Shown here: piece by piece, positions 1-64,000 of the stretch
Layout of the letters: each line of letters begins with the position of its first letter
Numbering within the stretch: the stretch's first letter is position 1
DNA from: a virus
Strand: one strand, 5' to 3'
DNA length: 64,000 bases
Virus record (IMG/VR): IMGVR_UViG_3300045988_174665
The notes under the pieces: generated by a model
Database searches by the model: none
What the model saw: the letters and a program-made list of their open reading frames with translations, nothing else
What the model was told of the DNA's origin: nothing
Made by a program: the position numbers and the translations under genes

Positions 1-335
1 AATGGTTTCTCCGAATTTTATAATAGAAATTGGACTTTTAGCAACTATGACATCATTTGGAGCATTAATAAATAACTGTATTTTCGCAGTTTTTAATCCG
101 GTATATTCTTTTGTAATAAGAAACCCTACTCTTGATTTTGTTTTTTCTAAAGAACCATTAATACGATATGGTCCATTTTTATCATCAGTTAATCTCAAAG
201 AATAACTAAAATTTTCATTACACCAGAGCGAAGGGAGAGTATAAAAAATTTGCGTAGCATTATTTTCTCCACTATATCCAATAATGCGTGGGGCAAAATA
301 TTCTTTACTTATATCTAAAATAATTGCTCTTGCCA
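1..335 (-). CDS. hypothetical protein, N-terminal part only (ORF runs off the left window edge); absent from the supplied ORF track
   Basis: ATG at 335-333 lies 5 nt downstream of AGGAGGT (revcomp of 341-347). Manual translation MARAIILDISKEYFAPRIIGYSGENNATQIFYTLPSLWCNENFSY... stays open for 111 codons to nt 3. The listed + ORF 2..205 is its antisense shadow. Confidence 0.6.
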
Positions 336-355
336 TCTTTACCTCCTAATTATAA

Positions 356-391
356 AAATCTCCTCTTTCTATAAGTAAAAAGAGGAGATTT
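356..391 (-). terminator. stem-loop downstream of gene 397..723
   Basis: 13-bp perfect inverted repeat AAATCTCCTCTTT (356-368) / AAAGAGGAGATTT (378-390). On the - strand it is followed by a short T run. Confidence 0.5.
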
Positions 392-396
392 AGACT

Positions 397-723
397 TTAA
401 TCATTTGGTTTTGTTTTTAAGCTTTCTTTTCTTATAACTTTTATTATATAATCAGCCCGACTATTTAATAATTTTAAAAATTGATAAGTCAAATCATTCC
501 TTTCAAATATAGGATAAACATATAAACTTCCTTTTCCAACAAGTTCTGCACCAAACAGCTCTCGGCACATTATTAAATATTGAGCATAAGATAACTCCAT
601 AAGGCGGGCGGGCAATATATTATAACTACCAGTAGTTCCCTTTAAATGAAGAGCTTCATAATTTGGAAAAATCATAAATTTATTCTCTCGACTTGGAATA
701 CTTTCAAAATTAAAATACTTCAT
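397..723 (-). CDS. hypothetical protein
   Basis: ATG at 723 overlaps the upstream stop (ATGA, 723-720) and follows GGAAGGAG. The track's earlier ATG (741) has no SD. No motif recognised. Confidence 0.6.
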   Translation of the reverse strand: MKYFNFESIPSRENKFMIFPNYEALHLKGTTGSYNILPARLMELSYAQYLIMCRELFGAELVGKGSLYVYPIFERNDLTYQFLKLLNSRADYIIKVIRKESLKTKPND

Positions 724-1025
724 ATCAAAATCTCCTTCCAAAGCTCTTTAATCTCATCTTTTTCTTTTTCTGATAAGACACAAATGTCTCCATAATTGTC
801 AATACCAACAAAATTAATACCTGTGAATTCAGGCAGGTCTTCTTTGTGAAACTCTGTCTTTTTTGTTTCTTTTACTTTTTTATAATCCTTTATAATATAT
901 TTTTTGACAGTCGTTGGTGAAGGGCTTCCGCCAAGAGCTCGACTTACACCAGCATAAGTGCCGATTTCCAAATAAAGGTCATTTATTTTTGTTATTAATT
1001 CCTGAGTGACTACAGTTCTCGCCAT
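720..1025 (-). CDS. small protein with a putative N-terminal helix-turn-helix
   Basis: ITKINDLYLEIGTYAGVSRALGGSPSPTTVKKYI resembles an HTH. A consensus promoter lies upstream at 1076-1104. Function is inferred from the motif only. Confidence 0.45.
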   Translation of the reverse strand: MARTVVTQELITKINDLYLEIGTYAGVSRALGGSPSPTTVKKYIIKDYKKVKETKKTEFHKEDLPEFTGINFVGIDNYGDICVLSEKEKDEIKELWKEILI

Positions 1026-1075
1026 TAAACTTTCACCCTTTCATTTTTATTTTTATTATTTTTTATTACAAATAT

Positions 1076-1104
1076 ATTATAAAGAAAATTTTTTATAAGT
1101 TCAA
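1076..1104 (-). promoter_or_regulatory. sigma70/sigmaA-type promoter for gene 720..1025
   Basis: On the - strand: TTGAAC (1104-1099), 17-nt spacer, TATAAT (1081-1076). Confidence 0.6.
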
Positions 1105-1181
1105 ATTTTTAGATTTAAAAAAGAGAAATAAAATTTTAGCTATTATTATAATAATATTAACATTATTATAAATTTATATAA

Positions 1182-1214
1182 TAAAAAAAGAAAAGAAATA
1201 AATTTCTTTTCTTT
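1182..1214 (-). terminator. rho-independent terminator after the holin-like gene
   Basis: 13-bp inverted repeat AAAGAAAAGAAAT (1187-1199) / ATTTCTTTTCTTT (1202-1214). An A run on + (1183-1189) gives a T run on the - strand. Confidence 0.55.
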
Positions 1215-1233
1215 TCCACCATTTTCTTTTCTT

Positions 1234-1261
1234 TGAATATTCATCTTTTTTTGAATATTCG
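1234..1261. repeat. two tandem GAATATTC-core palindromes
   Basis: TGAATATTCA (1234-1243) and TGAATATTCG (1252-1261) lie 18 bp apart, each followed by a T run. Confidence 0.7.
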
Positions 1262-1338
1262 TCTTTTTTTAAATTTTCTTTTTCCTTTTATATTTATGCG
1301 TGCGTGTGTAAATATAAAAATTTTTTCTAAAAGTCAAA

Positions 1339-1617
1339 TTATTTCTTAATCAATTCAATTATTTCAGATACAACTGAACTTCCTGCCATTAAAGTTAATC
1401 CAGTGATAAGTTGACCCATTAAAGTAACTTCAGACCATAAACCCAAACCAACAATTAAGTCTAAACCAAAGCTAAATACTAAAGCAAAGCCAAAGACAGC
1501 CGCAAGAGCTATTGTAATATACTTACCATATTTTACTTCACTCCAAAGTGGTTTGATTCTGTCAATTAGATACCACATAATTATACTTAAAGCTGTAATT
1601 AAACCTATCATATCCAT
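1339..1617 (-). CDS. putative holin
   Basis: 92 aa with hydrophobic segments (LITALSIIMWYLI; ITIALAAVFGFALVFSFGLDLIVGLGLW; LITGLTLMAGSSVV) and a charged C-terminus EIIELIKK. AAGGAG lies 10 nt upstream of the ATG. Confidence 0.55.
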   Translation of the reverse strand: MDMIGLITALSIIMWYLIDRIKPLWSEVKYGKYITIALAAVFGFALVFSFGLDLIVGLGLWSEVTLMGQLITGLTLMAGSSVVSEIIELIKK

Positions 1618-1679
1618 TTTCTATCATCTCCTTATTTTCTTATTTATAAGTAGATTTTTAAAAAGGTTTATAAAATAAT

Positions 1680-1708
1680 TTGATTTTTTTTGAAAAATTT
1701 CTTATAAT
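1680..1708 (+). promoter_or_regulatory. sigma70-type promoter heading the + strand replication arm
   Basis: TTGATT (1680-1685), 17-nt spacer, TATAAT (1703-1708), 35 nt upstream of the ATG at 1743. Confidence 0.6.
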
Positions 1709-1742
1709 TATTTATATAAAAAAATAAAAAGGAGAATTAAAT

Positions 1743-2249
1743 ATGAAGAAAAAGAATGATATTTCAACTGAACCAATTTGTTTATTAGATTCTGACTTAG
1801 ATTTAATGGATAATATAATTGCAGATTTCTTAACCTCATTATATCATTTACATTATCAAAACCGAAAAATTTTTCCAAAGAAAGGCTTCTACTTTTTATT
1901 AGATGAAAAACGATATGAAGAAAAGCTACTAATTTATTTACTTCCATTAATACAAGATGTCGGAGCTTTTCCTAAAATACAAATATATACTAATTTTAAA
2001 ACTTTATTAAATTTAAAATTTAAGTACAAGAAAAATTTAGGAAAAATACATATTGGAAATTGTCCTTCAAAGATTCGCCATAACTGCGAAGAGATTAACC
2101 AATATTGGAACTTTTCAATTTCTAAATTTTCAGACAAACTAAAAGAGAAAGTAGAAACAACTCATTTTGAAAATTTAGTAATAGAAAATAAAGTTAGTGA
2201 AGTATCTAAATATATTATTAAAGCATATTACACTTTTGGAAAGGAGTAA
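1743..2249 (+). CDS. hypothetical protein
   Basis: 168-aa ORF with AAAGGAGA SD. No motif recognised. Confidence 0.6.
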   Translation: MKKKNDISTEPICLLDSDLDLMDNIIADFLTSLYHLHYQNRKIFPKKGFYFLLDEKRYEEKLLIYLLPLIQDVGAFPKIQIYTNFKTLLNLKFKYKKNLGKIHIGNCPSKIRHNCEEINQYWNFSISKFSDKLKEKVETTHFENLVIENKVSEVSKYIIKAYYTFGKE

Positions 2250-2253
2250 AGAA

Positions 2254-2742
2254 ATGACTTTTACAATTTATACTGACGGCAGCTGCAAAGGTAATGGCAA
2301 ATCAAATAACACCGGCGGCTATGCTTTTATCATCCTATATGATGATGAATTTGAACCCAGTAAACAGCACATCAAGGTTGAATATAGTCGAGGAGTAAAA
2401 AATACCACCAACAATAGAATGGAATTATCAGCTATTATTGAGGCTTTTAAATGTCTATCTTTTTATTCTACTTCTTCTTGTCCTGTTGAGTTATATACTG
2501 ATAGTGCTTATTTTCATAATTGTTACACTCAAAAATGGTGGAAAAATTGGGTGAAGAATGGCTGGAAAAATTCTAAAAAAGAACCCGTAAAAAATCAAGA
2601 CCTTTGGGAAAAACTCATTCCTTATATGGATAACTCATTAATTACTTTCAAAAAAGTAAAAGGTCATAATGGCGATTACTGGAATGAAAAAGTTGACTCA
2701 ATGGCGCAGGCAGCCGCAAATACTGTAAAATTGGAGGAATAA
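2254..2742 (+). CDS. rnhA: ribonuclease HI
   Basis: Start taken at MTFTIYTDGS (GGAAAGGAG SD). RNase H1 signature present: YTDGSC...GGYAFI, NNRMELSAIIEAF, LYTDSAY, KVKGHNG..WNEKVD. Confidence 0.9.
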   Translation: MTFTIYTDGSCKGNGKSNNTGGYAFIILYDDEFEPSKQHIKVEYSRGVKNTTNNRMELSAIIEAFKCLSFYSTSSCPVELYTDSAYFHNCYTQKWWKNWVKNGWKNSKKEPVKNQDLWEKLIPYMDNSLITFKKVKGHNGDYWNEKVDSMAQAAANTVKLEE

Positions 2743-2743
2743 T

Positions 2744-3370
2744 ATGATTACTTGTATTAATACACAAACTTCTGAACAAAAGGAAAGAATCCTTCCTAAA
2801 ATTAAAATAGGACTTGCTGAACCACCTACAGTTATAATTGTTAATGGCTATCCTCGTTCGGGAAAAGATAGTTTTATAAGATTTTGTGATGACTGTTTAA
2901 ATGAGTGGGGATTTGCGACCGAAAGTTGTAGCTCTATAGATATTGTTAAAAAGATTGCTATTCAACTTTTTGATTGGGACGGTAAAAAAACTCCTAAGAG
3001 TAGAAAATTTTTAAGCGATTTAAAGGATATCTTAACCAGAGCAGGTAATATTCCTTTAAGATATATCATACATCAATTTATTAAATTTTATAAGATTAAA
3101 AATATTGGCAACTTAGATAAGAAATTTTTCTTTGTTCAAATGAGAGAGCCAAAAGAAATAGAAAAAACAGTTAATTATTTTACCAGAGAAGGAATAAAAG
3201 TTATTACAGTTTTTGTAAATAAGGGCTATGAAAAGAATAAAAAATATTCCAATCACGCCGATGCTGAAGTGGAAAATTATTTTTATAATTTTTATATAGA
3301 AAATCAATCTTCTCTTGAAGATTTGGAAAGATTAGCTTGGCAATTTTGTAGAGAGGTTTTAGTTCCGTAA
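2744..3370 (+). CDS. P-loop kinase, dNMP-kinase-like
   Basis: VIIVNGYPRSGKDSF matches the GxxRSGKD P-loop of the T4 gp1-type deoxynucleotide monophosphate kinase family. The rest is unassigned. Confidence 0.5.
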   Translation: MITCINTQTSEQKERILPKIKIGLAEPPTVIIVNGYPRSGKDSFIRFCDDCLNEWGFATESCSSIDIVKKIAIQLFDWDGKKTPKSRKFLSDLKDILTRAGNIPLRYIIHQFIKFYKIKNIGNLDKKFFFVQMREPKEIEKTVNYFTREGIKVITVFVNKGYEKNKKYSNHADAEVENYFYNFYIENQSSLEDLERLAWQFCREVLVP

Positions 3371-3385
3371 GAAAGGAGAAAGCAA

Positions 3386-4486
3386 ATGATAGATTATAAA
3401 GAACTTGAAGCAGAAAAATATTGGTCTTTTCCAAAAGCCTATAAAGGTGATAAGAAATTGGAAACAAAAAATATGATTATGTCAGGAGATTATTTGGGTG
3501 CTAGAAAAATGGACGGAGCTTATTACCGTTTCGTAAAAGATAATGAAGGTAATATGGTCTTACAGGGTCGCAGCCGCAGTGTAACTGGTTCTTTCTTAAA
3601 TAAGATTGATTTAGTCCCACATTTAATGCCTTTTTTTGAGGAACTTCCAAATAATACTTGTCTATTAGGAGAAATTTATTTTCCTAATAAAGAAGGTAGT
3701 AATGAAGTAACCAAAATAATGGGTTGCAAAAAAGATAAGGCTATAGCCAGACAGATAGAAAACAAATTGCATTATTATATCTTTGATGTTTGGGAATATA
3801 ATGGAGAAGATTTTATATCTAAAACTGCCGACAAGCGTTTTGGTCAACTCACCCTATTAGCTTTTAAAATTTCAGATTGTCGTTTTTCTTATGTAGAAAC
3901 AGCAAAATATTACGATGGAGAAGATTTGTGGGAACAGCTACAGATTATTCTTTCTAATGGCGGCGAAGGTATTGTAATGACAAAAAGAGATAGTATTGCC
4001 GCACCAGGCAAAAGAACTGCTCGAAAGACTTTAAAAGTTAAGAAAGAAATTTCTAATACAATTGATTGCATTTTTACTGGTGCAATTACGCCTCCAAATA
4101 AACATTATGAAGGAAAGGAAATTGAAAACTGGCAATATTGGGAAAATATGGTTACTAAAGAAAAAGTTCTTGGTAAACATTATATCGACTACTATGAAGG
4201 AAAGCCAATAACACCAGTTACAAAACCATATTTTTATGACTGGGCAGGTAGTCTAGAAATTGGCTTAGTTAAAGGTAATAAAGTAATTCCAATTGGATAT
4301 ATTAGTGGTTTGACTGATGAAATAAAAGCTAATTATGAAAAATATAAAGGAAAAGTAATTGAAATTAGCTGTATGGAAATTCACAATACAGAAAACCACG
4401 GTTTAAGACACGCAAAATTTATTCGTTTTAGACCAGATAAAACTCCCAGAGATTGTGAATGGAGTCAGTTAGAGGAGGTAAATTAA
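3386..4486 (+). CDS. ATP-dependent DNA ligase
   Basis: Nucleotidyltransferase motifs: I ARKMDG (KxDG), III LLGEIYF, IIIa YYIFDVW, IV GEGIVMTK, V LKVKK. Confidence 0.85.
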   Translation: MIDYKELEAEKYWSFPKAYKGDKKLETKNMIMSGDYLGARKMDGAYYRFVKDNEGNMVLQGRSRSVTGSFLNKIDLVPHLMPFFEELPNNTCLLGEIYFPNKEGSNEVTKIMGCKKDKAIARQIENKLHYYIFDVWEYNGEDFISKTADKRFGQLTLLAFKISDCRFSYVETAKYYDGEDLWEQLQIILSNGGEGIVMTKRDSIAAPGKRTARKTLKVKKEISNTIDCIFTGAITPPNKHYEGKEIENWQYWENMVTKEKVLGKHYIDYYEGKPITPVTKPYFYDWAGSLEIGLVKGNKVIPIGYISGLTDEIKANYEKYKGKVIEISCMEIHNTENHGLRHAKFIRFRPDKTPRDCEWSQLEEVN

Positions 4487-4878
4487 TGAGTTATAAAATG
4501 AGTAGTTTTGAACTAAAGGTTGCCCGAATATTAACTAAAAATAACATTAATTTTATTAGAGAGAAGACCTTTTATGACCTTAAAAAAGGTCTTCTTCGTT
4601 TTGATTTTTTTCTACCAAAAGAAAGAATTTTAATAGAATGCGATGGTGAGCAACATTTTACTCAAGTTAAGTTCTTCCAAAGAAAAAGAAAAGATTTTAC
4701 TCAAGCTCAAGAAAGAGACAGAATTAAAAATGCTTATTGCTTAGCTCATCAAATTCCTTTATTTCGTATTCCTTACTATGATGAATCAAAAATTAAAAAT
4801 TTGTCTGATTTATTTCAACCAAAATATAAAGTAACTTCTAAATTTCATAATGATTATATTAACCCACATAAGCAGTGA
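4486..4878 (+). CDS. DUF559/Vsr-like PD-(D/E)xK-fold nuclease, possible free-standing homing endonuclease
   Basis: Start at TAATG overlap with the ligase stop, with GGAGG SD. FDFFLPKERILIECDGEQHF matches the D...E-x-D/K core pattern (ECDGxxH) of this fold. Confidence 0.5.
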   Translation: MSYKMSSFELKVARILTKNNINFIREKTFYDLKKGLLRFDFFLPKERILIECDGEQHFTQVKFFQRKRKDFTQAQERDRIKNAYCLAHQIPLFRIPYYDESKIKNLSDLFQPKYKVTSKFHNDYINPHKQ

Positions 4879-4943
4879 ACTAAAACAGTAGACATCTTGC
4901 CTCTACTTTTTACTTATAAAGGAGTAAGGCACAGGAGATGTTT

Positions 4944-5492
4944 ATGATGCTAACCATCCAAATGATTTGTGATACTATTATTTTAGCCGGTGCAGTTGTT
5001 GTAGCAATAGTTAATATAGTAAAATTTTTTGCTAAGCCGACTTCCGTTTTTAAAAGAAAAGCAGAAGAAGAATTTCAAAGAAAAATTAAAAAAGCTTTAG
5101 AAGCCTATATCCCTCCCTATTTAGACAAGAGGGATAAAGAAAATAAAGAACAACAATTACAAGAGCAACAAAAAATTTTTTCTAAAATGAAAACAGAAAT
5201 GACTGATGAAATAAAAGCTGAATTACAAGAGATTAAAACTTTAAATGAAAAACAAAATCAAGATATTATACTAGTTAAAAAACAGGCTGTTGATATGCTC
5301 CGACAAAAAATTGAGGCTATTTATTATAAATATAGAGCTGAAAAAATTTTACCACAATTTCAATTAGAAAATTTACAAGAGCTTTTTAAAGACTATAAAA
5401 AAGGTGGCGGCAACCACCACATAGATAAGCTATATAATCGAATGTTAAAATGGCAAATTAGCGATGAATTGCCTGAATATGATAAAGAGTAA
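4944..5492 (+). CDS. membrane-anchored coiled-coil protein
   Basis: N-terminal hydrophobic helix ICDTIILAGAVVVAIVNIV, followed by a K/E/Q-rich helical region. ATG 4938, 4944 or 4947 are all possible; 4944 has the best spacing to AGGAG. Confidence 0.55.
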   Translation: MMLTIQMICDTIILAGAVVVAIVNIVKFFAKPTSVFKRKAEEEFQRKIKKALEAYIPPYLDKRDKENKEQQLQEQQKIFSKMKTEMTDEIKAELQEIKTLNEKQNQDIILVKKQAVDMLRQKIEAIYYKYRAEKILPQFQLENLQELFKDYKKGGGNHHIDKLYNRMLKWQISDELPEYDKE

Positions 5493-5519
5493 GAAATTTG
5501 ACTTCTTACTCTTTTTTTT
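5487..5519 (+). terminator. rho-independent terminator
   Basis: GAGTAAGAA (5487-5495) / TTCTTACTC (5503-5511) stem followed by T8 (5512-5519). The stop codon 5490-5492 lies inside the stem. Confidence 0.75.
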
Positions 5520-5526
5520 ATATAAT
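5498..5526 (+). promoter_or_regulatory. sigma70-type promoter for the helicase/topoisomerase genes
   Basis: TTGACT (5498-5503, inside the terminator loop), 17-nt spacer, TATAAT (5521-5526). Confidence 0.65.
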
Positions 5527-5559
5527 TATTTATATAAAGAAAGAAAGAAAGGTGATATA

Positions 5560-6624
5560 ATGTCTATTGTTTTAGATGAAACTCAAAAAGAAATTGTAGA
5601 AACAACATCTGATAGAGTTTTAGTAGTTGCGGGTAGTGGCTCTGGAAAAACCAGAGTTGTAACCGAAAGAATTAAATTTTTATTAGATAATAATGTTAAT
5701 CCAAAAGGAATTGTAGCAATTACTTTTACCAATGCAGCGGCTGAAGAAATGAGAGAGCGATTGGGTGAAAAAGCTAAAGATGCCTATATTGGTACTATTC
5801 ATTCCTATGCTAATAAACTATTGATAAAAAATGGTATCAGTACAGCGAAAGCAATAAAAGAAGAAGATTTTGATGGATTTTTTGAACTTATTGAAGATAA
5901 TCCCCAAGTATTGGAACCTGTTGAATATCTATTTGTTGATGAATTTCAAGATATAAATACTGCTCAATATATTTTCCTTATGGATATGATTAATGCGGAT
6001 AATTTTTTCGCCGTTGGTGACGATTATCAAAGTATTTATCAGTGGAGAGGTTCTAAGCCAAAATATTTCTTTAATTTAGCTAAAGACCCTAATTGTACTG
6101 TATATTTTATGAGCAATAATTATAGAACTGGATATAATATTGTTGATTTTGCTTTAGGCTTTTTGGAACCAGTTAAGAATAAAATTCCAAAAAATGTTAA
6201 ATGCTTGAACCCAAATCACGGGAAAGTCATCGAAAGAAAATCCTTAGATTTGAATTATTTATATCTAGCAATTCAAAAAGATAAAGAATATGGGAAGTGG
6301 TTCATTATAACCAGAGCAAACTCTCAAATTGATGAAGTAATGCGTTTCTTAAATAGAAATAAAATACCTTGTGATACTTTTAAAAAGGGAGATTTATCAA
6401 GCGAACAGTTGCAGAGAAAGCTAAAAGAAAATACTGTAAAGGTCTTAACTGCTCACTCTGCAAAAGGTTTAGAAAATGATTATGTTGCGGTTATGGGAAT
6501 TTCTCCTTATTCAGATGCAGAGCGAAGATTAGCCTATGTAGCAGCCACCAGAGCAAAAACTCTTCTAATTTGGCATTATTCTATAAAGGGAAAGAGAAGA
6601 AAATATATGAATAATTGGGAATAA
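5560..6624 (+). CDS. compact UvrD/PcrA-like SF1 helicase
   Basis: Start at MSIVLDE (AAAGGTGA SD). The track's longer ORF spans the terminator and promoter. Motifs: AGSGSGKTRV, ITFTNAAAEEM, VDEFQD, GDDYQSIYQWRG, NYR, TAHSAKGLE, YVAATRAK. Confidence 0.9.
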   Translation: MSIVLDETQKEIVETTSDRVLVVAGSGSGKTRVVTERIKFLLDNNVNPKGIVAITFTNAAAEEMRERLGEKAKDAYIGTIHSYANKLLIKNGISTAKAIKEEDFDGFFELIEDNPQVLEPVEYLFVDEFQDINTAQYIFLMDMINADNFFAVGDDYQSIYQWRGSKPKYFFNLAKDPNCTVYFMSNNYRTGYNIVDFALGFLEPVKNKIPKNVKCLNPNHGKVIERKSLDLNYLYLAIQKDKEYGKWFIITRANSQIDEVMRFLNRNKIPCDTFKKGDLSSEQLQRKLKENTVKVLTAHSAKGLENDYVAVMGISPYSDAERRLAYVAATRAKTLLIWHYSIKGKRRKYMNNWE

Positions 6625-6641
6625 AGGAAAGGTGAAGTATA

Positions 6642-8117
6642 GTGGATATAAAAGATTATGGAATCAATGAAATAGAAACCTTGTCCTTTAAGGACGGAGT
6701 TAGACAAAGAATTGCAATGTATTTGGGTTCAGCGGATATGCAAGGCGTTTATAATGCTATTCAAGAAATTATTTCTAATAGTATTGATGAATATTATATG
6801 GGCTTTGGTAATAAAATAAATATTAGTCTTGGTCCAGACAATATAATTGTGATTACAGATGAGGGTAGAGGAATTCCCTTTGGAATTAAAGAAGACGGCT
6901 CTAATGTCCTTGTTGATATTTTTTCTCGACCTCATACTGGTGGTAAATTTAATGATAAGGTTTATAATAGCGTAGCGGGACTAAATGGTATTGGTGCGAA
7001 AGCAACTTGTCTTTCTTCGTTAAAATTTAATGTAAGCGTTGTTAGGGACGGTCGTCATGCGACAGCTAGTTGGGAAAAGGGAAATCTTATTGACTATAAA
7101 GAAGAAGACTGGACAGATAAGCAACAACACGGTACTTCTATTCAGTTTTCCCCAGACCCAGAAGTTTATAATCTTGAACCAATTAAGATTGATTTTAATG
7201 TTTTATGTGAAAAATGTAAAAATCTTTCTTACTTAACAAAAGGACTTACTTTTGAATTAGAAGATGAAGATAAGAAAGTAGTTTATTGTGCAAAAAGAGG
7301 ACTACTTGATTTAATTAAAGATAATGTTAAAAACCCTATTAATAAAACTCCTGTTTATTTTGAAATGGAAGAAGGAGAAAATAAGGTAGAAATAGCGTTA
7401 CAGTGGACTAAAGATAAAGAAAAAAACTTTACCTTTACTAATGGACTGGAAAATATTGAAGGTGGTACTTCTTTAACAGGAATGAAGACTGCTATTACAA
7501 CCTTTATGAAGAAACAATTTAAAGGCGAATTTAACGGTGATGTGGCTCGAACTGGTCTTGTATATGCCGTTTCTTGTAAAACTCCTAATCCAAGTTTTGC
7601 GAATCAAACGAAAACTAAAATTAATAATCCAGAACTGAGAGGATTAACTCAAAGAGCTACAAATCAAGCCTTATTTGATTTCTCGGTTCGTAGACAGGAA
7701 GAATTCGATAAGGTAATCGACTTTCTTGTAAAAGAAAGAAAAGCAGAAATGGCGGCGGAAAGAGCGAGAAAAAAGTTTCTTGAAGCTGGTAAAGATGTAG
7801 AAAAAAATCAGAAAAGAAAAGTATTTGCTTCTGATAAATTAAAAGATGCTGAATTTTTGGGACAAAATTCAATTTTAACAATTGTAGAAGGAAATTCAGC
7901 TATGGGTGGCTTATCGAGAGCCAGAGATTATACTAAATATGGTCTTTTTGCAATAAGGGGTAAACTTCTTAATTGCTTATCTAACCCAGAAGAAAAAATC
8001 TTTCAAAACGAAGAAATTAAAATTCTTCTGAGTGCATTAAATATAGTGCCGGGAAAGTATGATAGTAAAAAATTAAGATACGGAAAGTTAGCTATCTGTA
8101 CTGATGCGGACTCGGAT
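6642..8117 (+). CDS. type IIA topoisomerase subunit B (GyrB/ParE-like), exon 1
   Basis: GTG start with AAAGGAAAGGTGA. GHKL ATPase boxes present (EIISNSIDE, DEGRGIP, GLNGIGAKA) and TOPRIM VEGNSAMGG. It ends inside the TOPRIM acidic motif (ICTDADSD). The in-frame RK-stop after 8117 is intron sequence. Confidence 0.85.
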
Positions 8118-9204
8118 AGAAAATAGAAACTGTCCGAAAACGCTTTACTCTTAACCAAGAGGGTCTACATATAAAAGTAAGGATGGATTACATATAGATG
8201 TAGGCTAACGGTATCAGCGAAATAAGACCTCTCATTGAAACCAAAAGAGATAATGAGACGTATGTCCAAGGACGAATAAGCTGACTAAGAAACCCTAAAC
8301 CTGAGATATGGTGAGATAAAGGGAATACCGTGGGAATCAGAATTAATCCATTCCTTCTATTAAAAGGAGGAAATTGAAATGATAGGTATTTATAAAATAA
8401 CTAAAAAAGAAAATGGTAAATCTTATATAGGACAATCTAACGACATCAAAAGAAGAATTAAAGAGCATCAATATAAAAGTGATATTCCTATTGACCTAGC
8501 AATACAAAAATATGGAATAGATGCTTTTAAATATGAAATAATTGAAGAGTGTTCTTTAGATAAATTAAACGAAAAAGAAAAATATTGGATAGCATATTAC
8601 AATACATATAAAGGATTTGGTTATAACTGTGCTGAAGGCGGCGGAAACAACAGGTGTGAAAATAATGGAAGAGCTAAATTAACTAATGAAGAAGTTAGTT
8701 ATATTAGAGAATGTTATGATTTACATATGCGTCGTAATGAAGTTTATCAAAAGTTTAAAACAAAGATTTCTTTTAGTACTTTTGCTAGTATATGGGATGG
8801 TACTACTTGGAAAGATATTAAACCAGAAGTTTATACCGAAGAAAATAAAAAATATTATATGTATGAAGCTACCAGTGGTGAAAAATCAGAAAATGCTCAT
8901 CTTACAAAAGAAGAGGTCATTGAGTGTCGAACAAGGTATGTACAAGAAACAGCCAAAGAAATATATAAAGATTACCAAGAAAAGATAACATATCAAGCTT
9001 TTCAAGCTATGTTATGGGGAAGAACTTATAAAAATCTGCCTATATATAGCAAGAAAAAGAAAAAATGGATTAATAAATGAAGCCTGTAACGACTATCTCC
9101 GTGAAGGAGAGTACAATTACTATTGGTACGTAATTGGAAAGAGCGTTCTTATAATTTTATAAGTAAAATATAGTCTGAGCCATTTCGAAAGAGTGGAATA
9201 ATCG
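8118..9204 (+). mobile_element. group I self-splicing intron (ORF-containing)
   Basis: Joining 8117 to 9205 restores TDADSD|GYHIGLL. The 5' exon ends in U and the intron ends in G. Intron GUCCGA (8132-8137) pairs with exon UCGGAU (8112-8117), giving a U.G wobble at the splice site. Hairpins at 8148-8161, 8165-8203, 9096-9110 and 9114-9136, plus long-range pairing 9091-9096/9170-9175. Confidence 0.8.
8379..9080 (+). CDS. GIY-YIG homing endonuclease (intron-encoded)
   Basis: IGIYKITKKENGKSYIGQSNDIKRRIKEHQ...KEKYWIAYYN matches the GIY...YIG...R...H/E...N module. Has its own SD AAAGGAGGAAA. The basic C-terminal half is consistent with a DNA-binding region. Confidence 0.85.
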   Translation: MIGIYKITKKENGKSYIGQSNDIKRRIKEHQYKSDIPIDLAIQKYGIDAFKYEIIEECSLDKLNEKEKYWIAYYNTYKGFGYNCAEGGGNNRCENNGRAKLTNEEVSYIRECYDLHMRRNEVYQKFKTKISFSTFASIWDGTTWKDIKPEVYTEENKKYYMYEATSGEKSENAHLTKEEVIECRTRYVQETAKEIYKDYQEKITYQAFQAMLWGRTYKNLPIYSKKKKKWINK

Positions 9205-9585
9205 GGCTATCATATCGGTCTTTTAATAATGGCAGCAATGCTCTATCTTGCTCCAGATTTTATAAAAGAGGGAAGGTTATATTGGCTAAGAGCACCGCTG
9301 TATATAGTAAAAAATAAAGGAAAAGAAAGTTATTATTACACCGATGAAGAGTTTAATAAAGTAAGAAACACAATCAAAGGCGAAATAACTAGAAATAAGG
9401 GTCTTGGTGAAATGGATGCTGAATCGGCTAAGAAATCTATGTTTGAAGAAGAGCATCAAAGATTGGACCAGATTACCTATGATGATGAAGCTATTCGGCT
9501 TCTCCAAGAATTAATGGGTAGTGATGTCGAACCAAGAAGAAAATTTATTTTTAACAATATAGACTTTTCTACAATTAGAGAATAA
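9205..9585 (+). CDS. type IIA topoisomerase subunit B, exon 2
   Basis: The frame is open from 9202 and reads GYHIGLLIMAAMLYLAPDFIKEGRLYWLRAPLY. This matches GyrB D-G-xHI-xxLLLTFF...G..Y...PPLY. The track ORF 9229..9585 is only the part after the first ATG. Confidence 0.85.
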   Translation, partial: GYHIGLLIMAAMLYLAPDFIKEGRLYWLRAPLYIVKNKGKESYYYTDEEFNKVRNTIKGEITRNKGLGEMDAESAKKSMFEEEHQRLDQITYDDEAIRLLQELMGSDVEPRRKFIFNNIDFSTIRE

Positions 9586-9592
9586 AAATATC

Positions 9593-9625
9593 AAGAGAAG
9601 AAAATTTGTTTTTTCTTCTCTTTTT
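9593..9625 (+). terminator. rho-independent terminator
   Basis: 12-bp stem AAGAGAAGAAAA (9593-9604) / TTTTCTTCTCTT (9611-9622) followed by T residues. Confidence 0.65.
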
Positions 9626-9634
9626 ATATATAAT
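9606..9634 (+). promoter_or_regulatory. sigma70-type promoter for the topoisomerase A gene
   Basis: TTGTTT (9606-9611, in the terminator loop), 17-nt spacer, TATAAT (9629-9634). Confidence 0.45.
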
Positions 9635-9666
9635 ATTAATATAATAAAAAAGAAAGGAGAAATAGA

Positions 9667-12018
9667 ATGGCTGACTTTAAAAAAATTATTGAAGAAAGTT
9701 TTATTCAATATAGTGGGGCAGTATTGCAATCCCGTGCTTTAATTGATGTTAGAGATTGTATTAAACCTTCCACAAGACAAATTTTGTATGCATTATATAC
9801 TGATAAATTTACTAGTAATAAACCTTTTAAGAAAACCTTGAAGGCGGTAGGTTCACTTTCTCGTTTTTATATTCACGGCGATGCCTCAGCTGTAGGAGTA
9901 TTAATGCGTTCAGGGCAGAACTTTTCAATGAGATATCCTTTAATTTCTGTTAAAGGTAATGTTGGTACTTTAATGGAAAGTGGAAACTGGGCAAGTCAAC
10001 GATACACAGAATCAAGGTTATCACCAGTATCCGAGCAGTTGTTTACTGATATTAATAAAGATACTATAGAAGATTGGCGAGATAATTACGATAATACCGA
10101 AAAATATCCTGCTGTTTTGCCCTCAAAAGGATTTTATAACATAGTTAACGGTACTCTCGGAATCGGAATAGGAGCAGCATCAAGTATCCCTCCTTTTAAT
10201 TTAACGGAGGTTAATACCGCTTTAATTAAATTACTATGGAATCCAAATATCCCCTATGAAGAAATTTATTGTCCTCCAGATTTTCCAACGGGTGGAACAA
10301 TCTTAAATGAGGATGAGGTAAAAGAATCTTTAAAAAAGGGTACAGGTTTTGCTTGTAAAATTAGGTCAAAAATTGAATATGACAAAAATGAAAAGATTCT
10401 AACTGTCAAAGAAATTCCTTATGGTGTTTATACTAATACTATTTCAAAAGAATTGGAAACTATTTTGAATAGTGAGGATAATCCCGGTATTGACAGATTT
10501 AATGATTTAACTGGTCTTACCCCTTTAATTAAAATTTATCTAACTAAAAAGGCTAATGTCCAAAAAGTATTAACTTATTTATATAAAAATACTTCATTGC
10601 AATCTTTTTATGGAATTAATATGACTATGCTTAAAGATGGTCGTTTTCCACAGGTTTTTGGTTGGAAAGAAGCATTAACTGAATTTCTTAAACATCAAAT
10701 CTCTGTTTATACTAAAGGTTTTGAATACGATTATAAAGTAATTTTAAATAAAATTCATATCATTGAGGGACTTTTAAAAGCAATTTCTATCATTGATAAA
10801 GTCATCGCTTTAATTAAATCTTCTTCAAGTTCTAAAGTTGCCTCTGAAAATTTACAGAGTCAATATGGTTTTTCTAGTGAACAGGCACAAGCTATTTTAA
10901 ATATTAAATTAGCTCGATTAGCTCATTTAGAAGTTAATAAACTGGAAAAGGAAAGAGAAGATTTAAAAATAGAGTTTAATCGTATTAAAGATATTTTACA
11001 GAATCCAGATTTATTAAAAAAGGAAATTGAAAAAGACCTCCAACAAGTTATGAATAAATACGGAGATAGCAGAAGAACAGAATTGCTAAATGTAGAAAAA
11101 GAAAATGAAGAACCGGTTGATGTTAAATCTTTGATTATTAATTTAACAAACCAAAATTCTTTATTTGTTTCTGAAAACTCTTCACTTTTTTCTCAGAAGC
11201 GTGGCGGCGTTGGTAATAAATTCAAGTTAAATAAAGGAGAGTATATTTTATCCACCATTTCGGCAGAAAATGTAGATAATCTATTGTTATTTAGTAATAA
11301 AGGTATGGTTTATAACACCAATTTAAATCAATTGCCTTTGGAAGAAAAAATTCCAATAGAATCAATTTGTTCAATTCCCTCTTCTGAAAAAATTAACTGT
11401 ATTGTTAATCTAAATAAAAAGACTGAAAATAAGAATATAATTTTCTTTTCTAAGAAGGGGATGTTAAAAAAATCTTTACTTTCTGAGTACAATATGAAAA
11501 GAAAAAATGGATTAAAGGCTTTAGAATTAAATAAGGAGGACGAGCTATGTTCTACTTTAATTTTAAATGATGAAAAAGTTGGTCTTTTAACTTCCAATGG
11601 AAATTTTCTATATTTTTCTACAAAAACCGTAAATCCAGTTGGTAGAATAGCTAAAGGTGTAAAATCTATAAAATTAAACGATAATGATTTTATAGTGTCA
11701 GCAAAAATTATTCCTAATGCAACCGATTACTTAGTTAGTATTTCAAATAAAGGGTTGATTAAAAAGACTGATTTTTCCGAATTTAGTATTGGTTCAAGAT
11801 ATACTAAGGGAGTAAAAATTCAGAAGAACAAAGAAGAAGATAAAATGGCGGATTTTCTACCTGTTTTTAAAGAAGATAAAAGCGTTATTATCACTTCTAC
11901 AAAAGCACAAATTAAAATAGACACTTCTGAAATTTCTACTTTAGGTAAAGGAACTTATGGAAATAAATCTATAAAAATGCCATTAGAAGATAAAATTGTT
12001 AGTTTAACAAAATTTTAA
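9667..12018 (+). CDS. type IIA topoisomerase subunit A (GyrA/ParC-like)
   Basis: QSRALIDVRDCIKPSTRQILYAL N-terminal signature; catalytic Tyr context ASQRYTESRL. C-terminal repeat region includes the GyrA-box-like QKRGGVG. Confidence 0.92.
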   Translation: MADFKKIIEESFIQYSGAVLQSRALIDVRDCIKPSTRQILYALYTDKFTSNKPFKKTLKAVGSLSRFYIHGDASAVGVLMRSGQNFSMRYPLISVKGNVGTLMESGNWASQRYTESRLSPVSEQLFTDINKDTIEDWRDNYDNTEKYPAVLPSKGFYNIVNGTLGIGIGAASSIPPFNLTEVNTALIKLLWNPNIPYEEIYCPPDFPTGGTILNEDEVKESLKKGTGFACKIRSKIEYDKNEKILTVKEIPYGVYTNTISKELETILNSEDNPGIDRFNDLTGLTPLIKIYLTKKANVQKVLTYLYKNTSLQSFYGINMTMLKDGRFPQVFGWKEALTEFLKHQISVYTKGFEYDYKVILNKIHIIEGLLKAISIIDKVIALIKSSSSSKVASENLQSQYGFSSEQAQAILNIKLARLAHLEVNKLEKEREDLKIEFNRIKDILQNPDLLKKEIEKDLQQVMNKYGDSRRTELLNVEKENEEPVDVKSLIINLTNQNSLFVSENSSLFSQKRGGVGNKFKLNKGEYILSTISAENVDNLLLFSNKGMVYNTNLNQLPLEEKIPIESICSIPSSEKINCIVNLNKKTENKNIIFFSKKGMLKKSLLSEYNMKRKNGLKALELNKEDELCSTLILNDEKVGLLTSNGNFLYFSTKTVNPVGRIAKGVKSIKLNDNDFIVSAKIIPNATDYLVSISNKGLIKKTDFSEFSIGSRYTKGVKIQKNKEEDKMADFLPVFKEDKSVIITSTKAQIKIDTSEISTLGKGTYGNKSIKMPLEDKIVSLTKF

Positions 12019-12047
12019 AAATTTTGTAAAAATAAGTCGAACAAAAT

Positions 12048-12076
12048 TTGAAAAAAAAAGAAAATTAAACTATAAT
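12048..12076 (+). promoter_or_regulatory. sigma70-type promoter
   Basis: TTGAAA (12048-12053), 17-nt spacer, TATAAT (12071-12076). Confidence 0.6.
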
Positions 12077-12140
12077 ATTTATAGAAAGTTAAGAAAGCTT
12101 TCCAATAAAAAAAAATATTAAAAAAAGGAGTTAAAAAGTT

Positions 12141-12389
12141 ATGAAGCTTACAGAAAAGTCAAATGAGGTATTTAATTATGTTAAGGAGAACGGCGGTAGA
12201 ATTTCTATTCCAGAAATTGCTCAGGCAGTAGGTCGTTCAGAAAAGAGTGTAGGTGCTAATGTTACAGACCTTAAAAAGAAAGGTCTTGCTTTCAGAGAAA
12301 AGGTAGCAGCTGAAGTTGAGGGCGAAAAGGATATCACTTATGTAGTTCTCACAGATGAAGGTAAGGATTTTGTTCCCTCAGAGGACTAA
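12141..12389 (+). CDS. small winged-helix-like DNA-binding protein (putative)
   Basis: 82 aa. ISIPEIAQAVGRSEKSVGANVTDLKKKGL resembles a wHTH recognition unit. Monocistronic, between its own promoter and terminator. Confidence 0.45.
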   Translation: MKLTEKSNEVFNYVKENGGRISIPEIAQAVGRSEKSVGANVTDLKKKGLAFREKVAAEVEGEKDITYVVLTDEGKDFVPSED

Positions 12390-12420
12390 GTCCAAACCTT
12401 ATTAAGTAATTATTTAAAAG

Positions 12421-12449
12421 GAGAAAAGAGGAAATCTTTTCTCTTTTTT
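12421..12449 (+). terminator. rho-independent terminator
   Basis: GAGAAAAGA (12421-12429) / TCTTTTCTC (12435-12443) followed by T6. Confidence 0.75.
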
Positions 12450-12509
12450 AAATAAAATCCCATTTTAAAAATTAAAAATTAAGAATATAATTAAAAGGAG
12501 TATTTATTA

Positions 12510-13424
12510 ATGGAAAATAATAAGATGCGTGAATGTGAAAATGATGTTACAATTGAAGGGATTTTATCAGAAATTTCTATTTCAGAAACTTCCTATATGA
12601 AAGATAATCAGAAAGTTGAGGCTCTGGGCGGAGTTTTGAAGATTAGAGTTCCTAATAAGGATGGCTCTATTAATGACATTCCTGTTCATATGTTTAGTAA
12701 TAAATATAAGAAAGACGGCACACCAAATTCCATTTATAAGAGTATAGAAACTATTAAAAATACTTATGTATCAATTGCGGCTTGCGGTAATGAAGAGCAG
12801 GCAGACAAGATTCGTGTTAGTTCTGGTAAAATTCAAATGAATGAATTTACTTCTCAGAGTGGTAAGGCAGTTTCTTTCCCACGAATTACTTGTAATTTTG
12901 TTAATAGAGTTAAACCAGAAGAATATAAGCCACAGGCAGTTTTTTCAGTAGAATTTGTAATTGGAAGAGCTGGTTATGAAACTACAAAAGACGGTCTTGA
13001 AACAGATAGATATAAGATTGAAGGTGTAGTTGTTGGTTATAATGGAAGAGTTGATTTAGTTCCTTTCTATACTTCAAATCAGAATGTAACTGATGTAGTA
13101 TCTCAGTATTGGTCAGAGGGCGATACAGTTAAAGCAAGCGGCAGATTAAACTTTAGCTCAAAGACTGAAACTTACACAAAGCCAGTTGATTTTGGCGAGC
13201 CAATCGAAGAAACTCGTACAATTAATATCAGTGAACTTCTAATTACTGGCGGTTCACAGACTCCTTTGGACGGTTCTCTTGCATATGATATGGAAGATAT
13301 TAAAAATGGTTTAAAGGAAAGAAAAGCTAGACTTGAAGCTGCGAAAGAAAAGAGTATGTCTGGAGTAAAGAGCAGAACTGCTCCGGCAGTTAATAAATCA
13401 AGTACTTTTGATTTAGGATTTTAA
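12510..13424 (+). CDS. putative single-stranded DNA-binding protein
   Basis: Sits in the replication module next to the Sak4-like ATPase. Beta-rich body with a flexible tail ending FDLGF, which resembles the SSB C-terminal D-(I/L)-P-F tip. No canonical SSB motif seen. Confidence 0.4.
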   Translation: MENNKMRECENDVTIEGILSEISISETSYMKDNQKVEALGGVLKIRVPNKDGSINDIPVHMFSNKYKKDGTPNSIYKSIETIKNTYVSIAACGNEEQADKIRVSSGKIQMNEFTSQSGKAVSFPRITCNFVNRVKPEEYKPQAVFSVEFVIGRAGYETTKDGLETDRYKIEGVVVGYNGRVDLVPFYTSNQNVTDVVSQYWSEGDTVKASGRLNFSSKTETYTKPVDFGEPIEETRTINISELLITGGSQTPLDGSLAYDMEDIKNGLKERKARLEAAKEKSMSGVKSRTAPAVNKSSTFDLGF

Positions 13425-13439
13425 TTCGAGGTGACTTAG

Positions 13440-14405
13440 ATGGCAAAACAAATCATTAACATTTTAGAGTTAGAGCCATCAGTTATTAATCGTGGCTTAA
13501 AAGGTAAATATATATGTGTGTATGGCTTACCTAAAGTCGGAAAAACGACTTTTGCAAGCCAATGTCCTAATAATTTATTATTAGGTTTTGAACACGGTTG
13601 GAATGCTTTAGCAGGAGTTAAAGCGGTTGATATTACTTCTTGGGCAGATTTTAAGCTGGTTTTAAATCAGCTTAAAAAGCCTGAAGCTCAAGAAATGTAT
13701 GAAACAATAACAATTGATACCGTAGGATTAGCTTGGAATCTTTGTGAAGATTATATTTGTGCAAAAAATGGAGTCGCATCCATCGGGGATATTCCTTGGG
13801 GAGCAGGATATAGTCTATGTACAAAAGAATTTGCTGAAGCTATAAAGAAAATCACTCAATTAGGTTATGGTTTAGTAATCATCGCCCATGTTGATAAGAA
13901 AACTATTAAAATGGATGATGAAACAGAAGTAATTCAATACGGGCCAGCTATTCCTAAAAGATGTTATAATATTGTAAATCAATTGGTAGATATTATTGGA
14001 TATATTGATGTTGTATGGGAAGACGATGGAAAACCTCATAGATACTTATATACCAGAAGTACACCAAATGTAATGGCAGGCACTAGATTTGCTTACTTAA
14101 AAACTAAAATTCCATTTGGATATAATGAGTTAGTAAATGCAGTTAATGATGCTATTGATAAAGAAGCAGAAATGGGCAGTAAGGTAGTTAATTCTGAAAC
14201 AACTCAAGAATTTTCTTACGAAGATTTAATGCTAAGAGCAAAAGAAATGTGGGAAGAATTGGTTGCCCAAGACCCCGAAAATAGTATAAAAATTACTAAT
14301 ATTTGTGAAGAAGTATCAGGTGAAAAAAGAAAAATTTCTTCTTTTACACCAGAAGAAAAAAGTTTGCTTGAACAAATAGTTTTAAAAATACAAAGTTTAT
14401 ACTAA
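13440..14405 (+). CDS. AAA_24/Sak4-like RecA-fold ATPase
   Basis: KYICVYGLPKVGKTTFAS Walker A and ITIDTV Walker B-like motif. Size and context are typical of phage Sak4-type recombination ATPases. Confidence 0.7.
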   Translation: MAKQIINILELEPSVINRGLKGKYICVYGLPKVGKTTFASQCPNNLLLGFEHGWNALAGVKAVDITSWADFKLVLNQLKKPEAQEMYETITIDTVGLAWNLCEDYICAKNGVASIGDIPWGAGYSLCTKEFAEAIKKITQLGYGLVIIAHVDKKTIKMDDETEVIQYGPAIPKRCYNIVNQLVDIIGYIDVVWEDDGKPHRYLYTRSTPNVMAGTRFAYLKTKIPFGYNELVNAVNDAIDKEAEMGSKVVNSETTQEFSYEDLMLRAKEMWEELVAQDPENSIKITNICEEVSGEKRKISSFTPEEKSLLEQIVLKIQSLY

Positions 14406-14410
14406 TAAAA

Positions 14411-14440
14411 AGTGGGAGGTAAATTACCTTCCACTTTTTT
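14411..14440 (+). terminator. rho-independent terminator
   Basis: AGTGGGAGGT (14411-14420) / ACCTTCCACT (14426-14435, one G.U pair) followed by a T run to 14440. Confidence 0.75.
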
Positions 14441-14467
14441 GACATTTTTATAAAAATATGATATAAT
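14439..14467 (+). promoter_or_regulatory. consensus sigma70 promoter with extended -10
   Basis: TTGACA (14439-14444), 17-nt spacer, TATAAT (14462-14467), with TG at 14459-14460. Confidence 0.75.
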
Positions 14468-14494
14468 ATAAATAGAAATGGAGGATTGTTAATT

Positions 14495-15139
14495 ATGCAA
14501 GTCACCTGTTTATATTGTAGGCAAAAATTAGAAAAAGAAGAAGGGGTTAGAGTTGGTACCCGATATGCTCATAAAGAATGTGTCGAAAAGAGAGAACAAA
14601 AAGAAGCATCAGCTGAAAAAAAGACTCTCATACCTACTGTTCCAAAAAAGAACTTAAAAATCTGTTATTACTGTAAAAAAGAGATAAATATTGTAGAAGA
14701 ACCATATAAGAAACCTCGAATTAATAGATATGCTCATTTAAAGTGCTATGAATTAAATTATACCGAAGATGAACTTTATATAGATAAAATCTATTCTTTT
14801 CTTAAATCCATTGGTATAAAAGTTGACTATGCTTTGTGCGAGCGTCAACGTAATCATTTTATTAAAGATTTTGGATACAATAATGAAGGAATTTTATTAG
14901 CTTTAAAATATTTTTATGAAGTTAAAAAAAGTAGTCCAGACAAATCTGGTAATAGAATAGGAATTGTTCCATATGTTTATGAAGAAGCTCAGTCATATTA
15001 TAGTAATTTAAATAAAAAGCAAAAGAAAATTGCTAAAGATGTAAAAGAACAACTTAAAATTGTTCCAATTACAATTCAAATCAAAGGCAGTGAAGAAAAA
15101 GCTTCCAAAAATTACATAGATATAGATAATATAATTTAG
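14495..15139 (+). CDS. zinc-finger protein with DnaD-like C-terminus; putative replication initiator or helicase loader
   Basis: Two copies of CxxC-x(15-20)-RYAHxxC (CLYCRQ...RYAHKEC; CYYCKK...RYAHLKC). The C-terminus (NNEGILLALKYFYEV...IGIVPYVYEEA) resembles DnaD/replisome-organizer domains. Lies directly upstream of the DnaB-like gene. Confidence 0.4.
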   Translation: MQVTCLYCRQKLEKEEGVRVGTRYAHKECVEKREQKEASAEKKTLIPTVPKKNLKICYYCKKEINIVEEPYKKPRINRYAHLKCYELNYTEDELYIDKIYSFLKSIGIKVDYALCERQRNHFIKDFGYNNEGILLALKYFYEVKKSSPDKSGNRIGIVPYVYEEAQSYYSNLNKKQKKIAKDVKEQLKIVPITIQIKGSEEKASKNYIDIDNII

Positions 15140-15149
15140 GAGGCATTAA

Positions 15150-16748
15150 ATGGTAGATAAAGAAATTATAATTCAAGTGCTTTGCAGCCTTATGCAAAAG
15201 CCGAGTTATTTAAGCGAAACAGATAAATATTATTTAACTCCAGATGACTTTTCTACAATTTTTGAAAAATATATTTTTTCTGCTATTTTTAATTTGTATA
15301 AAAGTGGAGCAGAACATATTACTGTAGTAGATATAGATGTTTATTTTAATGACCACGCTGCCGCTAAGGCAGTTTTTGAAAAAGAAAAGGGTATAGAATT
15401 TTTACAAAATGGTTTAGATTTTGTTCTACCAGAAAACTTCCCTTTTTACTACAAGAAGTTAAAGAAATTTAATTGTTTGCGAGATTTAAAGAAGATTGGT
15501 TTTGATACTTCTAATTTGTATAGTGATAACTTACTAGATGATAACTCTAAAAAAATTAATGAAAGATTCGAAGAATTAGAAATAAGTGATATTTTTGATA
15601 TAGTAAAGCGTAAGTTTTTAAAGGTAGAAACTGATTATAAAAAAGGTGACGCTTCAGAAATAACTAAAGCTAATAAAGGTTTGAAAAATCTAAAACAAAA
15701 ATTAAAGCAACATCCAGAAGTGGGTTCTCCATTACAGGGTATGATTTTTAATACCGTTTGTCGAGGAGCGAGAAAAGGAAAGTTTTATTTGCGAACTGCG
15801 TCTAGTGGTACAGGTAAAACAAGAGCAGCAGTAGGCGATGCTTGTTATTTATCTTATCCATTAAGATTTAATCAAACATCTTGGAAATGGGAATTATGTG
15901 GTTCTAATGAAAAGACTTTATTTATAGCTACTGAGCAAGAATTGGAAGAAGTGCAAACCTTAATTTTAGCTTATTTAACTGGTTTAAATGAAGAAAAAAT
16001 TCTGAATGGACAATATTCAGATGAAGAAGATTTAGTTCTCTCTCAGGCAATAGAAATTATGGATACTTTTTCAGATAATCTACTAATTGTTCAATTACCA
16101 AATCCAAATATTGAACAGATAAAGGCTACAGTAAGACAAAGCTGGATTGTTAATGATATTCAAAATGTATTTTATGATTATATTTTTTCTAGTCCTTCCC
16201 TGCTAAACGAATTTCGTGACCTAAGGATTCGAGAAGACGTTGCTCTTGGCATGATGTCCACAGCTTTAAAAGATTTGGCGGTAGAGATGAAACTTTTTGT
16301 AATGTCTTCTACTCAAACAAATGCTAAATCCGAAGAAGCTAAAGGGGTAAAAAATGAGAGTATTCTTCGTGGCGCTCGAGCCATTGCTGATAAAATAGAC
16401 TTAGGAGCAATAATTTCTCGAGTAACAGATGAAGAAGTGGAAGTATTGAGAGATGTAATTGAAAATATAGGTATAATTCCTAATCAAGTAATGGATATTT
16501 ATAAGAATCGTAGAGGTCGATTCGTAAATATAAGAATTTGGAGTTTTGTTGATTTGGGGACTTGTCGGAAAAAAGATTTATTTATGACTGATGGAAAATT
16601 TCAAACAATAGACAATTTTTCTGTGGTTGATTATGTTTTTAATACAGAAAATAAGGCGGTTGTTTCTTTAATTAAAAAATTAAATGAAGATTTTGCACAA
16701 GAAGAGCGTTCATCAGAAGTTCATAGTGGTTTTGAAGGGTTATTATAA
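15150..16748 (+). CDS. DnaB-like replicative helicase
   Basis: DnaB N-domain-like start (IIQVLCSLMQKPSYL...DFSTIFEKYIFSAI), Walker A ASSGTGKTR, and RecA-fold motifs (LFIATEQE, VFYDYIF, VMSSTQTN, RGARAIADKID). Confidence 0.8.
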   Translation: MVDKEIIIQVLCSLMQKPSYLSETDKYYLTPDDFSTIFEKYIFSAIFNLYKSGAEHITVVDIDVYFNDHAAAKAVFEKEKGIEFLQNGLDFVLPENFPFYYKKLKKFNCLRDLKKIGFDTSNLYSDNLLDDNSKKINERFEELEISDIFDIVKRKFLKVETDYKKGDASEITKANKGLKNLKQKLKQHPEVGSPLQGMIFNTVCRGARKGKFYLRTASSGTGKTRAAVGDACYLSYPLRFNQTSWKWELCGSNEKTLFIATEQELEEVQTLILAYLTGLNEEKILNGQYSDEEDLVLSQAIEIMDTFSDNLLIVQLPNPNIEQIKATVRQSWIVNDIQNVFYDYIFSSPSLLNEFRDLRIREDVALGMMSTALKDLAVEMKLFVMSSTQTNAKSEEAKGVKNESILRGARAIADKIDLGAIISRVTDEEVEVLRDVIENIGIIPNQVMDIYKNRRGRFVNIRIWSFVDLGTCRKKDLFMTDGKFQTIDNFSVVDYVFNTENKAVVSLIKKLNEDFAQEERSSEVHSGFEGLL

Positions 16749-17800
16749 TGAGATATCAAGATATAGAAAATAATCTCTCTATTGAGGGCATTAAAAATAT
16801 AATGAAAGGATTAGGAGTATATGCTTTTGAAGAAACTGATAAATATATAATATATCCAACTGTATGTCATCATTATAATGCCGAAGATGGCAGTATGAAA
16901 CTTTATTTTTATAAAAGAAATAAAAGGTTTTATTGTTATACAGAATGTGGACCAATGACTATTTTTCAATTCTTAGAACATTATTATGAAGTTAGAAATA
17001 TTAAATATAATTGGTATCAAGATATATATAATAAAGTATTAAATAATTTAAACATTACCTTTATAAATAATTTTGAAAATTTAACTATAAACCCAAATCT
17101 TTTTGAAAAATATCAGCCACATAAATTACAAGATTTACCAACTTATAATAAAAATATATTAAACACTTTTATTAAATATTATCCAGTAGAATGGTTACAA
17201 GATGGTATTACTCAAGATACTATGGATAAATTTGATATAAAATATTCTATTTCCGAGAATAAAATTATCATTCCTCACTATAATGTTAGGGGTGAATTAG
17301 TAGGGATAAGAGGAAGGGCTTTAAACAAAGAAGAAATAGAAAACTTTGGAAAGTATCGTCCAATTAAAATAGAGAATACTTTATATAGCCACCCTCTATC
17401 TCTTAATCTTTATGGATTAAACTATACTAAAAATAATATTAAAAAAAATGGCTATGCTTTTTTGTTTGAAGCCGAAAAATCTTTAATGCAACTTGATAAC
17501 TTTTCTATGGATAACTGTGGTGTGGCGGTCTGTGGTAGTAATTTTAATAAATATCAATTACAAATACTTTTACGCAGTTGCTATCCAAAAGAAATTATAA
17601 TTTGTTTTGATAAAGAAAACAACGGCTTTGATGATAAATATTTTAATAAATTGTGGAATATAGGGAAAAAATATTCCAATTATTGTAACTTTTCTTTTAT
17701 TTATGATAGAGAAAATTTATTAAATTTAAAGGATTCACCAACTGATAAAGGTGAAGTAATTTTTAAAAAATTATTAGAAAGAAGGACGAGGATAAAATAA
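16748..17800 (+). CDS. DNA primase (zinc-ribbon plus TOPRIM)
   Basis: CHH...CYTEC zinc motif; TOPRIM FEAEKS and CFDKEN acidic motifs. ATG overlaps the helicase stop. Confidence 0.7.
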   Translation: MRYQDIENNLSIEGIKNIMKGLGVYAFEETDKYIIYPTVCHHYNAEDGSMKLYFYKRNKRFYCYTECGPMTIFQFLEHYYEVRNIKYNWYQDIYNKVLNNLNITFINNFENLTINPNLFEKYQPHKLQDLPTYNKNILNTFIKYYPVEWLQDGITQDTMDKFDIKYSISENKIIIPHYNVRGELVGIRGRALNKEEIENFGKYRPIKIENTLYSHPLSLNLYGLNYTKNNIKKNGYAFLFEAEKSLMQLDNFSMDNCGVAVCGSNFNKYQLQILLRSCYPKEIIICFDKENNGFDDKYFNKLWNIGKKYSNYCNFSFIYDRENLLNLKDSPTDKGEVIFKKLLERRTRIK

Positions 17801-19566
17801 TGCAGACAAAATTATTATATGATATAAAAGATAATTATGGTGAAAATTTATTAAGAGAGAGAGGTGTTAAAAATATTCAATCTTTTTTACATCCGGGGTT
17901 TGAAGATTTTGAGCCACCTTCTTTTTTAGATAATATTGGTAAAGCAGCTGACATCTATTTAAATGCTCTTAAAAAAGAAAAAACTCATATAGCTTTAATA
18001 GTTGACTGTGATGTGGATGGATATACCTCTGCGGCGATAATTTATCAATATACTAAAATTATAGCAAAGCTATTTAATTGTGAACCTTTAATTGATTTTT
18101 TTATCCACGAAGGAAAACAGCATGGCTTGCAAGATTTATGGGAAGAAGTTTCTTCTCAGTCTTATGATTTACTAATAATACCTGATGCCAGCAGTAATGA
18201 TGGTCAATATATTAAAGAATTAGATATTCCAACTATAGTATTAGACCACCACTTGATAGAAACAGAAGAGAAAGATTATTTAGATATAAATTCTTTACCG
18301 ACTGCAGCTCTAGTTAATAATCAAAGTTCAGAAAAATGTTTAAATAAGAATTTATCTGGTGCGGGCGTGGTTTATAAATTTATATGGTATTGTGATAGTT
18401 TGTTAGAGATAAAGGAAAAAGATAACTTTATTGACCTAGCAGCTTTAGGTATTTGTGCTGATATGATGAGTGGGCTTGAAGTGGAAAATCAAGCTTTTTG
18501 GAAATATGGGTTTAGTAATCTAAAGAATCCTTTCTTTAAGGCAATAGTTGAAAAACAAGCTTATTCTATTACTGGAGAAACTGCCCCCACAGAAGAAACA
18601 ATTATTAATTGTCTTAATCCAATTACTGTTGCATTTTATGTCGTACCAATGATTAATGCGATGAATAGAGTTGGAACTATGGAAGAAAAAAGAAGAATGT
18701 TTCTAGCCTTTGTAGACGGAAAACGACTTGTACCAAGTAACAAAAGAGGGGCAAAGGGTGAACTTACAGAATTGTGTATAGAAAGCGTAAGAGAGTGTAC
18801 AAATGCTCGTAGTCATCAAAATAAAGACAAAGAAAAAATTACCGAAAAATTAGAAATGAAAATTTTTAAACAAGACCTTTTAGAAAATAAAATTTTGTTT
18901 ATTAGATTAGAAGATGATGATGTTTTTCCGGCAGAACTCAATGGGTTAGTAGCTACAGAGCTTGCACAAAAGTATAAACGACCTACGATTGTTGCCCGTT
19001 TAAATGACCAAGGTTTTATTCGAGGTAGTGCTAGAGGAATTGATGAAAGTAAAATGGAGTCTTTTAAACAATTCTTAAATGATACTAATTTATTTGAATA
19101 TACTCGTGGTCATGATATGGCTTTTGGTATATCTATTAGTAATAATAAATTAATGGATTTTCATAAAATTGCAAACAATCAATTAGCAGATTATGATTTT
19201 GGTAATTCTTATTATAAAGTAGAATTTGAAAGAGAGGGAAATGATAATTCTATCACAAATATAATTAAAGATTTAGATAGATATAAAAATACTTGGTCGC
19301 AAAAAAATCAAGAGCCTCTCATTTCTGTTCAAAATATTAAAATAAATACTAATGACATTATGATAATGGGAAGATTAAAGAATACAATTAAAATTCAATA
19401 TAATGGAGTTTCTTACTTGAAATTTTTTGCCAAAGATTTAATTGAAGAATTAGAATCGTATCGTGGAGATATAACAATCAATATAATAGGTACGGGGAAA
19501 ATTAACAAATGGATGAATAGAGAAACCCCTCAAATCATTATCAAAGAATTAGAAATTCAAAAATAA
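17800..19566 (+). CDS. DHH-family phosphoesterase, RecJ-like exonuclease
   Basis: DHH motifs: VDCDVDGYTS, IIPDASSN, VLDHH, SGAGVVYKF, LGICADMM. Confidence 0.75.
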   Translation: MQTKLLYDIKDNYGENLLRERGVKNIQSFLHPGFEDFEPPSFLDNIGKAADIYLNALKKEKTHIALIVDCDVDGYTSAAIIYQYTKIIAKLFNCEPLIDFFIHEGKQHGLQDLWEEVSSQSYDLLIIPDASSNDGQYIKELDIPTIVLDHHLIETEEKDYLDINSLPTAALVNNQSSEKCLNKNLSGAGVVYKFIWYCDSLLEIKEKDNFIDLAALGICADMMSGLEVENQAFWKYGFSNLKNPFFKAIVEKQAYSITGETAPTEETIINCLNPITVAFYVVPMINAMNRVGTMEEKRRMFLAFVDGKRLVPSNKRGAKGELTELCIESVRECTNARSHQNKDKEKITEKLEMKIFKQDLLENKILFIRLEDDDVFPAELNGLVATELAQKYKRPTIVARLNDQGFIRGSARGIDESKMESFKQFLNDTNLFEYTRGHDMAFGISISNNKLMDFHKIANNQLADYDFGNSYYKVEFEREGNDNSITNIIKDLDRYKNTWSQKNQEPLISVQNIKINTNDIMIMGRLKNTIKIQYNGVSYLKFFAKDLIEELESYRGDITINIIGTGKINKWMNRETPQIIIKELEIQK

Positions 19567-19568
19567 AT

Positions 19569-19597
19569 TTGATTTTTTTATAAAAAAATGATATACT
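19569..19597 (+). promoter_or_regulatory. sigma70-type promoter with extended -10, for the polymerase gene
   Basis: TTGATT (19569-19574), 17-nt spacer, TATACT (19592-19597), with TG at 19589-19590. The spacer is nearly identical to that of the promoter at 14439. Confidence 0.65.
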
Positions 19598-19645
19598 ATT
19601 TATAGAAAATAAAAAGAAATAAAAAAAAAGGAGAGGAGAATTTAA

Positions 19646-22600
19646 ATGGACTTTAAATTTTGGGGGTCGTTACACAATCACACTGACCTCTCCAATTTAA
19701 GATTAAGAGATTCAATTAATAAAGTTGAATCTCTTATTGATTATGCGTTAGAATTGCATCATGAGGTGTTGGCAATCACCGAACACGAAACTATTGCATC
19801 AGCTATAAAAGCAGAAAAATATTATAAAAAAATTAAAGAGAAAAATCCTAATTTTAAATTAATTTTAGGTAATGAAATTTATCTTTGCCGCAATGGATTA
19901 AATTTATCTAATTATAATTCAAAAAAAGATAAATTTTATCATTTTATTTTATTAGCTAAAGATGAGATTGGTCACGAACAAATTAGAGAAATTAGCACCC
20001 GAGCGTGGAGTCATTCTTTTTCTTATCGAAAAATGACAAGAGTACCAACTTATTATCAAGATATTTTAGAAGTGGTAGGAAGAAACCCCGGACATATTAT
20101 AGCGTCAACAGCGTGTTTAGGAGGTTGTCTGCCAACTCAGCTTTTAAGGTATAGAGAAGGTCAAGAACAAGACTCTGAATTATATTCTAAAATTAAATTA
20201 TGGTGTGTTCAATTAAGAGATTTGTTTGGTTCAGGTAATTTTTTCTTGGAAATGCAGCCTTCTTTTAATAAAGAACAAATTTATGTAAATAATAAAATTA
20301 TAGAGTTATCAGAAGAGCTAAATATTCCTTTTATTATAACAACTGATTCGCACTATTTAAAAAAGGAAGATAGACCAATTCATAAGGCTTTCTTAAATTC
20401 CCAAAATGGCGACCGAGAAGTTGATGCTTTTTATGCCACAACTTATTTAATGAATACGGAAGAAATTTGTTCATATATGCAGGAATATATAGGTATGGAT
20501 AATTTACAAAAAGCTTTTGATAATATTGCTTTTATAAAAGATAGTTGTGTAGATTATTCTTTACAAAAGTCATTAAAAATTCCTCGATTAAGTTGGAAAC
20601 AGCCAAATCAAATTAAAAATGTGGAGAAATGGATTAAATTAATTCCAGAATTAGAACTTTTCTTAAATTCTCCTTATGAAGGAGACAATTATCTTGCAAA
20701 ATTAACTATGAATAAGATAGAAGAAGATGCTACTTTACAAAATACAGAAACTTATAAAGAAATTAATGCTTGTTTTAATGATATTTGGGTATCTTCTGAA
20801 GCAAATAAAGCACGATGGAGTAATTATCTTTTAAACCTTCAAAATATTATTGAAGAATGTTGGAAAGCTGGAAGTTTAGTAGGAGCGGGAAGAGGCTCTG
20901 GAGTTGGTTTTTTATTATTATATATCTTAGGAATCACACAAATCAATCCTTTAAGAGAAAAGACAAAAACTTTTAGATTTCGTTTTCTTAATCCAAAAAG
21001 AGTAAGTCCTCTTGATGTTGATATAGATATTGAAGGTTCTAAAAGAGATAATGTATTAGCCGGCTTTAGAAAAACTTACGGTGATGATAGAGTAGCTAAT
21101 GTAATGACTATTAAAACTGAAAAGTCTAAATCAGCTATCTTAACTGCCGCAAGGGGATTAGGAATAGATGTTGATACTGCTCAATACCTTTCTTCAATGA
21201 TAGAGTCGGACAGAGGACAGTTAAGAACTTTAAAACAAACTTTTTATGGTGATGAGGAAAATGGAATTTCTCCTAATAAAACCTTTCAAAATGAAATGAT
21301 TAATAACTATCCCGAGCTATGGGAAGTAGCTCAATATATAGAAGGGTTATGCTGTGGAGTCGGAGTCCACGCTGGAGGAGTTATTTTTGTAGATGAGCCA
21401 TTTACAAAAACTACGGCATTAATGAGGTCACCAAAAGGAGTTATTATAACGCAACTGGATTTACACGACTCTGAATATGTATCAAATATTAAATATGATG
21501 TTTTATCAATTGAAGCTTTGGATAAAATTCATATTTGTTTAGACTTATTAATGGAATATAATTATCTAATTCCCGAGCCAACCCTAAAAGAAACTTATGA
21601 AAAAGTTATTGGTATTTATAATCTTGAAAGAGAAAATAAAGAAATGTGGGAAATGGTTTGGGAACACGAAATTATGAGCTTATTTCAGATGGAACAACAA
21701 AGTGGTATACAAGGTATAGCTATTTTAAAACCTACCTCAGTCGATGAAATGGCAATTTTAAATTCTACAATTCGTTTGATGGCACAGGAAAAAGGCGGAG
21801 AAATGCCAACTCAAAAACTGGCTCGTTTTAAAAATAATCCTAAAGAATGGGATAGAGAGTTGGCTTATTATGGCTTGGGAGAGAAAGAAAAGGCAATTCT
21901 TGAACCAATAGTTGGGATTTCTTATGGTTTGTGTATTGCTCAGGAACAATTTATGCAGTTGGTACAATTACCAGAATTGGGAGGTTTTTCTTTGGAATTT
22001 GCTGATAGATTAAGAAAATCAATTGCAAAAAAGAATCCCGCAGAATTTGAAAAAGTTACTAATGAATTTTTTACAATTACAAAAGAAAAAAATTGTAATC
22101 CAAAATTGTGTAAATACGTATGGAATGTATTAATTTGTATGAGCCGAGGTTATGGTTTTAACCAGTCACACACTTTAGCTTATTCTTTAATTGGTTTACA
22201 AGAAATGAATTTAGCTTTTCATTATCCTTTAATTTTTTGGGATTGTGCTTGTTTAATTGCCGACGCTGGTGGAGACGAAAATGATTTTGAAGAAGAAGAG
22301 GAAGAAAGTGAGGAAGAAGAAAATTATAATAATTGTATAGAAGAATTTGGAGAGGAAGAATTAGAAGAAGAAAATGAAGAAGAAAGTAATAGTAAGACTT
22401 CTAAAAAGAAAGCTAAAAAAACCAACTTTGGAAAAATAGCTATTGCCATTGGAAAAATGAGGGAAGCTGATGTAACAGTAACCCCTCCAGATATAAATTA
22501 TTCAACTTACACTTTCTCACCAGATGTAAAAAATAGTTTAATTCGTTATGGATTAAGTGGAATTACTAGAATTGGCACTGATTTAATTAAGAAAATAATT

Positions 22601-23638
22601 AATTGTCGCCCCTATTCATCTGTAAAAGATTTTATTGAGAAAATTAATCCCACTAAGCCGCAAATGGTTAATTTAATTAAATCTGGAGCTTTTGATAGTT
22701 TCGGAGATAGACAAAAAATTATGTCTGATTATATTAAAAGTATTTGTGGTGAAAAGACTCGTTTAACTTTACAGAATATGAATATGTTAATTAATTTTAA
22801 TTTAATTCCAGAAGAATTAATGTTTGAAAAAAGAGTTTATTGCTTTAATAAATATTTAAAAAATTATAAAGAAGGAATATACTTTTTAATTGATACAATA
22901 GCTTATAATTTCTATTCTGAATATTTTGATGTAGATTTATTAATTCCATTAGAAGATTCTGAGTTTAGTTTTAAAATTTCTCAAAAGGAATGGGATAACA
23001 TTTATCAAAAGAAAATGAATCCAGTTCGAAGGTGGCTTAAAGAAAATAAGGAAATAATTTTAACCAAAATGAATCAACGGCTATATGATGATATGTATAA
23101 AAAATATGGTGCTGGCTCAGTTAGTAAATGGGAAATGGACTCCTGTTCATTTTATTCACATAAGCACGAGTTAGCTGATGTAAAAAAACAAATCTATGGT
23201 TTTGAAAATTTCTTTAGTTTATCTGAGCAACCCGATGTAGATAAGGAAATTGTTATTAAGGGTAAAGAAGTCACATTGTATAATCTTCATCGTATTATTG
23301 GTACTGTTTTAGATAGAAATAAAAATAAGAAAACGGTAACTTTATTAACCACTGATGGAGTAGTTACAGTTAAAATTTTTGGACAAGTCTTTACACAATA
23401 TGATAAACAAGTATCTATAAAAGATGCTACTACTGGTAAGAAAAAGGTAATAGAAAAATCTTGGTTTACCAGAGGTAATAAAATTATTGTAACTGGTATT
23501 CGCAGAGAAGATAATTTTATTGCAAAAAAATATTCTAAAACCCCTTATCATATTGTAGAATTAATTAAAGATATTAATGAAGATGGTACAATAGAAATAC
23601 AGAAAGAGCGTTTTGAAATAGAAGAAGGAGGTGATTAA
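19646..23638 (+). CDS. dnaE: DNA polymerase III alpha subunit (DnaE-type)
   Basis: N-terminal PHP motif LHNHTDLSNL, GRGSGVGFLLLYILGIT, DVDIDIE, GVHAGGV. 1330 aa. Contains an acidic low-complexity insert at about 22270-22420. Confidence 0.92.
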   Translation: MDFKFWGSLHNHTDLSNLRLRDSINKVESLIDYALELHHEVLAITEHETIASAIKAEKYYKKIKEKNPNFKLILGNEIYLCRNGLNLSNYNSKKDKFYHFILLAKDEIGHEQIREISTRAWSHSFSYRKMTRVPTYYQDILEVVGRNPGHIIASTACLGGCLPTQLLRYREGQEQDSELYSKIKLWCVQLRDLFGSGNFFLEMQPSFNKEQIYVNNKIIELSEELNIPFIITTDSHYLKKEDRPIHKAFLNSQNGDREVDAFYATTYLMNTEEICSYMQEYIGMDNLQKAFDNIAFIKDSCVDYSLQKSLKIPRLSWKQPNQIKNVEKWIKLIPELELFLNSPYEGDNYLAKLTMNKIEEDATLQNTETYKEINACFNDIWVSSEANKARWSNYLLNLQNIIEECWKAGSLVGAGRGSGVGFLLLYILGITQINPLREKTKTFRFRFLNPKRVSPLDVDIDIEGSKRDNVLAGFRKTYGDDRVANVMTIKTEKSKSAILTAARGLGIDVDTAQYLSSMIESDRGQLRTLKQTFYGDEENGISPNKTFQNEMINNYPELWEVAQYIEGLCCGVGVHAGGVIFVDEPFTKTTALMRSPKGVIITQLDLHDSEYVSNIKYDVLSIEALDKIHICLDLLMEYNYLIPEPTLKETYEKVIGIYNLERENKEMWEMVWEHEIMSLFQMEQQSGIQGIAILKPTSVDEMAILNSTIRLMAQEKGGEMPTQKLARFKNNPKEWDRELAYYGLGEKEKAILEPIVGISYGLCIAQEQFMQLVQLPELGGFSLEFADRLRKSIAKKNPAEFEKVTNEFFTITKEKNCNPKLCKYVWNVLICMSRGYGFNQSHTLAYSLIGLQEMNLAFHYPLIFWDCACLIADAGGDENDFEEEEEESEEEENYNNCIEEFGEEELEEENEEESNSKTSKKKAKKTNFGKIAIAIGKMREADVTVTPPDINYSTYTFSPDVKNSLIRYGLSGITRIGTDLIKKIINCRPYSSVKDFIEKINPTKPQMVNLIKSGAFDSFGDRQKIMSDYIKSICGEKTRLTLQNMNMLINFNLIPEELMFEKRVYCFNKYLKNYKEGIYFLIDTIAYNFYSEYFDVDLLIPLEDSEFSFKISQKEWDNIYQKKMNPVRRWLKENKEIILTKMNQRLYDDMYKKYGAGSVSKWEMDSCSFYSHKHELADVKKQIYGFENFFSLSEQPDVDKEIVIKGKEVTLYNLHRIIGTVLDRNKNKKTVTLLTTDGVVTVKIFGQVFTQYDKQVSIKDATTGKKKVIEKSWFTRGNKIIVTGIRREDNFIAKKYSKTPYHIVELIKDINEDGTIEIQKERFEIEEGGD

Positions 23639-24791
23639 TATATCTATTGGTATGTTTGATAAAGATTTAAAAACTTTTAAAAATTCACCATTTAATTTGG
23701 AATTAATGAAACTTTCAACTTATTTTAAAGATAGGGGAGAAATTGTTACTTTAGTACCAACTTTCTCTCCAGAAAAACACCAAAAATTTTATTATTGGCA
23801 AGACTACTTTACAGATAATATTACAGAAAAAATTACTCAACCAAATGTTACCATCGGCGGCAGAGCGTTTACTAATGATGTATATAAACCATTAAAAGAA
23901 GAAGTTGAAAGACAAAAGCCTGATGTATTTTTATATTCTAAAATGAACAAAAGGTACTATGATACTAAGGTTGCGACTGAAGGTTTTAGGCTAATGACGA
24001 ATGCAGTTCATCTAAGATTGTCATTAGATGAAAAAAAGGTTTGGGAAGATTTTTATTGCCAAGTGTCTAAAAAAGGTGCTCTTACAATTTTTCTACACGA
24101 TAAAAACTTAAATGATATAGAAGGAGCTAAAGAAGCTGTTGATTTTCTTTTTAAAAAAAATCAAAGAAAAAACACCGCTTTAGCAACAAAATATCCTATT
24201 ATAGTAAATAATTATAAAGACTTAGAAAAATGGTTAAGCATAAGGTCTTCTCTTAATTATTATACAATAATTTATCAAGGAATTATGAAAGATACAGAAT
24301 TGATTGACTTAATGAAAAAACCTTCTCGGCTTATTAATAAAGTGCAATATAATGTAGGGTATGGATGTTCCGATGAGAATCTCTTTTTAAAGAGAGATTT
24401 ACCAAAAATTTTTAGACAAGTAATTTTTTTAAAGAAAAGAGGGCATAAAATTTTACTTTATTGTGAGGAAGAAAAATTTAAAGAAAAAAGGATTCCTCGT
24501 TTAATCCAGTTTTTTAACGCATATTTAAAAAGCTTAGATTATAGGAAGATGCTGAATCCTGAACTTGCTTGTAAATATGATACAATGTATAGTTTTGCCG
24601 ATGCTGTTTTACCTTTTCCTCCCGATTTACGAAAAATGTTTAACAAACAAGAGGTTAGATTTTTATTTAATTTTATTAGAGAAGTTAATCCAGAATTGTT
24701 TGTTGATTTATACGAATGTCGTAATGTTTATTTAAAAGGAGATGAATTTGTTACAGATGTTGAGTACAACAGAAATCAAGAGAAAAATTGA
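23631..24791 (+). CDS. hypothetical protein
   Basis: 386-aa ORF. Start is ambiguous (GTG 23631 or ATG 23652). No catalytic motif recognised. Confidence 0.55.
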   Translation: MINISIGMFDKDLKTFKNSPFNLELMKLSTYFKDRGEIVTLVPTFSPEKHQKFYYWQDYFTDNITEKITQPNVTIGGRAFTNDVYKPLKEEVERQKPDVFLYSKMNKRYYDTKVATEGFRLMTNAVHLRLSLDEKKVWEDFYCQVSKKGALTIFLHDKNLNDIEGAKEAVDFLFKKNQRKNTALATKYPIIVNNYKDLEKWLSIRSSLNYYTIIYQGIMKDTELIDLMKKPSRLINKVQYNVGYGCSDENLFLKRDLPKIFRQVIFLKKRGHKILLYCEEEKFKEKRIPRLIQFFNAYLKSLDYRKMLNPELACKYDTMYSFADAVLPFPPDLRKMFNKQEVRFLFNFIREVNPELFVDLYECRNVYLKGDEFVTDVEYNRNQEKN

Positions 24792-24957
24792 TGAAAATAA
24801 TAAAGTAATACAAGAAATCACCTCTTCTAATCTTTTTGTTTTAAATAATACAGTGGCAAAATTATTAGCAGAAAATCAAGAACTACAAAAGCAATGTCCC
24901 CATCATTTTACCAATGGATATTGTGATTATTGTTATAAGGAGTGTGATAACAATTAA
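24742..24957 (+). CDS. small coiled-coil protein with Cys/His-rich C-terminus
   Basis: Ends with CPHHFTNGYCDYCYKEC. Start could be ATG 24742, TTG 24748 or ATG 24757. Confidence 0.5.
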   Translation: MNLLQMLSTTEIKRKIDENNKVIQEITSSNLFVLNNTVAKLLAENQELQKQCPHHFTNGYCDYCYKECDNN

Positions 24958-25168
24958 TAAGATTATTTTATATACAACCCACTGCCCAAGGTGTGAAGTT
25001 TTAGAAAAGAAATTACAAGAAAAAGGAGTTATTTATGAGATTTCAGAAGATACACAATTTTTAATTGATAATGGCTTTTCTGAAGTACCTATCTTAAAAG
25101 TTGATGATGAATATTTAACTTTTTTAACCGCAGTTGGTTGGTTAAATTCAATTGAGGTGAAAAAATGA
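24944..25168 (+). CDS. nrdH: NrdH/glutaredoxin-like redoxin
   Basis: KIILYTTHCPRCEVLEKKL...VPILKVDDEY is a thioredoxin-fold CxxC redoxin. Start is uncertain: ATG 24914 has no SD, GTG 24944 is 1 nt from AAGGAG, and ATT 24953 has ideal 10-nt spacing. Confidence 0.75.
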   Translation: MITINKIILYTTHCPRCEVLEKKLQEKGVIYEISEDTQFLIDNGFSEVPILKVDDEYLTFLTAVGWLNSIEVKK

Positions 25169-27078
25169 ATATAAATATTAGATTAAATAAAAACTTTACA
25201 ACTCAATTTAATAAATTACTAACTGAATATGGTGAAGAATTTGCTAAGCTGAATGGACTTTCTGATACTTATTTAAATTATACCGATTTTATTGATAATT
25301 TTATTGATAAGGACACGGTTGCCGATGCTTCTATTGATGGTAATGCAAATGTAGGTCATAAAGATATTGTAACTTTACTAAATGAGATGCCAAAGCCGCA
25401 CCGTAAATTGTTAGCTTTAAATAAAATTTATTATGAAATGAATAAAAAATATGGCTTTAAGGAAGCTAATAAATGGCTAACTTTGGAATGGACAAGAGCG
25501 TTATATATGCACGATGCAGATACAAGCACCTTTAAAAGCTATTGTTTTGCATATGACCTCAAAGACTTAGCTGAAAAAGGCTTATTCTTTTTAGAGGGAT
25601 TTAATAGCTCTCCACCAAGACATTTGGGAACTTTTGTTGATTTTATAAAAGAGTATGTTAGCTTTGCCACAAATCGCTCTTCTGGTGCAGTTGGTATGCC
25701 AAATCTTATTCCATATCTATATTATTTCTGGGATAGAGATGTCAAGAATGGTTATTATACTGAAACTCCAGAAAGATATGCTAAACAACATATTCAAAGA
25801 CTTATTTATGGTTTAAATCAACCCTGTACTAGAGATGGCTTACAAAGTGCTTTTACAAACACTTCTATTTTTGACCATCCCTACTTAGAGGCTCTTTTTG
25901 GTGGGGCAATTTTTCCTGACGGAAAATTTATGATTGATGAGATTGAAGGTATTATGAATTTCCAATGGATGTTTTTAGAAGAAATGAGCAACATTCGTAG
26001 TCAGAATATGTTTACTTTCCCCGTTAATACAATTTCTCTTTTGAGAAAAGAAGGTAAGTTTATTGATGAGGATTTTGCAAAGAAAGCTATTAAACATAAT
26101 ATGAAATGGTCAGACAGTAATATTTTTGCCGATAGCTCCGTCAATAGTTTAGCTAATTGTTGTCGTTTAAAATCTAACATTGAAGATTTGGGATTTTTTA
26201 ATAGTATTGGTGGCACGGCATTAAAAGTGGGTTCTGTAAAGGTATCTACAATTAATCTTGCCCGAATTGCATTAGAAACTACAAATGAAAAAGATTTCTT
26301 AAAACTTCTACAAGAAAGGATTAAGGTTAATCTTGAAGCTCTTGATTGCGTACGTCATATAATTGAAAGAGACATTGAAAAAGGACTTTTACCGAATTAT
26401 ACAAAAGGTTTAGTTGACCTTAAAAACCAATATAATACAATTGGAGTTATTGGAATTTATGAAACTATGAAAACTTTTGGCTATGTTTATCAAGATGAGT
26501 TGGATAATTCTTTTTATAAAGATGAAGCTTATAATTTTGGTAGAAAAATTTTCAAAGTGATTCATAACACTAAAGATAATTTTATCTTAGATAAAGATTA
26601 TATGGTAAATGTTGAAGCTATACCTGCAGAACAAGCTGCAGTAAAAATGCAAAAAGCAGATGAACTATTATTTCCCAATAAAGTTGTAAAAGACTTGCCA
26701 CTTTATGGTAATCAATTTATACCTTTAGGAATTAAAACAACATTGCAGGAAAGAATTAAAATCGCCGCAGCTTTTGACAATTTTTGTAACGGTGGCTCGA
26801 TTCTGCACGTAAATTTAGAAGGACCTTTTAGTAATTTTGAGCAAGCTTGGGATATGTTAAATTATATAACTAATCAAGGAGTTACATATTTTGCTTTTAA
26901 TACTAAAATTCAAGCTTGTAAATATAATCACGCTTTCTATGGAAAGACTTGTCCAATTTGTGGAAATCCAGTAGAAAATGAATACACACGAATCGTAGGA
27001 TTTTACACTCCCGTAAGAACCTATTCAAAAGAAAGAAAAGAGGAATTTAAAATGAGAGAGTGGGAGAAAGTTAATTAA
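25165..27078 (+). CDS. nrdD: anaerobic (class III) ribonucleoside-triphosphate reductase
   Basis: Size and layout match. C-terminal Zn site (CKYNH...CPICG) is followed by the glycyl-radical motif TRIVGFYTPV. Confidence 0.88.
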   Translation: MNINIRLNKNFTTQFNKLLTEYGEEFAKLNGLSDTYLNYTDFIDNFIDKDTVADASIDGNANVGHKDIVTLLNEMPKPHRKLLALNKIYYEMNKKYGFKEANKWLTLEWTRALYMHDADTSTFKSYCFAYDLKDLAEKGLFFLEGFNSSPPRHLGTFVDFIKEYVSFATNRSSGAVGMPNLIPYLYYFWDRDVKNGYYTETPERYAKQHIQRLIYGLNQPCTRDGLQSAFTNTSIFDHPYLEALFGGAIFPDGKFMIDEIEGIMNFQWMFLEEMSNIRSQNMFTFPVNTISLLRKEGKFIDEDFAKKAIKHNMKWSDSNIFADSSVNSLANCCRLKSNIEDLGFFNSIGGTALKVGSVKVSTINLARIALETTNEKDFLKLLQERIKVNLEALDCVRHIIERDIEKGLLPNYTKGLVDLKNQYNTIGVIGIYETMKTFGYVYQDELDNSFYKDEAYNFGRKIFKVIHNTKDNFILDKDYMVNVEAIPAEQAAVKMQKADELLFPNKVVKDLPLYGNQFIPLGIKTTLQERIKIAAAFDNFCNGGSILHVNLEGPFSNFEQAWDMLNYITNQGVTYFAFNTKIQACKYNHAFYGKTCPICGNPVENEYTRIVGFYTPVRTYSKERKEEFKMREWEKVN

Positions 27079-27284
27079 TGATAGATAAGAATTTGTTAGT
27101 AAATGCCAAAAAAGCTAAAGATTTTATCAATAAAATTCCCTGTAGTGACGATACTAATATCTCTTTAATTTATTTAATTCAAGGTCTTTTTCCCAAAGCA
27201 GAACAAAAACTTAAAGAGAACCTTGAAAAAAAGTATATTAGTGGATATATTGATGGAAGGAAGGATGCTTTAAATGGTAATTAA
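27078..27284 (+). CDS. hypothetical protein
   Basis: 68-aa ORF coupled to the nrdD stop (TAATG). No motif recognised. Confidence 0.5.
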   Translation: MIDKNLLVNAKKAKDFINKIPCSDDTNISLIYLIQGLFPKAEQKLKENLEKKYISGYIDGRKDALNGN

Positions 27285-27747
27285 AGGATTAGTAGAAACA
27301 GATTTTTGTAATTATAAAAAAGCTTCTATGTTTATAATCTTTCCTAAATGCAACTGGAAATGCGAAAAAGAGTGTGGGAGAGCTATTTGTCAAAACAGCT
27401 CTCTTGCACGCAGTCAGGAGTATGAAGTTCCAATAGAGACTATTGTACAAAAGTATTTAAACAATCCAATTACAAAAGCAATAGTTTGTGGCGGTCTTGA
27501 ACCTTTTGATAGTTATGAAAGTTTAATACAACTTACTAAAAGACTTCGAGAAAAAACAGAAGATGATATAGTAATTTATACTGGTTACAAAGAAGAGGAA
27601 ATTTTCCCTCAAATTCAACAGATAATTAAATATAAGAATATTATAATAAAGTTTGGTAGATTTTTACCAGACCAAAAAAAGCATTATGATGAGATTTTAG
27701 GCGTAAATTTAGCAAGTAAAAATCAATATGCAAAGAGGTACGAATGA
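27274..27747 (+). CDS. nrdG: class III RNR activating protein-like (radical SAM)
   Basis: Cys cluster FPKCNWKCEKECGRAICQN near the N-terminus (CX3CX3C rather than the canonical CX3CX2C) and a GGLEP motif. Position next to nrdD supports the call. Confidence 0.65.
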   Translation: MVIKGLVETDFCNYKKASMFIIFPKCNWKCEKECGRAICQNSSLARSQEYEVPIETIVQKYLNNPITKAIVCGGLEPFDSYESLIQLTKRLREKTEDDIVIYTGYKEEEIFPQIQQIIKYKNIIIKFGRFLPDQKKHYDEILGVNLASKNQYAKRYE

Positions 27748-27935
27748 TAAAAATAATTTTAAATCCCGATTTGGAGAGAGTTAAGGAAATTAAAAACAAA
27801 ATAAAAGAAAAAGGTGGATATTGCCCCTGTAAGCTTTTTAAAAATGATGATACAAAATGTATGTGTAAAGAGTTTAGGGAACAAAAAGAGGGAGAATGCC
27901 ATTGCGGGCTTTATATTAAAATATCAGAGGTGTGA
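27744..27935 (+). CDS. ferredoxin:thioredoxin-reductase catalytic-subunit-like small Cys protein
   Basis: 63 aa with CPC-x9-CMC-x10-CHC (GGYCPCKLF...KCMCKEF...ECHCGLY). This resembles the CPC...CPC...CHC signature of FTR/FDR. Confidence 0.55.
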   Translation: MIKIILNPDLERVKEIKNKIKEKGGYCPCKLFKNDDTKCMCKEFREQKEGECHCGLYIKISEV

Positions 27936-27936
27936 T

Positions 27937-28560
27937 ATGGTAGTTAGTAATGTAAAAGTGTATGATTTGGAAGAATCTTTAATAGCTAGTGGATATCCAA
28001 TGAGAGTTAAGTTAGAAGAAAAAAAAGTTAGTGAAAAAGATTTATGTAGAGCAAAAAGTTTAATCAAAGCTTCAGAAAAAGATAACCAAGCACATATTCA
28101 ATTTTTAACCGGTATAAGAGTTAATTTTGATTTAACTTTTTCTACTAAAGCTTGGGTTGAAGCTGAACGATATCGTTTTTTAGAATTTGTTAGCTCTCAA
28201 AGTACAATGCATTGCCTTCCTAAGTTTGAGCTTTCTAATCAATATAATAAGTATGTTGACCCAAGAATTATAAATGTTATGGAAGAAAAAATTAATTTTT
28301 ATAATCATACTATAGAGTTAAGAAAAACCTCTAAAGACCCAAAGGTCATTGATAACTTAAATAAAATTTTAAAAGAATTATATTTAGAGTTATTGTATTC
28401 TAACCCCTGTGGCTTTACTTATACTGCCCGAATGACCACAAATTATCGTTGTTTAAGAAACATTTATAAGCAAAGAAAAAATCATAGACTGCCGGAATGG
28501 AAGAAATTTTGTCGATGGATAGAAACTCTTCCCTACGCAGAGGAATTTTTAATAAATTAA
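27937..28560 (+). CDS. divergent ThyX-like protein
   Basis: Start at MVVSNVK (GAGGTG SD). AWVEAERYRFLEFVSSQSTMH aligns to the ThyX RHRxxSxxxxSxRY motif but is degenerate. NPCGFTYTARMTTNYRCLRNIYKQRKNHRLPEW aligns to LP...T.N.R.L..F..LR....AQ.E. Confidence 0.45.
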   Translation: MVVSNVKVYDLEESLIASGYPMRVKLEEKKVSEKDLCRAKSLIKASEKDNQAHIQFLTGIRVNFDLTFSTKAWVEAERYRFLEFVSSQSTMHCLPKFELSNQYNKYVDPRIINVMEEKINFYNHTIELRKTSKDPKVIDNLNKILKELYLELLYSNPCGFTYTARMTTNYRCLRNIYKQRKNHRLPEWKKFCRWIETLPYAEEFLIN

Positions 28561-28570
28561 AGGAGTAAAA

Positions 28571-29521
28571 ATGAGTAAGATAATTGATTTTCCAAAGGAA
28601 ACCGAAAAAGAAGTAAAAGAAAATAAAAAGAAAAAGCCCATATTACAAGATACTATGGATTCAATTGGTCAATTTGTAAATTTAGATGGTACAGATGAAT
28701 TTGTGAAATTATTGTCATTGCCAGATAGGGAATTTCTTCCCTTCTCAAAATTGGTACTTTCCGAATTTGAAGCTGGTTTAAGAGATGCAAATAGTAGATT
28801 AGAGATTACCAAAGCTTTAAATAGTAAAGGATTAAATGCAAGTAACTTAGGGGAATTAGCCTCAAAAACTTGTGAAGCTATTGATACTCAGTTATCAGAA
28901 ATTTTTTCTGTAGTAAAAAGAGATTTTTTAAAGCAATTAATAATGCTTTCGGCAGATGCGGTTATTTCTACTTCTGGAATAGCAACAGAAATTCTTGCTA
29001 TTCCTTTTGAAAAAGATAAAGAAGCTCTTACGCCAGATTATGCTAATGTTGGTGATGCAGGTATGGATATTTATGCTTTAGAAGATATAGATATTGAACC
29101 CGGTGAAACAAAATTAGTTAAAACTGGTATTAAAATAGCTGTACCTTTAGGTTATGAAATCCAAGTAAGACCAAAAAGTGGTATTAGTTTAAACTCTAAA
29201 ATGAGAATTGGTAATGCCCCTGGCACCATTGATAGCCAATATCGTGGAGAAGTGGGAATTATTGTTGATAACATTGACCCACCAATTAAAGATATAACTT
29301 ATGATTTCGATGAAAAACATCGACCAATTATAACTTCTATATTGCACGGCTCACCAATACATATAGCAAAAGGGACAAAAGTTGCACAACTGGTTATTAG
29401 TAAAGTAGTATCTGCTCACTTGTATCCAGTTAATAAAATTGAAGAAATTGAAGGAAATCGTGGTGGTGGCTTTGGTTCTTCTGGATTAACAAAAAAGGTG
29501 AAAGATAATGTCAAAGATTAA
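28571..29521 (+). CDS. dut: dUTPase with a ~150-aa N-terminal extension
   Basis: All five trimeric dUTPase motifs lie in the C-terminal half: GDAGMDIYA, RPKSG, GTIDSQYRGEVG, KVAQLV, RGGGGFGSSG. Confidence 0.9.
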   Translation: MSKIIDFPKETEKEVKENKKKKPILQDTMDSIGQFVNLDGTDEFVKLLSLPDREFLPFSKLVLSEFEAGLRDANSRLEITKALNSKGLNASNLGELASKTCEAIDTQLSEIFSVVKRDFLKQLIMLSADAVISTSGIATEILAIPFEKDKEALTPDYANVGDAGMDIYALEDIDIEPGETKLVKTGIKIAVPLGYEIQVRPKSGISLNSKMRIGNAPGTIDSQYRGEVGIIVDNIDPPIKDITYDFDEKHRPIITSILHGSPIHIAKGTKVAQLVISKVVSAHLYPVNKIEEIEGNRGGGFGSSGLTKKVKDNVKD

Positions 29522-30248
29522 AATAGAAGATATTCAAAAAGAAATATCTGCTTTTAATTGGAAAGTGTTATCAACTGAATATAAAAACTTAAATGAAGAG
29601 ATGGTTTTTGAATGTTCAGAAGGTCATAAAGTTTATAGCTCATGGGGTAAAATAAGAAAAAAACTTATTTGCCCCGTGTGTGAAAAAAATATTTATAAAT
29701 ATAAAGAAAATAAAGTTGTACAAAAAAAAGCTAAGGTTAGAAGAATCTTGGCATTAGACCAAGCAACTCATATAACAGGGTGGTCAATTTATGACGGTAA
29801 TCAGCTAATTAAGTCAGGTATTTTTGAAACCAGACAAGAGAATGAGATAAAACGAGATTTGGCTTTAAAAGAGTGGTTAATTAATATGATATATCTTTGG
29901 CAACCGGATTATATTGGTTTAGAAGATATACAACTTCAACAATTCAAAAAAAATAATGATAATATTATTGGAGTTCAAACTTTTAAAACTTTAGCTCATT
30001 TACAAGGCATCTTAATGGCAACTTTACAGGAATTAAATATCAATTATGGACTTTGCCCGCCCGCTACTTGGCGTTCACATTGCAAAGTAAAAGGCACTAC
30101 AAAAACCGATAAAAAGCGTTCTATGCAACTTTTAGTAAAAGAATGGTTTGATATTTCAGTAAGCAATGATGAAGCAGATGCTATTGGCATTGGAAAATAT
30201 GTTAGTGAAGTTTTGGCGAAAAAAAATGACATAGAAATATGGGAATAA
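29508..30248 (+). CDS. RuvC-like Holliday junction resolvase with N-terminal zinc ribbon
   Basis: ILALDQATHITGWSIY (first catalytic Asp), IGLEDIQ, DEADAIGIG. N-terminus carries CSEGH...CPVC. Confidence 0.75.
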   Translation: MSKIKIEDIQKEISAFNWKVLSTEYKNLNEEMVFECSEGHKVYSSWGKIRKKLICPVCEKNIYKYKENKVVQKKAKVRRILALDQATHITGWSIYDGNQLIKSGIFETRQENEIKRDLALKEWLINMIYLWQPDYIGLEDIQLQQFKKNNDNIIGVQTFKTLAHLQGILMATLQELNINYGLCPPATWRSHCKVKGTTKTDKKRSMQLLVKEWFDISVSNDEADAIGIGKYVSEVLAKKNDIEIWE

Positions 30249-30252
30249 AAAA

Positions 30253-30272
30253 AAGAGGGCTTTCGCCCTCTT
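30253..30272. terminator. bidirectional terminator between the convergent arms
   Basis: AAGAGGGC / GCCCTCTT stem with TTTC loop, flanked by A8 upstream and a T-rich stretch downstream. Confidence 0.8.
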
Positions 30273-30281
30273 CTTAATTAA

Positions 30282-30566
30282 TTAAACAAACTTTTCTAAT
30301 TTATGTGTAATGCGTTCTTTCCATTCTAATAAATGGTCTTCTACTAAATCTTTAAAACAATGACCGTCTTTTTCCTCATCACATAATTTATCAAACAGTT
30401 CTTTAGTATGAGGGAAACTTGTGGTTATTCTTTCTTTAGCAGAAGTATATAGAAATTTAGCAACTTCTGGGCATTCATTTGTTAAATGTTTAGCCCAGTC
30501 CATCCACATTTCGGCATCTTTTAAATCGTCTGTCATTTTATTATATAATGCTTTATATTTTAACAT
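30282..30566 (-). CDS. hypothetical helical protein
   Basis: 94-aa ORF, last gene of the - arm. No motif recognised. Confidence 0.55.
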   Translation of the reverse strand: MLKYKALYNKMTDDLKDAEMWMDWAKHLTNECPEVAKFLYTSAKERITTSFPHTKELFDKLCDEEKDGHCFKDLVEDHLLEWKERITHKLEKFV

Positions 30567-30577
30567 ATTGTCTACCT

Positions 30578-30994
30578 CTAAGCTATCTTTCTAATAGTAA
30601 CATTAACATTATTAAAGACAGCCTCTTCTCCAGTGTTTACAAAGGTTAAATTAGTTGTATTATCTATTGCACTGCAACACGGTAGTACTCTAATAATTGT
30701 ATTAAAGCTAATAGCTACCAAATCTGTTGTACTTGCTGAGGTAGCCGAAGAGGTAGCTCCCGGAACAGCAACCCCATTATTTTGAAGCTGAACAGCTACT
30801 GTTCCGGCGGTAGCGGCATTTGTCGCACCAGTACCATTAAAAGTTACATAATAATATCCAGACTTTTTTAAAGTAAAAGTAGAAGTGCCGGCGGAATGGT
30901 TAGTTACACAGTTATTTCTAATTGAATTATTATTAAAGTCAATAGTTCCATTAGTAGATATTGTTTGAGAAGTGTTTGTATAACTATTTACCAT
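30578..30994 (-). CDS. C1q/TNF-like (BclA C-terminal-domain-like) protein
   Basis: 138 aa, S/T/N/A/G-rich and beta-rich. The pattern FTLKKSGYYYVTFNGTG...VAVQLQNNGVAVPG...NTIIRV...VNVTIRKIA resembles BclA_C/C1q jelly-roll heads. No collagen-like stalk. GGAGG SD. Confidence 0.4.
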   Translation of the reverse strand: MVNSYTNTSQTISTNGTIDFNNNSIRNNCVTNHSAGTSTFTLKKSGYYYVTFNGTGATNAATAGTVAVQLQNNGVAVPGATSSATSASTTDLVAISFNTIIRVLPCCSAIDNTTNLTFVNTGEEAVFNNVNVTIRKIA

Positions 30995-31009
30995 TCTTAG
31001 TCACCTCCT

Positions 31010-31720
31010 TTAGGCACAATTACAATTACAGCCATAACCCACATTACTTACATTAGTTGTATAAGGTGAGCAAGTAATATAAGCTGGTGTTGGGAACGGG
31101 CGAAGCTGATTAATTAGATTAGCATTTTGAGCCTGTTGAGAAAGCTGGAAATTAGCTGTCTGTAGATTGTCACGAAGTGTTTGAATTTCTGTCTCACACA
31201 TTTTGTCAAGGATTCTCTGTGTATTTTGATTCTGAGCATTAATTACATCACAGAATCCTTTTGACATCTCATATTTAACACCATCAATATTTCGATTTGT
31301 TTCGCAGCAGCATTGCTGACTATCAAATCTTGCTTGGTTAATATTAGAGGTTACATTATTAAAGCCTTGACATAAAGCTCCTTCTACACCATTGAAGCCC
31401 TGTAGAGCAGTTGTGTTCATAGCATAGAATCCATCACAAAGTCCGTTGCTTAGTCCATCAAGCTTATTTACAATTGTGTTGGTATCAAAACCTCTTTGTA
31501 ATTCTGCTTGAGTTAAAGCGTTACCTGCGGCATCTCTATTACCAAAACCGAATCCGTTTCCTCCAAAAGCACTAAATGCCCAAATCCATACAAGATAGAC
31601 AAAGGGATTATTCCACATATTATCCCTATCATTATCTGTTAAAGCTGCGACCGTTGCTGCATCACAATTGTTACGGTTAGTTAAAGCCATTACATCAGCA
31701 GCAGATAAACCGTCTGTCAT
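31010..31720 (-). CDS. Cys/Asn/Gln-rich protein of unknown function
   Basis: 236 aa with one hydrophobic/Gly-rich segment (FVYLVWIWAFSAFGGNGFGFG), 14 Cys including QQCCCE and C-terminal GYGCNCNCA, and an N/Q-rich helical part. Strong GGAGGA SD. Confidence 0.6.
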   Translation of the reverse strand: MTDGLSAADVMALTNRNNCDAATVAALTDNDRDNMWNNPFVYLVWIWAFSAFGGNGFGFGNRDAAGNALTQAELQRGFDTNTIVNKLDGLSNGLCDGFYAMNTTALQGFNGVEGALCQGFNNVTSNINQARFDSQQCCCETNRNIDGVKYEMSKGFCDVINAQNQNTQRILDKMCETEIQTLRDNLQTANFQLSQQAQNANLINQLRPFPTPAYITCSPYTTNVSNVGYGCNCNCA

Positions 31721-31771
31721 AAAAAATTCCTCCTTTATTTAGAAAATATTTATATTATAACCCTTTTTGGG

Positions 31772-32023
31772 TTATTTTAAACTGTTAATAAAATTTAAAC
31801 CATTTTGAATATCTATATCAGATATTCCTTGATTTTTAGCTTGTTGTACTAATTGTTGTAAAGCATTATTATTAATTTGTGGTAAAAATTGTTTGAATTG
31901 CTGTTGATTTAATGGTATGTTTTTTGAAGCATTTGTAGAATTATTCATAAACATAGAAAAAGGATTCTGTTTTCCATTTCCCATCATATTCATAAACATA
32001 CCAAAAGGGTTAGATGAGTTCAT
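31772..32023 (-). CDS. small N/Q/M-rich protein
   Basis: 83 aa with a duplicated NPF(G/S)MFMN motif at the N-terminus. Overlaps the upstream gene end. Confidence 0.5.
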   Translation of the reverse strand: MNSSNPFGMFMNMMGNGKQNPFSMFMNNSTNASKNIPLNQQQFKQFLPQINNNALQQLVQQAKNQGISDIDIQNGLNFINSLK

Positions 32024-32414
32024 TTAATTTTCCTCCTTTATTTATCAGAGTAGAGAGCTTTTTTTCTAGTTCTTCTACTCTTTTTTTATAACTTTGATAG
32101 TCTGCTAATAAATTTGTTGTATCCGTTTCTTTTTCCTTTTCCTTTGGAGTTTCATATGGCATTAATTTATATGCCATAAACATTGGGCTTCCATTCTGCA
32201 TTGTTTTTATATATAACAAGTTCTCGGAAGGACAAAGGGCTAACGATAAACCAACTCCCATTGGTACATTTGCCACCTCTAATGAGTTATTAATTGTGTA
32301 TACACTACCTTGCGGCTGAGGGAATAACTGAGTAGGTTGAAATTGTACTGACGGAGAAGCGGAAGAGGGATTATTTTGTATTTGATTGTAAAGCTGTTGA
32401 AAATTATTAGCCAT
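32010..32414 (-). CDS. hypothetical protein (Q/P-rich N-terminus, coiled-coil C-terminus)
   Basis: Start taken at MANNFQQ (AGGAGG 8 nt upstream). First gene after the terminator at 32553-32580. Confidence 0.55.
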   Translation of the reverse strand: MANNFQQLYNQIQNNPSSASPSVQFQPTQLFPQPQGSVYTINNSLEVANVPMGVGLSLALCPSENLLYIKTMQNGSPMFMAYKLMPYETPKEKEKETDTTNLLADYQSYKKRVEELEKKLSTLINKGGKLNELI

Positions 32415-32552
32415 CACCATTCCTCCTTTATCACTTTTTCTCATCCGATTATAAGTAGAGAAAAGCATAAGTAAGTATAATTTTTTTGGTAAATTTTAAT
32501 GAAAACTGAGATGTTTGTTTTAAAAAGAATGTGGAAAATCAACAAAATTTTC

Positions 32553-32580
32553 TAAAAAAGAGAGGCATTAAGCCTCTCTT
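32553..32580 (-). terminator. rho-independent terminator after the Tal-like gene
   Basis: AGAGAGGC (32559-32566) / GCCTCTCT (32572-32579). The A run on + at 32554-32558 gives a T run on the - strand. Confidence 0.75.
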
Positions 32581-35500
32581 TTATCTTATGATTTCATTAA
32601 GTTGTTTTTGTAATATATTTATGTCTGTTGTAATATTATTTAATTGGTTTTGAGTCGTAAGTGAAGAAGAAACATTTGAATAATTACCCGTGCCATATTC
32701 TACATTTTTTATGGTTGCAGCCATTCTTTGGAATAAATCTTCGTAATCAGTTCTATAATTTTGAATAGTAATTTTAGTTTCAGCAGGGTTATCTAAATTA
32801 TGATTAATCTCAGATACAATAACTTCTTCTTTATAAGGAGTTATTTTTTCTTCATCTGACCAACCAAAAAATTCAGTATCTTCTATAAAGGTTTTATCTC
32901 TAATCTTAAAATCATATAGTTTAAATTCTGGTAAGGCAGAAATTTCTAAAGCATCAATTGTATAGCTGACTTTAGGAAAAGCATTTTCTCGTGCCTTTTC
33001 TATTGCTGAGAAATAATATATATTATCATCCATAAAGTCTTCTGACATCCAAGTTCCTTCTTGAATAAAGGCAGCATATTTATCATAGAAATCTCGTAAA
33101 ATTTTAACTTTTTGTTGGCTAATCGAATTAATTGAAGTTAAAATGCTATTATAATTTTTGCGTGCTGTAGTGTACTTATTATTATAATCTCTGTAGATAC
33201 GCTTATAAGCGGGAATTAATTTTTTATAATATTTAATAGTTTCTATGTAGCTAGTAAATAGTTTGTTGTTTTTAAATTCTTTAAAATAAGAATCATTGTT
33301 TTTAGTCAGGTAGTTGGAATAGCTTTTACCAGTTAGTTCATAGAAATTATTATAGTATTCTGTTAATAGTTTATTTATATTATCTACACCAAGTTTATAA
33401 GTTTCAACCATAGCTAAATACTTACTTTTTAAAATGCTATAAGTACCCAGATTTTTACTGTATTGTCTATTATTATTATTTAATTGTCTTAATAAATAAC
33501 AACAATTATCATAATTCTTTAAAAATAGTTTTTTTGAAATTAATCCTTGGTTAATATAATAAGACAAATCTAATATAAAGTTTTCTCCAATCGGATTGTT
33601 TTCAGCTCTTGCAATAGAGCAGAATCCATTCTCTCCATATTCATTAGAATTACTTTTTACTATTAATTTTGTAGAAATATTAGAAGAATCTATCGACCTT
33701 TGAATTGATTTTAAGTTAATACCATATTTAAATCCTGCATTATTAACTTGATACTGTTTTCTTTTAAAATATAAATATTTTAAAGGTTTATAAGTTTGTG
33801 TGTCATATTCTATATCACCCCGTTCAGAATGAAGAATCTCAAAATCCATCCAACAATCAAAAGTTTCGCATAGTTTTAGTAAGATATCATAAACATTGCT
33901 TTCTGTTGCAACAATTGAATTTTTCTTTTCGTAGGTTAAATCAATTTTAGGAATAAAGCTTGGGTCATCATAATATCCTTTATATTCATAAATCATTTTA
34001 TTAGCTTCGATAACTCCCTCATTATCACCGGGATTAAAATAGTAATAAATTGTATTATTTACATTGTCATTAACTTCTGAAGGATAAATTAAATTACCGT
34101 CCTTATCTCTATATTCTTTAAACAACTGACAATCTGCAATTCCGACATAAGATTCTCCACCTGCGCTATAAACTACATCTCCAAGTATGAATAATCCAAA
34201 ATTATCCTTAATCAAATCAGAATATTCTAAATTACCATATTTTGAGTCATCATAATGATAATCTCCAAAAGCCACTAAATCATAAATTCCATATATTCCT
34301 TCACCTTTGACTGTTGATGTCTGAGTAAAACCTGATACATTCCAAATATTAGACATTATTAATAAATCTATCATATCCTCGTGAGGAATACCAGAAACTT
34401 CTTTAGTTAACCCCTTTGTTTTTGACCAAGTTGTGGAAGTATCCCTGTTATAATTTTCTTTATAGGCGTATGTGATATTTGTAGCGTGAGTTTTAGGATT
34501 ATAAAAAGAGTAATTATTAAAAATTCTAAACCCGTTATAGCTTAAACTCTTAGAAGTACTATCGTTCCATAAAGATTCTAAAGTAGTTTTTCTTTCTCCA
34601 TTTACATCATATCTAAAATAATTTTCATTCCAAATAATCATATTAATTGGAGAAAAATAATATTGTTTTCCATCTTGAGGAAAAGTATAGGTAAGTTTTG
34701 TATTTTTATTATTTATTAATTCTTGAAGAGTCCATTCTCTTAAATTTAAACCGTCCTTCGGCTTTTGTCCAGTATAGTCTCCATATCCACTAAAATACTT
34801 AATCATCTCTCTGCCCGGACCTTCTTCTCTAGAAGTTAATATATAAGCTATTCTACTAGTATCTGGGTCTCGCGGATTATATTCTGTGCCAGAGGGGAAA
34901 TTTACTTGTTTAATAAAATTAACGGCATTACTTTCTGTACTCCAATAATTAGCTAAATATCTTTGCACAAAAAATAATGGCGCCCCACCATCTTTTAATA
35001 CAGTATTATTATAATATACAGGCACAAGTGAATTTGTATATATATCTTTTTCTGAGGCTAAATTATTAGTATCATTATTAAAAGAGATATAAGGAGTTAT
35101 TAAGTTCTCTTTAGACTCATTTAAGGCAGCGTTTTCTATATTACTATTATATTTTGCGATAACTGGATGTAATAAATTAAGTGGTAACATATCATTATTT
35201 AAAACAGATATAGATAGAGCATATTTGTCACCCTTATTAAGTTGATTTATAGTATAACTATAATCAGAAAAACCAGTATTATACAAACAAGGAAAATAAA
35301 ATCTATTATATCTACTATGCAAAGTATTACCAAATAATTTCCAGTTTAAAATAGGAACTTCAGAAGCTTTTCTTGTTAATGCAGCATCTTTAGTTTTAAT
35401 TCTTGAAGTTAAATCTAAAGAAATTAAATTGGTAACTGCTGTTTTTCCATTTTGATTACATGTATCTAAAGTTTTCCAACCATCAGTAGAAATAAAATTA

Positions 35501-37509
35501 TTAGGATTAGTAATATAATTCTCTACTAATGGAGTAGCTTCATATTCTTTTTCTTGGTAACCATAATATGTTGTATTGCCCTTAGTATATAAATCACAGT
35601 ATTTATCTAATAGGGGATAATATCTTTTCTCTTGTGGGGAATAATATCTATCAGCTCGGTACAATAGATTTAGAGTGTAAGATAATATTAAAAAAGAACT
35701 ATTTTTAGTAGGAATTACAATATCATTATTTTTATAAGTAACATCACTAATCATATAATAATTTTGATTAGATATTTTATTACTACTTTCTAAAGGTGGG
35801 TCATCAAGATAATAAATACAAGACAAAGTATTTTTTTTAGCAGATACCTCTCCGTAGAAAAAGCATAATTTTCCTTCAGGCTTTAGATTAAGTGTTGTAT
35901 CTTCAAAAATTAATTGTCCTTTATTATTTAATTCACATTTTTTACAATTAATTGTATAAATTCCTTCTGGAATAGTAGCAATATAAATGTTATCTTCTAA
36001 GGTTTGAACCAAAAAATCTGATTTTGTTTTGTTTAAACTATAGTTCGTTTCTTGTATTGCCCGCTCTGCCAATTCAAAAATATTTCCTGTGTTATTTTCC
36101 AATTCTGTATTGTAAGTAATATTAAACCCTACCTTAGAAAGTTCATTTTTAATAAGGCTTTCTGCTTGGTAAGTAATCTTATAATTTTCAGTCATTTCGC
36201 TGATGTTTTTAATTATAAAATCATACCACTTATCTTTATATTTAAGTTTTACTTTTCTTTCATTAATTAAAAGAGGTAAATATGGGTTATCTATTAATTT
36301 TCCCGTTTTATTATCATAATATTTAGCATAGATAGAGAAAGTTAAAGTATTATCTTCATTTTCTTTTAGAGATAAATTACAATCAAATGCTGCGGCTGGA
36401 TTATTAGTATCTGCATCTTTTAGAGTACAAAGTTTGTTTTCTTTTATAAATGTATCTGGCTGATTTAATGGGGTAAATAGTAAATCAGTGATAGTTAGAT
36501 TGTCTAAAGCAGAAGAAATAGAATTTTCAGTTTCTCTACCTATTAATAATAGAAAATCTCCTTCTAACTTATAAGGGGTACACCAACCAATAAAAGTCTC
36601 GGGAAGGACAAAAACAGAATCTGTTCGTGGGCCAATACCCATTCTTTGCCAAAGACCAATGCGACGAGAATAACTACTGTTTAAACTAACAGTATCAATA
36701 ACGATATCAAAATTAAAAGTTTGGTTAAATACATCTCCTGTAGTTTGTAAAGATTGTAGCCAAAGTGATTGTTCACTATTTTCCCCGTTTTTCCAAACAA
36801 TATTTTGTTCTCCGGCTGAAACCATTGTTGTCATAGAGTCATCTGTGTATTGGATTAATTTAATTGAAGTAGCAGTCTTTCCTTCATTAGAAACCTTAAA
36901 ATAATATTTTGGAGGGATTATATCTTCCAGTGCATGAGAGCCTTTTTTAAATGAACCATCTTTAAAGAAGCTAACTAATTTATCTGTTCCAACTGGTTTT
37001 TGCAAATATAATTGTAATGTAAAGCCAAAAGAAGAGCGTGGGTCATCCAAAGTAAAATTATTTAATTGATAAATTACTCCATCTAAAGGAGTATTAGGTC
37101 GATACCCAACCTCAAGGCCCCTACTAATTTTATCCCACTCTTGTTGTGATAAAAATTGCCCAGTGGTAATTTTAAAATTTTTACATCTTAAAAAGATTTT
37201 ATGCCTTTTTTGTGGCTGTATCCAATAACTAGTAGTTCCTAAACCTTTTGCATAGGTTTTCAAAAAACTAAGGGAATATGATTGTGGAACTTCCGTAATG
37301 ATGTGACTAGACCCATATAAAGCTTCTTTTTTATTAATCATTTCAGGAGGATTTTTTTGAAATTTAAACTTATCATGAGTTGTAATAGGTTCTAAATAAT
37401 AACTTAAATCATTCAAGTCACTATAATATCCTTGACATATGTTTATATAATCATAATCTGTAGGCTTTTCCACATTTTCCCACAAACTAATCTCATATTC
37501 ATTATTCAT
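32581..37509 (-). CDS. tail tip / baseplate hub protein (Tal-like minor structural protein) with large extra domains
   Basis: Follows Dit. Internal region NTLTFSIYAKYYD...VKLKYKDKWYDFIIKNISE...YQAESLIKNEL and C-terminal EGTWMSEDFMDDNIYYFSA...FPKVSYTIDALEIS resemble conserved blocks of siphophage Tal/anti-receptor proteins. 1642 aa. Confidence 0.65.
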   Translation of the reverse strand: MNNEYEISLWENVEKPTDYDYINICQGYYSDLNDLSYYLEPITTHDKFKFQKNPPEMINKKEALYGSSHIITEVPQSYSLSFLKTYAKGLGTTSYWIQPQKRHKIFLRCKNFKITTGQFLSQQEWDKISRGLEVGYRPNTPLDGVIYQLNNFTLDDPRSSFGFTLQLYLQKPVGTDKLVSFFKDGSFKKGSHALEDIIPPKYYFKVSNEGKTATSIKLIQYTDDSMTTMVSAGEQNIVWKNGENSEQSLWLQSLQTTGDVFNQTFNFDIVIDTVSLNSSYSRRIGLWQRMGIGPRTDSVFVLPETFIGWCTPYKLEGDFLLLIGRETENSISSALDNLTITDLLFTPLNQPDTFIKENKLCTLKDADTNNPAAAFDCNLSLKENEDNTLTFSIYAKYYDNKTGKLIDNPYLPLLINERKVKLKYKDKWYDFIIKNISEMTENYKITYQAESLIKNELSKVGFNITYNTELENNTGNIFELAERAIQETNYSLNKTKSDFLVQTLEDNIYIATIPEGIYTINCKKCELNNKGQLIFEDTTLNLKPEGKLCFFYGEVSAKKNTLSCIYYLDDPPLESSNKISNQNYYMISDVTYKNNDIVIPTKNSSFLILSYTLNLLYRADRYYSPQEKRYYPLLDKYCDLYTKGNTTYYGYQEKEYEATPLVENYITNPNNFISTDGWKTLDTCNQNGKTAVTNLISLDLTSRIKTKDAALTRKASEVPILNWKLFGNTLHSRYNRFYFPCLYNTGFSDYSYTINQLNKGDKYALSISVLNNDMLPLNLLHPVIAKYNSNIENAALNESKENLITPYISFNNDTNNLASEKDIYTNSLVPVYYNNTVLKDGGAPLFFVQRYLANYWSTESNAVNFIKQVNFPSGTEYNPRDPDTSRIAYILTSREEGPGREMIKYFSGYGDYTGQKPKDGLNLREWTLQELINNKNTKLTYTFPQDGKQYYFSPINMIIWNENYFRYDVNGERKTTLESLWNDSTSKSLSYNGFRIFNNYSFYNPKTHATNITYAYKENYNRDTSTTWSKTKGLTKEVSGIPHEDMIDLLIMSNIWNVSGFTQTSTVKGEGIYGIYDLVAFGDYHYDDSKYGNLEYSDLIKDNFGLFILGDVVYSAGGESYVGIADCQLFKEYRDKDGNLIYPSEVNDNVNNTIYYYFNPGDNEGVIEANKMIYEYKGYYDDPSFIPKIDLTYEKKNSIVATESNVYDILLKLCETFDCWMDFEILHSERGDIEYDTQTYKPLKYLYFKRKQYQVNNAGFKYGINLKSIQRSIDSSNISTKLIVKSNSNEYGENGFCSIARAENNPIGENFILDLSYYINQGLISKKLFLKNYDNCCYLLRQLNNNNRQYSKNLGTYSILKSKYLAMVETYKLGVDNINKLLTEYYNNFYELTGKSYSNYLTKNNDSYFKEFKNNKLFTSYIETIKYYKKLIPAYKRIYRDYNNKYTTARKNYNSILTSINSISQQKVKILRDFYDKYAAFIQEGTWMSEDFMDDNIYYFSAIEKARENAFPKVSYTIDALEISALPEFKLYDFKIRDKTFIEDTEFFGWSDEEKITPYKEEVIVSEINHNLDNPAETKITIQNYRTDYEDLFQRMAATIKNVEYGTGNYSNVSSSLTTQNQLNNITTDINILQKQLNEIIR

Positions 37510-37522
37510 TTTTTATACCTCC

Positions 37523-38512
37523 TTAATAATATAAATAATCATAATCTAAAGTTACATCACGACCAGACCAGTCTGGGTCAACCGCCCCGCCTAGACGGTC
37601 TATTTTTAAATAACTAACTCCACAAGGAATTTGAAAAATATCTCCCTTTGTAATATATCCATTTACTATTATTTCCAATCCTTTATTATTTTTTAAAGTT
37701 ATAAGTTTAGTTAAGCTATTGATACAATAAGATTTAAATTGGATTCCTTCAAAATCTTCTCTAATTGAGGTTAAGCTTAAAACAAAATATTTAGCTTCTT
37801 CTTTGTTTTCATTTAATAAACTAATTTTAATTTCTCCTATAGAGGAATCAGTAGATAAATAATTAAAATTTAAAATAAAAGAAGTTTCTATATCGCCGGG
37901 ATTATATAAATTTAGAAGGTGGTTATTATCCTTATTTATTGTATCCTTTTCTATTCCATTTGCAGTTTTTTCTTCTATTCCACTAGCTTCAATCCACTCA
38001 TCTTTATTATTATAAATGAAATCCCATTCTGGAATATTATATAGATTATATTTTTCCTCATATTTAAAACGACTTCTTGCATAAGGGAAGTATGCTATAA
38101 AATTCAAAGTTCCTTCACCCTTATAAATTCTCTCCCCGTTTTCTTCAAAACAAATATATTTTAAATTGGGAGTTCCATTAATCTTTACTTTATATACTTT
38201 ATAAGGGGTTTCATCAAAAATTAAATCTTGCGGCTCTGTGTTGCTTAAAACTTGCTTTAATAATCGCAACTGTTTTTCTGTTAAAGAATCAAAAGCAATG
38301 GGGATATCAAAAATTCTTTGAGTGTAATCAGAACCAAAATAAAAAGTTTCATTTCTTCCAGTTACTGTCGCTGTTCTATCGGTATAAGTTGGAAGTAGGT
38401 TTTCAGTAAACCTACTTCCATCACTTACTCTTAAAATTCCCAGTTCGGAAGAATGAAACTTGCCAATTGTAAAGCCGATATAATCGCCCTTTAAAAGTTG
38501 CATTTGTTTCAC
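37523..38512 (-). CDS. distal tail protein (Dit)
   Basis: Lies immediately after the tape measure. The N-terminus (IGFTIGKFHSSELGILRVSDGSRF...TATVTGRNETFYFGSDYTQRIFDIPIAF) matches the siphophage Dit pattern. Confidence 0.75.
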   Translation of the reverse strand: MKQMQLLKGDYIGFTIGKFHSSELGILRVSDGSRFTENLLPTYTDRTATVTGRNETFYFGSDYTQRIFDIPIAFDSLTEKQLRLLKQVLSNTEPQDLIFDETPYKVYKVKINGTPNLKYICFEENGERIYKGEGTLNFIAYFPYARSRFKYEEKYNLYNIPEWDFIYNNKDEWIEASGIEEKTANGIEKDTINKDNNHLLNLYNPGDIETSFILNFNYLSTDSSIGEIKISLLNENKEEAKYFVLSLTSIREDFEGIQFKSYCINSLTKLITLKNNKGLEIIVNGYITKGDIFQIPCGVSYLKIDRLGGAVDPDWSGRDVTLDYDYLYY

Positions 38513-38516
38513 TCCT

Positions 38517-41500
38517 TTATCTCATAAAACTTATAGCGTTGACATTTCTATATCTTGCATCACTAGCAATAGATTTTTTTACTTGTTTTGCCAACTGTTC
38601 TACATCATAATCTTTCTCAATTTTATCTACATTTATGTTAACTTCTACATTAACATCTCCAGTAGATTGAGAAGGAATACTATTATTATTATTATTATTC
38701 TTCATTACACTAGATAACACTTCTTTTAGAGTTAAGAAATTTTGTGTATCTTTTGCGTTTAATATTAACTCTGGAGAACTCTTAGTACCATCTAACCAAG
38801 CTGGACCAGTAAAGTCTGCTAGACCACCTTTTTTATATTGAGGAACTGACTTGATGGCAGAAGATTTAAACCATCCAGTATATCCCGAAGTTTTGTGGTG
38901 TCTAACTAAAACATAACCATTCTGTTCGCTAAGTACAATATAATTAGGGTCATAATCAAAATATTGATGACCGCCGCCTTGTCCAGAAGAATTTGCATAA
39001 ATTCGAGTATTTGGGTCAACTTTAATTTTACTACCAACCCTATATTTTTTATTGTTAGAATTAGAACCTTGTTTTTTGCTTGAAGTAGAATTAGTTTTCT
39101 TACTTGTAGAAGTTTTAGTCCAATTTCCTCCAGTTTCTAAAGTTCTAAAGGTTCTACCATCGGGCATTAAGAATACATCATTATAAGTTGTGTAGCCTCC
39201 TTTACCCTTTACTCTAACACTACCATCTGATTGAATAACTCCAGTTTGTTGCTTACCATTACCATCAGTAAAAGTAATACCTTGACCGCCATAATAGCCT
39301 AATTTTTCGAGTTGCCTATCTTTTGCGTAGGTACTAATAGATATCTTAGCTGATTGTTCAAGAGTGTCTAACCAATCCATTTTTTGCATTGAAGATAAAC
39401 CAGAAAAAGTATCTTCTTTCTTTAACAATTTTTCTAATTCACTACCTTTTAATAACGCCCCAGTGGCAGTAGTTCCTTTGTTGATTAAAGTATAAACTTC
39501 ATTCCAATATTTACCTTCGTTTTTAGCAACATCTAATTGTGCCTGCATTATACTGATTTGAGTTTGACGTTGGTCAGAAGCTTTCTCGTTTTGTTGTTCT
39601 ATCTCACTCAATCTTTGGTCAATCAAATTATCAGTATAATCTTGTTCTTGATTAGTTAATTCTTCCTGTAATTGTTTTATAGCTAATTCGTTTGAACCCG
39701 AAGTATCTAATTGTAGATAAGCTAATTGTCTTTCTTTATCAGTAATTTCTTTTTCTGTTTTTTGATTATTGCGGTCTTGACGAATTTTATCTAAATTCTC
39801 TTGAATTGCACTCATCAAAGCATCATTACTATTATTAATAGTTTCATCTAAATTAGATAAGTTATCAATAATCTTTTGTTCTCGATTTAAAATAGCGTCA
39901 TAAACACGCTGTTCAAAATCCATCGTGTCTTCTCTACCTTGCTCTTCAAGTTCCTTTAAAGTATCAGTATATTCGTCAATTGCATCTTCTGCATCATTCA
40001 TAGAGTCTTGAAGTTCTTCCAATTTGGAAATATATTCTTCTATTCTATCCCCCAAATCATTATCAGTAACTCTATTAATATTGCCCCAATTAATTTCAAT
40101 TGTATTGTCTTTCCAGTTGTAAGCTGCGTATTTTTTAAGGTCAGAGTTCCAAGAAACAGTATCTTTGATTTCTTGTTTACGATTTACATACATTTGTTGT
40201 TGTAATCGTATTTCTTCTTCAAGAACTTTAACTTGACTTTTATAGTTTTTATAAATATCTTTTGCTGTTGATTTCCTATTCTCTAAAAGTCGGTCATATT
40301 TCTTTTCAAGTTTTTCTCTTTCCCTTAGTTTCGCATTAATATCAGCAGTTAAGTTATAAAGCCAATCATATGTATTTTTCCAAGGTTCTTCTTCTTTTGC
40401 AGAGGAAGACTTTTTTGTTGACGACTTTTTAGTCGAAGCCTTTTTGGTTGAGGCTTTTTTAGTTGAAGTATCGTAATCAGAAGTTTGACCTTCTTTTCTT
40501 TCATATCCACGAGCAAAACTAAAGAATTTTTGCTGATGACTTCCCTTTAAAATATCTTTGGTTTCATCAGCAGGGAAAATAACATCATCTTTATTAACTT
40601 TTGTAATTTCTGGGCCTTTCGCTCCCAGAAGTTTAGCTTCACCTTTTTTATTATAAGATAGCTCTGGACCTTCTTCACCAACCAAAGCATTGGAAGAAAC
40701 TGGAGCTTTTTTAGTTCCTTGGGCAAAAGACCAACCTTTTCCCGTTGAAAAAGTAGGGGGTTTATTTAAGTTGATTCCAAAAGTATTGGATAGAACTTTA
40801 CCGAATTGTTGAGGTGGTCCTTGTACTTCTAGGCTTTCATTATTTAAAATTTGATTTAACAGCTTAGCGTCTTCAATACAGTCTAAAATGGCCTGGTCTA
40901 TATTATTTCTAATATTAGTTCCCGCCTCACTAGTATCGACCGTAGTAAAACTATCTGTAATGGCTTGAGCATAAATAGTTGCGTCGGCTTTTGTTTGAGC
41001 TTCTTCTAAAGTTTTAGCAACCCCATTTTCTTGAACTTCAGTCAGCTCTAAATCATAACCCTTTAATTCAATTGTGCCATCTTTATTTTCTAAGTTATCA
41101 ATTTGTTTTTCTACTGCTTCGTAAATTAAATCATCTTTAACCCCTAAAGAAGAAAAGGTATTAACAAGTTCATCTAAAGAAGCTTTACCATTAATAAAGG
41201 GGTCTAGCCCTCTATTTTTCTTACCCCAAATTTCTTCCATAAGGGACTGGACATTTTTAAGTTGAGTTTCAGTATCGTCGTCGCTACCCAAATCAAAAAT
41301 TTTTATTTCTCCAGAATCTTTGATTCTTTTTTTAATGTCTTCTACGGTAGTTAATTTATCAATATTGATATCTAACTCTTTAGCTAAATCTTGCCATACT
41401 GTTAACTCATCTTTTCCATAAAGTTTACCATAATTAGTTAAATCTTTTGTATTGATAATAGTTTGTGTTTGTGTCTTTTGAACTTTTTCAACTGAACCAC

Positions 41501-44500
41501 TACCTACTTTAGTTTTCCATTCATTTTCTAAAGTACTAATTTGATATTCACTTTTCTTTAAGAAATCAGACCAACCTGCGGCATAATCATTCTCTCTTAA
41601 TTCTTGAGCTAAATCTCCAGAATAATTTTTAAAATCAGTGAGCATCATTTTAGCATATTCTTCGGTAACATTATAAGATTTAGCAATTTTTTTAACTACT
41701 TCATTAGTTGAAAATTTTCCGACATCTAAATCAATACTACCATTAGAAAGTAAAGATACTCCTAGCCCCTCTTTCTTTAGAGCTTGAGCATAATCGCTAT
41801 TTGTTGCCAAATCTTTCCAAGCACCATAAAGATTATTATAAAGTTTCTTTAACTTCTCTCCATAAACTTTAGTTGCTTTTTCTAAATCTTTATTAGCGGC
41901 TTTTTCAAAATCTTCACCAAAGAATAGGTCTAAATAGTTATATAATTGTGTATTACCATAAGCCCCTTCTTTAAGCCAATTGGCAACTTTTTCAACAATA
42001 TCATTAACTTTATCCCCAACCTCTCCTTCATCAATACCGGGGTCAAAATTGTCTAATAAATCAACTGATTCAGCTACTACATTATTTAACTGTTGAGTGC
42101 TATCTGCCAATTCTAACAATCCATTAGTTACATCCTCAATTCCTAAATCACCAGAACCAACTGCCGCAAGCGTATCTGCTAAAGTTTGGGCTGCTATATC
42201 TGTATTTTCTAAAACATTTTGAAGTTCAGTAGATTCTTCGGCATATTCTTCCACTTTAGAAGCAGTTATTTTATCGCCTTTTTTAAGGGTCTTAACAATG
42301 TCTTTCTGTATATCTTCAAAACTACTAGCTTTAAAGAATTCCTGCATTTGAGCACCGACACCATATGCTACTTGACCTACTTCTGCCATACCCTTAGCAA
42401 CTTTTCTAATTTCCTTGTTACTACTTGCTAATCCCTTTTTAATTGCAGTAGCACCCTCAATAGCGCTATCCCAATTAACATTTTCAAGGGTTGAAGAGAA
42501 TTTATCCATATATTCTTTAATGTATTTATCAGATTTATTAGATAGTCCATCAAAAACAGTGGATATTACTGAAGTAGTCCCTTTTTCTCCAAATTTTTTC
42601 AACAAAGTATTTTCAAAATTAGTTATAGAAGAGGCTTGTTGAGCGTTTAATTTTTGAATTACAGCGGAATAACTATTTAATCTTTTTTGGGTATTGTCAT
42701 TTTCAGTTGCTTTTATAGCTGTACCAAATAGTTGCTTTTTTTGCCGTAATTGCGTAGTATGTATATCGGTCTTTGCTTGCTCAAAAGCTTGAGTTAATTC
42801 TTCTACGGTTGTACCCATTTCAGAGGCTAGTTCACTTGCACTTTTATCCATTTTTTTCAAATAGGTATCAAAATTATCTAGTTTATTATAATCTAAAGTA
42901 GTATCTCGATTTAAAATTCCAATAAACTCTTTCTGGTCAGTTAATGCCATCTTAGAAATTGCCTCATAGGCATTATTTATATATTTTTGATAATTTTCGC
43001 CCACTTGTTGTGATGCTAATTGAAATCTCATCGCATCTTCTTCCATATCAGAAGCGATTTTAGAGATATCTCCACCGTAGAAAGCATCTGCATATTTTTT
43101 CTTTAGGTCGTCTCCGCCAACGCTATCAAGGTCTCTTTTTGCCTTTTCTACCTCTTCCTGTAAGTTGCCACTTATTTGAGATAATCCATTAGCTAATCCT
43201 TCTGATAAGCCAGAATTTTGTAAAGCGTCGCTAATCCCTTGTAACATTGTAGTTTTAATAGCAGAGGTATTTAATTGGTCTTTAGCCTCCTTCGCTAATC
43301 TACTTCCTTCAAAGTCAGCAGAACCATCTACACTTTTATAAGTAGCTGCAGAGCCACCACCTGCTGCTATTTTATCATTTAATGGAGAAAAAATATTTTT
43401 ATTTAAATCGGCTAGCATTGCTTGAATACTGTTAGCACTATAGGTAACACCATTAATTGTCAAATCTTTAGTATTAGCCTGAACCCAATTCCATACATCA
43501 GTTGATGTGTTTTCTAATCCAACTGCCGAATCTTTTAAAAGGTTTTGTTCTTCAACACTACGGTCGGTTGATGCCTGAGCCTCCTTTTTTATAGCTTCCA
43601 ATAAAGAATTATATTTTTCATAGCCTTCTTTAAAAGTTGCTCCCTCTTCAAGCGTCATTCCAGAATCCGAAAGCCCATAAACTTTTTCTCTTGCTGCACT
43701 TTCTTTTTCATTAATGTCTTTTTGCTGTTTTAAAAGTTCGGTATATTGAGAGCCAACAAGAGTGGAAGTTTGTAATTTAGAAACTTTTTCCCCTTCTTCT
43801 TTAAGAAGTTCATTTTGCCCCTCTTCATTTAAAGTTAACAGACCAGATTTATCAGTAGTAATATATTTGGCTAATTGAGGATAAGTTTCAAGCAACTTAA
43901 CAACTTCTTCATTAGCTTTAATTAATTGGTCCTTCCATTCACTTGTGCCAACTGTTAAATCTTCTAAAGATTTAACTATTTCATTATAATTATCAAAAGA
44001 TTCCTGTAAATCATCATAAGCCGTTTTCGCATCGTTAGCAGCTTCTTTAGAATCTTTTAAGGCTTGGGTGGCTTGCTCAATTTTATATTCAATTGAAGCT
44101 TTTTTAATTGCATCGGCAATCCACCAGATGGCTCCAGCTATAGCTGCTAGTCCTGCTAAAACCCAACCTACTGGCATTGATGCTATAGCGGCATTTAAAA
44201 CTGAGGTCGCACTTGCTGCACCATTGGCAGCAATAGCCTCTACCTCTTCTGCCGAAGCTAATCCTAAAGATTGCATTATTGCTAATCTTTTTGCTTTATT
44301 ACAGAATAGTAATGCTGCATAAGACCTTGCTTTTATACCAATACCAACATTTTCTTGATTATTTTCTGCGATTAAGTTTAAGAAATAACGCTTAGAACCA
44401 TCAGATAATTCATCATTAAGACTTATTCTCTCTGATATTTTTGCGGTATCTTTATTTAAATAAAGAAGAGATTGTTTATTGGTGTCAAGTCCTAACTTTT

Positions 44501-47168
44501 GAATTGAATTAAGACCTTGTTGTGTGGCACCTAAATTTTTAAAGATATTTGTTCTTTCTTTATATAAATTATTAAGAGAAGCTACAGATTGTTCGACTGC
44601 CTCACCTTTATTAGCTTTATCTGAACCCAAATATCCAAGTGCATTTCCTATAGCGAATTTATCATCTTCAGATATGGCATTTTTTAATTCGTCTCTAGCG
44701 GCTTGGAAAAGTTTTGCCGATTGTTGATATTCTAAAGTACTTTGTTTTACTTTGTCAGAGGCCTGTGATATTTGTCCTTCAAGTCCAGAAATCTTACCTA
44801 AATCATCCATAACTGAAACTTGAGCTTTTGAAGGCTCTGTATTTTTACCAATTAGAGAGTTAAATTTCTCTCCGAGTGTTTTAGCAGTTTTTTCGGTTTT
44901 GTCTTTATCTTTAAGGACGCCATCCATAAAGTTTCCAACCCAATCTAAACCTGCTTCAAAGCCTTTTTTGCCAAGCTTTAAGCCAACAATGATTGTACCA
45001 ACTCTAAAAAGTCCTCCACCAAAGTCGCCTAAGCTATCTGCAATATTATTAATAACTGATAGTAAGTTTGTTAACGCATCAACTACAAATTTAATAGCAT
45101 CACTGTTAGCCAGACCCATAGCGAATCTATCCCATTCATCTTTTAATCTAGCCAACTTGGCATCCATAGATTCCATAGTTTTTTCAAACTGAACGGCAGA
45201 TGCACCAGCACTGTTGTTTGCGGCATCAACCAATTCCATTGTACGGTCATAGTTATCCATCATTGCTATGAAACGTGACTGCTGTCTACTACCGGCTGCC
45301 ATAGTTGCAACATATCTTTGGGTTGCGATATCAAGACTATCCCATTTACTTGCTAACTCTAAGAAAATTTCATCCAGACCTTTAGCTCCAGTAAAGAAGT
45401 CTTTCAAAGAGATACCAACTGACTTTAATGCGGCGTCAACTTTATTGATATTAACTTCTTCTCCTTCCACATCAAAGATTTTAGAAGGACTGGATTTCAT
45501 TTCGGTAAAACGAGCGATGATTGTTTTCATAGCTGTACCTAGATTTTCAGCCGATTCACGAGTCGTTTCAATCATTTGAGCAAGAAAGGCTGTAGTTGTC
45601 TCAAATTCCATATTCGCTGAGTGAGCAATTGAAGCAGTCCTTGTCATAGCAGAAGCTAATTCATTAGTATCAGATGCAGTAACTGCGGCTAATTCAGAAT
45701 AAACATCATTAACTCTTTGAGCCGAAGTTTCATCTAATTCCATGTTAAAACCACGTAAGGCAGCTGTCATAAGGTCGGTAGCTTTTGCGTTATCCAAATT
45801 AGCAATACGAGCCATCTTCATCGTTTCAGTACCAATCTGGGTAGCCTCATTTACATCAAGACCTTGCTGGTAATAAAGAGTTAATGTTTCATATGCCCCT
45901 TTAATTGTAGTGCCTAAATCCTCTGCCATTCGAGTATATTGTGGTAATTTATCCCACATATCGCTGACATTAAAGTCGGTAACTACAGCAGTTTCTGTCA
46001 TAGCCTCATCTAGGTCTTGAACAGTTGTAAAAGCTGACCTTACTGCTCTTTGGAATAAATTAATTGTATTTTGTAGACCGAAGAAATATTTAACTTGTTG
46101 TCCTAATTGTTCGACTTCTTGTCTAGCATTTTTTAAAGTTTCAGCTGAACGACTAACTTGATTAATTGTAGTCCCCATATTTCGAATGGGCTCTTTAGTT
46201 TGTTCAGAAGCTGTACCAATTGATTTAATTGCAGAGCTAACTTTTTCTAAATCTTGCTCAGGCAAATTTAATATAGCACTTTTAATTTCTTCAATTCCTT
46301 TTCCAGAAAAATCTAAAGAGGTTATCTCAGTTAATTTTTGTCTTAAATTATTTAAATGAGTTTCAGAAGTAGAAAGGTTATCTATTTCTGTTTTTAATTC
46401 ACTAATTTTATTTTCCCAAGCAGATATTCTTGCTGTAACACTAGTAATACTACTATTATTATTATTAATTTGAGTATTAAGAGAGGTAAGATTTTGTTTT
46501 GCGATTTTAAGCTCTGCTCCTACTTTCTCTAAACTAGCACTTAAATCAGTATATTCTGATTTATTGTAGGCTTTTTGTCCACTTTCGTCACGAAGTTTTT
46601 GCTGTTGTTTTTTAATGTTGGTTTGCTCGTTTAATAGTTTATTATACTTATCGCTGGCTTGAACTTGTTGTTGAGCTAAAGCAGCACCCGACTTTTTTAA
46701 AGACTCTTCTTGAACTTTCGCATCTTCTAATTTCTTCTCATAGCTCTTTATAGAATTGATTTTATTTTCTATTGCTGTTTTTGTGTTATTAACAGCATTA
46801 TAATATTTTTTTAATTCAGTTGTAGCTTTACTTGTTTTTTCGATAGTATCTTTAGAAATTAAACTTCTTATAGGTTTTCCATTTAATTCGTCAGTGTATC
46901 CATTAATTATTTTAAGCAAGGCTTCTACTTTCTTATAAGAAGAAGTTATTTTATTAACATCAGAAGGTCCTTTTATTTCCATATTAGAAGCTTCTGTTAA
47001 TTTTTGTATTTCATTATTAATTTTTTTAAAGGTGCTATTAATTTCTGTAGTTAGACCTTTAGATAAATTAATTTTAGAAAAAGAATCTTGCATTGTTTGA
47101 ACGCTAGTTTTTAAGTTAGATAAATCTACTTTTGCGTCAAACACTATATTTACTCTTTTATCTCCCAT
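38517..47168 (-). CDS. tail tape measure protein (2883 aa)
   Basis: Giant, helical, coiled-coil-rich ORF between the tail-tube genes and Dit. Has an internal hydrophobic segment (MPVGWVLAGLAAIAGAIWWIADAI) and an SH3-like C-terminal region (YRVGSKIKVDPNTRIYANSSGQGGGHQYF). Confidence 0.9.
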   Translation of the reverse strand: MGDKRVNIVFDAKVDLSNLKTSVQTMQDSFSKINLSKGLTTEINSTFKKINNEIQKLTEASNMEIKGPSDVNKITSSYKKVEALLKIINGYTDELNGKPIRSLISKDTIEKTSKATTELKKYYNAVNNTKTAIENKINSIKSYEKKLEDAKVQEESLKKSGAALAQQQVQASDKYNKLLNEQTNIKKQQQKLRDESGQKAYNKSEYTDLSASLEKVGAELKIAKQNLTSLNTQINNNNSSITSVTARISAWENKISELKTEIDNLSTSETHLNNLRQKLTEITSLDFSGKGIEEIKSAILNLPEQDLEKVSSAIKSIGTASEQTKEPIRNMGTTINQVSRSAETLKNARQEVEQLGQQVKYFFGLQNTINLFQRAVRSAFTTVQDLDEAMTETAVVTDFNVSDMWDKLPQYTRMAEDLGTTIKGAYETLTLYYQQGLDVNEATQIGTETMKMARIANLDNAKATDLMTAALRGFNMELDETSAQRVNDVYSELAAVTASDTNELASAMTRTASIAHSANMEFETTTAFLAQMIETTRESAENLGTAMKTIIARFTEMKSSPSKIFDVEGEEVNINKVDAALKSVGISLKDFFTGAKGLDEIFLELASKWDSLDIATQRYVATMAAGSRQQSRFIAMMDNYDRTMELVDAANNSAGASAVQFEKTMESMDAKLARLKDEWDRFAMGLANSDAIKFVVDALTNLLSVINNIADSLGDFGGGLFRVGTIIVGLKLGKKGFEAGLDWVGNFMDGVLKDKDKTEKTAKTLGEKFNSLIGKNTEPSKAQVSVMDDLGKISGLEGQISQASDKVKQSTLEYQQSAKLFQAARDELKNAISEDDKFAIGNALGYLGSDKANKGEAVEQSVASLNNLYKERTNIFKNLGATQQGLNSIQKLGLDTNKQSLLYLNKDTAKISERISLNDELSDGSKRYFLNLIAENNQENVGIGIKARSYAALLFCNKAKRLAIMQSLGLASAEEVEAIAANGAASATSVLNAAIASMPVGWVLAGLAAIAGAIWWIADAIKKASIEYKIEQATQALKDSKEAANDAKTAYDDLQESFDNYNEIVKSLEDLTVGTSEWKDQLIKANEEVVKLLETYPQLAKYITTDKSGLLTLNEEGQNELLKEEGEKVSKLQTSTLVGSQYTELLKQQKDINEKESAAREKVYGLSDSGMTLEEGATFKEGYEKYNSLLEAIKKEAQASTDRSVEEQNLLKDSAVGLENTSTDVWNWVQANTKDLTINGVTYSANSIQAMLADLNKNIFSPLNDKIAAGGGSAATYKSVDGSADFEGSRLAKEAKDQLNTSAIKTTMLQGISDALQNSGLSEGLANGLSQISGNLQEEVEKAKRDLDSVGGDDLKKKYADAFYGGDISKIASDMEEDAMRFQLASQQVGENYQKYINNAYEAISKMALTDQKEFIGILNRDTTLDYNKLDNFDTYLKKMDKSASELASEMGTTVEELTQAFEQAKTDIHTTQLRQKKQLFGTAIKATENDNTQKRLNSYSAVIQKLNAQQASSITNFENTLLKKFGEKGTTSVISTVFDGLSNKSDKYIKEYMDKFSSTLENVNWDSAIEGATAIKKGLASSNKEIRKVAKGMAEVGQVAYGVGAQMQEFFKASSFEDIQKDIVKTLKKGDKITASKVEEYAEESTELQNVLENTDIAAQTLADTLAAVGSGDLGIEDVTNGLLELADSTQQLNNVVAESVDLLDNFDPGIDEGEVGDKVNDIVEKVANWLKEGAYGNTQLYNYLDLFFGEDFEKAANKDLEKATKVYGEKLKKLYNNLYGAWKDLATNSDYAQALKKEGLGVSLLSNGSIDLDVGKFSTNEVVKKIAKSYNVTEEYAKMMLTDFKNYSGDLAQELRENDYAAGWSDFLKKSEYQISTLENEWKTKVGSGSVEKVQKTQTQTIINTKDLTNYGKLYGKDELTVWQDLAKELDINIDKLTTVEDIKKRIKDSGEIKIFDLGSDDDTETQLKNVQSLMEEIWGKKNRGLDPFINGKASLDELVNTFSSLGVKDDLIYEAVEKQIDNLENKDGTIELKGYDLELTEVQENGVAKTLEEAQTKADATIYAQAITDSFTTVDTSEAGTNIRNNIDQAILDCIEDAKLLNQILNNESLEVQGPPQQFGKVLSNTFGINLNKPPTFSTGKGWSFAQGTKKAPVSSNALVGEEGPELSYNKKGEAKLLGAKGPEITKVNKDDVIFPADETKDILKGSHQQKFFSFARGYERKEGQTSDYDTSTKKASTKKASTKKSSTKKSSSAKEEEPWKNTYDWLYNLTADINAKLREREKLEKKYDRLLENRKSTAKDIYKNYKSQVKVLEEEIRLQQQMYVNRKQEIKDTVSWNSDLKKYAAYNWKDNTIEINWGNINRVTDNDLGDRIEEYISKLEELQDSMNDAEDAIDEYTDTLKELEEQGREDTMDFEQRVYDAILNREQKIIDNLSNLDETINNSNDALMSAIQENLDKIRQDRNNQKTEKEITDKERQLAYLQLDTSGSNELAIKQLQEELTNQEQDYTDNLIDQRLSEIEQQNEKASDQRQTQISIMQAQLDVAKNEGKYWNEVYTLINKGTTATGALLKGSELEKLLKKEDTFSGLSSMQKMDWLDTLEQSAKISISTYAKDRQLEKLGYYGGQGITFTDGNGKQQTGVIQSDGSVRVKGKGGYTTYNDVFLMPDGRTFRTLETGGNWTKTSTSKKTNSTSSKKQGSNSNNKKYRVGSKIKVDPNTRIYANSSGQGGGHQYFDYDPNYIVLSEQNGYVLVRHHKTSGYTGWFKSSAIKSVPQYKKGGLADFTGPAWLDGTKSSPELILNAKDTQNFLTLKEVLSSVMKNNNNNNSIPSQSTGDVNVEVNINVDKIEKDYDVEQLAKQVKKSIASDARYRNVNAISFMR
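40411..40469. repeat. 4 x ~15-nt tandem repeat inside the tape measure gene
   Basis: TTTTTTGTTGACGAC / TTTTTAGTCGAAGCC / TTTTTGGTTGAGGC / TTTTTTAGTTGAAGT on +. Encodes TSTKKASTKKASTKKSSTKKSS on the - strand. Confidence 0.8.
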
Positions 47169-47181
47169 TTTGTCCTCCTAA

Positions 47182-47220
47182 TAAAAAAATCGACATTAAC
47201 CAGTAAGTTAATGTCGATTT
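47182..47220 (-). terminator. stem-loop/attenuator upstream of the tape measure gene
   Basis: 14-bp perfect stem AAATCGACATTAAC (47187-47200) / GTTAATGTCGATTT (47207-47220). The A run on + at 47183-47189 gives a T run on the - strand. Confidence 0.7.
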
Positions 47221-47221
47221 A

Positions 47222-48007
47222 TTATAAATCACTATCTATATCATCATTTAAAAAATATTGTTCAAGAACAATTTTATTACCTCTTGAACCAACGGGAATT
47301 CCAACTAATGAAAAATTAGCTACCATTGGTGAAGCATTCTCTCCCAGAGTCATAGATAAATCAGACATCAACTTTACTTTAGGAATTTTTATTATTCCTG
47401 TTTTTATATGTCCAGTAACATCATCCTGAGTCTTTGTCTTAGCTTCTAAGCTTAAAAACCCAGAAATTAATTGTTGTCCAATTACTACTTTTTCTCCACC
47501 ATTAGTATAGTTAAAGTTATAAATTGCCCTAATATTTGTGAAAGGGGTATTAATTTTATAGACTTTATCTTCTACTTTGCTATAATTAATTTTTTCTTGC
47601 GTTTCTTTATCATAAAGAAATAATTTATCAGCTGGAATATATTTTAAAGTAACCAATCCGTTTTCATCACTTTCAAGATTATTTTCAGTTTGTGTTACCT
47701 TTATTGGAGTTTTTGTGTATTTTAAAATTTTAGAGTTACTTAATAGAGCAAACTGTTCTTTAGAAAAAATTCCGTTTGAAAAATTAACAGTAACTTCCTT
47801 AGTTTCTTCCCAAAAAACTCTATCTTGGTTGTTATATCCGCCTGATGCACGAACTTTATTTTTAATTTCATTAAAGTTAGAAATGGTGATTTTATCAAAA
47901 AGAGCAATTGTTTCTCCTTCCTCAAATACTTTTCCAAGTATCTCTATAGGATAAGTAAGTTTTAAATGCATATCATACAACTCTTTGAAACCTAATTCTT
48001 TCTCCAT
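47222..48007 (-). CDS. tail-tube-like protein, paralog of 48052..48828
   Basis: Start at MEKELGF (AGGAGG then 4 nt). Shares blocks with the neighbouring protein: VRASGGYNNQDRVFWEETKEVTVNFSNGIFS vs AEARGGKGNPPLIIWDYGKEITVTLEDALFS, and IIKIPKVKL...MTLGENASPMVANFSL vs IIQKAKVQS...TLEAEGDPSVFNMNL. Confidence 0.6.
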   Translation of the reverse strand: MEKELGFKELYDMHLKLTYPIEILGKVFEEGETIALFDKITISNFNEIKNKVRASGGYNNQDRVFWEETKEVTVNFSNGIFSKEQFALLSNSKILKYTKTPIKVTQTENNLESDENGLVTLKYIPADKLFLYDKETQEKINYSKVEDKVYKINTPFTNIRAIYNFNYTNGGEKVVIGQQLISGFLSLEAKTKTQDDVTGHIKTGIIKIPKVKLMSDLSMTLGENASPMVANFSLVGIPVGSRGNKIVLEQYFLNDDIDSDL

Positions 48008-48017
48008 AATTCCTCCT

Positions 48018-48043
48018 AAAAAAATAAACGGCAAAAGCCGTTT
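48018..48043 (-). terminator. stem-loop/attenuator after the major tail gene
   Basis: AAACGGC (48026-48032) / GCCGTTT (48037-48043), with a T run on the - strand. Confidence 0.65.
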
Positions 48044-48051
48044 ATTTTATA

Positions 48052-48828
48052 TTAGATTTGTGTGTCTTCAGTAGCTCCTGTTATACTATACTTAACAAGC
48101 TTCATCATCTTACCGTCTGATGGACGCATAACACGAAGATTCATATTAAATACTGAGGGGTCTCCTTCAGCCTCAAGAGTAATTGTGTTCTCTGACTGAA
48201 CCTTAGCCTTTTGTATTATGAATTGGAAAAATTCATCCTTACCTGTTACTTCAGAACGAGCATAAGTATCTCCTGTTACATAATAAGTGCCAGGGAAAGA
48301 ATTAGCTGAAATTTCAATCTCTTGACCATCTACTGCTAATTCAGAAACTAAGAAATAAGTTTCACCGGCTGTTAAAGTTGTTGAAGCTGTTGAATCTGCG
48401 AGAGTTTTCTTAGTACCCTTTTCTACTCCCTTCGCATCATAAACCTTTGCGTCATCCGGAACTGCTACTACCTTTCCGCCCGGAAGTTCAATATTTGTAG
48501 GAACTGTTTTTCCTTTAAAAGTGATTGTTTTAGTGATTTTTGTAGCTGATGAAAGAGTAGAATCACCAAACATAATAGCTAAAGATTTAGCAGAGAATAG
48601 AGCATCTTCTAGAGTAACTGTAATTTCCTTACCATAGTCCCAAATAATAAGTGGCGGATTACCTTTACCACCTCTAGCTTCAGCTTCTTCTGCTGTTTGT
48701 TCTATTGTTGATACTTTTAAGGTATCTAAATAGAGAACTGCAGCACCACGAGTACCATCGGAATTAATATCATAAAAAGTTACATCAGCGACTTCTTTGA
48801 TACCATATCTTTCTAGTATGTTAGCCAT
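48052..48828 (-). CDS. major tail (tube) protein
   Basis: Position upstream of the tape measure. Strong SD, biased codon usage and a following attenuator suggest high expression. Beta-rich 258 aa. Confidence 0.6.
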   Translation of the reverse strand: MANILERYGIKEVADVTFYDINSDGTRGAAVLYLDTLKVSTIEQTAEEAEARGGKGNPPLIIWDYGKEITVTLEDALFSAKSLAIMFGDSTLSSATKITKTITFKGKTVPTNIELPGGKVVAVPDDAKVYDAKGVEKGTKKTLADSTASTTLTAGETYFLVSELAVDGQEIEISANSFPGTYYVTGDTYARSEVTGKDEFFQFIIQKAKVQSENTITLEAEGDPSVFNMNLRVMRPSDGKMMKLVKYSITGATEDTQI

Positions 48829-48839
48829 ATTATAGCCTC

Positions 48840-49604
48840 CTATTCATTTAAATTTTCTATCCAATATTTAGGTTTAACTTTTTTGGAGTCGGCGCCGGCT
48901 AATAAACTCTGGATATCTAAGTTATAAGCCTCTTGATGTCTTTTTCTATCCATAAGTCGGACTCCTGCGACATATGGTATCTGCCTAATATTAAGTGGAT
49001 TAATACCCAAATCCATACAGCAAATTGACTCCATTACAGTATTTAAAGAAATTCCCTTTCCAGATTTTGCTTTAATTTTATCTCTATAACGAGCTTTTGC
49101 TTTAATACGAGCAATACGTGGGTCTTCATCTGCAACATATTCTTCAACCATTTCAGCCCCAGAAGCAAGTCTGATTAAGTTTTGAAAGTCAAAAAAGTCT
49201 TCTTTGTTTATCAATCGTAACTCATCTAAAGAGGAGATTGAGATTATAGTTTTATTAAAATCGCCAACCATAATTGCGTTAGCATTAAATAAAAGAGTTA
49301 CTGGTTCTTTAATAAAAAATTCTATACCTTTTTGAACTTTTTGGGCATAATCTTCATTGCTGGCTGCAGTAGCCATTATATACTCAAACGGAGTTGGCAT
49401 TTTCTCCACTTTATCAAATAAGTTTTGTTCATTAAACATATCTAATATATCTTCTTGTTGAAGGAACAAAATTGAACGATACAAAGGAAAAAATTTATCT
49501 TTTATATCTAAAAAAGTTGGAGGATAAATAAAAATATCTTTTTTTTTAAATTCAACAGGTAAATTTAAAAAAAATAAAGATAAAGCTTCAGATTTATTAA
49601 TCAT
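48840..49604 (-). CDS. hypothetical tail-module protein
   Basis: 254-aa ORF between the connector genes and the major tail gene. No motif recognised. Confidence 0.55.
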   Translation of the reverse strand: MINKSEALSLFFLNLPVEFKKKDIFIYPPTFLDIKDKFFPLYRSILFLQQEDILDMFNEQNLFDKVEKMPTPFEYIMATAASNEDYAQKVQKGIEFFIKEPVTLLFNANAIMVGDFNKTIISISSLDELRLINKEDFFDFQNLIRLASGAEMVEEYVADEDPRIARIKAKARYRDKIKAKSGKGISLNTVMESICCMDLGINPLNIRQIPYVAGVRLMDRKRHQEAYNLDIQSLLAGADSKKVKPKYWIENLNE

Positions 49605-50085
49605 AGCTAGTTATTTTAAAAACCTGCTGATAACAGGATACTTCTGTAGTTAAAAAATTTAAAGAAAAATCTCCTCCACTAATTTTTCCTAACCCATTTA
49701 CACTTTTATCTTTTAAGCTTTTTTGAATTTCACCCATTATAGCAAATGGGCGTAAATTACTATCTTTTATAGTCCATTCGGTAAAAGGAACAAAATTTTC
49801 TACTACAATTGTAATATCTTTAAATTCAGAATTAATTAAATTAATATCGCCGCCCTCAACTCTAATTGCAACAATAGAGTTAGCGGTTTCTTTAGTATCT
49901 ACATAAGGAACTATTTTAATTAATTTACTTTTTATTTCTTTATTTACTATATCTAAAGGAATATCATTCTCAGCTAAAGGATTTTTATTATTATAATATA
50001 ATAATTTAATAAGATTTTGATTAGCTAAAAGCCTCTGCATAATTTTTTGTAGGTTAAGACCTATTTCCATACAATTTCTAACCAT
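49597..50085 (-). CDS. hypothetical neck/tail-completion protein
   Basis: GGAGGGTG SD and TAAATG junction with the upstream gene. Assigned by position only. Confidence 0.5.
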   Translation of the reverse strand: MVRNCMEIGLNLQKIMQRLLANQNLIKLLYYNNKNPLAENDIPLDIVNKEIKSKLIKIVPYVDTKETANSIVAIRVEGGDINLINSEFKDITIVVENFVPFTEWTIKDSNLRPFAIMGEIQKSLKDKSVNGLGKISGGDFSLNFLTTEVSCYQQVFKITSYD

Positions 50086-50805
50086 TTATTCACCCTCCTC
50101 TAACCAATAAATGTCCTCTTTTTTATCTTCTTCATTGATTTCAGGTAAAGGACTCTTATCCATTATATAAATAGGGTCAACTGTAACATATTCAACACCT
50201 GGGGTTGAAATAATATCATATCCAGTTACTCGATAGCCTTGTTTAATATTTTTAATCGTAATTTCAAAATAGCTTTGTTTTTGGAGATTTTCGTTTAATG
50301 GTAGGATTAAAAAATTAGAATTACTATCTTCTAAATATATTACATTAGCACTACTTGATTTAATAGTATCTGTAATGGCTGCTGTACCTTTACCGTGAAA
50401 ATATGCCCAACTTTTTACTATTGTACCTTCTTTATTTTTCCACATAATCTTATGTGTCATTTTTAATACTACATAACGGTTATAGCCGCTGGTTCGCATA
50501 TTTTCTAACCAATATACCATCCATTTCTCTTCTTCTTTTGTTTCTTCATTGGTAATTTCTAAAATTGTTCCATTAGGAATAATCAATTTTCTTCTGGTCA
50601 ATAGATAATGTAAAGTTTCTGTGGAATCTTGTTTATAAGGTTCTAAACTACCTACCTGCTCTTCTTCTCCAAGTAAAAAAGTTACTCGATAAATTGTCTT
50701 CTTCAAATAGTATTCAAACTGATGTTCTCTCTCCCCTTGAATCCTTGTTTGATAAGTAGAACCAAATTTATTTAATCTTTTTCTATAAATATCATTATAA
50801 TACAT
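50086..50805 (-). CDS. hypothetical neck/tail-completion protein
   Basis: Start taken at MYYNDIY (TAATG overlap with the upstream stop at 50805). Confidence 0.5.
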   Translation of the reverse strand: MYYNDIYRKRLNKFGSTYQTRIQGEREHQFEYYLKKTIYRVTFLLGEEEQVGSLEPYKQDSTETLHYLLTRRKLIIPNGTILEITNEETKEEEKWMVYWLENMRTSGYNRYVVLKMTHKIMWKNKEGTIVKSWAYFHGKGTAAITDTIKSSSANVIYLEDSNSNFLILPLNENLQKQSYFEITIKNIKQGYRVTGYDIISTPGVEYVTVDPIYIMDKSPLPEINEEDKKEDIYWLEEGE

Positions 50806-51068
50806 TATTTTTCGACCAAAGACATACAATCAAAGATTGTACTTCTAAAATATTTATATTTTAAATATCGGAGAGAAGATAATTTATAAAATAATATATA
50901 ATAATTTATTGTTTTTTGCTCATTAGAATATCCTAATAATTCGCAGAGAATAGAATCTAAAAAAGTTTCCCATTCCCCATTTTTTTCAAACTCGCATAAT
51001 AAACCATATAATTTACTTTTAAATTTATTAGTATACCCCTCTTTCATATCTGCCACATAGTCACTCAT
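50805..51068 (-). CDS. hypothetical protein
   Basis: Small ORF. Start is ATG 51068 or GTG 51077, overlapping the upstream gene end. Confidence 0.45.
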   Translation of the reverse strand: MSDYVADMKEGYTNKFKSKLYGLLCEFEKNGEWETFLDSILCELLGYSNEQKTINYYILFYKLSSLRYLKYKYFRSTIFDCMSLVEK

Positions 51069-51495
51069 CTTTACCACCTGCCAATTTCTGATATGGAAAA
51101 GGTTTATTATCTATTGCTCGATAATAAATACTTTCATAATCTTTCGCATTTTTCTTTTCTTGTAATAGTAAATTACTAAATTTATCAATTAAATTAGCCT
51201 GAGAAAAATCCCTTTCATCGTATAAAGGTTTAACATTTTTCCAATCCATTATTACTCGATTTAACCACTCAACTTTCATATAAGTAGCTAAAATCTGAAT
51301 TTCTCTATTGTTTAAGCTTGAAACAAAATTATTTTCCTCAATTTCTAAACTTTTTTTAGGGAATTTAAACCATGGTATGGCGGCGTCAAGAATAATTCTC
51401 CAATCTTCATTAACCTCGTTGCTTGTCCAAAGTTCCCATTCGTCTTCTGTCATTCTCCCTAAAAAAGCATCATACACTTTTTTTAAAGGAGTCAT
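51061..51495 (-). CDS. putative head-tail connector/adaptor
   Basis: 144 aa, positioned after the capsid genes. N-terminal pattern VYDAFLGRMTEDEWELW...ILDAAIPWF resembles gp6/gp15-type adaptors. GGAGGA SD. Confidence 0.4.
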   Translation of the reverse strand: MTPLKKVYDAFLGRMTEDEWELWTSNEVNEDWRIILDAAIPWFKFPKKSLEIEENNFVSSLNNREIQILATYMKVEWLNRVIMDWKNVKPLYDERDFSQANLIDKFSNLLLQEKKNAKDYESIYYRAIDNKPFPYQKLAGGKDE

Positions 51496-51496
51496 A

Positions 51497-51970
51497 TTAG
51501 TCCTCCTTACTATCTCGGCTTAGTTTAATAGCAGAAATTATATCTATATCCGTATATTTTTTAAGTAGGTCACATCTGTTTAAGTCAGAAATTTCGTGTT
51601 CGATAGCATAATCAACTAATTGAAAAATCTGCTCTCTGGGAAGTTTCTTTAAAAGTTCTCTTAGCTCTTGAACTGGGGCAAGAGTTAAGTACCTTTTTTT
51701 CTGAGAATCAGTTAAAACAATAATATGAGGTTCTTCACCCTCTTCCTCTAAGCCTAAATCAATTTTATCTCTTAATTCATCAATTCCAAGTATGCCTTGC
51801 TTGAACATATATTCTACACCATCTTCATAAAGAAGTTGCTGTAAAGTTTCAAAAGGAATAGCTTTTACTGCTCCTTTCTTTTCCCAAGTCCTTGAAAATC
51901 TTAAATCATTGCTCTTAATACCAACTCTACCGTTGGTTAAATTTTTAACCTTTACAATTCTATTTTCCAT
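51497..51970 (-). CDS. hypothetical head-module protein
   Basis: 157-aa ORF after the capsid-gene terminator. No motif recognised. Confidence 0.5.
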   Translation of the reverse strand: MENRIVKVKNLTNGRVGIKSNDLRFSRTWEKKGAVKAIPFETLQQLLYEDGVEYMFKQGILGIDELRDKIDLGLEEEGEEPHIIVLTDSQKKRYLTLAPVQELRELLKKLPREQIFQLVDYAIEHEISDLNRCDLLKKYTDIDIISAIKLSRDSKED

Positions 51971-51994
51971 TCTAATTACTCCTTTTACTCTTTA

Positions 51995-52026
51995 TTTTTT
52001 AAAAGGAGGAGAGAACCTCTCCTCCC
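51995..52026 (-). terminator. stem-loop/attenuator after the major capsid gene
   Basis: GGAGGAGAG (52005-52013) / CTCTCCTCC (52017-52025), followed on the - strand by TTTT. Confidence 0.6.
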
Positions 52027-52037
52027 TTTCTTATATA

Positions 52038-53081
52038 TTAAAGGTCATAAACCTCTGAATATGTTTGTGCGATACCAGTATTCTGATAAATTGCCCAATC
52101 ATGATGACTATGAATAGCAGCACCAATTTTTCTATATACATGCATTTCTAAAGAATTATCTCTATTCTTAAAGTCATTGATTTGAGTACCACCCTCAAGA
52201 ACAAGTTTAACTACCTTTTCCTTACCTGTTGGTAAAATATAAGCGATTTGAGGGTCAATTTGAGTCTTTGTGTTAGTTTCATCAATGAAAGACTGAGGAA
52301 TCTGAACAATTGTTGTACCACGGAAAATATTAATGTATCCAGTCTTATGAATTGCATCAATATCATCTGGATGGTATACACCTTGATAATTTGTTCCTAC
52401 AGGAACGATTGCATCAGGACCCATTGCCGCAATGAACTCAGGCGGTGCAAAAATAATTGCATTGCTACCATAAGCTCTAACTACATTAATAAGCTTAACC
52501 ATTTCTTCTCCATTAAACGAAGAACCTGTAAACTTATTTGCTGCCGGACGACCCTTAGCATTAATTGCTGCACGAAGAGCCTTTTGTACTTCTCCGAACA
52601 TAGAATCAGTAAGTCCTTCAGTAATAATTTCCATTACATCTGACATTACTTCAGCACCATCTAACAGTCTTTCAAAATCAACTGTTACAGCACCACCTAC
52701 TGCGTAAGCAGATACTTCATAGCTACCTCTGTCAAGTCTAAAGGTTTCGTATACACCAGAAAGACCAACTTGAGTAAGGAACTGTTTTGCTCTATTTTTA
52801 CCAAGTCTTGTCTTAAAGATAGCTTTTTGATTTTGTCCAACTACCTGAATATCAGCAAAACCACCCATTGCAGAAATAACATTATTAGGAACGATTTCAT
52901 CAGCAGTATCAATTATAATCTGATAAATGTCGTATCTGTTTTTCATAAACATATTTACTGAGCCAGCTAATTCTTTTAATCCATCTTGTATAGCTTGGTT
53001 AACCGAATTAACAGAAAAGTTTGCCGGAGCAGTCTTTTTTGCAGAGTACATAGCTAACTCTTTTAATTTTTCTAAAGTCAT
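52038..53081 (-). CDS. major capsid protein
   Basis: 347 aa in the canonical position (portal, scaffold, then capsid). Strong AAGGAGGAAA SD, a following attenuator and highly biased codons. Confidence 0.7.
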   Translation of the reverse strand: MTLEKLKELAMYSAKKTAPANFSVNSVNQAIQDGLKELAGSVNMFMKNRYDIYQIIIDTADEIVPNNVISAMGGFADIQVVGQNQKAIFKTRLGKNRAKQFLTQVGLSGVYETFRLDRGSYEVSAYAVGGAVTVDFERLLDGAEVMSDVMEIITEGLTDSMFGEVQKALRAAINAKGRPAANKFTGSSFNGEEMVKLINVVRAYGSNAIIFAPPEFIAAMGPDAIVPVGTNYQGVYHPDDIDAIHKTGYINIFRGTTIVQIPQSFIDETNTKTQIDPQIAYILPTGKEKVVKLVLEGGTQINDFKNRDNSLEMHVYRKIGAAIHSHHDWAIYQNTGIAQTYSEVYDL

Positions 53082-53099
53082 AATCTATTTTCCTCCTTA

Positions 53100-53660
53100 T
53101 TAACCAATACACTGGAATTTTATACCAAATTGTCCATCTGGCATTGTAGTACCTTTTACTACCTTGAGAATTGGAGAAGTTGTAGGTTTAGTATCACTAA
53201 CTACATGAGTACCATCTGTATGATAAGTAGCATAAAGTGGTGTAGTCTTTAACTTTTCTACGGTACAAGCTTCTTTAAGTTTATCATCATCTGTAAATTT
53301 TTCAGCATCATAACTAATTGTATTAACCGTATAAGTATCTCCTAAAGTAAGGTAACCCATACGAGGTAAAAAAGTGCCGGGTACTAGACAGAAATTTTTT
53401 AAACCGTCTTCTCTCTCGTCATACATATGTTCCGATGAATAGTTTAATGCAATTGGTAAAACAGTGGCAGCTGTAGGTAAGCCAATAGTACGAGTAGTTT
53501 TATCAACTGTATAAAGCATGCCATTTTCAGCCGGCTTAGCTTTTGTAAAAGAAGCTGAATCTAATTTACATTGAGCTTCAATTCTGCCATCTCTACGAAA
53601 AGTTACATTATTTAATTCAACTTGTCCATAGCCATCAATTGCTAGTCTTTGAATTGCCAT
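53100..53660 (-). CDS. hypothetical head protein (possible decoration or auxiliary capsid protein)
   Basis: 186-aa beta-rich ORF directly upstream of the capsid gene, with AGGAGGAAA SD. Confidence 0.35.
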   Translation of the reverse strand: MAIQRLAIDGYGQVELNNVTFRRDGRIEAQCKLDSASFTKAKPAENGMLYTVDKTTRTIGLPTAATVLPIALNYSSEHMYDEREDGLKNFCLVPGTFLPRMGYLTLGDTYTVNTISYDAEKFTDDDKLKEACTVEKLKTTPLYATYHTDGTHVVSDTKPTTSPILKVVKGTTMPDGQFGIKFQCIG

Positions 53661-53676
53661 TATTATTTCCTCCTAT

Positions 53677-55068
53677 TTACTTGTGTTCATAACGAGATAA
53701 GATTTCTTCAATTCCTGTAGTAGGCTCATATTTTGGGATTTTAAATCCCGGCTGTGTTTCAAGAGCAAAAACAGAAGGATTTTCTTTAACTGCGGCATAA
53801 GCCAGCTCTTTATCTAAGTCTTCTACAGTATACTTATCTTTGTTTTCTTTGAAATTAACTAAAACATCTTCTGAAATAGTTTTAGAATACTTTTGAAGTA
53901 AATTATCTTTTTCAGAATTTTCTATATTAGTTTTGTAAGTTACAAGCTCTTGGTTGTTTTGTTTTAATGTTTCAATTTCTCCTTGAGCCTGAGTAAGTTT
54001 TCCCTCAACAGCTTCTTTTTCTTCCGTTAAAGTACTTTTCTCTATTTCTAAAGTAGAAATAGTATCTTCTTTCTCTTTAATTTTGATTTCAAAATTAGAA
54101 ATTTTTTCTTTTGAATCTTTAGCCTCTTGTAAAGTATTACTAAAGTTTTCATCTACTTTTTCCAAAGTATTGTTATTTAAAGTGCGTAAAGTTTCAACAG
54201 CAGATTTTTCTGATTCGCTAAGATATTCTACATATACTAATGTAATATCTCCTAATTGAACTGCATCGTTATCTTTTGTATAACAAACTTTATAGGTTTT
54301 CTCATCCTCATACTTTTTTACAATAGCATAATCGTCATACACATCTAAAATACTATATTCTACGATATGGTCGTTTTCTTCATTGTACTTAGTATTTAAT
54401 GCATACCAAATTTGCTCATACTTTTGAGAATCTGATAAATTAAATTTAAATTTCATAAATTTCTTTCCTCCGTCATTCTGTTTTTTTGTTTCGAGTTGTT
54501 GAATAAATTTTGTCATTTTATCATATAAAGTAAAGAACGCCGCCCCTTCAAAACAAGGCTCTACATCCTCTCCTAATACTTGTAAACCTAAAAAACAAGC
54601 ATCTTGATAAACAAAATATCTACCGCCATCAATAATTGACCATTCCCCTTTTATAGAGGGAACATATAATTCCATAGATTGCGGTTTTCCAACAATCTCT
54701 GACGCTTCTTTATATAAACTTGTAAATAATAAAACATCCACACAAGCATAAGTCCGTTCTATTCCGTCTTCATCTAAAAAGTTTTCCCATTTTAGATTAG
54801 GATTTTCCGGAACTATACCATAAATTTTTCCAATATCATTCGCCGCACCGTGGTCAGTAAAATCTTCATCAGACTGACTATAAATACCCTTGATTGGTAC
54901 ATAACTAATGGTTGATAAAAGTTTGTCAGCAAATTCATCAGTAATATATCCACCATTACGATTAGCTTTTTTATAAAAAATTCTGCATCTAGCTTTAGAT
55001 AAAACTTCATTATATCTTTCCAGTTGACTATAGACAACCACTTGGAAATTATTAATATTTTGATTCAT
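53677..55068 (-). CDS. putative prohead protease / scaffold fusion
   Basis: The C-terminal ~170 aa form an E/K-rich coiled coil (scaffold-like). The N-terminal domain (ANRNGGYITDEFADKLL...PIKGIY...DHG...PQSMEL) loosely resembles prohead protease cores. Lies between the portal and capsid genes. Confidence 0.4.
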   Translation of the reverse strand: MNQNINNFQVVVYSQLERYNEVLSKARCRIFYKKANRNGGYITDEFADKLLSTISYVPIKGIYSQSDEDFTDHGAANDIGKIYGIVPENPNLKWENFLDEDGIERTYACVDVLLFTSLYKEASEIVGKPQSMELYVPSIKGEWSIIDGGRYFVYQDACFLGLQVLGEDVEPCFEGAAFFTLYDKMTKFIQQLETKKQNDGGKKFMKFKFNLSDSQKYEQIWYALNTKYNEENDHIVEYSILDVYDDYAIVKKYEDEKTYKVCYTKDNDAVQLGDITLVYVEYLSESEKSAVETLRTLNNNTLEKVDENFSNTLQEAKDSKEKISNFEIKIKEKEDTISTLEIEKSTLTEEKEAVEGKLTQAQGEIETLKQNNQELVTYKTNIENSEKDNLLQKYSKTISEDVLVNFKENKDKYTVEDLDKELAYAAVKENPSVFALETQPGFKIPKYEPTTGIEEILSRYEHK

Positions 55069-56573
55069 TAGCTGCCTCCTTGATTATCTGAAGATTTTTC
55101 ATTATCAATGGTTCGTGGTGACTTCTCATCTTCTTCTTTTTTAGGAGCACCACCGACATCGCCACTTTGAGTGTATGCAGTAGATAGAGGGATTAATAAA
55201 TCAGATAGTTTTAAAACATCATTTTCTAAAGTTTTTATATTACACAAATCACTTTGAGAAAGTCCTGCCGCAATCGCTGGCAGAATAAAGCTATATCCAG
55301 AATTAGCTAAAGATAAAGAAGATTTTAAATAGTCTTGATAATTATAATTAGTAATTGGTAATATGTTATATTTAAATTCTATAATATTATTAGCAAAAAC
55401 AATATTAACAATATTAGTTAAATAATTAGAAAATTTATCAATTAAGGGACTCATAAAAGCTGTATCATTAGTAATCGAATTTTCTAAAGATAAATTACCG
55501 GTGGCCGCAAATAGTTGACTACTAGCACCAGCTTCATAATAAATATTATTAACCATTTTTTCTAAATTACTAATATTATTATCATTGGTAGTTTTTGAAG
55601 TAGCTATTTCTGCATCGGTATAAGTTGTTAAAATATCAACATTCTTATTCTTTCTGAGCATCTGTACTGCACCATTATGCATAACTTCTGCTTCTTCTGG
55701 TTCAAATAATAATGTTCCGTCATTTGTGTGAGGAACTTTTTGGATAAGAATTTTTTTAATTTCATCCTTATCTCTTTCCATATCAAGTTGTACAGCTTCG
55801 TCATAAAGAATCGTAGCCGGAATCAATGATAAAAATAAAGGTCTACCATCATACATAGAAAAACAAATAGTTTTTTCAACTGGAAGCATTACCCATTTAT
55901 TTGCTGTTTTTCCGTCACGAAATCTTTTATAAGCCCTTTGAACATTTTTCGGATAGGCGGCAAGAGCACTGGCTCTATCACCCTCATCATTAATTCTACT
56001 AAAATAAGTTACATCAAATTCTATTAAATCATTATTATTTGCATCTTTAAAATTAGAAGAACAATATCTTATTGGCAGGTCTAAAACTGAAAAATTTTTA
56101 TTATCTAAATTAACTACCAATCCATAATAAGCTCCATTAATTAAAGCTTTTAAGGCACAATTATTTAAAAAACTAGGAATACCAATTTTCTCGCAAAAAG
56201 ATAAAGCTTTATAATACCTATCCTGTAAACTGTCTTCTGTTAATTTTCTTTTTCTCTTTAATATCTTTGGAATTAATATTCCTTCATATTTAAAAATGGT
56301 TGCATAATAAATTAAAATTCTGCGATAAAAACCGTTTTTATAAAAATAATTTTGAGATAAAGCTCTCTGTTCAGTTAGAGAGCCTGACTCAATAATCTTC
56401 TTTATTTCATCTAAACTATAATCTTTACAAGGCTGCCTTAAATTTCGATTACTCCATATTCCATTGGAATAACTGTTATCATTCGTGGCAATCATATCTG
56501 TAAAAGCTTTTTTAAAAGTTTCTAATGTAAAATGTTTTATTTGTTCAGGTTTATTTACTTGACTTTCATCCAT
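55068..56573 (-). CDS. portal protein
   Basis: 501 aa immediately downstream of TerL, with an acidic/Gly-rich C-terminus. Assigned by position and size. Confidence 0.65.
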   Translation of the reverse strand: MDESQVNKPEQIKHFTLETFKKAFTDMIATNDNSYSNGIWSNRNLRQPCKDYSLDEIKKIIESGSLTEQRALSQNYFYKNGFYRRILIYYATIFKYEGILIPKILKRKRKLTEDSLQDRYYKALSFCEKIGIPSFLNNCALKALINGAYYGLVVNLDNKNFSVLDLPIRYCSSNFKDANNNDLIEFDVTYFSRINDEGDRASALAAYPKNVQRAYKRFRDGKTANKWVMLPVEKTICFSMYDGRPLFLSLIPATILYDEAVQLDMERDKDEIKKILIQKVPHTNDGTLLFEPEEAEVMHNGAVQMLRKNKNVDILTTYTDAEIATSKTTNDNNISNLEKMVNNIYYEAGASSQLFAATGNLSLENSITNDTAFMSPLIDKFSNYLTNIVNIVFANNIIEFKYNILPITNYNYQDYLKSSLSLANSGYSFILPAIAAGLSQSDLCNIKTLENDVLKLSDLLIPLSTAYTQSGDVGGAPKKEEDEKSPRTIDNEKSSDNQGGS

Positions 56574-56576
56574 AAA

Positions 56577-58358
56577 TTAACCTCCCGAAAAGAAAATAAG
56601 TTTACGAGTACCAGAACCGTTTCCAAATCTTCTTCTACGCTTATAACTTTCTTCTTCAAGTTCCTTAATTCTCCATAAGCCATAAGCAAATGAATAATAC
56701 TTATCATCTGGAAAACGAGTATTAATTGATTCTAAAACAATGTCCATTCCTGTTCTTTTTAAGCGTAAATTAGCCATTTCCTCAAAAAGTTTTGTTGTCA
56801 TTTCGTGAGGTAAAAGTCTTTTTATACGCTGCTCAGGTTTCATTTTTTGACCAATCTTTGTTTCAAGTAAGGCATTTTTTGCTGATTGTTCAGTAATCAA
56901 AAAACGAACCGTGCCGCCGTTTAAACGAGAATAGGCATTACCATTAATTTGAGATTTTAAACTACCGCTAGCCTTAATTCCATACAAAATTTGTGGAGCT
57001 TCTTTTGGTTGAACTTTCTTATAAGTATCATCATTATGAAAACCATATGCAGGATAAGATTCTCCGAACTCATCTATTTGTGTTCTAATCATCTCATCTG
57101 CAAAGCCAACACCTAAGCCATTTGTATCAATAACTACTTCTTTTGGCTTAAAATCTCTAATAATTCTTTTTAATTCAATTGCTTGTTGATAGAAAGTTTT
57201 TGCCTTTATGTTTTTACCCAATACAAAAATATTAACCAAAGAACAGTAATATTTTCCACCTTGAATTTTAACTTTAAAGACACTACAAACTGTTTGGTCG
57301 TGAATTCTACCTACGTCTACTGATAATAAGTAAAATTGTGAAGTTCCTCGTCTAACAGAAAAGTGCGTTTCTGGATTTTTTAATTTTCGATATTTTTGTA
57401 ATTTATCAAAATTAAACCAAGAATCTTCTCCTCCGCCAGTCCAGACCGACATATACTCACGAGCAAAAGTCTCTTCATTATAAGAAGGTGACATTTGCAA
57501 TTCTTTAATAAAAGAACGGTCTAGTAAACCGTGCATTACAGGAACTCGATAATCACAACCCCAAACAAAGGCTTCTTTAGGATTAATAATTTGCATTTCT
57601 AGTAAATCAATAAGCTTCATATAGGCATATGAAGACTTAACGCCCGCCGAAGTCATATAAAGTTGTTGTTGGTTGGGTTCATTTGGATTAACTTTTCCCA
57701 GTGCAGTTCTTCTTGAAACATTCATTAAAGGAAGGACTACTGAATTTAAAATTTCGCCATCGTGGTCACGGACCTCGTCAATGAGTCCTCCCTGACGTCT
57801 TCCTCCACGTTCCGAGTCTAAAGCACCAACTACATCAAAGATAGACTTATTACGAAAAAGTAAACTAATATAATCTTTTCCAAAAGAACCCTCCCCAATA
57901 ATTTCTTTTTTAAGAAGAGGATATTTATCCCAGATTTCAAAAATTTTATCTTTAGCTATTTTCGCAGATTGATTTTTACCAGGGGCGCAAATGAATCTTT
58001 TTGTTCCGGGCAAAAAAATACATTGCAAATAAATTGCTAAAATAGAAAGAAAAGTTTTAGAAAAAGCACGACAAGCTGTAACATAATGATATCTATATCT
58101 AAAGCACGCCCGCAAGAAAATTCTTTGGTAAAAGAATAAATGGAAATTTGAATCCGATGGGGCAATGATATCAAGAAAAATATCTGGATAGGCAATAAAT
58201 AAATCCATATAACGCTCAAAAAGCTCAATATGTTCTAAAAGATAACTTTCAGTTAAAATAAAACCTTTGTCAATTTCAATTCCATCTTTCTTTTCTTTTA
58301 TGACCGTTTCTTCTAATTTATCTAATGTTGATTGGGAGAAAAGACTAAATTCTTCCAC
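56577..58358 (-). CDS. terL: terminase large subunit
   Basis: Walker A-like VTACRAFSKTF, Walker B GGLIDEVRD, and a C-terminal RNase H-like nuclease (VVIDTNGLGVG). Start proposed at GTG 58358 (GGAGG 8 nt upstream); the track's ATG 58409 has no SD. Confidence 0.85.
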   Translation of the reverse strand: MEEFSLFSQSTLDKLEETVIKEKKDGIEIDKGFILTESYLLEHIELFERYMDLFIAYPDIFLDIIAPSDSNFHLFFYQRIFLRACFRYRYHYVTACRAFSKTFLSILAIYLQCIFLPGTKRFICAPGKNQSAKIAKDKIFEIWDKYPLLKKEIIGEGSFGKDYISLLFRNKSIFDVVGALDSERGGRRQGGLIDEVRDHDGEILNSVVLPLMNVSRRTALGKVNPNEPNQQQLYMTSAGVKSSYAYMKLIDLLEMQIINPKEAFVWGCDYRVPVMHGLLDRSFIKELQMSPSYNEETFAREYMSVWTGGGEDSWFNFDKLQKYRKLKNPETHFSVRRGTSQFYLLSVDVGRIHDQTVCSVFKVKIQGGKYYCSLVNIFVLGKNIKAKTFYQQAIELKRIIRDFKPKEVVIDTNGLGVGFADEMIRTQIDEFGESYPAYGFHNDDTYKKVQPKEAPQILYGIKASGSLKSQINGNAYSRLNGGTVRFLITEQSAKNALLETKIGQKMKPEQRIKRLLPHEMTTKLFEEMANLRLKRTGMDIVLESINTRFPDDKYYSFAYGLWRIKELEEESYKRRRRFGNGSGTRKLIFFSGG

Positions 58359-59337
58359 CGTCTTCCACCTCCGCAACAAAGCCATCATCGTCATCAAAGA
58401 CTTCATCAAAGCCGGCCTTTTCGTACATATCTAAATCATATTCTTTGTTAGTGTTATAATAATCTTCTGATTGTTTAGCTTCTTTTAATTGCTTAACTCT
58501 CCGTTCAATATCTTCTGAAATTCCACTTTCATTAGTATAAAGTCTTCGATTAAAAGTTTCAATATTTTGCATAGTTTCATCAACTATATCTTTACTAACA
58601 TCATCATAAAATTTAGGTTGCCATCCTTTCTTTTCCAACCAGCGGCAAAGTTCTCCAACCGATTCAAAGTCACTAGCACTTTTTACATTCTTAGGAGTAA
58701 AATCAGCCAGTTTAACCAATTTATCATATGAAGCTAATAATTTATCGAAATCTGTTCCAGACCTTATTCGGCTATCAATTAAAAGAGAAATCTTACAAAT
58801 TTTCTTAGCTTGGTCCATTGAAATTTTTCCATTAACATTTTGAGTATTTAGAATACCTTGTAATAAGTCTTCCAAATATTCGAGTTCTTCTTCACAATAG
58901 TCTGGACCCCACTTAGCCTGAAGTTCTTTTAAGTGTTTTTCCCTAATTTCGGGTAATTCGCTTTCGATGACCTTGGCGTCCTGTAACTCTTTGAATTTTC
59001 GGAAATAATCTCCCCATCCTAAACTTTCGTATTCTTGAGCCTTAAAGACATTACAATAAACAGGAAAAACATCATCCCCGTTATCTTTATGAAGTCTCTC
59101 AAACTCTTGAGGAACAAAAGGTATATCTAAATATTGACAAAGTTTATCGACATAAGTCCAATTAAAATCGTTTTCTCTTAATAAATTTTTAAGACAACTT
59201 GTACAAAAAGGAATAACCCCGTCTGGATAAAAAAGTGACCGTGTCGGCAGAAATTCCTCTATTGATAAGGTACTGCCGCAATGCTCACATTTTTTAAACA
59301 AAACTTTTTTAACTTTAACTTTAGGCTGAAGGCTCAT
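58345..59337 (-). CDS. putative terminase small subunit (N-terminal zinc ribbon, acidic C-terminus)
   Basis: Lies directly upstream of and overlapping terL. Carries CEHCG-x23-DG-x4-CTSC. The call rests on position only. Confidence 0.35.
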   Translation of the reverse strand: MSLQPKVKVKKVLFKKCEHCGSTLSIEEFLPTRSLFYPDGVIPFCTSCLKNLLRENDFNWTYVDKLCQYLDIPFVPQEFERLHKDNGDDVFPVYCNVFKAQEYESLGWGDYFRKFKELQDAKVIESELPEIREKHLKELQAKWGPDYCEEELEYLEDLLQGILNTQNVNGKISMDQAKKICKISLLIDSRIRSGTDFDKLLASYDKLVKLADFTPKNVKSASDFESVGELCRWLEKKGWQPKFYDDVSKDIVDETMQNIETFNRRLYTNESGISEDIERRVKQLKEAKQSEDYYNTNKEYDLDMYEKAGFDEVFDDDDGFVAEVEDGGRI

Positions 59338-59698
59338 TTTCTTTGCCCCCTTTTTTAACCCCTTTTTCCGTTATCTTTTTGTTAATTAAATTGGTTTTTT
59401 TTCTTTTTGAAGAGTCAACCGCTTGTTTTAGAACTTTAATTGTATCTCTTCTTTTCTTTTTACTCGAAAGGCAAAATTGTTCTGTGGTGTCTGCTAAAAT
59501 TTCATAAAAGTCTTTGGGAATTGATTTACCTTCTTTGTCCTTTTCTTTCTTAACCATTTCAACTTTAAAGAATCTAACCAACCCCAGAAATTCAATTTCT
59601 GAAAGTTTAGAAACTAAAAGAAGAAAATTAGTAATTTCTTTTTCGGGAATCTTAATTTGCTTTTGTTGAGAATTTGAGTTTTTTTCGATTACGCTCAT
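59321..59698 (-). CDS. small basic protein
   Basis: Start taken at MSVIEKN (AAGGAG plus a 10-nt spacer). Lys/Arg-rich C-terminal half. Confidence 0.5.
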   Translation of the reverse strand: MSVIEKNSNSQQKQIKIPEKEITNFLLLVSKLSEIEFLGLVRFFKVEMVKKEKDKEGKSIPKDFYEILADTTEQFCLSSKKKRRDTIKVLKQAVDSSKRKKTNLINKKITEKGVKKGGKENEPSA

Positions 59699-60995
59699 CT
59701 CTATCACACTCCTTACATCTATTAGAAAATCCATCTTTAGAACGACTTTTTCTACAATAATTTTTGGTGGAAATTAAAAAGGTGCGGCCGCATACTCTGC
59801 AATTTTTAAAGTTCTCTGGAAAAAATAAATTCTTAATAAGCTCTTCGTGGTAAGCGGCGGCGGCGTTAATTTCCCCTATAATTTTTTGTTTGAAAAGTGT
59901 TGAAATATAATTTGCAGTATAAGTTTTTTGAAATTTTTGATTAATAAAATCCGCTATTTTTTGGTTTGGAACTTTCTTTAATTTTAAGTCTAAAATTTGT
60001 TGTAGGTAATCTGGTAAATTGGCTTCCTTTATGTAAAATTTTAAAGTTTTAAAAAGAAAAGGAGAGGTTTCTTCTATATCTTCTAAAATAATTGAATCAT
60101 AAACTTCGTAAAAGTGAGTAAAAAATCCGTAAAGGTGGTCTGGATTTTTAAAGTCAAAAAAGTTTTGGTTTTTTCTTTGGTCTTGAAGTTTCCAATAAAG
60201 AGAAGAAATTAATTCGAGTTCTTCCTCTGAATAAAGCGACGGCCGCAATTCAGAAAAGGGTTTAAAAATCAATTGAGAGAAAGAAGAATTATCTTGAAAT
60301 CCTAAAGGGAAAACGGGAATTTCAACTCCAAATTTGGGAATCTCTTCTGGGGTTATAACCAAATTAAAACTCTCAACCAAAACTGGCGTTGAATAGTTAT
60401 CTCTAAGTGTGTATTGCTCCGTTCTAAGTTCAACAAGACGATGGCGAAGTTTTAGGTAAGAAAATTGGTTGAGAGAAGTGGCTTTTTCTTTAAGAGAAAG
60501 CTGTTTTTCCTCATCAATGCGGGAAAGAAGTTCTGGTCGAGGTGGTAACTTTCTTTTCCCCGTTTTTAAATCGTAAAAGTTAAGGAGAAGTTCAAGCTCA
60601 TCAATTTGTTTAAAAAGGGAAGTGAAAGCTTTTTGAAGTTCAGGAGAGGCTTCTTTTAAGGCTTCTTCTCGAGAAAATTTTTCCTTCTTAACTTTAAGAG
60701 GGGTAGAGTTAATGTGGCGAACTTGGTTTTCGTTAAAGGTCGGGGATTCAATTAAGGCATTAAGGCTTTCTTCTGGTCGCCGAGTCCAAGTTTTATTCTT
60801 TGTTTCAATTTGAATTTCTTTTTTTTGATTACAATTTAAACCATCTTTATCTTTTCCCCACAAGAGGTAGTTAGAAATCGTTTCTAATTCTGTAGGGGTT
60901 AGGTTTTGTAACTTTGGGTTAGTGAGATATTTTTGTAAAAATTTTGACCTTTCTTCTCCAGATTCGAGAGAGAAGTCAAGGTTTAGTCTGTTCAT
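59652..60995 (-). CDS. hypothetical protein with C-terminal zinc ribbon, first gene of the virion arm
   Basis: 447 aa. Carries CRVCG-x18-DG-x4-CKEC near the C-terminus and a possible HTH (VPNQKIADFINQKFQKTYTANYISTLF). GC looks higher than in neighbouring genes. Confidence 0.6.
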   Translation of the reverse strand: MNRLNLDFSLESGEERSKFLQKYLTNPKLQNLTPTELETISNYLLWGKDKDGLNCNQKKEIQIETKNKTWTRRPEESLNALIESPTFNENQVRHINSTPLKVKKEKFSREEALKEASPELQKAFTSLFKQIDELELLLNFYDLKTGKRKLPPRPELLSRIDEEKQLSLKEKATSLNQFSYLKLRHRLVELRTEQYTLRDNYSTPVLVESFNLVITPEEIPKFGVEIPVFPLGFQDNSSFSQLIFKPFSELRPSLYSEEELELISSLYWKLQDQRKNQNFFDFKNPDHLYGFFTHFYEVYDSIILEDIEETSPFLFKTLKFYIKEANLPDYLQQILDLKLKKVPNQKIADFINQKFQKTYTANYISTLFKQKIIGEINAAAAYHEELIKNLFFPENFKNCRVCGRTFLISTKNYCRKSRSKDGFSNRCKECDRDERNRKKLKFSTKAN

Positions 60996-61006
60996 TTTAT
61001 TCCTCC

Positions 61007-61121
61007 ATTTTAGATTAAAGTTATCCTTTAAGTTAATTATACACTAAAAAAGTTCCAAAGTCAAATTTTAGAAATTGTGGATTTTAGATAAAATGTATAA
61101 TTTTAAAGGTAGAATTTTAGA
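61007..61121. repeat. four copies of ATTTTAGA around the virion-arm promoter
   Basis: Exact 8-mers at 61007-61014, 61065-61072, 61081-61088 and 61114-61121. Confidence 0.7.
61036..61064 (-). promoter_or_regulatory. consensus sigma70 promoter with extended -10 for the virion arm
   Basis: On the - strand: TTGACT (61064-61059), 17-nt spacer ending in TG, TATAAT (61041-61036). Confidence 0.7.
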
Positions 61122-61249
61122 AAAAATTGCTAAAGAAATGAAAATTGAGTTCAGTGGGATTTTTTGCCAGGCCATTTCTGAACCGTCCAAAAAAAGTAGG
61201 TTATTTCATAAAACATACCCGCCCTTTATAAATTTTATAAATATATAAG

Positions 61250-61280
61250 TAAAAAAATAAAGAGGCTATATAGCCTCTTT
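61250..61280 (-). terminator. rho-independent terminator
   Basis: Perfect palindrome AAGAGGCTATATAGCCTCTT (61260-61279). The A run on + at 61251-61257 gives a T run on the - strand. Confidence 0.75.
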
Positions 61281-61533
61281 ACTTTATATTTATTATTGTA
61301 TATTTTTCTGGACTATTTGTAAAGCCTTTATAAAAAGTAACTGTTAATTCATCACCATTTACAAAATTATTAGTATCATTATAAAAACTATAAACATCGC
61401 TATTTGTACTAATATAAATTATATTTTTATCTACATTAACAACTGTTGCGGTTTTAGTTTCTGTAGTTGTTGCAAAAAGTGCAACAACTACAACAAATAT
61501 TAAACTTAAAATAATTATAATTTTTCTTTTCAT
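61279..61533 (-). CDS. small exported or membrane-anchored protein
   Basis: 84 aa with the signal/anchor sequence MKRKIIIILSLIFVVVVALFA, followed by a beta-rich soluble part. Confidence 0.6.
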   Translation of the reverse strand: MKRKIIIILSLIFVVVVALFATTTETKTATVVNVDKNIIYISTNSDVYSFYNDTNNFVNGDELTVTFYKGFTNSPEKYTIINIK

Positions 61534-61547
61534 TTTTTAAACTCCTT

Positions 61548-62231
61548 TTACTTTTCGCAAGTCAAGTTGTACTCTTGTACAAATTCTTCAAGCGTTGGAA
61601 AAGTTTTGAACAATTCCATAATTTTATTAACGCTTTTAAAACTGTTAATGTTTTGTATGCTTTTCTTTAAAGTTTTTGCATTTGTTTTTTTTGTTCTTAA
61701 TAAATTGTTTTCTTTTAAAAACATTAGAAATAAACCCGTAGGAATAACTACACTTGCCCTCATTACTGGAAGGTTCGGACTATATATGGGACAATAAATT
61801 ATGAAGTTAGTCTTTATCATTTTAAAGTCTTGTAAATCTATACTGTAATAACCCAAATCGGCGGAATTTTGTTTACAGTCTAAATTAATTTTAGTTTTTT
61901 TACCTTCCATATTTTTATAATATTTAATAATATCATCTTGGTTTTTTGGTGAAACTCTGACTTTATTTTTTAAATAACGACTAACCGCCAACTCAAACTC
62001 TTCACCCCTTTTTCCGTTCTGATTACCGCCCACGCTCACGCAGTCAACAGAGCCAAAATCAAAAAAAATGTTGCCCGTAAGCTTGCACATTTTAAGAGCA
62101 AGTAAAGCCCTTGACCTTTGTGTGCTTATGGTTTTAGTATCGTTTATAACCTCTTGCAAATCTTCAAGAGTATATAAACCGTTTAAATTATAATCGTGCT
62201 TATTATTTGTTGTGATTTCAAAATTCGTCAT
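61548..62231 (-). CDS. putative PD-(D/E)xK-fold nuclease
   Basis: GKRGEEFELAVSRYL...NQDDII...INLDCKQ fits an E...D...(D/E)xK arrangement. Has its own consensus promoter. Weak call. Confidence 0.35.
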   Translation of the reverse strand: MTNFEITTNNKHDYNLNGLYTLEDLQEVINDTKTISTQRSRALLALKMCKLTGNIFFDFGSVDCVSVGGNQNGKRGEEFELAVSRYLKNKVRVSPKNQDDIIKYYKNMEGKKTKINLDCKQNSADLGYYSIDLQDFKMIKTNFIIYCPIYSPNLPVMRASVVIPTGLFLMFLKENNLLRTKKTNAKTLKKSIQNINSFKSVNKIMELFKTFPTLEEFVQEYNLTCEK

Positions 62232-62287
62232 TGTTAGTTACCTCTTTTTTAAATTGTCAAAGGATTTCTTGTTCCCTTGCAAGTCCT

Positions 62288-62316
62288 ATTATATAGCCGT
62301 TTCAAGTAATTGTCAA
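62288..62316 (-). promoter_or_regulatory. consensus sigma70 promoter for 62231..61279
   Basis: On the - strand: TTGACA (62316-62311), 17-nt spacer, TATAAT (62293-62288). Confidence 0.7.
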
Positions 62317-62352
62317 TACTTATTTAGAATATTTTTTCAAAAACTTGCAACC

Positions 62353-62445
62353 TTGTACAATATATACAATACAAAAAAATTGTACTATTTAAAAACTGTA
62401 CAATTTATCTAAAAAAATCAATCTTCTAACAATCTTTTTGTACAA
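62353..62445. repeat. cluster of TTGTACAA-type palindromes
   Basis: TTGTACAA at 62353-62360 and 62438-62445 (both extended as TTGTACAATAT), TTGTACTA at 62380-62387, CTGTACAA at 62396-62403. Confidence 0.7.
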
Positions 62446-62472
62446 TATCACTAATCGTACTTTAGACGCAAA

Positions 62473-62508
62473 GTGCATATTGCACAAAAGCCTATTTTAT
62501 AGTATAAT
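62473..62508 (+). promoter_or_regulatory. sigma70-type promoter overlapped by a palindromic operator
   Basis: TTGCAC (62480-62485), 17-nt spacer, TATAAT (62503-62508). The palindrome GTGCA-TAT-TGCAC (62473-62485) covers the -35 element. Confidence 0.55.
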
Positions 62509-62719
62509 AGAGTGGTAAAAGGTTAGATAAAATTAAAATAAACATATTTATAATTTTATAATCTATTCTAATAATGCAATGAATAATTATATAAAATATT
62601 AGAATATATAGAAAGAAAATAATAGATAATAAATTATATAAATATATCAATAAAATATAAATATATACCATCTTTTTATCAGTAGTTCAGGTGGCAAGGT
62701 GTGTATAAAAATAATGGCG

Positions 62720-62750
62720 AGGGAGGTAAAAATTACCTCTTTTTGTTTTT
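62720..62750 (+). terminator. rho-independent terminator in the ORF-free region
   Basis: GAGGTAA (62723-62729) / TTACCTC (62733-62739) followed by TTTTTGTTTTTGTTTT. Confidence 0.6.
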
Positions 62751-62865
62751 GTTTTCTTATTTTTATTTTTTAAAAAGTTCAAAAAAGCTGCGTTTCGGTT
62801 TTGAATGAGCTGCGTCGCCGCTGCAAAAAATTTTTTAAATTTTTAAAATTTTTTTTAAAAAACTA

Positions 62866-62894
62866 TTGACTTTTTAAAAAAGTTATGTTATAAT
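62866..62894 (+). promoter_or_regulatory. consensus sigma70 promoter with extended -10 for the small early-type genes
   Basis: TTGACT (62866-62871), 17-nt spacer with TG at 62886-62887, TATAAT (62889-62894). Confidence 0.7.
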
Positions 62895-62926
62895 ATAGTT
62901 ACAAAATAAAGAAAGGAATTTTAAAA

Positions 62927-63136
62927 ATGAAAGCTACAAAAAAAATTACAATGACAAAAAAAGAAAAGAACGCTATTATTAACGGCTTAAATCTACTTAT
63001 TGAATACGGCTATGCCTATGAAGAGATTTTCGGGTGTAATTTGACTGATGATTATGCGGTATGTTTACCAGATGAAATGTTAGAGGCTTTTAAAGCCTCT
63101 TTAGATAGTTCTTATATTAATATTATTAAAGACTAA
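62927..63136 (+). CDS. hypothetical small acidic protein
   Basis: 69-aa ORF with AAAGGAA SD, downstream of the consensus promoter. Confidence 0.55.
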   Translation: MKATKKITMTKKEKNAIINGLNLLIEYGYAYEEIFGCNLTDDYAVCLPDEMLEAFKASLDSSYINIIKD

Positions 63137-63177
63137 AATAAAATATTCATAAGATAAAGAAAAGAGGTGAAAAACAA

Positions 63178-63387
63178 ATGGCTACAATTGTTATTTCAGT
63201 TTTTGCAACTTGGTTTATAATTAGTATTTTAATTGCAATAGGTGATACTTTTTTAAAACAAGATGTATTGTGGGACGATTGGTTTATTATAATTGTATGT
63301 TTCCCATATATTATCATATCCATACCGTTTGAATTGATTGTGAAAACAATAAAAAAATTAAAAAAGAAAAGAGGTAAAAAACAATGA
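63178..63387 (+). CDS. small two-TM membrane protein (paralog of 63810..)
   Basis: Hydrophobic segments ISVFATWFIISILIAIG and FIIIVCFPYIIISIPFELIV with a basic tail KKLKKKRGKKQ. AGAGGTGA SD. Confidence 0.6.
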   Translation: MATIVISVFATWFIISILIAIGDTFLKQDVLWDDWFIIIVCFPYIIISIPFELIVKTIKKLKKKRGKKQ

Positions 63388-63605
63388 AAATAGCTACCGT
63401 TACGGCTCTTCACGGGCGAGACTCGGACGAATATTCAAAAATTGAAAATGCTATTAATACTCTAACAGATTTTCAGGAGTTTTTAAAAAATAATAGCGTT
63501 GATATGAGCAAAATTGATGAAAATACACTTTGTGTTTTCCGTAGGCAATTACAAAGATTATTCTCTCCAAAAGGTTTGGTTATTGATTGGGTAGATAATG
63601 ATTGA
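63384..63605 (+). CDS. hypothetical small protein
   Basis: 73-aa ORF with ATGA overlap to the upstream gene. No motif recognised. Confidence 0.5.
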   Translation: MKIATVTALHGRDSDEYSKIENAINTLTDFQEFLKNNSVDMSKIDENTLCVFRRQLQRLFSPKGLVIDWVDND

Positions 63606-63618
63606 TATAATAAGAAAA

Positions 63619-63648
63619 TAAACGGTTTATATAACCGTTTATTTTTTA
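63619..63648 (+). terminator. rho-independent terminator
   Basis: AAACGGTT (63620-63627) / AACCGTTT (63633-63640) followed by ATTTTTT. Confidence 0.75.
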
Positions 63649-63657
63649 ACTAAAATT

Positions 63658-63728
63658 GCGTCTAAACTTTGGATTGTTCTTTAGACGACAACCGTCTAAA
63701 ACTTAAAAACTAAAATCATTTTAGACGC
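63658..63728. repeat. four TTTAGACG / CGTCTAAA motifs arranged as inverted repeats
   Basis: GCGTCTAAA (63658-63666), TTTAGACG (63680-63687), CGTCTAAA (63693-63700), TTTAGACGC (63720-63728). A fifth copy, TTTAGACGC, lies at 62461-62469. Confidence 0.75.
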
Positions 63729-63748
63729 AAAATTAATTATAAATTCTA

Positions 63749-63777
63749 TTGACAAATTCAAATTTATAGTGTATAAT
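63749..63777 (+). promoter_or_regulatory. consensus sigma70 promoter with extended -10
   Basis: TTGACA (63749-63754), 17-nt spacer ending in TG (63770-63771), TATAAT (63772-63777). Confidence 0.75.
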
Positions 63778-63809
63778 ATATTCATAAGATAAGGAAAGAG
63801 GTGAAAGCA

Positions 63810-64000
63810 ATGACAATCGCAGTAATGATAATTTTAACAAGTTTGATAACTTGGCTTCTTCTTGACATAATCCTTGCTATTTATGACTATAATAAAAATC
63901 AATTTTATATGTGGGAAGATTGGTACACTTTTATAGTATTTTTCCCTTATTTGATTTTTATTTGCCCATTTGGTATGGCAATTTGTACAATAAAGAAAAT
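63810..64000 (+). CDS. small membrane protein, N-terminal part (runs off the right edge); paralog of 63178..63387; absent from the ORF track
   Basis: ATG 63810 after AGAGGTGAAAGCA. Manual translation MTIAVMIILTSLITWLLLDIILAIYDYNKNQFYMWEDWYTFIVFFPYLIFICPFGMAICTIKK... Shares W-(D/E)DW...IV-FPY-I...PF...TIKK with the 63178 protein. Confidence 0.6.
   Translation, partial: MTIAVMIILTSLITWLLLDIILAIYDYNKNQFYMWEDWYTFIVFFPYLIFICPFGMAICTIKK

Follow-up and report, generated by a model that had tools for sequence, protein, structure and literature searches.

Group I introns with homing endonucleases occur in several phages, namely in nrdB and nrdD of T4, in the DNA polymerase gene of SPO1, in orf142 of Twort and in staphylococcal and lactic phages. 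They are self-splicing, reside in conserved motifs of replication or nucleotide-metabolism genes, are often of the IA type and spread by homing. The td intron of T4 (IA2) interrupts the thymidylate synthase gene, a phage gene of DNA metabolism, at a conserved catalytic motif and harbors the I-TevI gene in the loop of P6a, with the 3′ end of the gene entering P6/J6-7. In T4 a mobile endonuclease-associated element (mobA) disrupts the GyrB-like topoisomerase subunit, which is permanently made as two polypeptides from genes 39 and 60, and gene 60 contains a 50-nt translational bypass. The two halves of Aeh1 NrdA, split by mobE, assemble without covalent joining, and some bacteria carry inteins in their GyrB genes.

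The window analysed here (64,000 nucleotides of viral DNA) contains a gyrB/parE-like gene with an insert after the last aspartate codon of DxDxD, its catalytic acidic motif, and this insert is very probably a mobile group I intron of the T4 td type (Table 1). It adds a new representative to a classic type of phage parasite and closely resembles the td intron, but its host gene encodes the B subunit of a type IIA topoisomerase, not thymidylate synthase. With the introns of T4 nrdB/nrdD, SPO1, Twort and the other phages it shares the lifestyle, but not family, target or sequence. The earlier note, made from the letters of the window, had already interpreted the insert as a group I intron that encodes a GIY-YIG endonuclease; this reading is borne out by an intronless allele, by covariation within an intron family, by Rfam matches (RF00028) of relatives lacking the ORF and by the td-like P7/J8-7 segment. 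The match of insert, frame and motifs goes far beyond chance. The searchable literature yielded no earlier report of this insertion site, nor of any group I intron interrupting a gyrase or topoisomerase gene of a phage.

Table 1. Exons, endonuclease gene and RNA elements of the interrupted topoisomerase gene (positions in the window).
Feature	Position	Strand	Details
Exon 1, gyrB/parE-like gene	6642..8117	+	492 codons; ends GAT GCG GAC TCG GAT (DADSD, TOPRIM DxDxD)
Probable group I intron, td-like (IA2-like) architecture	8118..9204	+	1087 nt; comparison with intronless allele L001, family covariation, RF00028 on ORF-less relatives
P1	8112..8137	+	exon UCGGAU 8112-8117 with guide GUCCGA 8132-8137; wobble U8117.G8132 at 5′ splice site
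P3, 5′ strand	8139..8146	+	AACGCUUU; pseudoknot with AGAGCGUU 9140-9147
P3.1 hairpin	8148..8161	+	CUCUU-AACC-AAGAG; between P3 and P4; in 25/25 members
P3.2 hairpin	8162..8206	+	GGUCUACAU...AUGUAGGCU; GAAA cap in short members; all members
P4	8208..8331	+	ACGGUAU 8208-8214 / AUACCGU 8325-8331; encloses enlarged P5 arm
P6 and P6a, 5′ strands	8337..8349	+	UCA 8337-8339; AUUAAUCC 8342-8349
Hairpin before endonuclease gene	8351..8372	+	UUCCUUCU / AGGAGGAA; RNAfold; able to sequester endonuclease Shine-Dalgarno
GIY-YIG homing endonuclease gene	8379..9080	+	233 aa, in P6a loop; Pfam GIY-YIG
P6a and P6 partners	9067-9074, 9078-9080		GGAUUAAU (P6a); UGA (P6), the endonuclease stop codon
P7, 5′ strand	9091..9096	+	GACUAU; after J6/7 GUAAC; partner AUAGUC 9170-9175
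P7.1 hairpin	9097..9109	+	CUCC-GUGAA-GGAG; pair types UA/CG/GC and CG/UA/AU/GC
P7.2 hairpin	9114..9136	+	CAAUUAC-UAUUGGUAC-GUAAUUG; 7/7 pairs with two-sided changes; 98.2% of cells paired
P3, 3′ strand	9140..9147	+	AGAGCGUU; strand-pair covariation
P8 hairpin	9148..9163	+	CUUAUA-AUUU-UAUAAG; double changes in 5/5 tested pairs; all members
J8/7 and P7, 3′ strand	9164..9175	+	UAAAAU, then AUAGUC; conserved block AAAUAUAGUCU
P9.0, P9 and terminal G	9177..9204	+	P9.0: G9177-A9178 with U9202-C9203; P9 hairpin 9180-9196, covaries; terminal G9204
Exon 2	9205..9585	+	126 codons and stop; starts GGC TAT CAT (GYH)

The limits of the insert are given by the intronless allele IMGVR_UViG_3300045988_164799 (L001), the flanks of which are 96.8-97.1% identical to the window over 5.5 and 4.4 kb. 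Because L001 carries the same gene uninterrupted, with exon 1 continuous across the site (...GATGCTGACTCAGAC|GGCTATCAT) and no intervening sequence, the insert comprises exactly the 1087 nt listed. The T at 8117 and the G at 9204, expected of group I splice sites in the earlier note, are both present, and a guanosine likewise ends every relative with a mapped 3′ junction. Removal of the insert restores the conserved frame, as seen from L001 and from the alignment of the joined protein. The ORF 6642..8126 is of the GyrB/ParE type and ends in ...LAICTDADSD-RK-stop, the sequence GYHIGLLIMAAMLYLAPDFIKEGRLYWLRAPLY, which begins at 9205, shares the frame of ORF 9229..9585 but lies upstream of its first ATG, and joining 8117 to 9205 leaves an open frame of 618 aa, all as described before. 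The joined product, for which an alignment had been proposed, aligns with S. pneumoniae ParE (4juo_C, E 1e-79) gapless over the junction ('klaictdadsdgyhig' versus 'kiiimtdadtdgahiq'). Pfam places HATPase_c, DNA_gyraseB, Toprim and DNA_gyraseB_C on it, the HATPase_c score of 26.3 bits lying just below the cut-off of 26.4. An intact gyrA/parC-like gene follows downstream (9667..12018).

Inteins in bacterial GyrB genes and the bypass of T4 gene 60 are precedents for removal of the insert by protein splicing or by translational bypass, and a group II intron would be a further possibility. The intein is excluded, as stated before, by a TAG stop 3 codons into the insert and by many more stops in that frame. 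The 1087 nt far exceed known bypasses. The insert encodes no reverse transcriptase and matches no group II model of Rfam, and the protein that it does encode, a GIY-YIG nuclease, is read in another context. Judged by sequence, these readings are already refuted, and taken together they are hardly conceivable.

Within exon 2, the eight codons that separate ATG 9229 from the 3′ splice site keep GxHIGLLx in 15 intron-bearing alleles, with 485 synonymous versus 92 nonsynonymous codon differences; part of this conservation could predate the arrival of the intron. The strong conservation of these eight codons, including the G and H following DxDxD, speaks against a true split of the gene by a free-standing endonuclease cassette, in which polypeptide 1-494 and a piece from M9229 would assemble non-covalently. 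T4-type phages do divide the topoisomerase large subunit (gp39-gp60 structure 8yo3), and ORF 9229..9585 is present as a mechanical ORF. However, ATG 9229 has no Shine-Dalgarno sequence upstream, the split would sever the metal-binding motif from the following helix, and the insert holds a complete covarying group I core. In T4 the break lies at another protein position and the two polypeptides are permanent, whereas here splicing is predicted to give a single mRNA and polypeptide. A split of the gene is therefore very improbable, and the intron remains the preferred reading.

Homologous introns, more than 30 in number, were found in viral metagenome contigs by the motif GCCTGTAACGACTATC. From P4 on, the helix order is that of td (P4-P5, P6/P6a, P7, P7.1, P7.2, P3′, P8, P7′, P9.0/P9), and the endonuclease gene occupies the same P6a loop, its 3′ end likewise entering P6/J6-7. 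The td core blocks (GCCU)AACGACUAUC and AUAUAGUCU are near-identical to those of the window, td CUAAACGGGG and CCCGUGCUAAA resemble the P4 flanks GCUAACG and CGUGGGAA, and td AGAUAUAGUCU aligns to the J8/7-P7 block. In all members P7.1 and P7.2 lie between P7 and the 3′ strand of P3, as in IA2 introns, and the td alignment agrees. In contrast to td, P2 is absent, only A8138 separating the guide from P3 8139-8146, and two hairpins, P3.1 and P3.2, are inserted between P3 and P4 instead; the architecture is therefore IA2-like and not typical IA2. The P5 arm is large, and P9.1 and P9.2 are missing. PMC3873408 lists P3.1 among the pairings that are optional in group I introns.

The P1 proposed in the earlier note, GTCCGA 8132-8137 with TCGGAT 8112-8117 and a U.G pair at the junction, is complementary as claimed. 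In the relatives the guide tracks the exon at differing sites and in differing genes (GGAU/GUCC, CAGAU/GUCUG, (C)GGGU/GCCC(G), ACGCU/GGCGU, GAGGAU/GUCCUC, AAGGAU/GUCCUU). The P3 strands form 8 bp in most members, and 25 members show 14 different strand pairs, with variants such as ACGC/GCGU, AUAC/GUAU, AUGC/GCAU, CUCC/GGGG, GUGCC/GGUAC, UAUCC/GGAUA, GUCUC/GAGAC and GUGUC/GACAC. Compensatory changes are likewise found in P3.1 (CCGCU/AGCGG, CUGUU/AACAG, CCUAG/CUAGG and CUGAU/AUCAG among others), in the P3.2 stem GUCNNN/NNNGGC (CUAC/GUAG, CUUC/GAAG, CAGA/UUUG, ACGC/GCGU, CAUU/AAUG) and in P4 (ACGGG/CCCGU, ACGAGG/UCUCGU, ACGGAA/UUCCGU). P6 is closed locally in members without the ORF (UCAC/GUGA, UCAUU/AAUGA, CUUAAAG/CUUUAAG), and in the P6/P6a pairings L049 shows a compensatory AACCC/GGGUU.

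In the 3′ half, the 5′ strand of P7 does not vary between members, and T4 td has the same sequence; since the P7 pair never varies, P7 is assigned from conservation only. P9.0 is formed in most relatives by the 3 nt after AUAGUCU and the 3 nt before the terminal (U)G (AAG/CUU, ACG/CGU, GUG/CAC, AAA/UUU), but has 2 bp only in the window copy. No conserved or convincing P10 was found: the 3′ exon shows no such pairing with the segment that lies 5′ of the guide. The hairpins named in the earlier note turn out to be genuine intron helices, 8148-8161 being P3.1, 8165-8203 P3.2, 9096-9110 P7.1 and 9114-9136 P7.2, and its long-range pairing 9091-9096/9170-9175 is P7. The group I core on which that note had staked its reading can thus be modelled, with the P3/P7 pseudoknot, P4-P6, P8 and P9 all found.

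Over the family of more than 30 members compensatory changes occur in P1, P3, P4, P6, P7.1, P7.2, P8 and P9, so that the core from P3 to P9 is backed by covariation except for P7. Of the cells in the 3′ domain, 92.6% are paired (73.6% in shuffles) and 122 show double changes (31 in shuffles); none of 500 shuffles does as well, and pairing falls to 33-42% when the registers are slid. These controls do not amount to probabilities, and the compared sequences are kin. RNAalifold on the raw MAFFT alignment of the whole core returned part of the structure only, because the peripheral arms misalign, and was replaced by anchored extraction of each helix. A first hand model that had P8 hold the ORF, with UCAGA/UCUGA for P7 and AAGGAUGGAUU/AAUCCAUUCCUU for P3, was overturned by comparison with the relatives and td, which establishes P7 as GACUAU/AUAGUC and the ORF in P6a.

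The Rfam search suggested in the earlier note did not detect the window copy: over 8000-9350 there was no RF00028 match with E up to 10, the only matches being chance ones to CRISPR and snoRNA models, and across the whole window 0 matches reached the gathering threshold. The 3′ half alone scored 9.2 bits (E 4.1). The ORF-less relatives L064 and L065 match full-length with 44.2 bits (E 2.8e-10) and 38.2 bits (E 1.8e-8), respectively; the window copy and both relatives stay below the gathering score of 50 bits. The ORF-less relatives span model positions 1-253 with P1, P4-P6, P7, P8 and P9 placed alike, but unlike the present structure the model mis-pairs P3 and handles P7.1/P7.2 as insertions. 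Three features account for the shortfall: P6a carries the ORF, P7.1 and P7.2 count as insertions, and the P3 strand is displaced. The miss on the window is a limit of the model and does not count against the intron.

Among GenBank phages, megablast of 6600-9700 gave no match and blastn only a short one, to the endonuclease gene of the crAss-like phage cr128_1, the RNA core having no relative there; by these searches the window has no close cultured relative. A 16-mer scan of bacterial and archaeal genomes (596 Gb) gave 106 matches, 0 of them with the family signature; these are all chance matches, as a 16-mer must produce at that size.

The 233-aa GIY-YIG ORF has its own Shine-Dalgarno sequence, as noted before (AAAGGAGG, 8 nt upstream), and matches PF01541 with 41.6 bits (cut-off 22.6). 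Its best solved relative is the catalytic domain of I-TevI (1LN0, E 1e-4), and the catalytic positions GIY, Y(I/V)G, R(R)..H, E..W and GYN align with 1LN0/1MK0. BLASTP gives 32% identity to I-TevI over residues 3-93 and no significant similarity beyond; Pfam finds no domain in residues 100-233, and a C-terminal DNA-binding domain of I-TevI type (zinc finger, minor-groove helix, helix-turn-helix) was not found. Two phrog groups labelled 'homing endonuclease', phrog_7168 and phrog_314, are matched by this protein and by I-TevI alike, over most of the length in each case. By analogy to I-TevI, the hairpin able to sequester the Shine-Dalgarno sequence may regulate the endonuclease.

Exon differences between window and L001 are almost all synonymous (protein identity 99%). 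In the 43 nt on the upstream side of the site there are 8, all synonymous, followed by 0 in the next 117 nt, at a background rate of 3.2%. This cluster may be an indirect sign of site-specific cleavage of the intronless allele. L053 was considered as co-conversion donor and rejected, agreeing by eye with only about half of the 8 window-specific silent changes.

Introns of the family are inserted at three positions 3 and 6 nt apart in the DxDxD codons and at one further, fourth site of that gene, as well as in other replication genes, including homologues of recJ and dnaE. The closest relatives of the window intron are 87-88% identical and inserted 6 nt upstream, in genes with flanks only 65-72% identical to those of the window; the guide GUCCGA is compatible with both CGGAU repeats. 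The ORF is intact with 233 aa in some copies, frameshifted in L049, L058, L061 and L067, and absent from L064, L065, L075 and L081, so that every stage of a homing cycle is represented. L067 is decaying, with AUAGCC in P7 and an additional G in P7.2.

Such decay, together with the several broken endonuclease ORFs, raises the question whether the window ribozyme might be inactivated too and the topoisomerase gene a pseudogene. But the window copy keeps all family-invariant core positions, its helices and its ORF are intact, the gyrA/parC-like gene is undamaged and the exons differ from L001 almost only synonymously, which makes a dead intron unlikely in the extreme. An active intron would be transcribed through and fold into P1, the P3/P7 pseudoknot, P4-P6, P7.1/P7.2, P8 and P9/P9.0. 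By the chemistry of the family, free guanosine would attack after U8117 and the freed exon would then attack after G9204, yielding a ligated mRNA (...DADSD|GYHIG...) for a 618-aa GyrB/ParE-like protein. Unspliced RNA would give a truncated product of 494 aa only, because of the stop codon 3 codons into the intron. By analogy to I-TevI, the enzyme would, in a mixed infection, cleave alleles that lack the intron, L001 for example, close to the site, and repair from the intron-bearing copy would transfer the intron with some flanking exon into the cut allele.

It is possible, though we hold it only tentatively, that one ribozyme-endonuclease unit moved repeatedly, among adjacent phosphodiester bonds (0, -3 and -6 nt) in the repeated TOPRIM codons GAY-NNN-GAY-NNN-GAY, to the fourth site and to homologues of recJ and dnaE. 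Site shifts could then arise by guide-sequence-directed reverse splicing or by slipped repair on the 6-nt repeat. If so, the family would be a ready system to test how group I introns gain sites. The related copies 3 and 6 nt apart and the silent-change cluster beside the intronless site offer substrates for questions of site change and target escape.

Gene callers will list three items here, namely a truncated GyrB, a stray endonuclease gene and a small ORF standing as an orphan, where the predicted product is one 618-aa subunit, and the same misannotation will affect the recJ and dnaE homologues of related phages. A widespread viral intron family is missed at the standard Rfam threshold and is therefore undercounted in phage metagenome surveys. 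The target, the metal-binding DxDxD of a type IIA topoisomerase, is a further case of the rule by which homing elements settle in those catalytic codons that are conserved best.

The GyrB/ParE-like product of ORF 6642..8126 ends two codons beyond ...LAICTDADSD, and the frame of ORF 9229..9585 reads GYHIGLLIMAAM... from 9205, eight codons ahead of its first ATG. Joining 8117 to 9205 leads to a protein of 618 aa; this layout, proposed in an earlier note made from the sequence alone, was confirmed by re-reading the window. The joined protein contains DNA_gyraseB, Toprim and DNA_gyraseB_C domains, with HATPase_c at 26.3 bits, just below the cut-off of 26.4, and its alignment to S. pneumoniae ParE (4juo_C, E 1e-79), a check suggested in that note, is gapless across the junction. 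The next gene (9667..12018) encodes the matching GyrA/ParC-like subunit. The window comes from a tailed phage and encodes a DnaE-type polymerase, DnaB, RecJ, NrdD, terminase and portal. It also encodes a very long tape-measure-like protein (2883 aa, minus strand, 38517-47168), adjoined by a 1642-aa ORF (32581-37509) for which no PHROG match was found.

Use of the joined protein to scan viral contigs yielded 58 homologous loci. One of these, L001 (IMGVR_UViG_3300045988_164799), is 96.8-97.1% identical to the window in DNA across the flanks of the insert (5.5 kb on the upstream side, 4.4 kb on the downstream side), and in it ...GACTCAGAC runs straight into GGCTATCAT with nothing between. Because L001 is continuous across the site, the insert comprises exactly 1087 nt (8118..9204); absent from a near-identical phage, it is therefore a mobile element, gained or lost recently, rather than a part of the gene. 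Within the stretch ...GACTCGGAT followed by GGCTATCAT, the predicted spliced junction differs from the L001 allele by four silent changes.

Other loci of the scan carry insertions at or beside the same place, with ends similar to those in the window, and of the 44 viral stretches reached by means of a shared 16-mer (GCCTGTAACGACTATC), about 35 contain the same element. Copies in L064, L065, L073, L096, L075 and L081 have no ORF. Comparison of the family copies and the T4 td intron (L103) provided the structural model listed below, in which a group I core including P3 and P7 is present. An early hand model, which placed the ORF in P8, proved incorrect and was abandoned.

Elements of the structural model (P1 to terminal G, window positions) and insertion sites in the topoisomerase B gene (slash, insertion point)
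Feature	Position or loci	Remark
P1	8112-8117 with 8132-8137
P3	8139-8146 with 9140-9147
P3.1	8148-8161	hairpin between P3 and P4
P3.2	8162-8206	hairpin between P3 and P4
P4	8208-8214 with 8325-8331	around large P5 arm
P6	8337-8339 with 9078-9080	encloses endonuclease gene
P6a	8342-8349 with 9067-9074	encloses endonuclease gene
P7	9091-9096 with 9170-9175
P7.1	9097-9109
P7.2	9114-9136
P8	9148-9163
P9.0	9177-9178 with 9202-9203
P9	9180-9196
Terminal G	9204
Site DxD/xDG	L053, L058, L062, L098	after second Asp
Site DxDx/DG	L082, L099	after fourth codon
Site DxDxD/G	window, L049, L061, L066, L067, L069, L077, L078, L086, L089, L095, L102	after third Asp; window and eleven others in all
Site KG/LGE	L004:5679-6746	fourth site in same gene

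To assess covariation, the 3' domains of 23 family members and td were aligned with MAFFT. The named structure pairs 92.6% of the cells, as compared to 73.6% in shuffles and 33-42% in slid registers, and 122 cells are changed on both sides, as compared to 31; no shuffle reached the observed values. These controls are not probabilities, and the sequences are related to one another. In this alignment double changes are found in 7/7 pairs of P7.2, 5/5 tested pairs of P8 and 4/5 pairs of P9, while P7 is invariant in the family and is supported by conservation and identity with td. By anchored extraction, compensatory variants are also seen in P1, P3, P4, P6, P7.1 and P7.2, and every member folds P3.1, P3.2 and P8 from differing sequences. 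P1 tracks the exon at each site (GGAU/GUCC, CAGAU/GUCUG, GGGU/GCCC, ACGCU/GGCGU, GAGGAU/GUCCUC). The covariation signal is large and consistent across helices despite the kinship of the sequences.

From P4 onward the order of helices is the same as in td, as is the position of the endonuclease, and the td core blocks GCCUAACGACUAUCCC and AGAUAUAGUCUGC have their counterparts in GCCUGUAACGACUAUCUCC and AAAUAUAGUCUGA. The element belongs with the well-known phage group I introns that carry GIY-YIG endonucleases, T4 td/I-TevI being the closest. Family covariation, the intronless allele and the likeness to td together support the group I reading of the earlier note, and its assignment of the encoded protein is upheld: the product of ORF 8379..9080 is a GIY-YIG nuclease which, among solved structures, comes closest to the catalytic domain of I-TevI (1LN0, E 1e-4) and is 32% identical to I-TevI over residues 3-93. 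Both endonucleases share phrog_314 and phrog_7168; likeness to the I-TevI DNA-binding domain is not detectable in the C-terminal half. The UGA stop codon (9078-9080) forms the 3' strand of P6 and the last codons form P6a. A short way upstream, at 8351-8358, UUCCUUCU can pair with the Shine-Dalgarno sequence (AGGAGGAA) in a hairpin (8351-8372); this predicted pairing would recall the sequestered ribosome-binding site of I-TevI. About half of the relatives have an intact ORF, others a frameshifted one and the ORF-less copies none, a mixture that is expected from the homing cycle. A 100-aa ORF in another frame within the endonuclease gene (8686-8988; 72 aa in L053) is probably incidental to A/T-rich codon usage.

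Rfam searches of the window, likewise proposed in the note, did not detect its copy with the group I model RF00028. The ORF-less L064 (44.2 bits, E 2.8e-10) and L065 (38.2 bits, E 1.8e-8) align with this model end to end, both under the curated threshold of 50 bits, with P3 mis-paired and P7.1/P7.2 handled as insertions. In one respect the family is unusual: P2 is lacking, the 5' strand of P3 following directly after P1 and two hairpins preceding P4. The mis-pairing would fit this modelled layout with its shifted P3. As P3.1 is already among the optional group I pairings (PMC3873408), the layout is regarded as a variant rather than a new topology. At DAD/SDG of a gyrB homologue (L052:5480-6613) lies a group I-looking intron of another kind; it has classical P/Q/R/S-like blocks, its core precedes a 279-aa phrog_4645 endonuclease ORF, and it is not reported by Rfam at the gathering threshold.

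Instead of being spliced, the gene might yield two separate polypeptides, the second starting at ATG 9229. Against this, no ribosome-binding site precedes that ATG, and the eight codons that separate it from the 3' splice site read G-x-H-I-G-L-L-x in 15 intron-bearing alleles. These codons use all synonymous codons (485 synonymous versus 92 nonsynonymous codon differences, the latter limited to two positions), although part of this conservation may be older than the arrival of the intron. The window copy retains all helices and every core position invariant in the family. The insert is very probably a td-like group I intron that is both functional and mobile.

With respect to mobility, the 43 nt upstream of the site (window 8075-8117, L001 5434-5476) contain eight differences, all silent, while the 117 nt next to this cluster contain none, at a background rate of 3.2%. 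These eight include the final base of the exon, C in L001 and T in the window, where it forms the U of the P1 U.G pair. The cluster may stem from co-conversion during homing, or the intronless allele may have evaded the endonuclease or P1 pairing. The nearest relatives of the intron, in L053 and L098, are 87-88% identical, whereas the exons around them reach only 65-72% identity, and therefore the intron moved between distant phages.

The three sites within the DxDxD codons lie 3 and 6 nt apart, and in a neighbour-joining tree of whole introns (calculated without bootstrap) copies from different sites are interleaved; the window groups with L053/L098, in agreement with a shared long P5 arm. 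The codons GAU GCG GAU UCG GAU contain two CGGAU repeats at a spacing of 6 nt, and the guide sequence GUCCGA of the window and L098 fits both. Site shifts could plausibly have occurred via reverse splicing or slipped repair.

Beyond topoisomerase genes, the family interrupts further replication genes: recJ homologues at GGH/ANAAG (L064, 5358-5611; L073; L096), dnaE homologues at .../SFxxSHTxAYS (L075, L083, L101) and other genes (L065, L084, L080, L081, L100); the target motifs are conserved and several of these members are without any ORF. L065 contains a second, unrelated group I intron (1998-2225; RF00028, 87.8 bits), which begins about 150 nt beyond the family copy on the downstream side, apparently within the same gene. 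No second copy of the core was found within the window, nor was any close relative of the window among GenBank phages. A survey of 185,579 representative bacterial and archaeal genomes gave chance matches only, with no true intron copy. The literature searches turned up no earlier description of such an intron within a phage gyrase/topoisomerase B gene. While the kind of element is classic, its target site, the invisibility of the family to the standard model and the copies at adjacent sites are new, and these three features are useful for experiments.

What the first reader, a model, noticed from the sequence alone, without database searches (positions are those of the whole stretch)
24914..27935. 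Phage-borne class III RNR module with an NrdH-like redoxin and an FTR/FDR-like iron-sulfur disulfide reductase
Four genes lie in one co-oriented block: a CPRC redoxin (24944..25168), NrdD (glycyl-radical motif TRIVGFY), an NrdG-like activase, and a 63-aa protein with CPC-x9-CMC-x10-CHC. The last pattern resembles the catalytic subunit of ferredoxin:thioredoxin reductase. Well-studied class III RNRs (E. coli, T4) use formate as reductant. A second type uses a thiol redoxin, and for the Methanosarcina barkeri enzyme the electrons are delivered by an NrdH-like protein reduced by an FTR-like ferredoxin:disulfide reductase. This gene set looks like that complete electron chain packaged in a phage. 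That would make dNTP synthesis depend on host ferredoxin rather than formate. The NrdG-like protein also has CX3CX3C rather than the canonical CX3CX2C.
Basis: partly seen in the sequence, partly recalled or inferred. Interest (0 to 1): 0.7.

Follow-up and report, generated by a model that had tools for sequence, protein, structure and literature searches.

The report
Phage anaerobic RNR with mini-FTR reductase
This phage carries an oxygen-sensitive ribonucleotide reductase next to its own small thiol redoxin and a 63-residue iron-sulfur "mini" ferredoxin:thioredoxin-reductase homologue; the same four-gene module recurs in hundreds of gut phages, which suggests (untested) that these phages draw electrons for DNA-precursor synthesis from host ferredoxin rather than from formate.

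Summary

- **The 63-aa protein is a true FTR/FDR homologue.** It passes Pfam PF02943 (26.2 bits against a cut-off of 22). All six Cys and the His align to the FTR catalytic residues. Its AlphaFold model (pLDDT 96) best matches the Methanosarcina acetivorans ferredoxin:disulfide reductase (Foldseek probability 0.98).
- **NrdD is the thiol type.** It matches Thermotoga maritima NrdD (9e-144) and has Cys127, the Cys332-Cys333 "CCR" pair and Glu484. It lacks the formate-type Met-x-Cys.
- **The module is common.** The order redoxin–NrdD–NrdG–mini-FTR holds in 73–78 of the 80 best IMG/VR contigs (366 encode the protein). Clostridium botulinum phage c-st has the same four genes. All 97 distinct linked NrdDs carry the Cys pair.
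- **A cellular subtype exists.** A Clostridia version of the mini-FTR often sits directly beside a thioredoxin gene.

Three corrections apply. The NrdD is NrdD2/NrdDh, not the methanogen NrdD3. The redoxin fails the NrdH model. The conserved NrdG motif is CX3C-X(4–10)-CQN, not CX3CX3C. The electron chain itself remains an untested inference. I rate it a new variant of a known kind.

The parts
24944..25168 (+). Small glutaredoxin-fold redoxin (about 71-74 aa) with CPRC active site and a cis-Pro 'VP' motif. It is the proposed direct reductant of NrdD. The start codon is uncertain (GTG 24944 or ATT 24953; the ATG at 24914 is unlikely).
   Evidence: PHROG 22 'thioredoxin domain' E=8.7e-6. A family profile hits Grx 7C10 at 1.4e-8, MtH895 (1ILO) at 1.8e-8 and NrdH (1R7H) at 1.6e-7. 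Pfam Glutaredoxin is hit by 33 of 36 members. C11, C14 and P46 are invariant. A homologue lies upstream of NrdD in 73 of 80 viral loci. Ribosome-binding site and start context.
25165..27078 (+). NrdD, the class III (glycyl-radical) ribonucleoside-triphosphate reductase, of the thiol-dependent NrdD2/NrdDh type. Key residues: Tyr126-Cys127, Cys332-Cys333 (NCCR), SIGG at 347-350, Glu484, Zn site C585/H589/C596/C599, and Gly612 in TRIVGFY.
   Evidence: Pfam NRDD 2.2e-93. NCBIfam NF006127 553.3 bits against a cut-off of 545. T. maritima NrdD (4COI/4U3E) 9e-144 over residues 4-631. Motif table over 97 homologues.
27078..27284 (+). 68-aa ORF between NrdD and NrdG, function unknown. Its membership of the module is doubtful.
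   Evidence: No Pfam, NCBIfam or PHROG hit. Found only in the near-identical contig L088 and weakly in L150. It overlaps both neighbouring genes.
27274..27747 (+). NrdG-like radical-SAM activase (157 aa) with a non-canonical cluster motif, C26-x3-C30-x8-C39-Q-N.
   Evidence: Pfam Fer4_12 6.9e-10, 39.8 bits against 22. TIGR02491 NrdG 4.8e-10, but 39.6 bits against a cut-off of 126. PHROG 626, anaerobic RNR small subunit, 2.9e-10. hhalign of the family against E. coli NrdG aligns residues 69-153, E=3.4e-5, probability 72%. Cys conservation.
27744..27935 (+). Mini-FTR: a 63-aa homologue of the catalytic core of ferredoxin:thioredoxin reductase / ferredoxin:disulfide reductase. C27, C39, C41 and C52 are the predicted [4Fe-4S] ligands. 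C29 and C54 are the predicted redox-active disulfide. H53 corresponds to FTR His86.
   Evidence: Pfam PF02943 8.3e-6, 26.2 bits against 22. Alignments to 4TPU and to Synechocystis FTRc (2PU9) place all six Cys and the His in register. Profile hits. AlphaFold2 pLDDT 96.2. Foldseek top hits 4TPU (probability 0.98, TMq 0.60) and 7PWE (0.94). Invariant residues.

Best explanation
The block is a self-contained anaerobic dNTP-synthesis module.

Proposed steps:
- NrdG uses S-adenosylmethionine and a [4Fe-4S] cluster to install the glycyl radical on NrdD Gly612.
- NrdD reduces NTPs to dNTPs and in each turnover oxidises an active-site cysteine pair, Cys127 with Cys332 or Cys333.
- The small CPRC redoxin re-reduces that disulfide by thiol-disulfide exchange.
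- The 63-aa mini-FTR re-reduces the redoxin. It would hold a [4Fe-4S] cluster on C27, C39, C41 and C52 next to a C29-C54 disulfide. It would take two single electrons from a low-potential host carrier, most likely clostridial ferredoxin, and pass them on as a dithiol, as FTR and archaeal FDR do.

Net effect: phage DNA-precursor supply is tied to the host ferredoxin pool rather than to formate or to NADPH/thioredoxin reductase.

Shown here: the identity and homology of each part, the thiol-type NrdD active site, and the conserved linkage of the four genes. Inferred: cluster binding, ferredoxin as the donor, and the order redoxin to NrdD.
For: 1. Mini-FTR homology. Pfam FeThRed_B is above the gathering score. 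Every catalytic Cys and His86 of FTR is in register and invariant in 86 sequences. Similarity to FDR extends into the N-terminal 'LNPD.E..KE' helix. The best fold matches are the two solved FDRs.
2. NrdD type. It is 9e-144 to T. maritima NrdD, with the bottom Cys, the CC pair and the Glu. Mutating either Cys of the SCCR motif inactivates the T. maritima and N. bacilliformis enzymes, and the N. bacilliformis enzyme uses thioredoxin (PMC4493059).
3. Linkage. Redoxin, NrdD, NrdG and mini-FTR lie in the same order in 73, 77 and 78 of the 80 best IMG/VR loci. In 46 of 80 GTDB loci an NrdD lies upstream of the mini-FTR. Phage c-st has the same four genes in a different order, Grx-NrdG-NrdD-FTR.
4. 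Specificity. All 97 distinct linked NrdDs carry YC, CCR and the Glu, including lineages only 23-30% identical (SMCCRL, ASCCRL, SSCCRL). None has the formate-type motif.
5. Independent hint of the reductase role. A cellular subtype of the mini-FTR in Clostridia is directly followed by a thioredoxin gene in 10 loci and directly preceded by one in an eleventh, out of the 34 GTDB loci that lack NrdD. A natural Grx/FDR fusion has been crystallised (7PWE).
6. Precedent. The M. barkeri class III RNR receives electrons through FDR and NrdH (Wei et al. 2015, known to me by title and my recollection of its abstract, cited in PMC5704485).
7. The junctions are translationally coupled.
8. No CX2CX2CX3C ferredoxin is encoded in the window, so the donor must come from the host.
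Against: - No activity, cluster-binding or interaction data exist for any member of this family.
- At 63 aa the protein is about half the length of any characterised FTR catalytic subunit or FDR domain. It has no variable subunit or rubredoxin domain, so ferredoxin docking and stability are unproven.
- Foldseek E-values are modest (0.03-0.17), and single-sequence PDB hits are weak (E 0.09-0.5).
- Seven of the 80 viral loci show no detectable redoxin, so it may be dispensable or replaced by a host protein.
- The apparent redoxin-NrdD fusion in L018 was an artefact of my script. A TAA stop separates the two genes.
- The electron donor could be flavodoxin or another carrier.
Confidence: 0.6

Rival explanations
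1. The mini-FTR is a disulfide reductase but does not work through the phage redoxin. It would reduce NrdD's cysteine pair directly or recycle a host thioredoxin, while the phage redoxin is kept reduced by host thioredoxin reductase and NADPH.
For: Seven of 80 viral loci lack a detectable redoxin while keeping NrdD, NrdG and mini-FTR. The cellular subtype pairs with a classical thioredoxin rather than this Grx-like protein. The N. bacilliformis NrdD2 works with Trx/TrxR/NADPH (PMC4493059).
Against: The redoxin is present in 73 of 80 viral loci, always immediately upstream of NrdD, and is translationally coupled to it in the window. Characterised FTR and FDR enzymes act on small thioredoxin-fold proteins, not on large enzymes (established knowledge of the family). 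E. coli Trx did not support T. maritima NrdD (PMC4493059).
Confidence: 0.17
2. The mini-FTR serves the activation step rather than turnover. It would act as a small Fe-S electron carrier or thiol-maintenance factor for NrdG, for example by reducing or protecting its unusual CX3C-Xn-C cluster, or by keeping NrdD's Zn-site or loop cysteines reduced before glycyl-radical formation.
For: The gene immediately follows NrdG and overlaps its stop codon, and in most loci it starts within a few bases of the NrdG end. The NrdG family has a non-canonical cluster motif with a variable insert. Thioredoxin has been reported to stimulate E. coli class III RNR activation (PMC4390871).
Against: In c-st the order is NrdG-NrdD-FTR, so adjacency to NrdG is not fixed. 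Strict retention of the C29/C54 disulfide pair and His53 points to dithiol-disulfide chemistry, not simple electron carriage. The FTR-type cluster is not a normal low-potential one-electron carrier (established knowledge of FTR). The cellular subtype pairs with thioredoxin where no NrdG is nearby.
Confidence: 0.1
3. The 63-aa protein is a degenerate, non-catalytic relic of FTR, for example a Zn- or Fe-binding structural or regulatory subunit of the RNR complex, and the phage NrdD uses host reductants.
For: It has half the length of characterised homologues and no partner subunit. PHROGs lists its family (38239) as unknown function. Sequence-level PDB E-values are weak.
Against: Every catalytic residue of FTR is invariant across 86 sequences at only 55% mean column identity. 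The family spans at least 1447 50%-identity clusters in phages and cells. The fold is predicted confidently and matches FDR. Such strict retention of the disulfide pair and the His is not expected for a merely structural metal site.
Confidence: 0.08

Closest known systems
Methanosarcina barkeri class III RNR system: NrdD3, NrdG, NrdH and ferredoxin:disulfide reductase (Wei et al. 2015, Biochemistry 54:7019; the paper is not held in the library, and I cite it from its title as listed in PMC5704485/PMC9176816 and from my own recollection of the abstract)
   Same: A glycyl-radical RNR is recycled by a small thioredoxin-fold protein encoded in the RNR operon. That protein is in turn reduced by an FTR-family [4Fe-4S] disulfide reductase fed by ferredoxin. 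The overall logic is the same.
   Different: The NrdD here is the Thermotoga/Neisseria NrdD2 (NrdDh) type (9e-144 to T. maritima NrdD), not the methanogen NrdD3. The reductase is 63 aa with CHC and no rubredoxin domain, against 169-173 residues in the crystallised M. acetivorans FDR (4TPU), where its CHC aligns to C-Y-C. The reductase gene lies inside the RNR operon. The carrier is a phage of Bacillota.
Ferredoxin:thioredoxin reductase catalytic subunit (FTRc, Pfam PF02943; Synechocystis 1DJ7/2PU9)
   Same: All six Cys and His86 are in register. C27, C39, C41 and C52 correspond to the cluster ligands Cys55, 74, 76 and 85. C29 and C54 correspond to the disulfide Cys57-Cys87. The CHC motif is the same as in plant and cyanobacterial FTR.
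   Different: It is about half the length. The spacing is CPC-x9-CMC-x10-CHC rather than CPC-x16-CPC-x8-CHC. The second motif is CMC, not CPC. There is no variable subunit. The context is nucleotide metabolism, not photosynthetic regulation.
Ferredoxin:disulfide reductases with solved structures: M. acetivorans FDR (4TPU) and the Desulfotalea psychrophila Grx/FDR fusion (7PWE)
   Same: These are the best sequence-profile and fold matches. The N-terminal 'LNPD' helix is shared. 7PWE shows an FDR domain physically joined to a glutaredoxin, the same pairing proposed here in trans.
   Different: Both are multidomain proteins of 170-196 aa, with C-Y-C aligned to this protein's CHC. Neither is associated with an RNR gene in any result I obtained.
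Thermotoga maritima NrdD/NrdG (NrdDh1; PMC4493059) and Neisseria bacilliformis NrdD2 with thioredoxin (Wei et al. 2014)
   Same: Same NrdD architecture: no ATP cone, Tyr-Cys bottom motif, (S/N)CCR, SIGG, Glu, and the CxxxHx6CxxC Zn site. Reduction depends on a thiol or protein reductant, not formate.
   Different: The physiological reductant of T. maritima NrdD is unidentified (a protein larger than 10 kDa; E. coli Trx fails). The N. bacilliformis enzyme uses NADPH/TrxR/Trx. Here a dedicated redoxin and an Fe-S reductase are encoded alongside. The window NrdD has Phe where NrdDh1 has Tyr227, so it is not NrdDh1 in the strict sense.
Clostridium botulinum phages c-st and D-1873 (CST074-CST077)
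   Same: The same four genes (glutaredoxin, NrdG, NrdD and a 63-aa FTR-like protein), followed by dUTPase. The mini-FTR is 63% identical and the NrdD 41% identical to the window's.
   Different: The gene order is Grx-NrdG-NrdD-FTR. The NrdD is 978 aa and matches in two pieces, so it carries an insertion. The FTR-like gene is annotated only as a hypothetical protein 'weakly similar' to FTR, and I found no functional interpretation.

Membership tests
FTR catalytic subunit / FDR (Pfam PF02943 FeThRed_B) | Matches the family HMM above the curated gathering score | tested here: met
   26.2 bits against a cut-off of 22, E=8.3e-6, residues 16-59 against profile positions 35-87 of 106. Most homologues carry a precomputed PF02943 hit.
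FTR catalytic subunit / FDR (Pfam PF02943 FeThRed_B) | Six cysteines in three C-x-C motifs (four cluster ligands and a redox-active pair), with His between the last two as in FTR | tested here: met
   C27/C29, C39/C41 and C52-H53-C54 align to Cys55/57, 74/76 and 85-His86-87 of Synechocystis FTRc (chain numbering offset of 7). They are invariant in 86 sequences.
FTR catalytic subunit / FDR (Pfam PF02943 FeThRed_B) | Fold of the catalytic core resembles solved FTRc/FDR structures | tested here: met
   AlphaFold2 pLDDT 96.2, pTM 0.78. Foldseek top hits are 4TPU (probability 0.98, TMq 0.60, 30% identity) and 7PWE (0.94). The next hits have probability 0.06 or less. E-values are modest (0.03-0.17) because the query is short.
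FTR catalytic subunit / FDR (Pfam PF02943 FeThRed_B) | Full-size catalytic subunit (about 107-117 aa in the PDB chains) with a variable subunit (FTR), or an added rubredoxin or Grx domain (FDR) | tested here: not met
   The protein is 63 aa and covers about half of the Pfam profile. No variable-subunit or rubredoxin gene lies in the block. Long family members are not Trx, Grx or NrdG fusions. It is therefore a truncated 'mini' variant.
FTR catalytic subunit / FDR (Pfam PF02943 FeThRed_B) | Binds a [4Fe-4S] cluster and reduces a thioredoxin-fold disulfide with ferredoxin | not testable with these tools
   This needs protein chemistry. Indirect support: the cellular subtype sits beside a thioredoxin gene.
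Thiol-dependent class III RNR (NrdD2 of Wei et al. / NrdDh of RNRdb) | NrdD family membership with a C-terminal glycyl-radical motif | tested here: met
   Pfam NRDD 2.2e-93. NF006127 553.3 bits against 545. RIVGF with Gly612 aligns to T. maritima Gly621.
Thiol-dependent class III RNR (NrdD2 of Wei et al. / NrdDh of RNRdb) | Adjacent Cys pair in the (S/M)CCR motif, the conserved bottom-face Cys, and a conserved Glu (T. maritima C329/C330, C125, E495) | tested here: met
   N-C332-C333-R, Y126-C127 and E484. The first residue of the motif is Asn, not Ser or Met, here and in most phage relatives.
Thiol-dependent class III RNR (NrdD2 of Wei et al. / NrdDh of RNRdb) | Hydrophobic finger-loop tip (SIGG) and the CxxxHx6CxxC Zn site typical of the T. 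maritima group | tested here: met
   NSIGGT at 346-351 and C585-x3-H589-x6-C596-x2-C599. The NrdDh1-specific Tyr227 is Phe here, so strict NrdDh1 membership is not met.
Formate-dependent class III RNR (NrdD1; E. coli, T4) | Met two residues before the thiyl Cys (MGCR in T4) and the CxxCx14CxxC Zn site | tested here: not met
   The motif is NCCR and the Zn site is CxxxHx6CxxC. The T4 NrdD match is only E=3.3e-5 over the C-terminal part.
Methanogen class III RNR (NrdD3) | Phylogenetic placement with methanogen NrdDs and their distinct active-site residues | not tested
The very strong match to T. maritima NrdD makes NrdD3 membership unlikely.
NrdH-redoxin (TIGR02194) | Matches the NrdH model; C-(V/M)-Q-C active site and the WSGFRP motif (motifs from my own knowledge of the family) | tested here: not met
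   TIGR02194 scores 16.8 bits against a cut-off of 85.75. The active site is CP(K/R)C in 34 of 42 homologues, and no WSGFRP motif appears in the alignment. It is Grx-fold: Pfam Glutaredoxin is hit by 33 of 36 members. Solved Grx, MtH895 and NrdH match at 1e-8 to 1e-7.
NrdG (class III RNR activase, radical SAM) | Matches the NrdG model, with the CX3CX2C cluster motif | tested here: inconclusive
   Fer4_12 is above its cut-off (39.8 against 22), but TIGR02491 scores 39.6 against 126. hhalign to E. coli NrdG covers only residues 69-153 (E=3.4e-5). The cluster motif is CX3C-X(4/8/9/10)-CQN, so the canonical spacing is not met. Its position next to NrdD in 78 of 80 loci supports the role.

The most novel reading that the evidence does not exclude
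The roughly 60-aa 'mini-FTR' would be a self-sufficient [4Fe-4S] ferredoxin:disulfide reductase, about half the size of the FTR and FDR chains in the PDB. It would come in two subtypes. One is a cellular form in gut Clostridia, paired with thioredoxin, which would be an unrecognised ferredoxin-to-thioredoxin route in these anaerobes. The other is a phage form recruited, with a dedicated Grx-like redoxin, as the physiological reductant system of NrdDh/NrdD2 class III RNRs. That would answer the open question of what reduces Thermotoga-type NrdDs. It would also show that hundreds of gut phages tie their dNTP supply to the host ferredoxin pool.
Probability: 0.45. Interest if true: 0.75.

Novelty: new variant of a known kind. 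Interest (0 to 1): 0.6.

Why it matters
- **An open biochemical question becomes testable.** The physiological reductant of Thermotoga-type (NrdDh) class III RNRs is unresolved. PMC4493059 showed only that it is a protein larger than 10 kDa and that E. coli thioredoxin does not work. This conserved four-gene module names two concrete candidates, 63 and about 70 residues long, that could be expressed and tried.
- **A minimal enzyme scaffold.** If the mini-FTR is active, it is a minimal scaffold for [4Fe-4S]-plus-disulfide chemistry.
- **Host physiology.** It would add a ferredoxin-linked thiol-reduction route to gut Clostridia.
- **Phage biology.** It would be an auxiliary metabolic module that couples DNA-precursor synthesis to fermentative ferredoxin rather than to formate or NADPH. 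It is widespread: 366 IMG/VR contigs and at least 573 loci in species-representative genomes.
- **Annotation.** It would correct a gap, since PHROG 38239 is currently labelled 'unknown function'.

Tried and rejected
1. **Redoxin-NrdD fusion in L018.** My script reported one ORF. Reading the DNA showed a TAA at 3519-3521 and a separate ATG at 3537 in the same frame. I rejected it as an artefact and do not use it.
2. **Informative domain fusions.** I scanned ten long hits from the exhaustive search against Pfam. None had a Trx, Grx or NrdG domain. One was a DUF1653 fusion, and the rest look like gene-call extensions.
3. **Near-identical DNA in isolated phages.** None was found. Only protein-level relatives appear (c-st, D-1873 and three uncultured records).
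4. **Literature.** I found no paper combining ferredoxin-thioredoxin reductase, phage and anaerobic ribonucleotide reductase. Searches for PF02943/FeThRed_B in a microbial context and for the six-term RNR/phage/ferredoxin query also gave nothing relevant. The two key Wei et al. papers are not held, so what they say about gene neighbourhoods could not be checked.
5. **A phage-encoded ferredoxin.** No CX2CX2CX3C motif occurs in any frame of the window.
6. **Promoter and terminator scan.** Promoter-like sites are at the chance level (47 against 40.4±5.5). The only useful feature is a strong hairpin at 30250-30275.
7. **PDB sequence searches for NrdG and for ORF 27937..28560.** Only spurious weak hits appeared.
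8. **Aligning the NrdG cluster region to E. coli NrdG.** hhalign covered only the C-terminal half, so the equivalence of C39 to the canonical third Cys rests on conservation alone.

Full report
**1. What is in the sequence**

The window is a tailed-phage genome segment of about 30% G+C. A rightward replication and nucleotide-metabolism arm encodes gyrase-like subunits, a DnaB-like helicase, RecJ and a 1330-aa PolC-like polymerase. A leftward structural arm includes a 2883-aa tape-measure protein. A near-identical 72,261-bp IMG/VR contig exists (L088; proteins 95-99% identical).

Between 24944 and 27935 on the + strand lie five ORFs:
- a small CPRC redoxin;
- NrdD (25165..27078, 637 aa);
- an NrdG-like protein (27274..27747, 157 aa);
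- a 63-aa protein (27744..27935).

The junctions are ATGA, TAATG, an 11-nt overlap and ATGA, so the genes are almost certainly co-translated from one transcript. Downstream come an unknown 207-aa gene (27937..28560, PHROG 6721), a 316-aa dUTPase and a RuvC-like resolvase. A strong hairpin at 30250-30275 closes the arm. Promoter-like matches are at chance level and say nothing.

**2. The 63-aa protein is a truncated FTR/FDR homologue**

- It matches Pfam FeThRed_B above the curated threshold (26.2 against 22 bits, E=8.3e-6).
- Pairwise alignments to Synechocystis FTRc place C27/C29, C39/C41 and C52-H53-C54 on Cys55/57, Cys74/76 and Cys85-His86-Cys87. From established FTR structural work, these are the four [4Fe-4S] ligands (55, 74, 76, 85), the redox-active disulfide (57-87) and the catalytic His.
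- Its best PDB hit is 4TPU, the M. acetivorans ferredoxin:disulfide reductase. There the similarity also covers the N-terminal 'LNPD-E--KE' helix.
- A 22-sequence family profile hits 4TPU (E=0.0027) and 7PWE, a Desulfotalea glutaredoxin/FDR fusion (E=0.0034). Nothing else hits credibly.
- An AlphaFold2 model built from 86 homologues has mean pLDDT 96.2. Foldseek against the PDB returns the same two proteins (probabilities 0.98 and 0.94, TMq 0.60, 30-31% identity). Every other hit has probability 0.06 or less.
- In 86 sequences with 55% mean column identity, C27, P28, C29, C39, C41, F44, G50, C52, H53, C54 and G55 are invariant.

It is therefore a real member of the FTR/FDR superfamily, cut down to the cluster-and-disulfide core. 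It covers about half of the Pfam profile and has no variable subunit or rubredoxin domain. PHROGs holds the family (38239) as 'unknown function'.

**3. NrdD is the thiol type**

The protein scores above the NCBIfam equivalog cut-off for NF006127. It aligns end to end with T. maritima NrdD (E=9e-144).

It carries Tyr126-Cys127 (T. maritima Tyr124-Cys125), N-Cys332-Cys333-R (T. maritima S-C329-C330-R), the SIGG finger-loop sequence, Glu484 (T. maritima Glu495), the CxxxHx6CxxC zinc site and the RIVGF glycyl-radical motif with Gly612. The formate-type signature (MGCR in T4; Met382-x-Cys384 in E. coli) is absent.

According to PMC4493059:
- both cysteines of the SCCR motif are essential in the T. 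maritima and N. bacilliformis enzymes;
- the N. bacilliformis enzyme uses thioredoxin;
- the T. maritima enzyme needs an unidentified protein larger than 10 kDa from cell extract, and E. coli thioredoxin cannot replace it;
- the authors' NrdDh1 group contained two Clostridium phage sequences.

The window enzyme has Phe where NrdDh1 has Tyr227.

**4. The redoxin**

Alone, the window protein gives only sub-threshold hits: Thioredoxin_3 and Glutaredoxin at E about 0.01, NrdH at 16.8 bits against 85.75, and PHROG 22 'thioredoxin domain' at 8.7e-6.

Forty-one homologues taken from related loci align cleanly. They show an invariant C-x-x-C (CPKC in 30 of 42 sequences) and an invariant Pro in a 'VP(V/I)L' motif, the cis-Pro position of the thioredoxin fold. 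The family profile matches:
- a clostridial glutaredoxin (7C10, 1.4e-8);
- Methanobacterium MtH895 (1ILO, 1.8e-8);
- Corynebacterium NrdH (1R7H, 1.6e-7).

Thirty-three of 36 members hit Pfam Glutaredoxin. It is a minimal Grx-fold redoxin. It is NrdH-like in its proposed role but not a member of the NrdH family.

Its start codon is uncertain. The AAGGAG ribosome-binding site at 24937-24942 is too close to GTG 24944. An ATT at 24953 gives the spacing and the N-terminus seen in homologues.

**5. NrdG**

Pfam Fer4_12 is above threshold, and the NrdG and PHROG activase models are hit at about 1e-10. The family profile aligns to E. coli NrdG over residues 69-153 (E=3.4e-5).

In 99 distinct homologues C26, C30 and C39 are 99-100% conserved and C34 only 19%. 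The family motif is C-x3-C-x(4, 8, 9 or 10)-C-Q-N. This is a departure from the canonical CX3CX2C, with a variable insert before the third ligand. It is worth a separate look but does not bear on the reductant question.

**6. Linkage: the strongest new evidence**

- The mini-FTR family is large. It has 1381 90%-identity clusters, and 1447 50%-identity clusters at E<=1e-3, of which 619 are at E<=1e-10.
- IMG/VR holds 366 contigs that encode it. Of the best 80, 77 have an NrdD homologue, 78 an NrdG and 73 the redoxin, always in the order redoxin-NrdD-NrdG-mini-FTR. A dUTPase homologue is also present in 57.
- In species-representative genomes at least 573 loci encode it. Of the best 80, 46 show the same module. 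In the two related prophage sets whose genes were read, an integrase lies a few genes downstream of the module.
- Clostridium botulinum phage c-st carries glutaredoxin-NrdG-NrdD-FTR-like-dUTPase (CST074-078). The four genes are the same but the order differs, so the association is not mere inherited synteny.
- All 97 distinct linked NrdDs have the bottom Cys, the CCR pair and the Glu. This includes three divergent lineages only 23-30% identical to the window's (SMCCRL, ASCCRL, SSCCRL). The mini-FTR thus tracks the thiol-type active site across NrdD lineages.

**7. A cellular counterpart**

Thirty-four of the 80 GTDB loci lack NrdD. About 22 of these carry a distinct subtype, with a 4-residue insert ('REQIADPDFEG(F/Y)CHCMLYYK'), in housekeeping surroundings. 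In 11 of them a thioredoxin gene lies immediately beside it, directly downstream in 10 and directly upstream in one. The thioredoxin in L062 was verified with Pfam Thioredoxin at 9.5e-30.

This is independent contextual support that the family's business is reducing thioredoxin-fold proteins. It also suggests that phages recruited a host-type gene.

**8. Mechanism proposed**

- NrdG installs the glycyl radical on NrdD.
- NrdD turnover oxidises Cys127 with Cys332 or Cys333.
- The CPRC redoxin reduces that disulfide.
- The mini-FTR reduces the redoxin, using two one-electron inputs from a host low-potential carrier. By analogy with FTR, this would go through a cluster-stabilised one-electron intermediate and a C29-redoxin heterodisulfide.

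No ferredoxin motif is encoded in the window, so the donor is presumed to come from the host. Clostridial hosts are rich in ferredoxin (general knowledge).

The shown steps are homology, active-site type and linkage. Everything about electron flow is inferred. I put 0.6 on the full chain, about 0.17 on a variant in which the mini-FTR bypasses the phage redoxin, about 0.1 on a role in activation, and about 0.08 on a non-catalytic relic.

**9. Comparison and novelty**

The logic matches the M. barkeri NrdD3/NrdH/FDR system. I know that system from the paper's title, as cited in PMC5704485 and PMC9176816, and from my own recollection of its abstract. The paper itself was not available.

The differences are these:
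- a different NrdD subtype (NrdD2/NrdDh);
- a Grx-fold redoxin outside the NrdH family;
- a reductase about half the size of the solved FTR and FDR chains, with FTR-like CHC where the two solved FDRs align C-Y-C;
- the reductase encoded inside the RNR operon;
- a phage carrier.

The genes have been visible since the 2005 c-st annotation ('weakly similar to ferredoxin-thioredoxin reductase'), and automatic pipelines name some members FTR. I found no paper that interprets the module. The library lacks most subscription journals, so a prior mention cannot be excluded. I rate it a new variant of a known kind, with interest 0.6. It is not categorically new, but it is widespread, coherent and gives a directly testable answer to the open question of the NrdDh reductant.

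**10. Caveat on my own work**

An apparent redoxin-NrdD fusion in L018 was produced by my ORF-extension script reading through a stop codon. The DNA shows two separate genes. That evidence is withdrawn.

Noticed in passing
window 27349..27393 (NrdG residues 26-41): The NrdG family linked to these NrdDs has a non-canonical radical-SAM cluster motif, C-x3-C-x(4/8/9/10)-C-Q-N. C26, C30 and C39 are 99-100% conserved in 99 sequences. The 'CX3CX3C' third Cys (C34) is conserved in only 19%. The insert before the third ligand varies in length between sublineages.
   Followed up: partly
L062 6001-6505, also L063, L071, L073, L074, L079, L081-L083, L085, L087: A cellular (non-phage) subtype of the mini-FTR in Clostridia genomes has a 4-residue insert (REQIADPDFEGFCHCMLYYK). 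It lies directly beside a classical thioredoxin gene (upstream of it in 10 loci, downstream of it in L087). In L062 a rubrerythrin gene is nearby. This may be an uncharacterised ferredoxin:thioredoxin reductase of gut anaerobes.
   Followed up: partly
window 27078..27284: A 68-aa ORF is wedged between NrdD and NrdG and overlaps both. It has no family hit. It is present only in the near-identical contig L088 and weakly in L150, so it is lineage-specific and of unknown function.
   Followed up: partly
window 24937..24962: The redoxin start is ambiguous. A strong AAGGAG ribosome-binding site lies 1 nt before GTG 24944 and 10 nt before ATT 24953. Homologues start at the position of the ATT, which suggests a non-canonical ATT start codon.
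   Followed up: partly
L002 4480-7517; L001 (c-st) 4996-7932; L005 8211-9275: The NrdD genes of relatives are often interrupted or flanked by mobile elements. A GIY-YIG gene splits NrdD into two pieces in L002. The c-st NrdD is 978 aa and matches in two pieces, so it carries an intein-like or other insertion. An HNH gene follows the mini-FTR in L005-L007.
   Followed up: no
L100, L103, L107, L119, L120, L122, L123, L127, L142, L024, L033, L042, L021, L022: The same redoxin-NrdD-NrdG-mini-FTR module occurs with NrdDs only 23-30% identical to the window's (motifs SMCCRL, ASCCRL, SSCCRL, with different Zn-site spacing). The reductant genes have therefore been combined with several NrdDh lineages.
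   Followed up: partly
window 27937..28560: A 207-aa gene immediately after the mini-FTR (PHROG 6721, unknown function; no Pfam or PDB sequence hit). It recurs near the module in 7 of 80 viral loci and sits where other relatives have nucleotide-metabolism genes such as ThyX, kinases and NT5C.
   Followed up: partly
window 28571..29521: The dUTPase is 316 aa. The dUTPase domain occupies only residues 149-314 or so, leaving an N-terminal extension of about 150 aa with no family hit.
   Followed up: no
window 23631..24957: Two ORFs lie upstream of the redoxin. One is 386 aa with a weak hit to a PHROG 'radical SAM domain protein' (E=2.2e-5, N-terminal 109 residues only). The other is 71 aa and ends in a Cys-rich tail (CPHHFTNGYCDYCYKEC). 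Both are conserved only in L088 and L150.
   Followed up: no
window 19646..23638: The PolC-like polymerase (1330 aa, with an N-terminal PHP-like region) contains a highly acidic Glu-rich insert (…DFEEEEEESEEEENYNN…EELEEENEEESN…).
   Followed up: no
window 30250..30275: A strong terminator-like hairpin (11-bp stem, 5 G-C pairs, T-run on the minus strand) lies exactly at the convergence of the rightward replication arm and the leftward genes.
   Followed up: no

Follow-up and report, generated by a model that had tools for sequence, protein, structure and literature searches.

C-terminal domains of the BclA type (BclA_C) form trimeric fibre heads in BclA and F-BclA (PMC12357932), i.e., in the Bacillus exosporium and in the tip fibrils of endospore appendages. 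The fourth gene product (pD) of the phage cassette described here aligns with this domain over its whole length and is of similar size (~135 aa), but it is phage-encoded, carries a conserved Cys pair (PCC) and has neither stalk, leader nor N-terminal domain. Moreover, pD is always paired with an unrelated Cys-rich protein (pC), and its slot is filled by a different protein (pD2) in a third of the modules. A Cys-rich protein, a BclA_C-type head and a nearby regulator also recall the self-assembling, Cys-rich exosporium/coat proteins ExsY/CotY with the BclA nap and the GerE-regulated coat genes. However, none of the searches linked pC by sequence to ExsY/CotY; pC is predicted to be helical with a hydrophobic anchor, and belongs to a module whose hosts include non-sporulating bacteria.

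Further likenesses concern lysis and fusion proteins. The i-spanins are disulfide-linked coiled coils and the o-spanins are Pro-rich; pC resembles spanins of the lambda Rz/Rz1 type as well as class I fusion proteins in its N-terminal hydrophobic segment, two long helices, conserved cysteines at the chain reversal and Pro-rich part, the order of these elements recalling all of these groups. In contrast to spanins, pC is extended by 40 aa at its N-terminus, bears a Gly/Cys tail, always occurs with pA, pB and pD, and has no outer-membrane lipoprotein partner; most of the hosts are monoderm, among them Clostridium perfringens, on which carriers have been cultured. No sequence or profile relationship of pC to spanins or class I fusion proteins was found in Pfam, PHROGs and PDB.

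The succession of a stalk-like gene and a small, exchangeable head-like gene is shared with gp37/gp38 of T-even phages and with tail-fibre assembly cassettes. Unlike pairs of distal fibre and adhesin/chaperone, the module is portable between genome regions and phage morphotypes, regulator-bearing and dispensable, and pC contains a membrane-type hydrophobic helix; fibre, receptor-binding or Tfa families of Pfam, PHROG and NCBIfam were not matched by the cassette proteins. Phage morons are accessory units of late regions, transcribed independently between a promoter and a terminator. The present module is likewise terminator-bounded, self-contained, portable, located at module junctions, variable in position and, as a close relative shows, dispensable, but with its four co-evolving genes it greatly exceeds typical morons in distribution and internal conservation.

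Organization and boundaries of the cassette

In the window, i.e., the complete 64,000-nt stretch of viral DNA analyzed, a 1642-aa Tal-like gene is followed by a terminator, five co-oriented genes (pA to pE, Table 1) and a second terminator, beyond which the cassette converges with the replication module. The Dit-like (Sipho_tail) and Tal-like genes immediately precede the cassette and share its strand. Its five open reading frames are real genes and not chance ORFs, since they have thousands of homologues and conserved synteny; ribosome-binding sites of the GGAGG type are present at four of the five.

The terminator insulation proposed by the first-pass annotation is borne out by strong hairpins with U-runs on both flanks (folding compared with shuffled sequences). 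The upstream hairpin begins at the stop codon of the Tal-like gene and was missed by a simple consensus scan, part of its T-run being taken up by A-U pairs. The downstream hairpin separates the converging structural (minus strand) and replication (plus strand) modules. No sigma-70-like promoter was found by scanning upstream of pA (32415-32552, minus strand), where the promoters of host or phage may deviate. The sole promoter-like site in the cassette scan (TTTAAA-16-TATAAT, 31781-31754, minus strand) is located at the pB-pC spacer, which also contains a short hairpin (AUAACCC-AAAAA-GGGUUAU) with non-significant folding (z -1.6).

The GC content is locally raised at 30.6-31.7 kb (0.369 versus 0.302 for the window, 98.8th percentile), as had been suspected by eye. 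GC3, however, is only slightly elevated in this region (0.21-0.25 versus 0.17-0.20); the rise therefore stems mostly from Ala/Gly/Cys-rich coding rather than from foreign origin.

Table 1 Features of the cassette and its flanks (positions refer to the window)
Feature	Position	Strand	Description
Upstream boundary hairpin	32554..32582	-	terminator-like, with U-run; dG -17.7 kcal/mol, z -4.57 versus shuffles
pA	32010..32414	-	134 aa from ATG at 32414; longest ORF 32010-32468, 152 aa
pB	31772..32023	-	83 aa, N/Q/M-rich ORF
pB-pC spacer	31721..31771	-	short hairpin, promoter-like site, then pC ribosome-binding site
pC	31010..31720	-	236 aa, Cys-rich core protein
pC hydrophobic segment F40-G60, codons	31541..31603	-	FVYLVWIWAFSAFGGNGFGFG; kept family-wide including Crassvirales copies
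pC Cys137-Cys138-Cys139, codons	31304..31312	-	invariant columns in 23-sequence alignment; helix-helix junction
pD	30578..30994	-	138 aa, stalk-less BclA_C/C1q-TNF-like, pD1 type
pE	30282..30566	-	94 aa, helical, K/E/D-rich
Downstream terminator hairpin, 3' of pE	30250..30275	-	with U-run; scan match, 11 pairs; dG -17.0 kcal/mol, z -5.1

Proteins encoded by the cassette

The most likely start codon of pA is the ATG at 32414 rather than that at 32468, because GGAGG is located 7 nt upstream of the former and close homologues of 132 aa begin with MANN. The Q/P-rich low-complexity N-terminus is followed by a small core domain (~aa 33-88, beta-alpha-beta-beta-beta; AlphaFold2 pLDDT 80-94), which a linker connects to a coiled-coil helix; GGKLNELI is the C-terminal motif, and the tail is Q/Y-rich. 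The modelled beta core domain appears to be new: a PDB fold search with the pA model yielded no significant match, and matches in BFVD are uncharacterised gut-phage proteins only. Close relatives form 94 clusters and are encoded on contigs of 100-127 kb. Comparison with the canonical pA (unbiased hhalign probability 93 %, E 3e-7) places the window copy, as a divergent member, in the family of the module's first gene.

In the window, pA and the start of pB have 14 nt in common. Such overlap is found in 119 of 128 loci, and the two genes are probably translationally coupled. The described N/Q/M-richness of pB and its duplicated NPF(G/S)MFMN were confirmed (N+Q 35 %, M 8 %); the C-terminal helical motif reads LQQLVQQAKNQGISDIDIQNGLNFI. 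Searches in Pfam, PHROG and NCBIfam assigned pB to no family. In nearly all loci, its slot contains small M/N/Q/G-rich proteins of several subtypes, the window copy belonging to that of L003 and L172.

In case of pC, the QQCCCE motif, the C-terminal GYGCNCNCA and the hydrophobic Gly-rich segment (F40-G60) are present as annotated in the first pass, while the number of cysteines in the window copy is 12 instead of 14. The N-terminus comprises an amphipathic LSAADVMAL helix, an acidic linker and a hydrophobic Trp/Phe-rich helix with a Gly-rich run. Two long predicted helices then meet at the invariant CCC-ETNRNID turn, and the C-terminal part consists of the Pro-rich LRPxPxPAYxTCSPY segment followed by the Gly/Cys tail. 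The window copy carries all of the family motifs, namely GLCDGFYA, CCCETNRNID, LQTANFQLSQQAQ and LRPxPxPAYxTCSPY. Segment F40-G60 has few K/R on both flanks and is a candidate membrane anchor or fusion-peptide-like element; the best 19-residue Kyte-Doolittle score averages 1.6 across the family, with 62 % of the sequences reaching at least this value. The CCC triplet is also kept in the Crassvirales homologues and in a fusion protein (P0423, see below).

The pC protein matches PHROG 16490 (function unknown; E 4e-27) and has at least 7,697 homologues, the highly conserved family forming 2,473 clusters at 50 % identity. No description of this family was found in Pfam, PDB or the literature, and a PDB sequence search with pC retrieved no relative. 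The AlphaFold2 model is all-helical with low confidence (pLDDT 43), and the helical hairpin is therefore proposed at the level of secondary structure only.

The view of pD as a stalk-less BclA_C/C1q-like protein is supported at profile level, both in Pfam and with the family profile against PDB. The window pD matches BclA_C (PF18573; E 2.2e-7, model positions 4-127 of 128) with 31.2 bits, which is below the curated gathering threshold of 38 bits, and C1q with 16.5 bits. Among 27 diverse family members, 14 match BclA_C, the E-values ranging from 2.9e-9 to at most 0.1; precomputed PF18573 matches are on record for most close homologues, and homologue size is uniformly ~135-138 aa. The pD1 family profile, to which the window pD belongs (E 4e-40), retrieves the C-terminal domain of F-BclA (9H38, E 6.5e-6; PMC12357932) and, at E about 0.1, the BclA entries 2z5w, 2r6q, 1wck and 3twi. 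GXY repeats, a collagen stalk and an exosporium leader were not found in pD, the domain of which spans residues 5-137 and presumably folds as a trimeric jelly-roll head. A Cys-rich beta protein unrelated to pD1 (pD2) occupies the same slot elsewhere: among 167 loci, pD1 is present in 100, pD2 in 58 and both in only one; pD comes in two unrelated, mutually exclusive types. Cysteines are limited to pC and pD (medians of 4 in pD1, 8 in pD2, and 0 in both pA and pB).

The pE protein is a lineage-specific fifth gene product outside the conserved core; it is present in 5 of 168 sources, and kept in the lineage of the window, L172 and L173. A marginal match to Pfam Mlp (23.2 bits) is probably spurious. 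In L174, the same slot encodes a rubrerythrin-like protein with weak similarity to pE (E 0.008); no ferritin likeness is detectable in the window pE itself. The rubrerythrin-like protein of the window's lineage scores 22.8 bits in Pfam, equal to the cutoff. A ferritin-like accessory family (pF; PDB E 2e-5) is encoded 3' of pD in 23 loci. Furthermore, a small sigma-70 region-4 regulator (GerE/sigma-r4-like) heads the module in two thirds of the loci and is absent from the window's cassette.

Signal peptides were not found in pA, pB or pD, nor was a lipobox with hydrophobic N-terminus in the sequences of pA, pB, pD1, pD2, pE, pE2, pF and pG. The lack of either signal in pA, pB and pD argues against the suggested roles as secreted toxin or in surface display on the living host.

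Distribution and genomic position of the module

The genes for pA, pB, pC and pD are collinear and adjacent across 167 related loci, with which the window cassette agrees in order and strand. pA is encoded beside pC in 158 of these, and the partner genes are located on the strand of pC within a few hundred bp. Thus, the supposed five-gene set holds for four genes, which are kept together in related as well as distant phages, and not for pE. By homology and gene order, the window cassette is one copy of a widespread, previously undescribed four-gene phage module.

Members of the pC family are encoded by cultured Clostridium perfringens phages, Crassvirales and a cultured phage of Bacteroides uniformis, occur in bins of Negativicutes (Phascolarctobacterium, Megasphaera) and Gastranaerophilales, and are also found in viruses labelled as infecting gut methanogens (Methanomassiliicoccales). 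Most host labels refer to monoderm Clostridia, diderm hosts occurring as well, and all identifiable hosts are anaerobes, a gut/anaerobe bias that may reflect database sampling. Carriers comprise the podovirus-like Crassvirales and contigs labelled as myo-, podo- and siphovirus; several of them appear virulent. In phages of non-sporulating hosts, DUF7841 adjoins pC in two of three loci examined. A close relative of the window phage (L174) shares the same tail genes and has neither pC nor pD, the module therefore being dispensable. On this distribution, the cassette would be a self-contained accessory operon widespread in gut phages of many unrelated hosts.

Location at the distal end of the tail module, as first annotated, applies to the window, its lineage and Dulem virus 36, and not throughout: in CPD1 (C. 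perfringens phage) and C3_41T2LP (Bacteroides phage), the module resides among early or recombination genes, far from the tail genes. It is usually located 3' of co-oriented tail or lysis genes and very often directly adjoins holin or endolysin genes. Lysis genes with which it coexists are GH25 and holin (L007), NAGPA and Amidase_2 (L003), amidase and holin (CPD1) or holin and L,D-carboxypeptidase (cr116_1). As previously stated, none of the five proteins resembles an endolysin, with no match to holin or peptidoglycan-hydrolase families in Pfam, PHROGs and NCBIfam. The idea of a non-canonical lysis set conflicts with the presence of canonical lysis genes along with the module in other phages. 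Given its coexistence with holin/endolysin genes and its mobile position, the module does not replace a lysis set, nor is it a tail component with a fixed place.

Possible function of the module

In agreement with the first-pass annotation, none of the known systems fits, and profile searches provided no match to tail-fibre, chaperone, lysis or defence families. PADLOC models did not match the five cassette proteins (E up to 0.01) and gave noise-level matches only with the canonical partner proteins of the module.

Our best explanation, which is possible and advanced tentatively, takes the module to be portable and to assemble a pC stalk, linked by cysteines and anchored hydrophobically, with an exchangeable pD head and pA/pB as coupled partners. 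In this view, pC helical hairpins would oligomerise into a stalk measuring roughly 80-90 A, pC being held in a membrane or hydrophobic socket by its hydrophobic N-terminal segment and stapled or bridged by its invariant cysteines (CCC turn, Gly/Cys tail) via disulfides or metal. The pD protein may dock onto pC via its own conserved cysteines and act as exchangeable ligand-binding head; pA and pB could be scaffold, chaperone or further subunits, and pE a lineage-specific add-on. The product would represent an auxiliary spike- or fibre-like adhesion structure with a target independent of the host envelope type.

An exchangeable head is suggested by the non-homologous replacement of pD1 by pD2, which resembles the swapping of receptor-binding heads. 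The spike-like reading is further backed by P0423, a natural fusion in which the pC core is preceded by an Ala/Ser/Glu coiled coil and an N-terminal region resembling a fibre. This fusion is a single occurrence on a 2.9-kb contig; its pC core is devoid of the hydrophobic helix, and a pD2-type gene and DUF7841 follow downstream. Homologues from Crassvirales and the Bacteroides phage were labelled 'spike protein/glycoprotein' or 'outer capsid protein/viral fiber' by independent annotators, these labels being computational; virion proteomics covering cassette proteins was not found in the literature. Several points count against a spike: virion fibres do not usually contain a hydrophobic helix of the membrane type; pA, pB and pD, having no signal peptides, could leave the cell only by way of lysis or as part of virions; an own regulator and the location among early/recombination genes (CPD1, C3_41T2LP) are atypical for structural genes; and the module is dispensable in L174.

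Rather unlikely is a late-acting, membrane-active pC of spanin-like or class-I-fusion-like type, with pA, pB and pD as regulators or partners. Here, collapse of the hairpin of a single-pass pC would fuse or disrupt membranes at egress, or at entry if virion-borne. The order of elements in pC (hydrophobic Gly-rich segment, long helix, Cys turn, long helix, Pro-rich segment), the depositors' label 'spike protein/glycoprotein' and the frequent neighbourhood of holin or endolysin genes are in line with such activity, as is the cytoplasmic membrane being the sole envelope layer common to all host groups. However, the hosts are mostly monoderm Clostridia including C. perfringens, and to our knowledge spanins have no known role in monoderm hosts. 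Moreover, a lipoprotein partner is missing (pA, pB and pD have neither lipobox nor signal peptide), the strictly co-occurring pA and pD would end up across the membrane from an extracytoplasmic hairpin, and a close relative does without the module, which in several phages is located away from lysis genes.

Placing pC with its N-terminus outside and its C-terminus inside leads to another, decidedly unlikely possibility: a pC-anchored complex at the cytoplasmic face that binds metal or senses redox state in strict anaerobes. pC and pD would provide Fe-S, Zn or Cu ligands, the Met-rich pB would be redox-sensitive or metal-binding, and ferritin- or rubrerythrin-like accessories would supply or detoxify iron and oxygen species. 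The invariant Cys clusters of pC, the conserved cysteines of both pD types and the Met motifs of pB are consistent with this, as are the ferritin-like pF (23 loci) and the rubrerythrin-like protein of the window's lineage, both encoded after pD. Since all partners are devoid of export signals, the cytoplasm would be their simplest meeting place, and all identifiable hosts are anaerobes. Conversely, no recognised metal-binding motif or family was matched, ferritin-like genes occur in a minority of the modules, the window pE is not detectably ferritin-like, the anaerobe/gut bias may be due to database sampling, and metal handling offers no easy explanation for a C1q-like head or for the exchange between unrelated pD types.

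It is highly improbable that the five genes encode ordinary integral siphovirus tail-tip parts (distal fibre, receptor-binding head, chaperones) that escape recognition simply through divergence. Fibres commonly contain C1q-like heads and coiled coils, the position right after the Dit-like/Tal-like genes (window, its lineage and Dulem virus 36) would fit, and so would the fusion P0423. Nevertheless, the same module occurs in Crassvirales and in contigs labelled as myo-, podo- and siphovirus, is distant from the tail genes in CPD1 and C3_41T2LP, has its own regulator, sits behind a strong terminator, is lacking in a close relative that shares these tail genes, and matches no tail-fibre or chaperone family.

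Finally, although the parts list recalls spore coat and exosporium (BclA_C-like pD, Cys-rich pC, Q-rich pA, GerE/sigma-r4-like regulator, ferritin-like accessory), the exosporium is assembled in the cytoplasm independently of signal peptides, and the layout is terminator-flanked and moron-like with representation in C. perfringens phages, a moron that supplies BclA-like and Cys-rich coat proteins and thereby alters the cell or spore surface of a sporulating Clostridial host, close to the exosporium or surface-layer role once considered, is hardly credible in view of pC in phages of non-sporulating hosts and in Methanomassiliicoccales-labelled viruses, of pD having neither collagen stalk nor exosporium leader, of the absence of cellular spore-protein names among homologues, and of several apparently virulent carriers. 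As to the stalk protein of the preferred spike-like reading, a group I intron interrupts the pC gene in one relative, which fits a conserved, expressed gene.

Gene organisation and conservation of the cassette

Five co-oriented open reading frames on the minus strand, termed pA to pE in order of transcription, fill positions 30282-32468 of the window. GGAGG-type ribosome-binding sites precede four of the five genes, the first 14 nt of pB lie within the end of pA, and gaps of 15 and 11 nt separate pC from pD and pD from pE, respectively. The cassette is flanked by two hairpins with U-runs, both folding far better than shuffled controls. Upstream are located the Tal-like gene, a Sipho_tail (Dit-like) gene and a 2883-aa ORF, the latter in the position expected for the tape measure gene; downstream follows a converging plus-strand module with RuvC-like, dUTPase, NrdG and NrdD genes. 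For the Tal-like product, the sole matches, to Prophage_tail, stayed below threshold, and PHROGs gave none. In case of the 316-aa dUTPase, the dUTPase domain spans only residues ~154 to 235, and the N-terminal extension of ~150 aa matched no family. Since close pA homologues were found on contigs of 100-127 kb, the source of the window is probably an unusually large, siphovirus-like phage.

The compositional description in the first-pass annotation was accurate, save for three points: (i) pC contains 12 rather than 14 cysteines, (ii) pA likely starts at the ATG at 32414 and not at the start of the longer ORF, and (iii) the noted rise in GC content is real (0.369 vs 0.302, 98.8th percentile), but reflects amino-acid content, since GC3 is almost normal. 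An island of foreign origin was ruled out by this GC3 value near the phage norm, and the strictly conserved gene order, with homologues in the thousands, excludes that the ORFs arose by chance or artefact. On the cassette strand, a single sigma-70-like promoter match (TTTAAA-16-TATAAT) was obtained, in the pB-pC spacer next to a short hairpin; this spacer could hold an internal promoter or attenuator dividing pA/pB from pC/pD/pE. Rfam RNA elements were absent from the cassette region at E up to 0.1.

Coordinates of the cassette and of features in comparison loci (prefix L)
Feature	Location	Strand	Remark
pA	window 32010-32414/32468	-	ORF
pB	window 31772-32023	-	ORF
pC	window 31010-31720	-	ORF
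pD	window 30578-30994	-	ORF
pE	window 30282-30566	-	ORF
Upstream-boundary hairpin	window 32554-32582		dG -17.7, z -4.6
Downstream-boundary hairpin	window 30250-30275		dG -17.0, z -5.1
pB-pC spacer	window 31721-31781		promoter match
Tal-like gene	window 32581-37509		1642 aa
2883-aa ORF	window 38517-47168
dUTPase gene	window 28571-29521		316 aa
nrdD	window 25165-27078		intact
nrdD, apparently in two pieces	L173:13596-16381
Sigma-70 region-4 gene	L005:4930-5163
Sigma-70 region-4 gene	L007:4939-5169
Sigma-70 region-4 gene	L002:1667-1927		phage CPD1
CPD1_038	L002:5098-5748		phage CPD1
Split pC gene	L172:8778-10350
pA locus without pB-pE	L174:8001-8889
Reverse transcriptase gene	L169:2522-3547		phage cr52_1
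Reverse transcriptase gene	L170:4152-5186		virus vir215
P0423	L175:263-2687		557 aa

It is near certain that the cassette belongs to a conserved, undescribed module. The Cys-rich protein pC matches PHROG 16490, to which no function is assigned. In a collection of 5.8 billion proteins, the number of significant pC homologues is at least 7,697; neither Pfam domains nor meaningful names are attached to any of them. An exhaustive profile search retrieved 2,473 clusters at 50 % identity, 1,332 with an E-value of 1e-10 or better. Gene neighbourhoods were compared across 160 loci encoding pC relatives, drawn from bacterial genome bins and IMG/VR, plus annotated phages; iterative HMMs were built per neighbouring gene and matches counted over 167 loci with pC. 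Based on longest-ORF calls and these HMMs, with adjacency and strand as independent support, pA is present in 158 of the 167 loci, always on the same strand as pC (median gap -252 bp), the pB HMM matches in 130, and pA and pB overlap in 119 of 128. Among the 37 loci negative for the pB HMM, 28 have pA and were checkable; in most of these, including the window, the pB slot is occupied by a small ORF that is rich in M/N/Q/G but of another subtype. The fourth gene belongs to one of two alternative types, the BclA_C/C1q-like pD1 (100 loci) or pD2 (58), which occur together in a single locus only. Genes following pD are variable: DUF7841 (62 loci), the small pG (33), the ferritin-like pF (23) and, in only five loci, pE.

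The window lineage comprises phages on 90-127 kb contigs. Two relatives (L172, L173) keep pA-pB-pC-pD-pE at the window's site; a third, close one (L174) retains pA and is devoid of pB to pE, indicating that pA may be retained in the absence of the Cys-rich pair. From the locus counts and these three relatives it follows that the conserved unit is a dispensable four-gene core, with pE as a lineage-specific add-on. The stretch replacing pB to pE in L174 encodes a 103-aa protein reaching the Pfam Rubrerythrin cutoff (22.8 bits). A relation of pE to a rubrerythrin-like protein is weakly hinted at by pairwise comparison, and its interpretation as a truncated pF was unsupported. In 111 of the 167 loci, a sigma-70 region-4 protein precedes the module and is encoded ~850 bp upstream; with 75-90 aa, it consists essentially of the sigma-70 region-4/GerE-like helix-turn-helix alone. 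The respective HMM detected no homologue in the window.

The sources are almost exclusively gut or faecal. Host labels of the metagenomic bins, which can be wrong, are mostly Clostridia (Lachnospiraceae, Oscillospiraceae, Christensenellales), besides Phascolarctobacterium, Megasphaera, uncultured Bacilli, many Gastranaerophilales/Vampirovibrio and some Bacteroidales. Cultured carriers comprise six Clostridium perfringens phages (CPD1, XP41-N3, CPQ4, HMD-PC1, vB_CpeS-17DYC and vB_CpeP_PMQ04) and the Bacteroides uniformis phage C3_41T2LP. Homologues of pC are encoded in many Crassvirales genomes, where they bear the depositors' labels "spike protein/glycoprotein" or "outer capsid protein/viral fiber", and in two viruses recorded, by database label only, as infecting Methanomassiliicoccales. 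Three such loci were inspected closely; DUF7841 is located near pC in cr52_1 (Crassvirales) and C3_41T2LP, and none was seen in cr116_1. Single-sequence hhalign detected no pA or pD homologues among the Crassvirales neighbours of pC.

Module proteins and their possible assembly

The operon is self-contained, terminator-bounded and widely mobile, and its products form two pairs: the translationally coupled, low-complexity pA and pB, without any cysteine, versus the Cys-bearing pC and pD. In pA, a low-complexity N-terminus rich in Q, Y, N and P is followed by a small core domain, a linker and a coiled coil; the divergent pA of the window aligns with a canonical profile built without it (93 % probability, E 3e-7). 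AlphaFold2 predicts a beta-alpha-beta-beta-beta core (residues 33-88, pLDDT 80-94) and a helix at 101-126. Foldseek returned nothing significant from the PDB (best E about 0.1) and only uncharacterised gut-phage proteins from BFVD. For pB, no family was matched in any database searched.

Protein pC displays an N-terminal amphipathic motif, a conserved hydrophobic helix rich in Trp and Phe and, next to it, a Gly run, then two long predicted helices meeting at an invariant CCC-ETNRNID motif, further conserved cysteines, a Pro-rich LRPxPxPAYxTCSPY segment and a Gly/Cys tail. Its AlphaFold2 model is of low confidence (pLDDT 43) and too poor for searching, so that structure-based annotation was dropped; the PDB holds no sequence relative. 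The sequence of pD identifies it as a BclA_C/C1q-type domain lacking a stalk. Its window copy scores 31.2 bits against BclA_C, under the Pfam cutoff of 38; close homologues carry the domain, and 14 of 27 diverse pD1-family members match it. The best solved relative of the pD1 profile (9H38, E 6.5e-6) is the C1q-like C-terminal domain of F-BclA, an appendage tip protein of Bacillus thuringiensis (PMC12357932). The alternative pD2 is Cys-rich (median of 8) and has no detectable relation to any family; hhalign did not support divergent homology to pD1, nor did Pfam or PDB support kinship with endospore appendages (ENA, DUF4183, DUF3992).

No signal peptide or lipobox was found in pA, pB or pD. 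Matching entries for pA, pB and pC are absent from Pfam, NCBIfam, PADLOC and PDB, and PHROGs holds pC and pD solely as function-unknown families; pD alone is assignable to a known superfamily, and then as a bare domain.

Conservatively, the cassette may be regarded as a phage accessory fibre- or spike-like set with an exchangeable head. A more specific reading, favoured over its rivals but held only tentatively, is that pC would form an oligomeric helical hairpin serving as stalk, anchored via its hydrophobic segment and bridged by the invariant cysteines, on which pD would dock as an exchangeable, probably trimeric head, with pA and pB scaffolding or chaperoning assembly. This stalk-plus-head arrangement is suggested by (i) the use of C1q-type domains as fibre heads, (ii) the swap of the non-homologous pD1 and pD2 in one slot, (iii) the agreement of independent fibre and spike labels given by annotators, and (iv) the natural fusion P0423. 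This single protein joins an N-terminal beta-rich, fibre-like domain and a long Ala/Ser/Glu coiled coil to a pC core missing the hydrophobic helix, and is followed by a pD2-type ORF and DUF7841. The N-terminal domain has no match in Pfam, PDB or annotated phages. Known from one 2.9-kb contig only, P0423 is a lead rather than proof.

The layout of pC would also fit a spanin-like or class-I-fusion-like, membrane-active module, as would the closeness to lysis genes, but the hosts are mostly monoderm, a lipoprotein partner is missing, and pA and pD are expected in the cytoplasm. One may further speculate on a new gut-virome-wide structure or machine built around a class-I-fusogen-like, Cys-stapled pC hairpin and the exchangeable pD, with a role independent of the type of host envelope, a reading which we consider rather unlikely. 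It would be common to phages of Bacillota, Bacteroidota (Crassvirales), Negativicutes, Melainabacteria and possibly archaeal viruses, and may attach virions or material from lysed cells to mucus or particles in the gut, or else perform a membrane-fusion-type entry or egress step operating in monoderm hosts too. If true, the genes would constitute a new functional class in phages, equipped with a small regulator of its own. A metal or redox complex at the cytoplasmic face leaves the swappable C1q-like head unexplained, even though richness in Cys and Met, ferritin-like and rubrerythrin-like accessories and anaerobic hosts favour it. No PADLOC matches pointed to a defence or anti-defence role.

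In full-text literature, neither a description of the family nor functional or proteomic coverage of module proteins was found. Three of the four core proteins are without a characterised relative, and the pA core domain is unmatched among solved folds. Should the proposed reading hold, a four-gene module of thousands of gut-phage genomes is currently annotated merely as hypothetical, or else with misleading labels ("spike glycoprotein"); a function unrelated to adhesion would make the module a new kind altogether. The module is shared across host phyla and phage morphotypes, so that its function probably relates to something general to gut life or phage-membrane interaction, with adhesion, persistence, egress and redox handling as candidates. 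Carriers include C. perfringens phages with therapeutic relevance as well as crAss-like phages, which rank among the most abundant viruses of the human gut; cultured ones (CPD1-like phages, C3_41T2LP) render the question directly testable. Defining the family would improve annotation for a large share of viral dark matter even if its function were mundane.

Genomic placement and mobile elements

The module is portable, its genomic position differing between phages. Tail or receptor-binding genes precede it in the window, Dulem virus 36, L005 and L172-L173; in L003, L007 and cr116_1, it comes before or after holin and endolysin genes. In vir215, it is located between DGR/tail genes and an integrase. 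Away from tail genes, it lies among recombination genes in C3_41T2LP, and in CPD1 among small hypothetical genes downstream of amidase and holin and upstream of recombinase, thyX and SSB genes. For 148 upstream neighbours taken from 102 non-redundant loci, a Pfam census gave mostly no annotation; among the annotated ones, lysis families are commonest, followed by tail families. Placements and census indicate that the module is neither a lysis-gene replacement nor a fixed tail component. An ordinary tail-tip set is at odds with this portability, the range of morphotypes, the module's own regulator and its dispensability. A moron of exosporium type conflicts with non-sporulating hosts, and the earlier proposal of a non-canonical lysis set in the endolysin's stead with the canonical lysis genes that coexist in many module phages.

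In the crAss-like phage cr52_1 and the putative archaeal virus vir215, reverse transcriptase genes adjoin those of tail proteins, at a distance of a few kb upstream from the pC homologue; they probably belong to diversity-generating retroelements.

The pC gene of L172 is split, with the codons for residues 1-46 and 69-236 ~890 nt apart. The insert contains a group I intron (Rfam RF00028, 54.3 bits vs gathering score of 50, E 9e-13) with a GIY-YIG homing-endonuclease ORF and falls in the codons of the hydrophobic helix. CPD1_038, a 216-aa homing-endonuclease-like ORF between pB and pC, would be another example of the cassette being targeted by a mobile endonuclease. Both insertions are in keeping with a target that is conserved and expressed. 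In L173, a GIY-YIG endonuclease gene lies between the two apparent pieces of nrdD.
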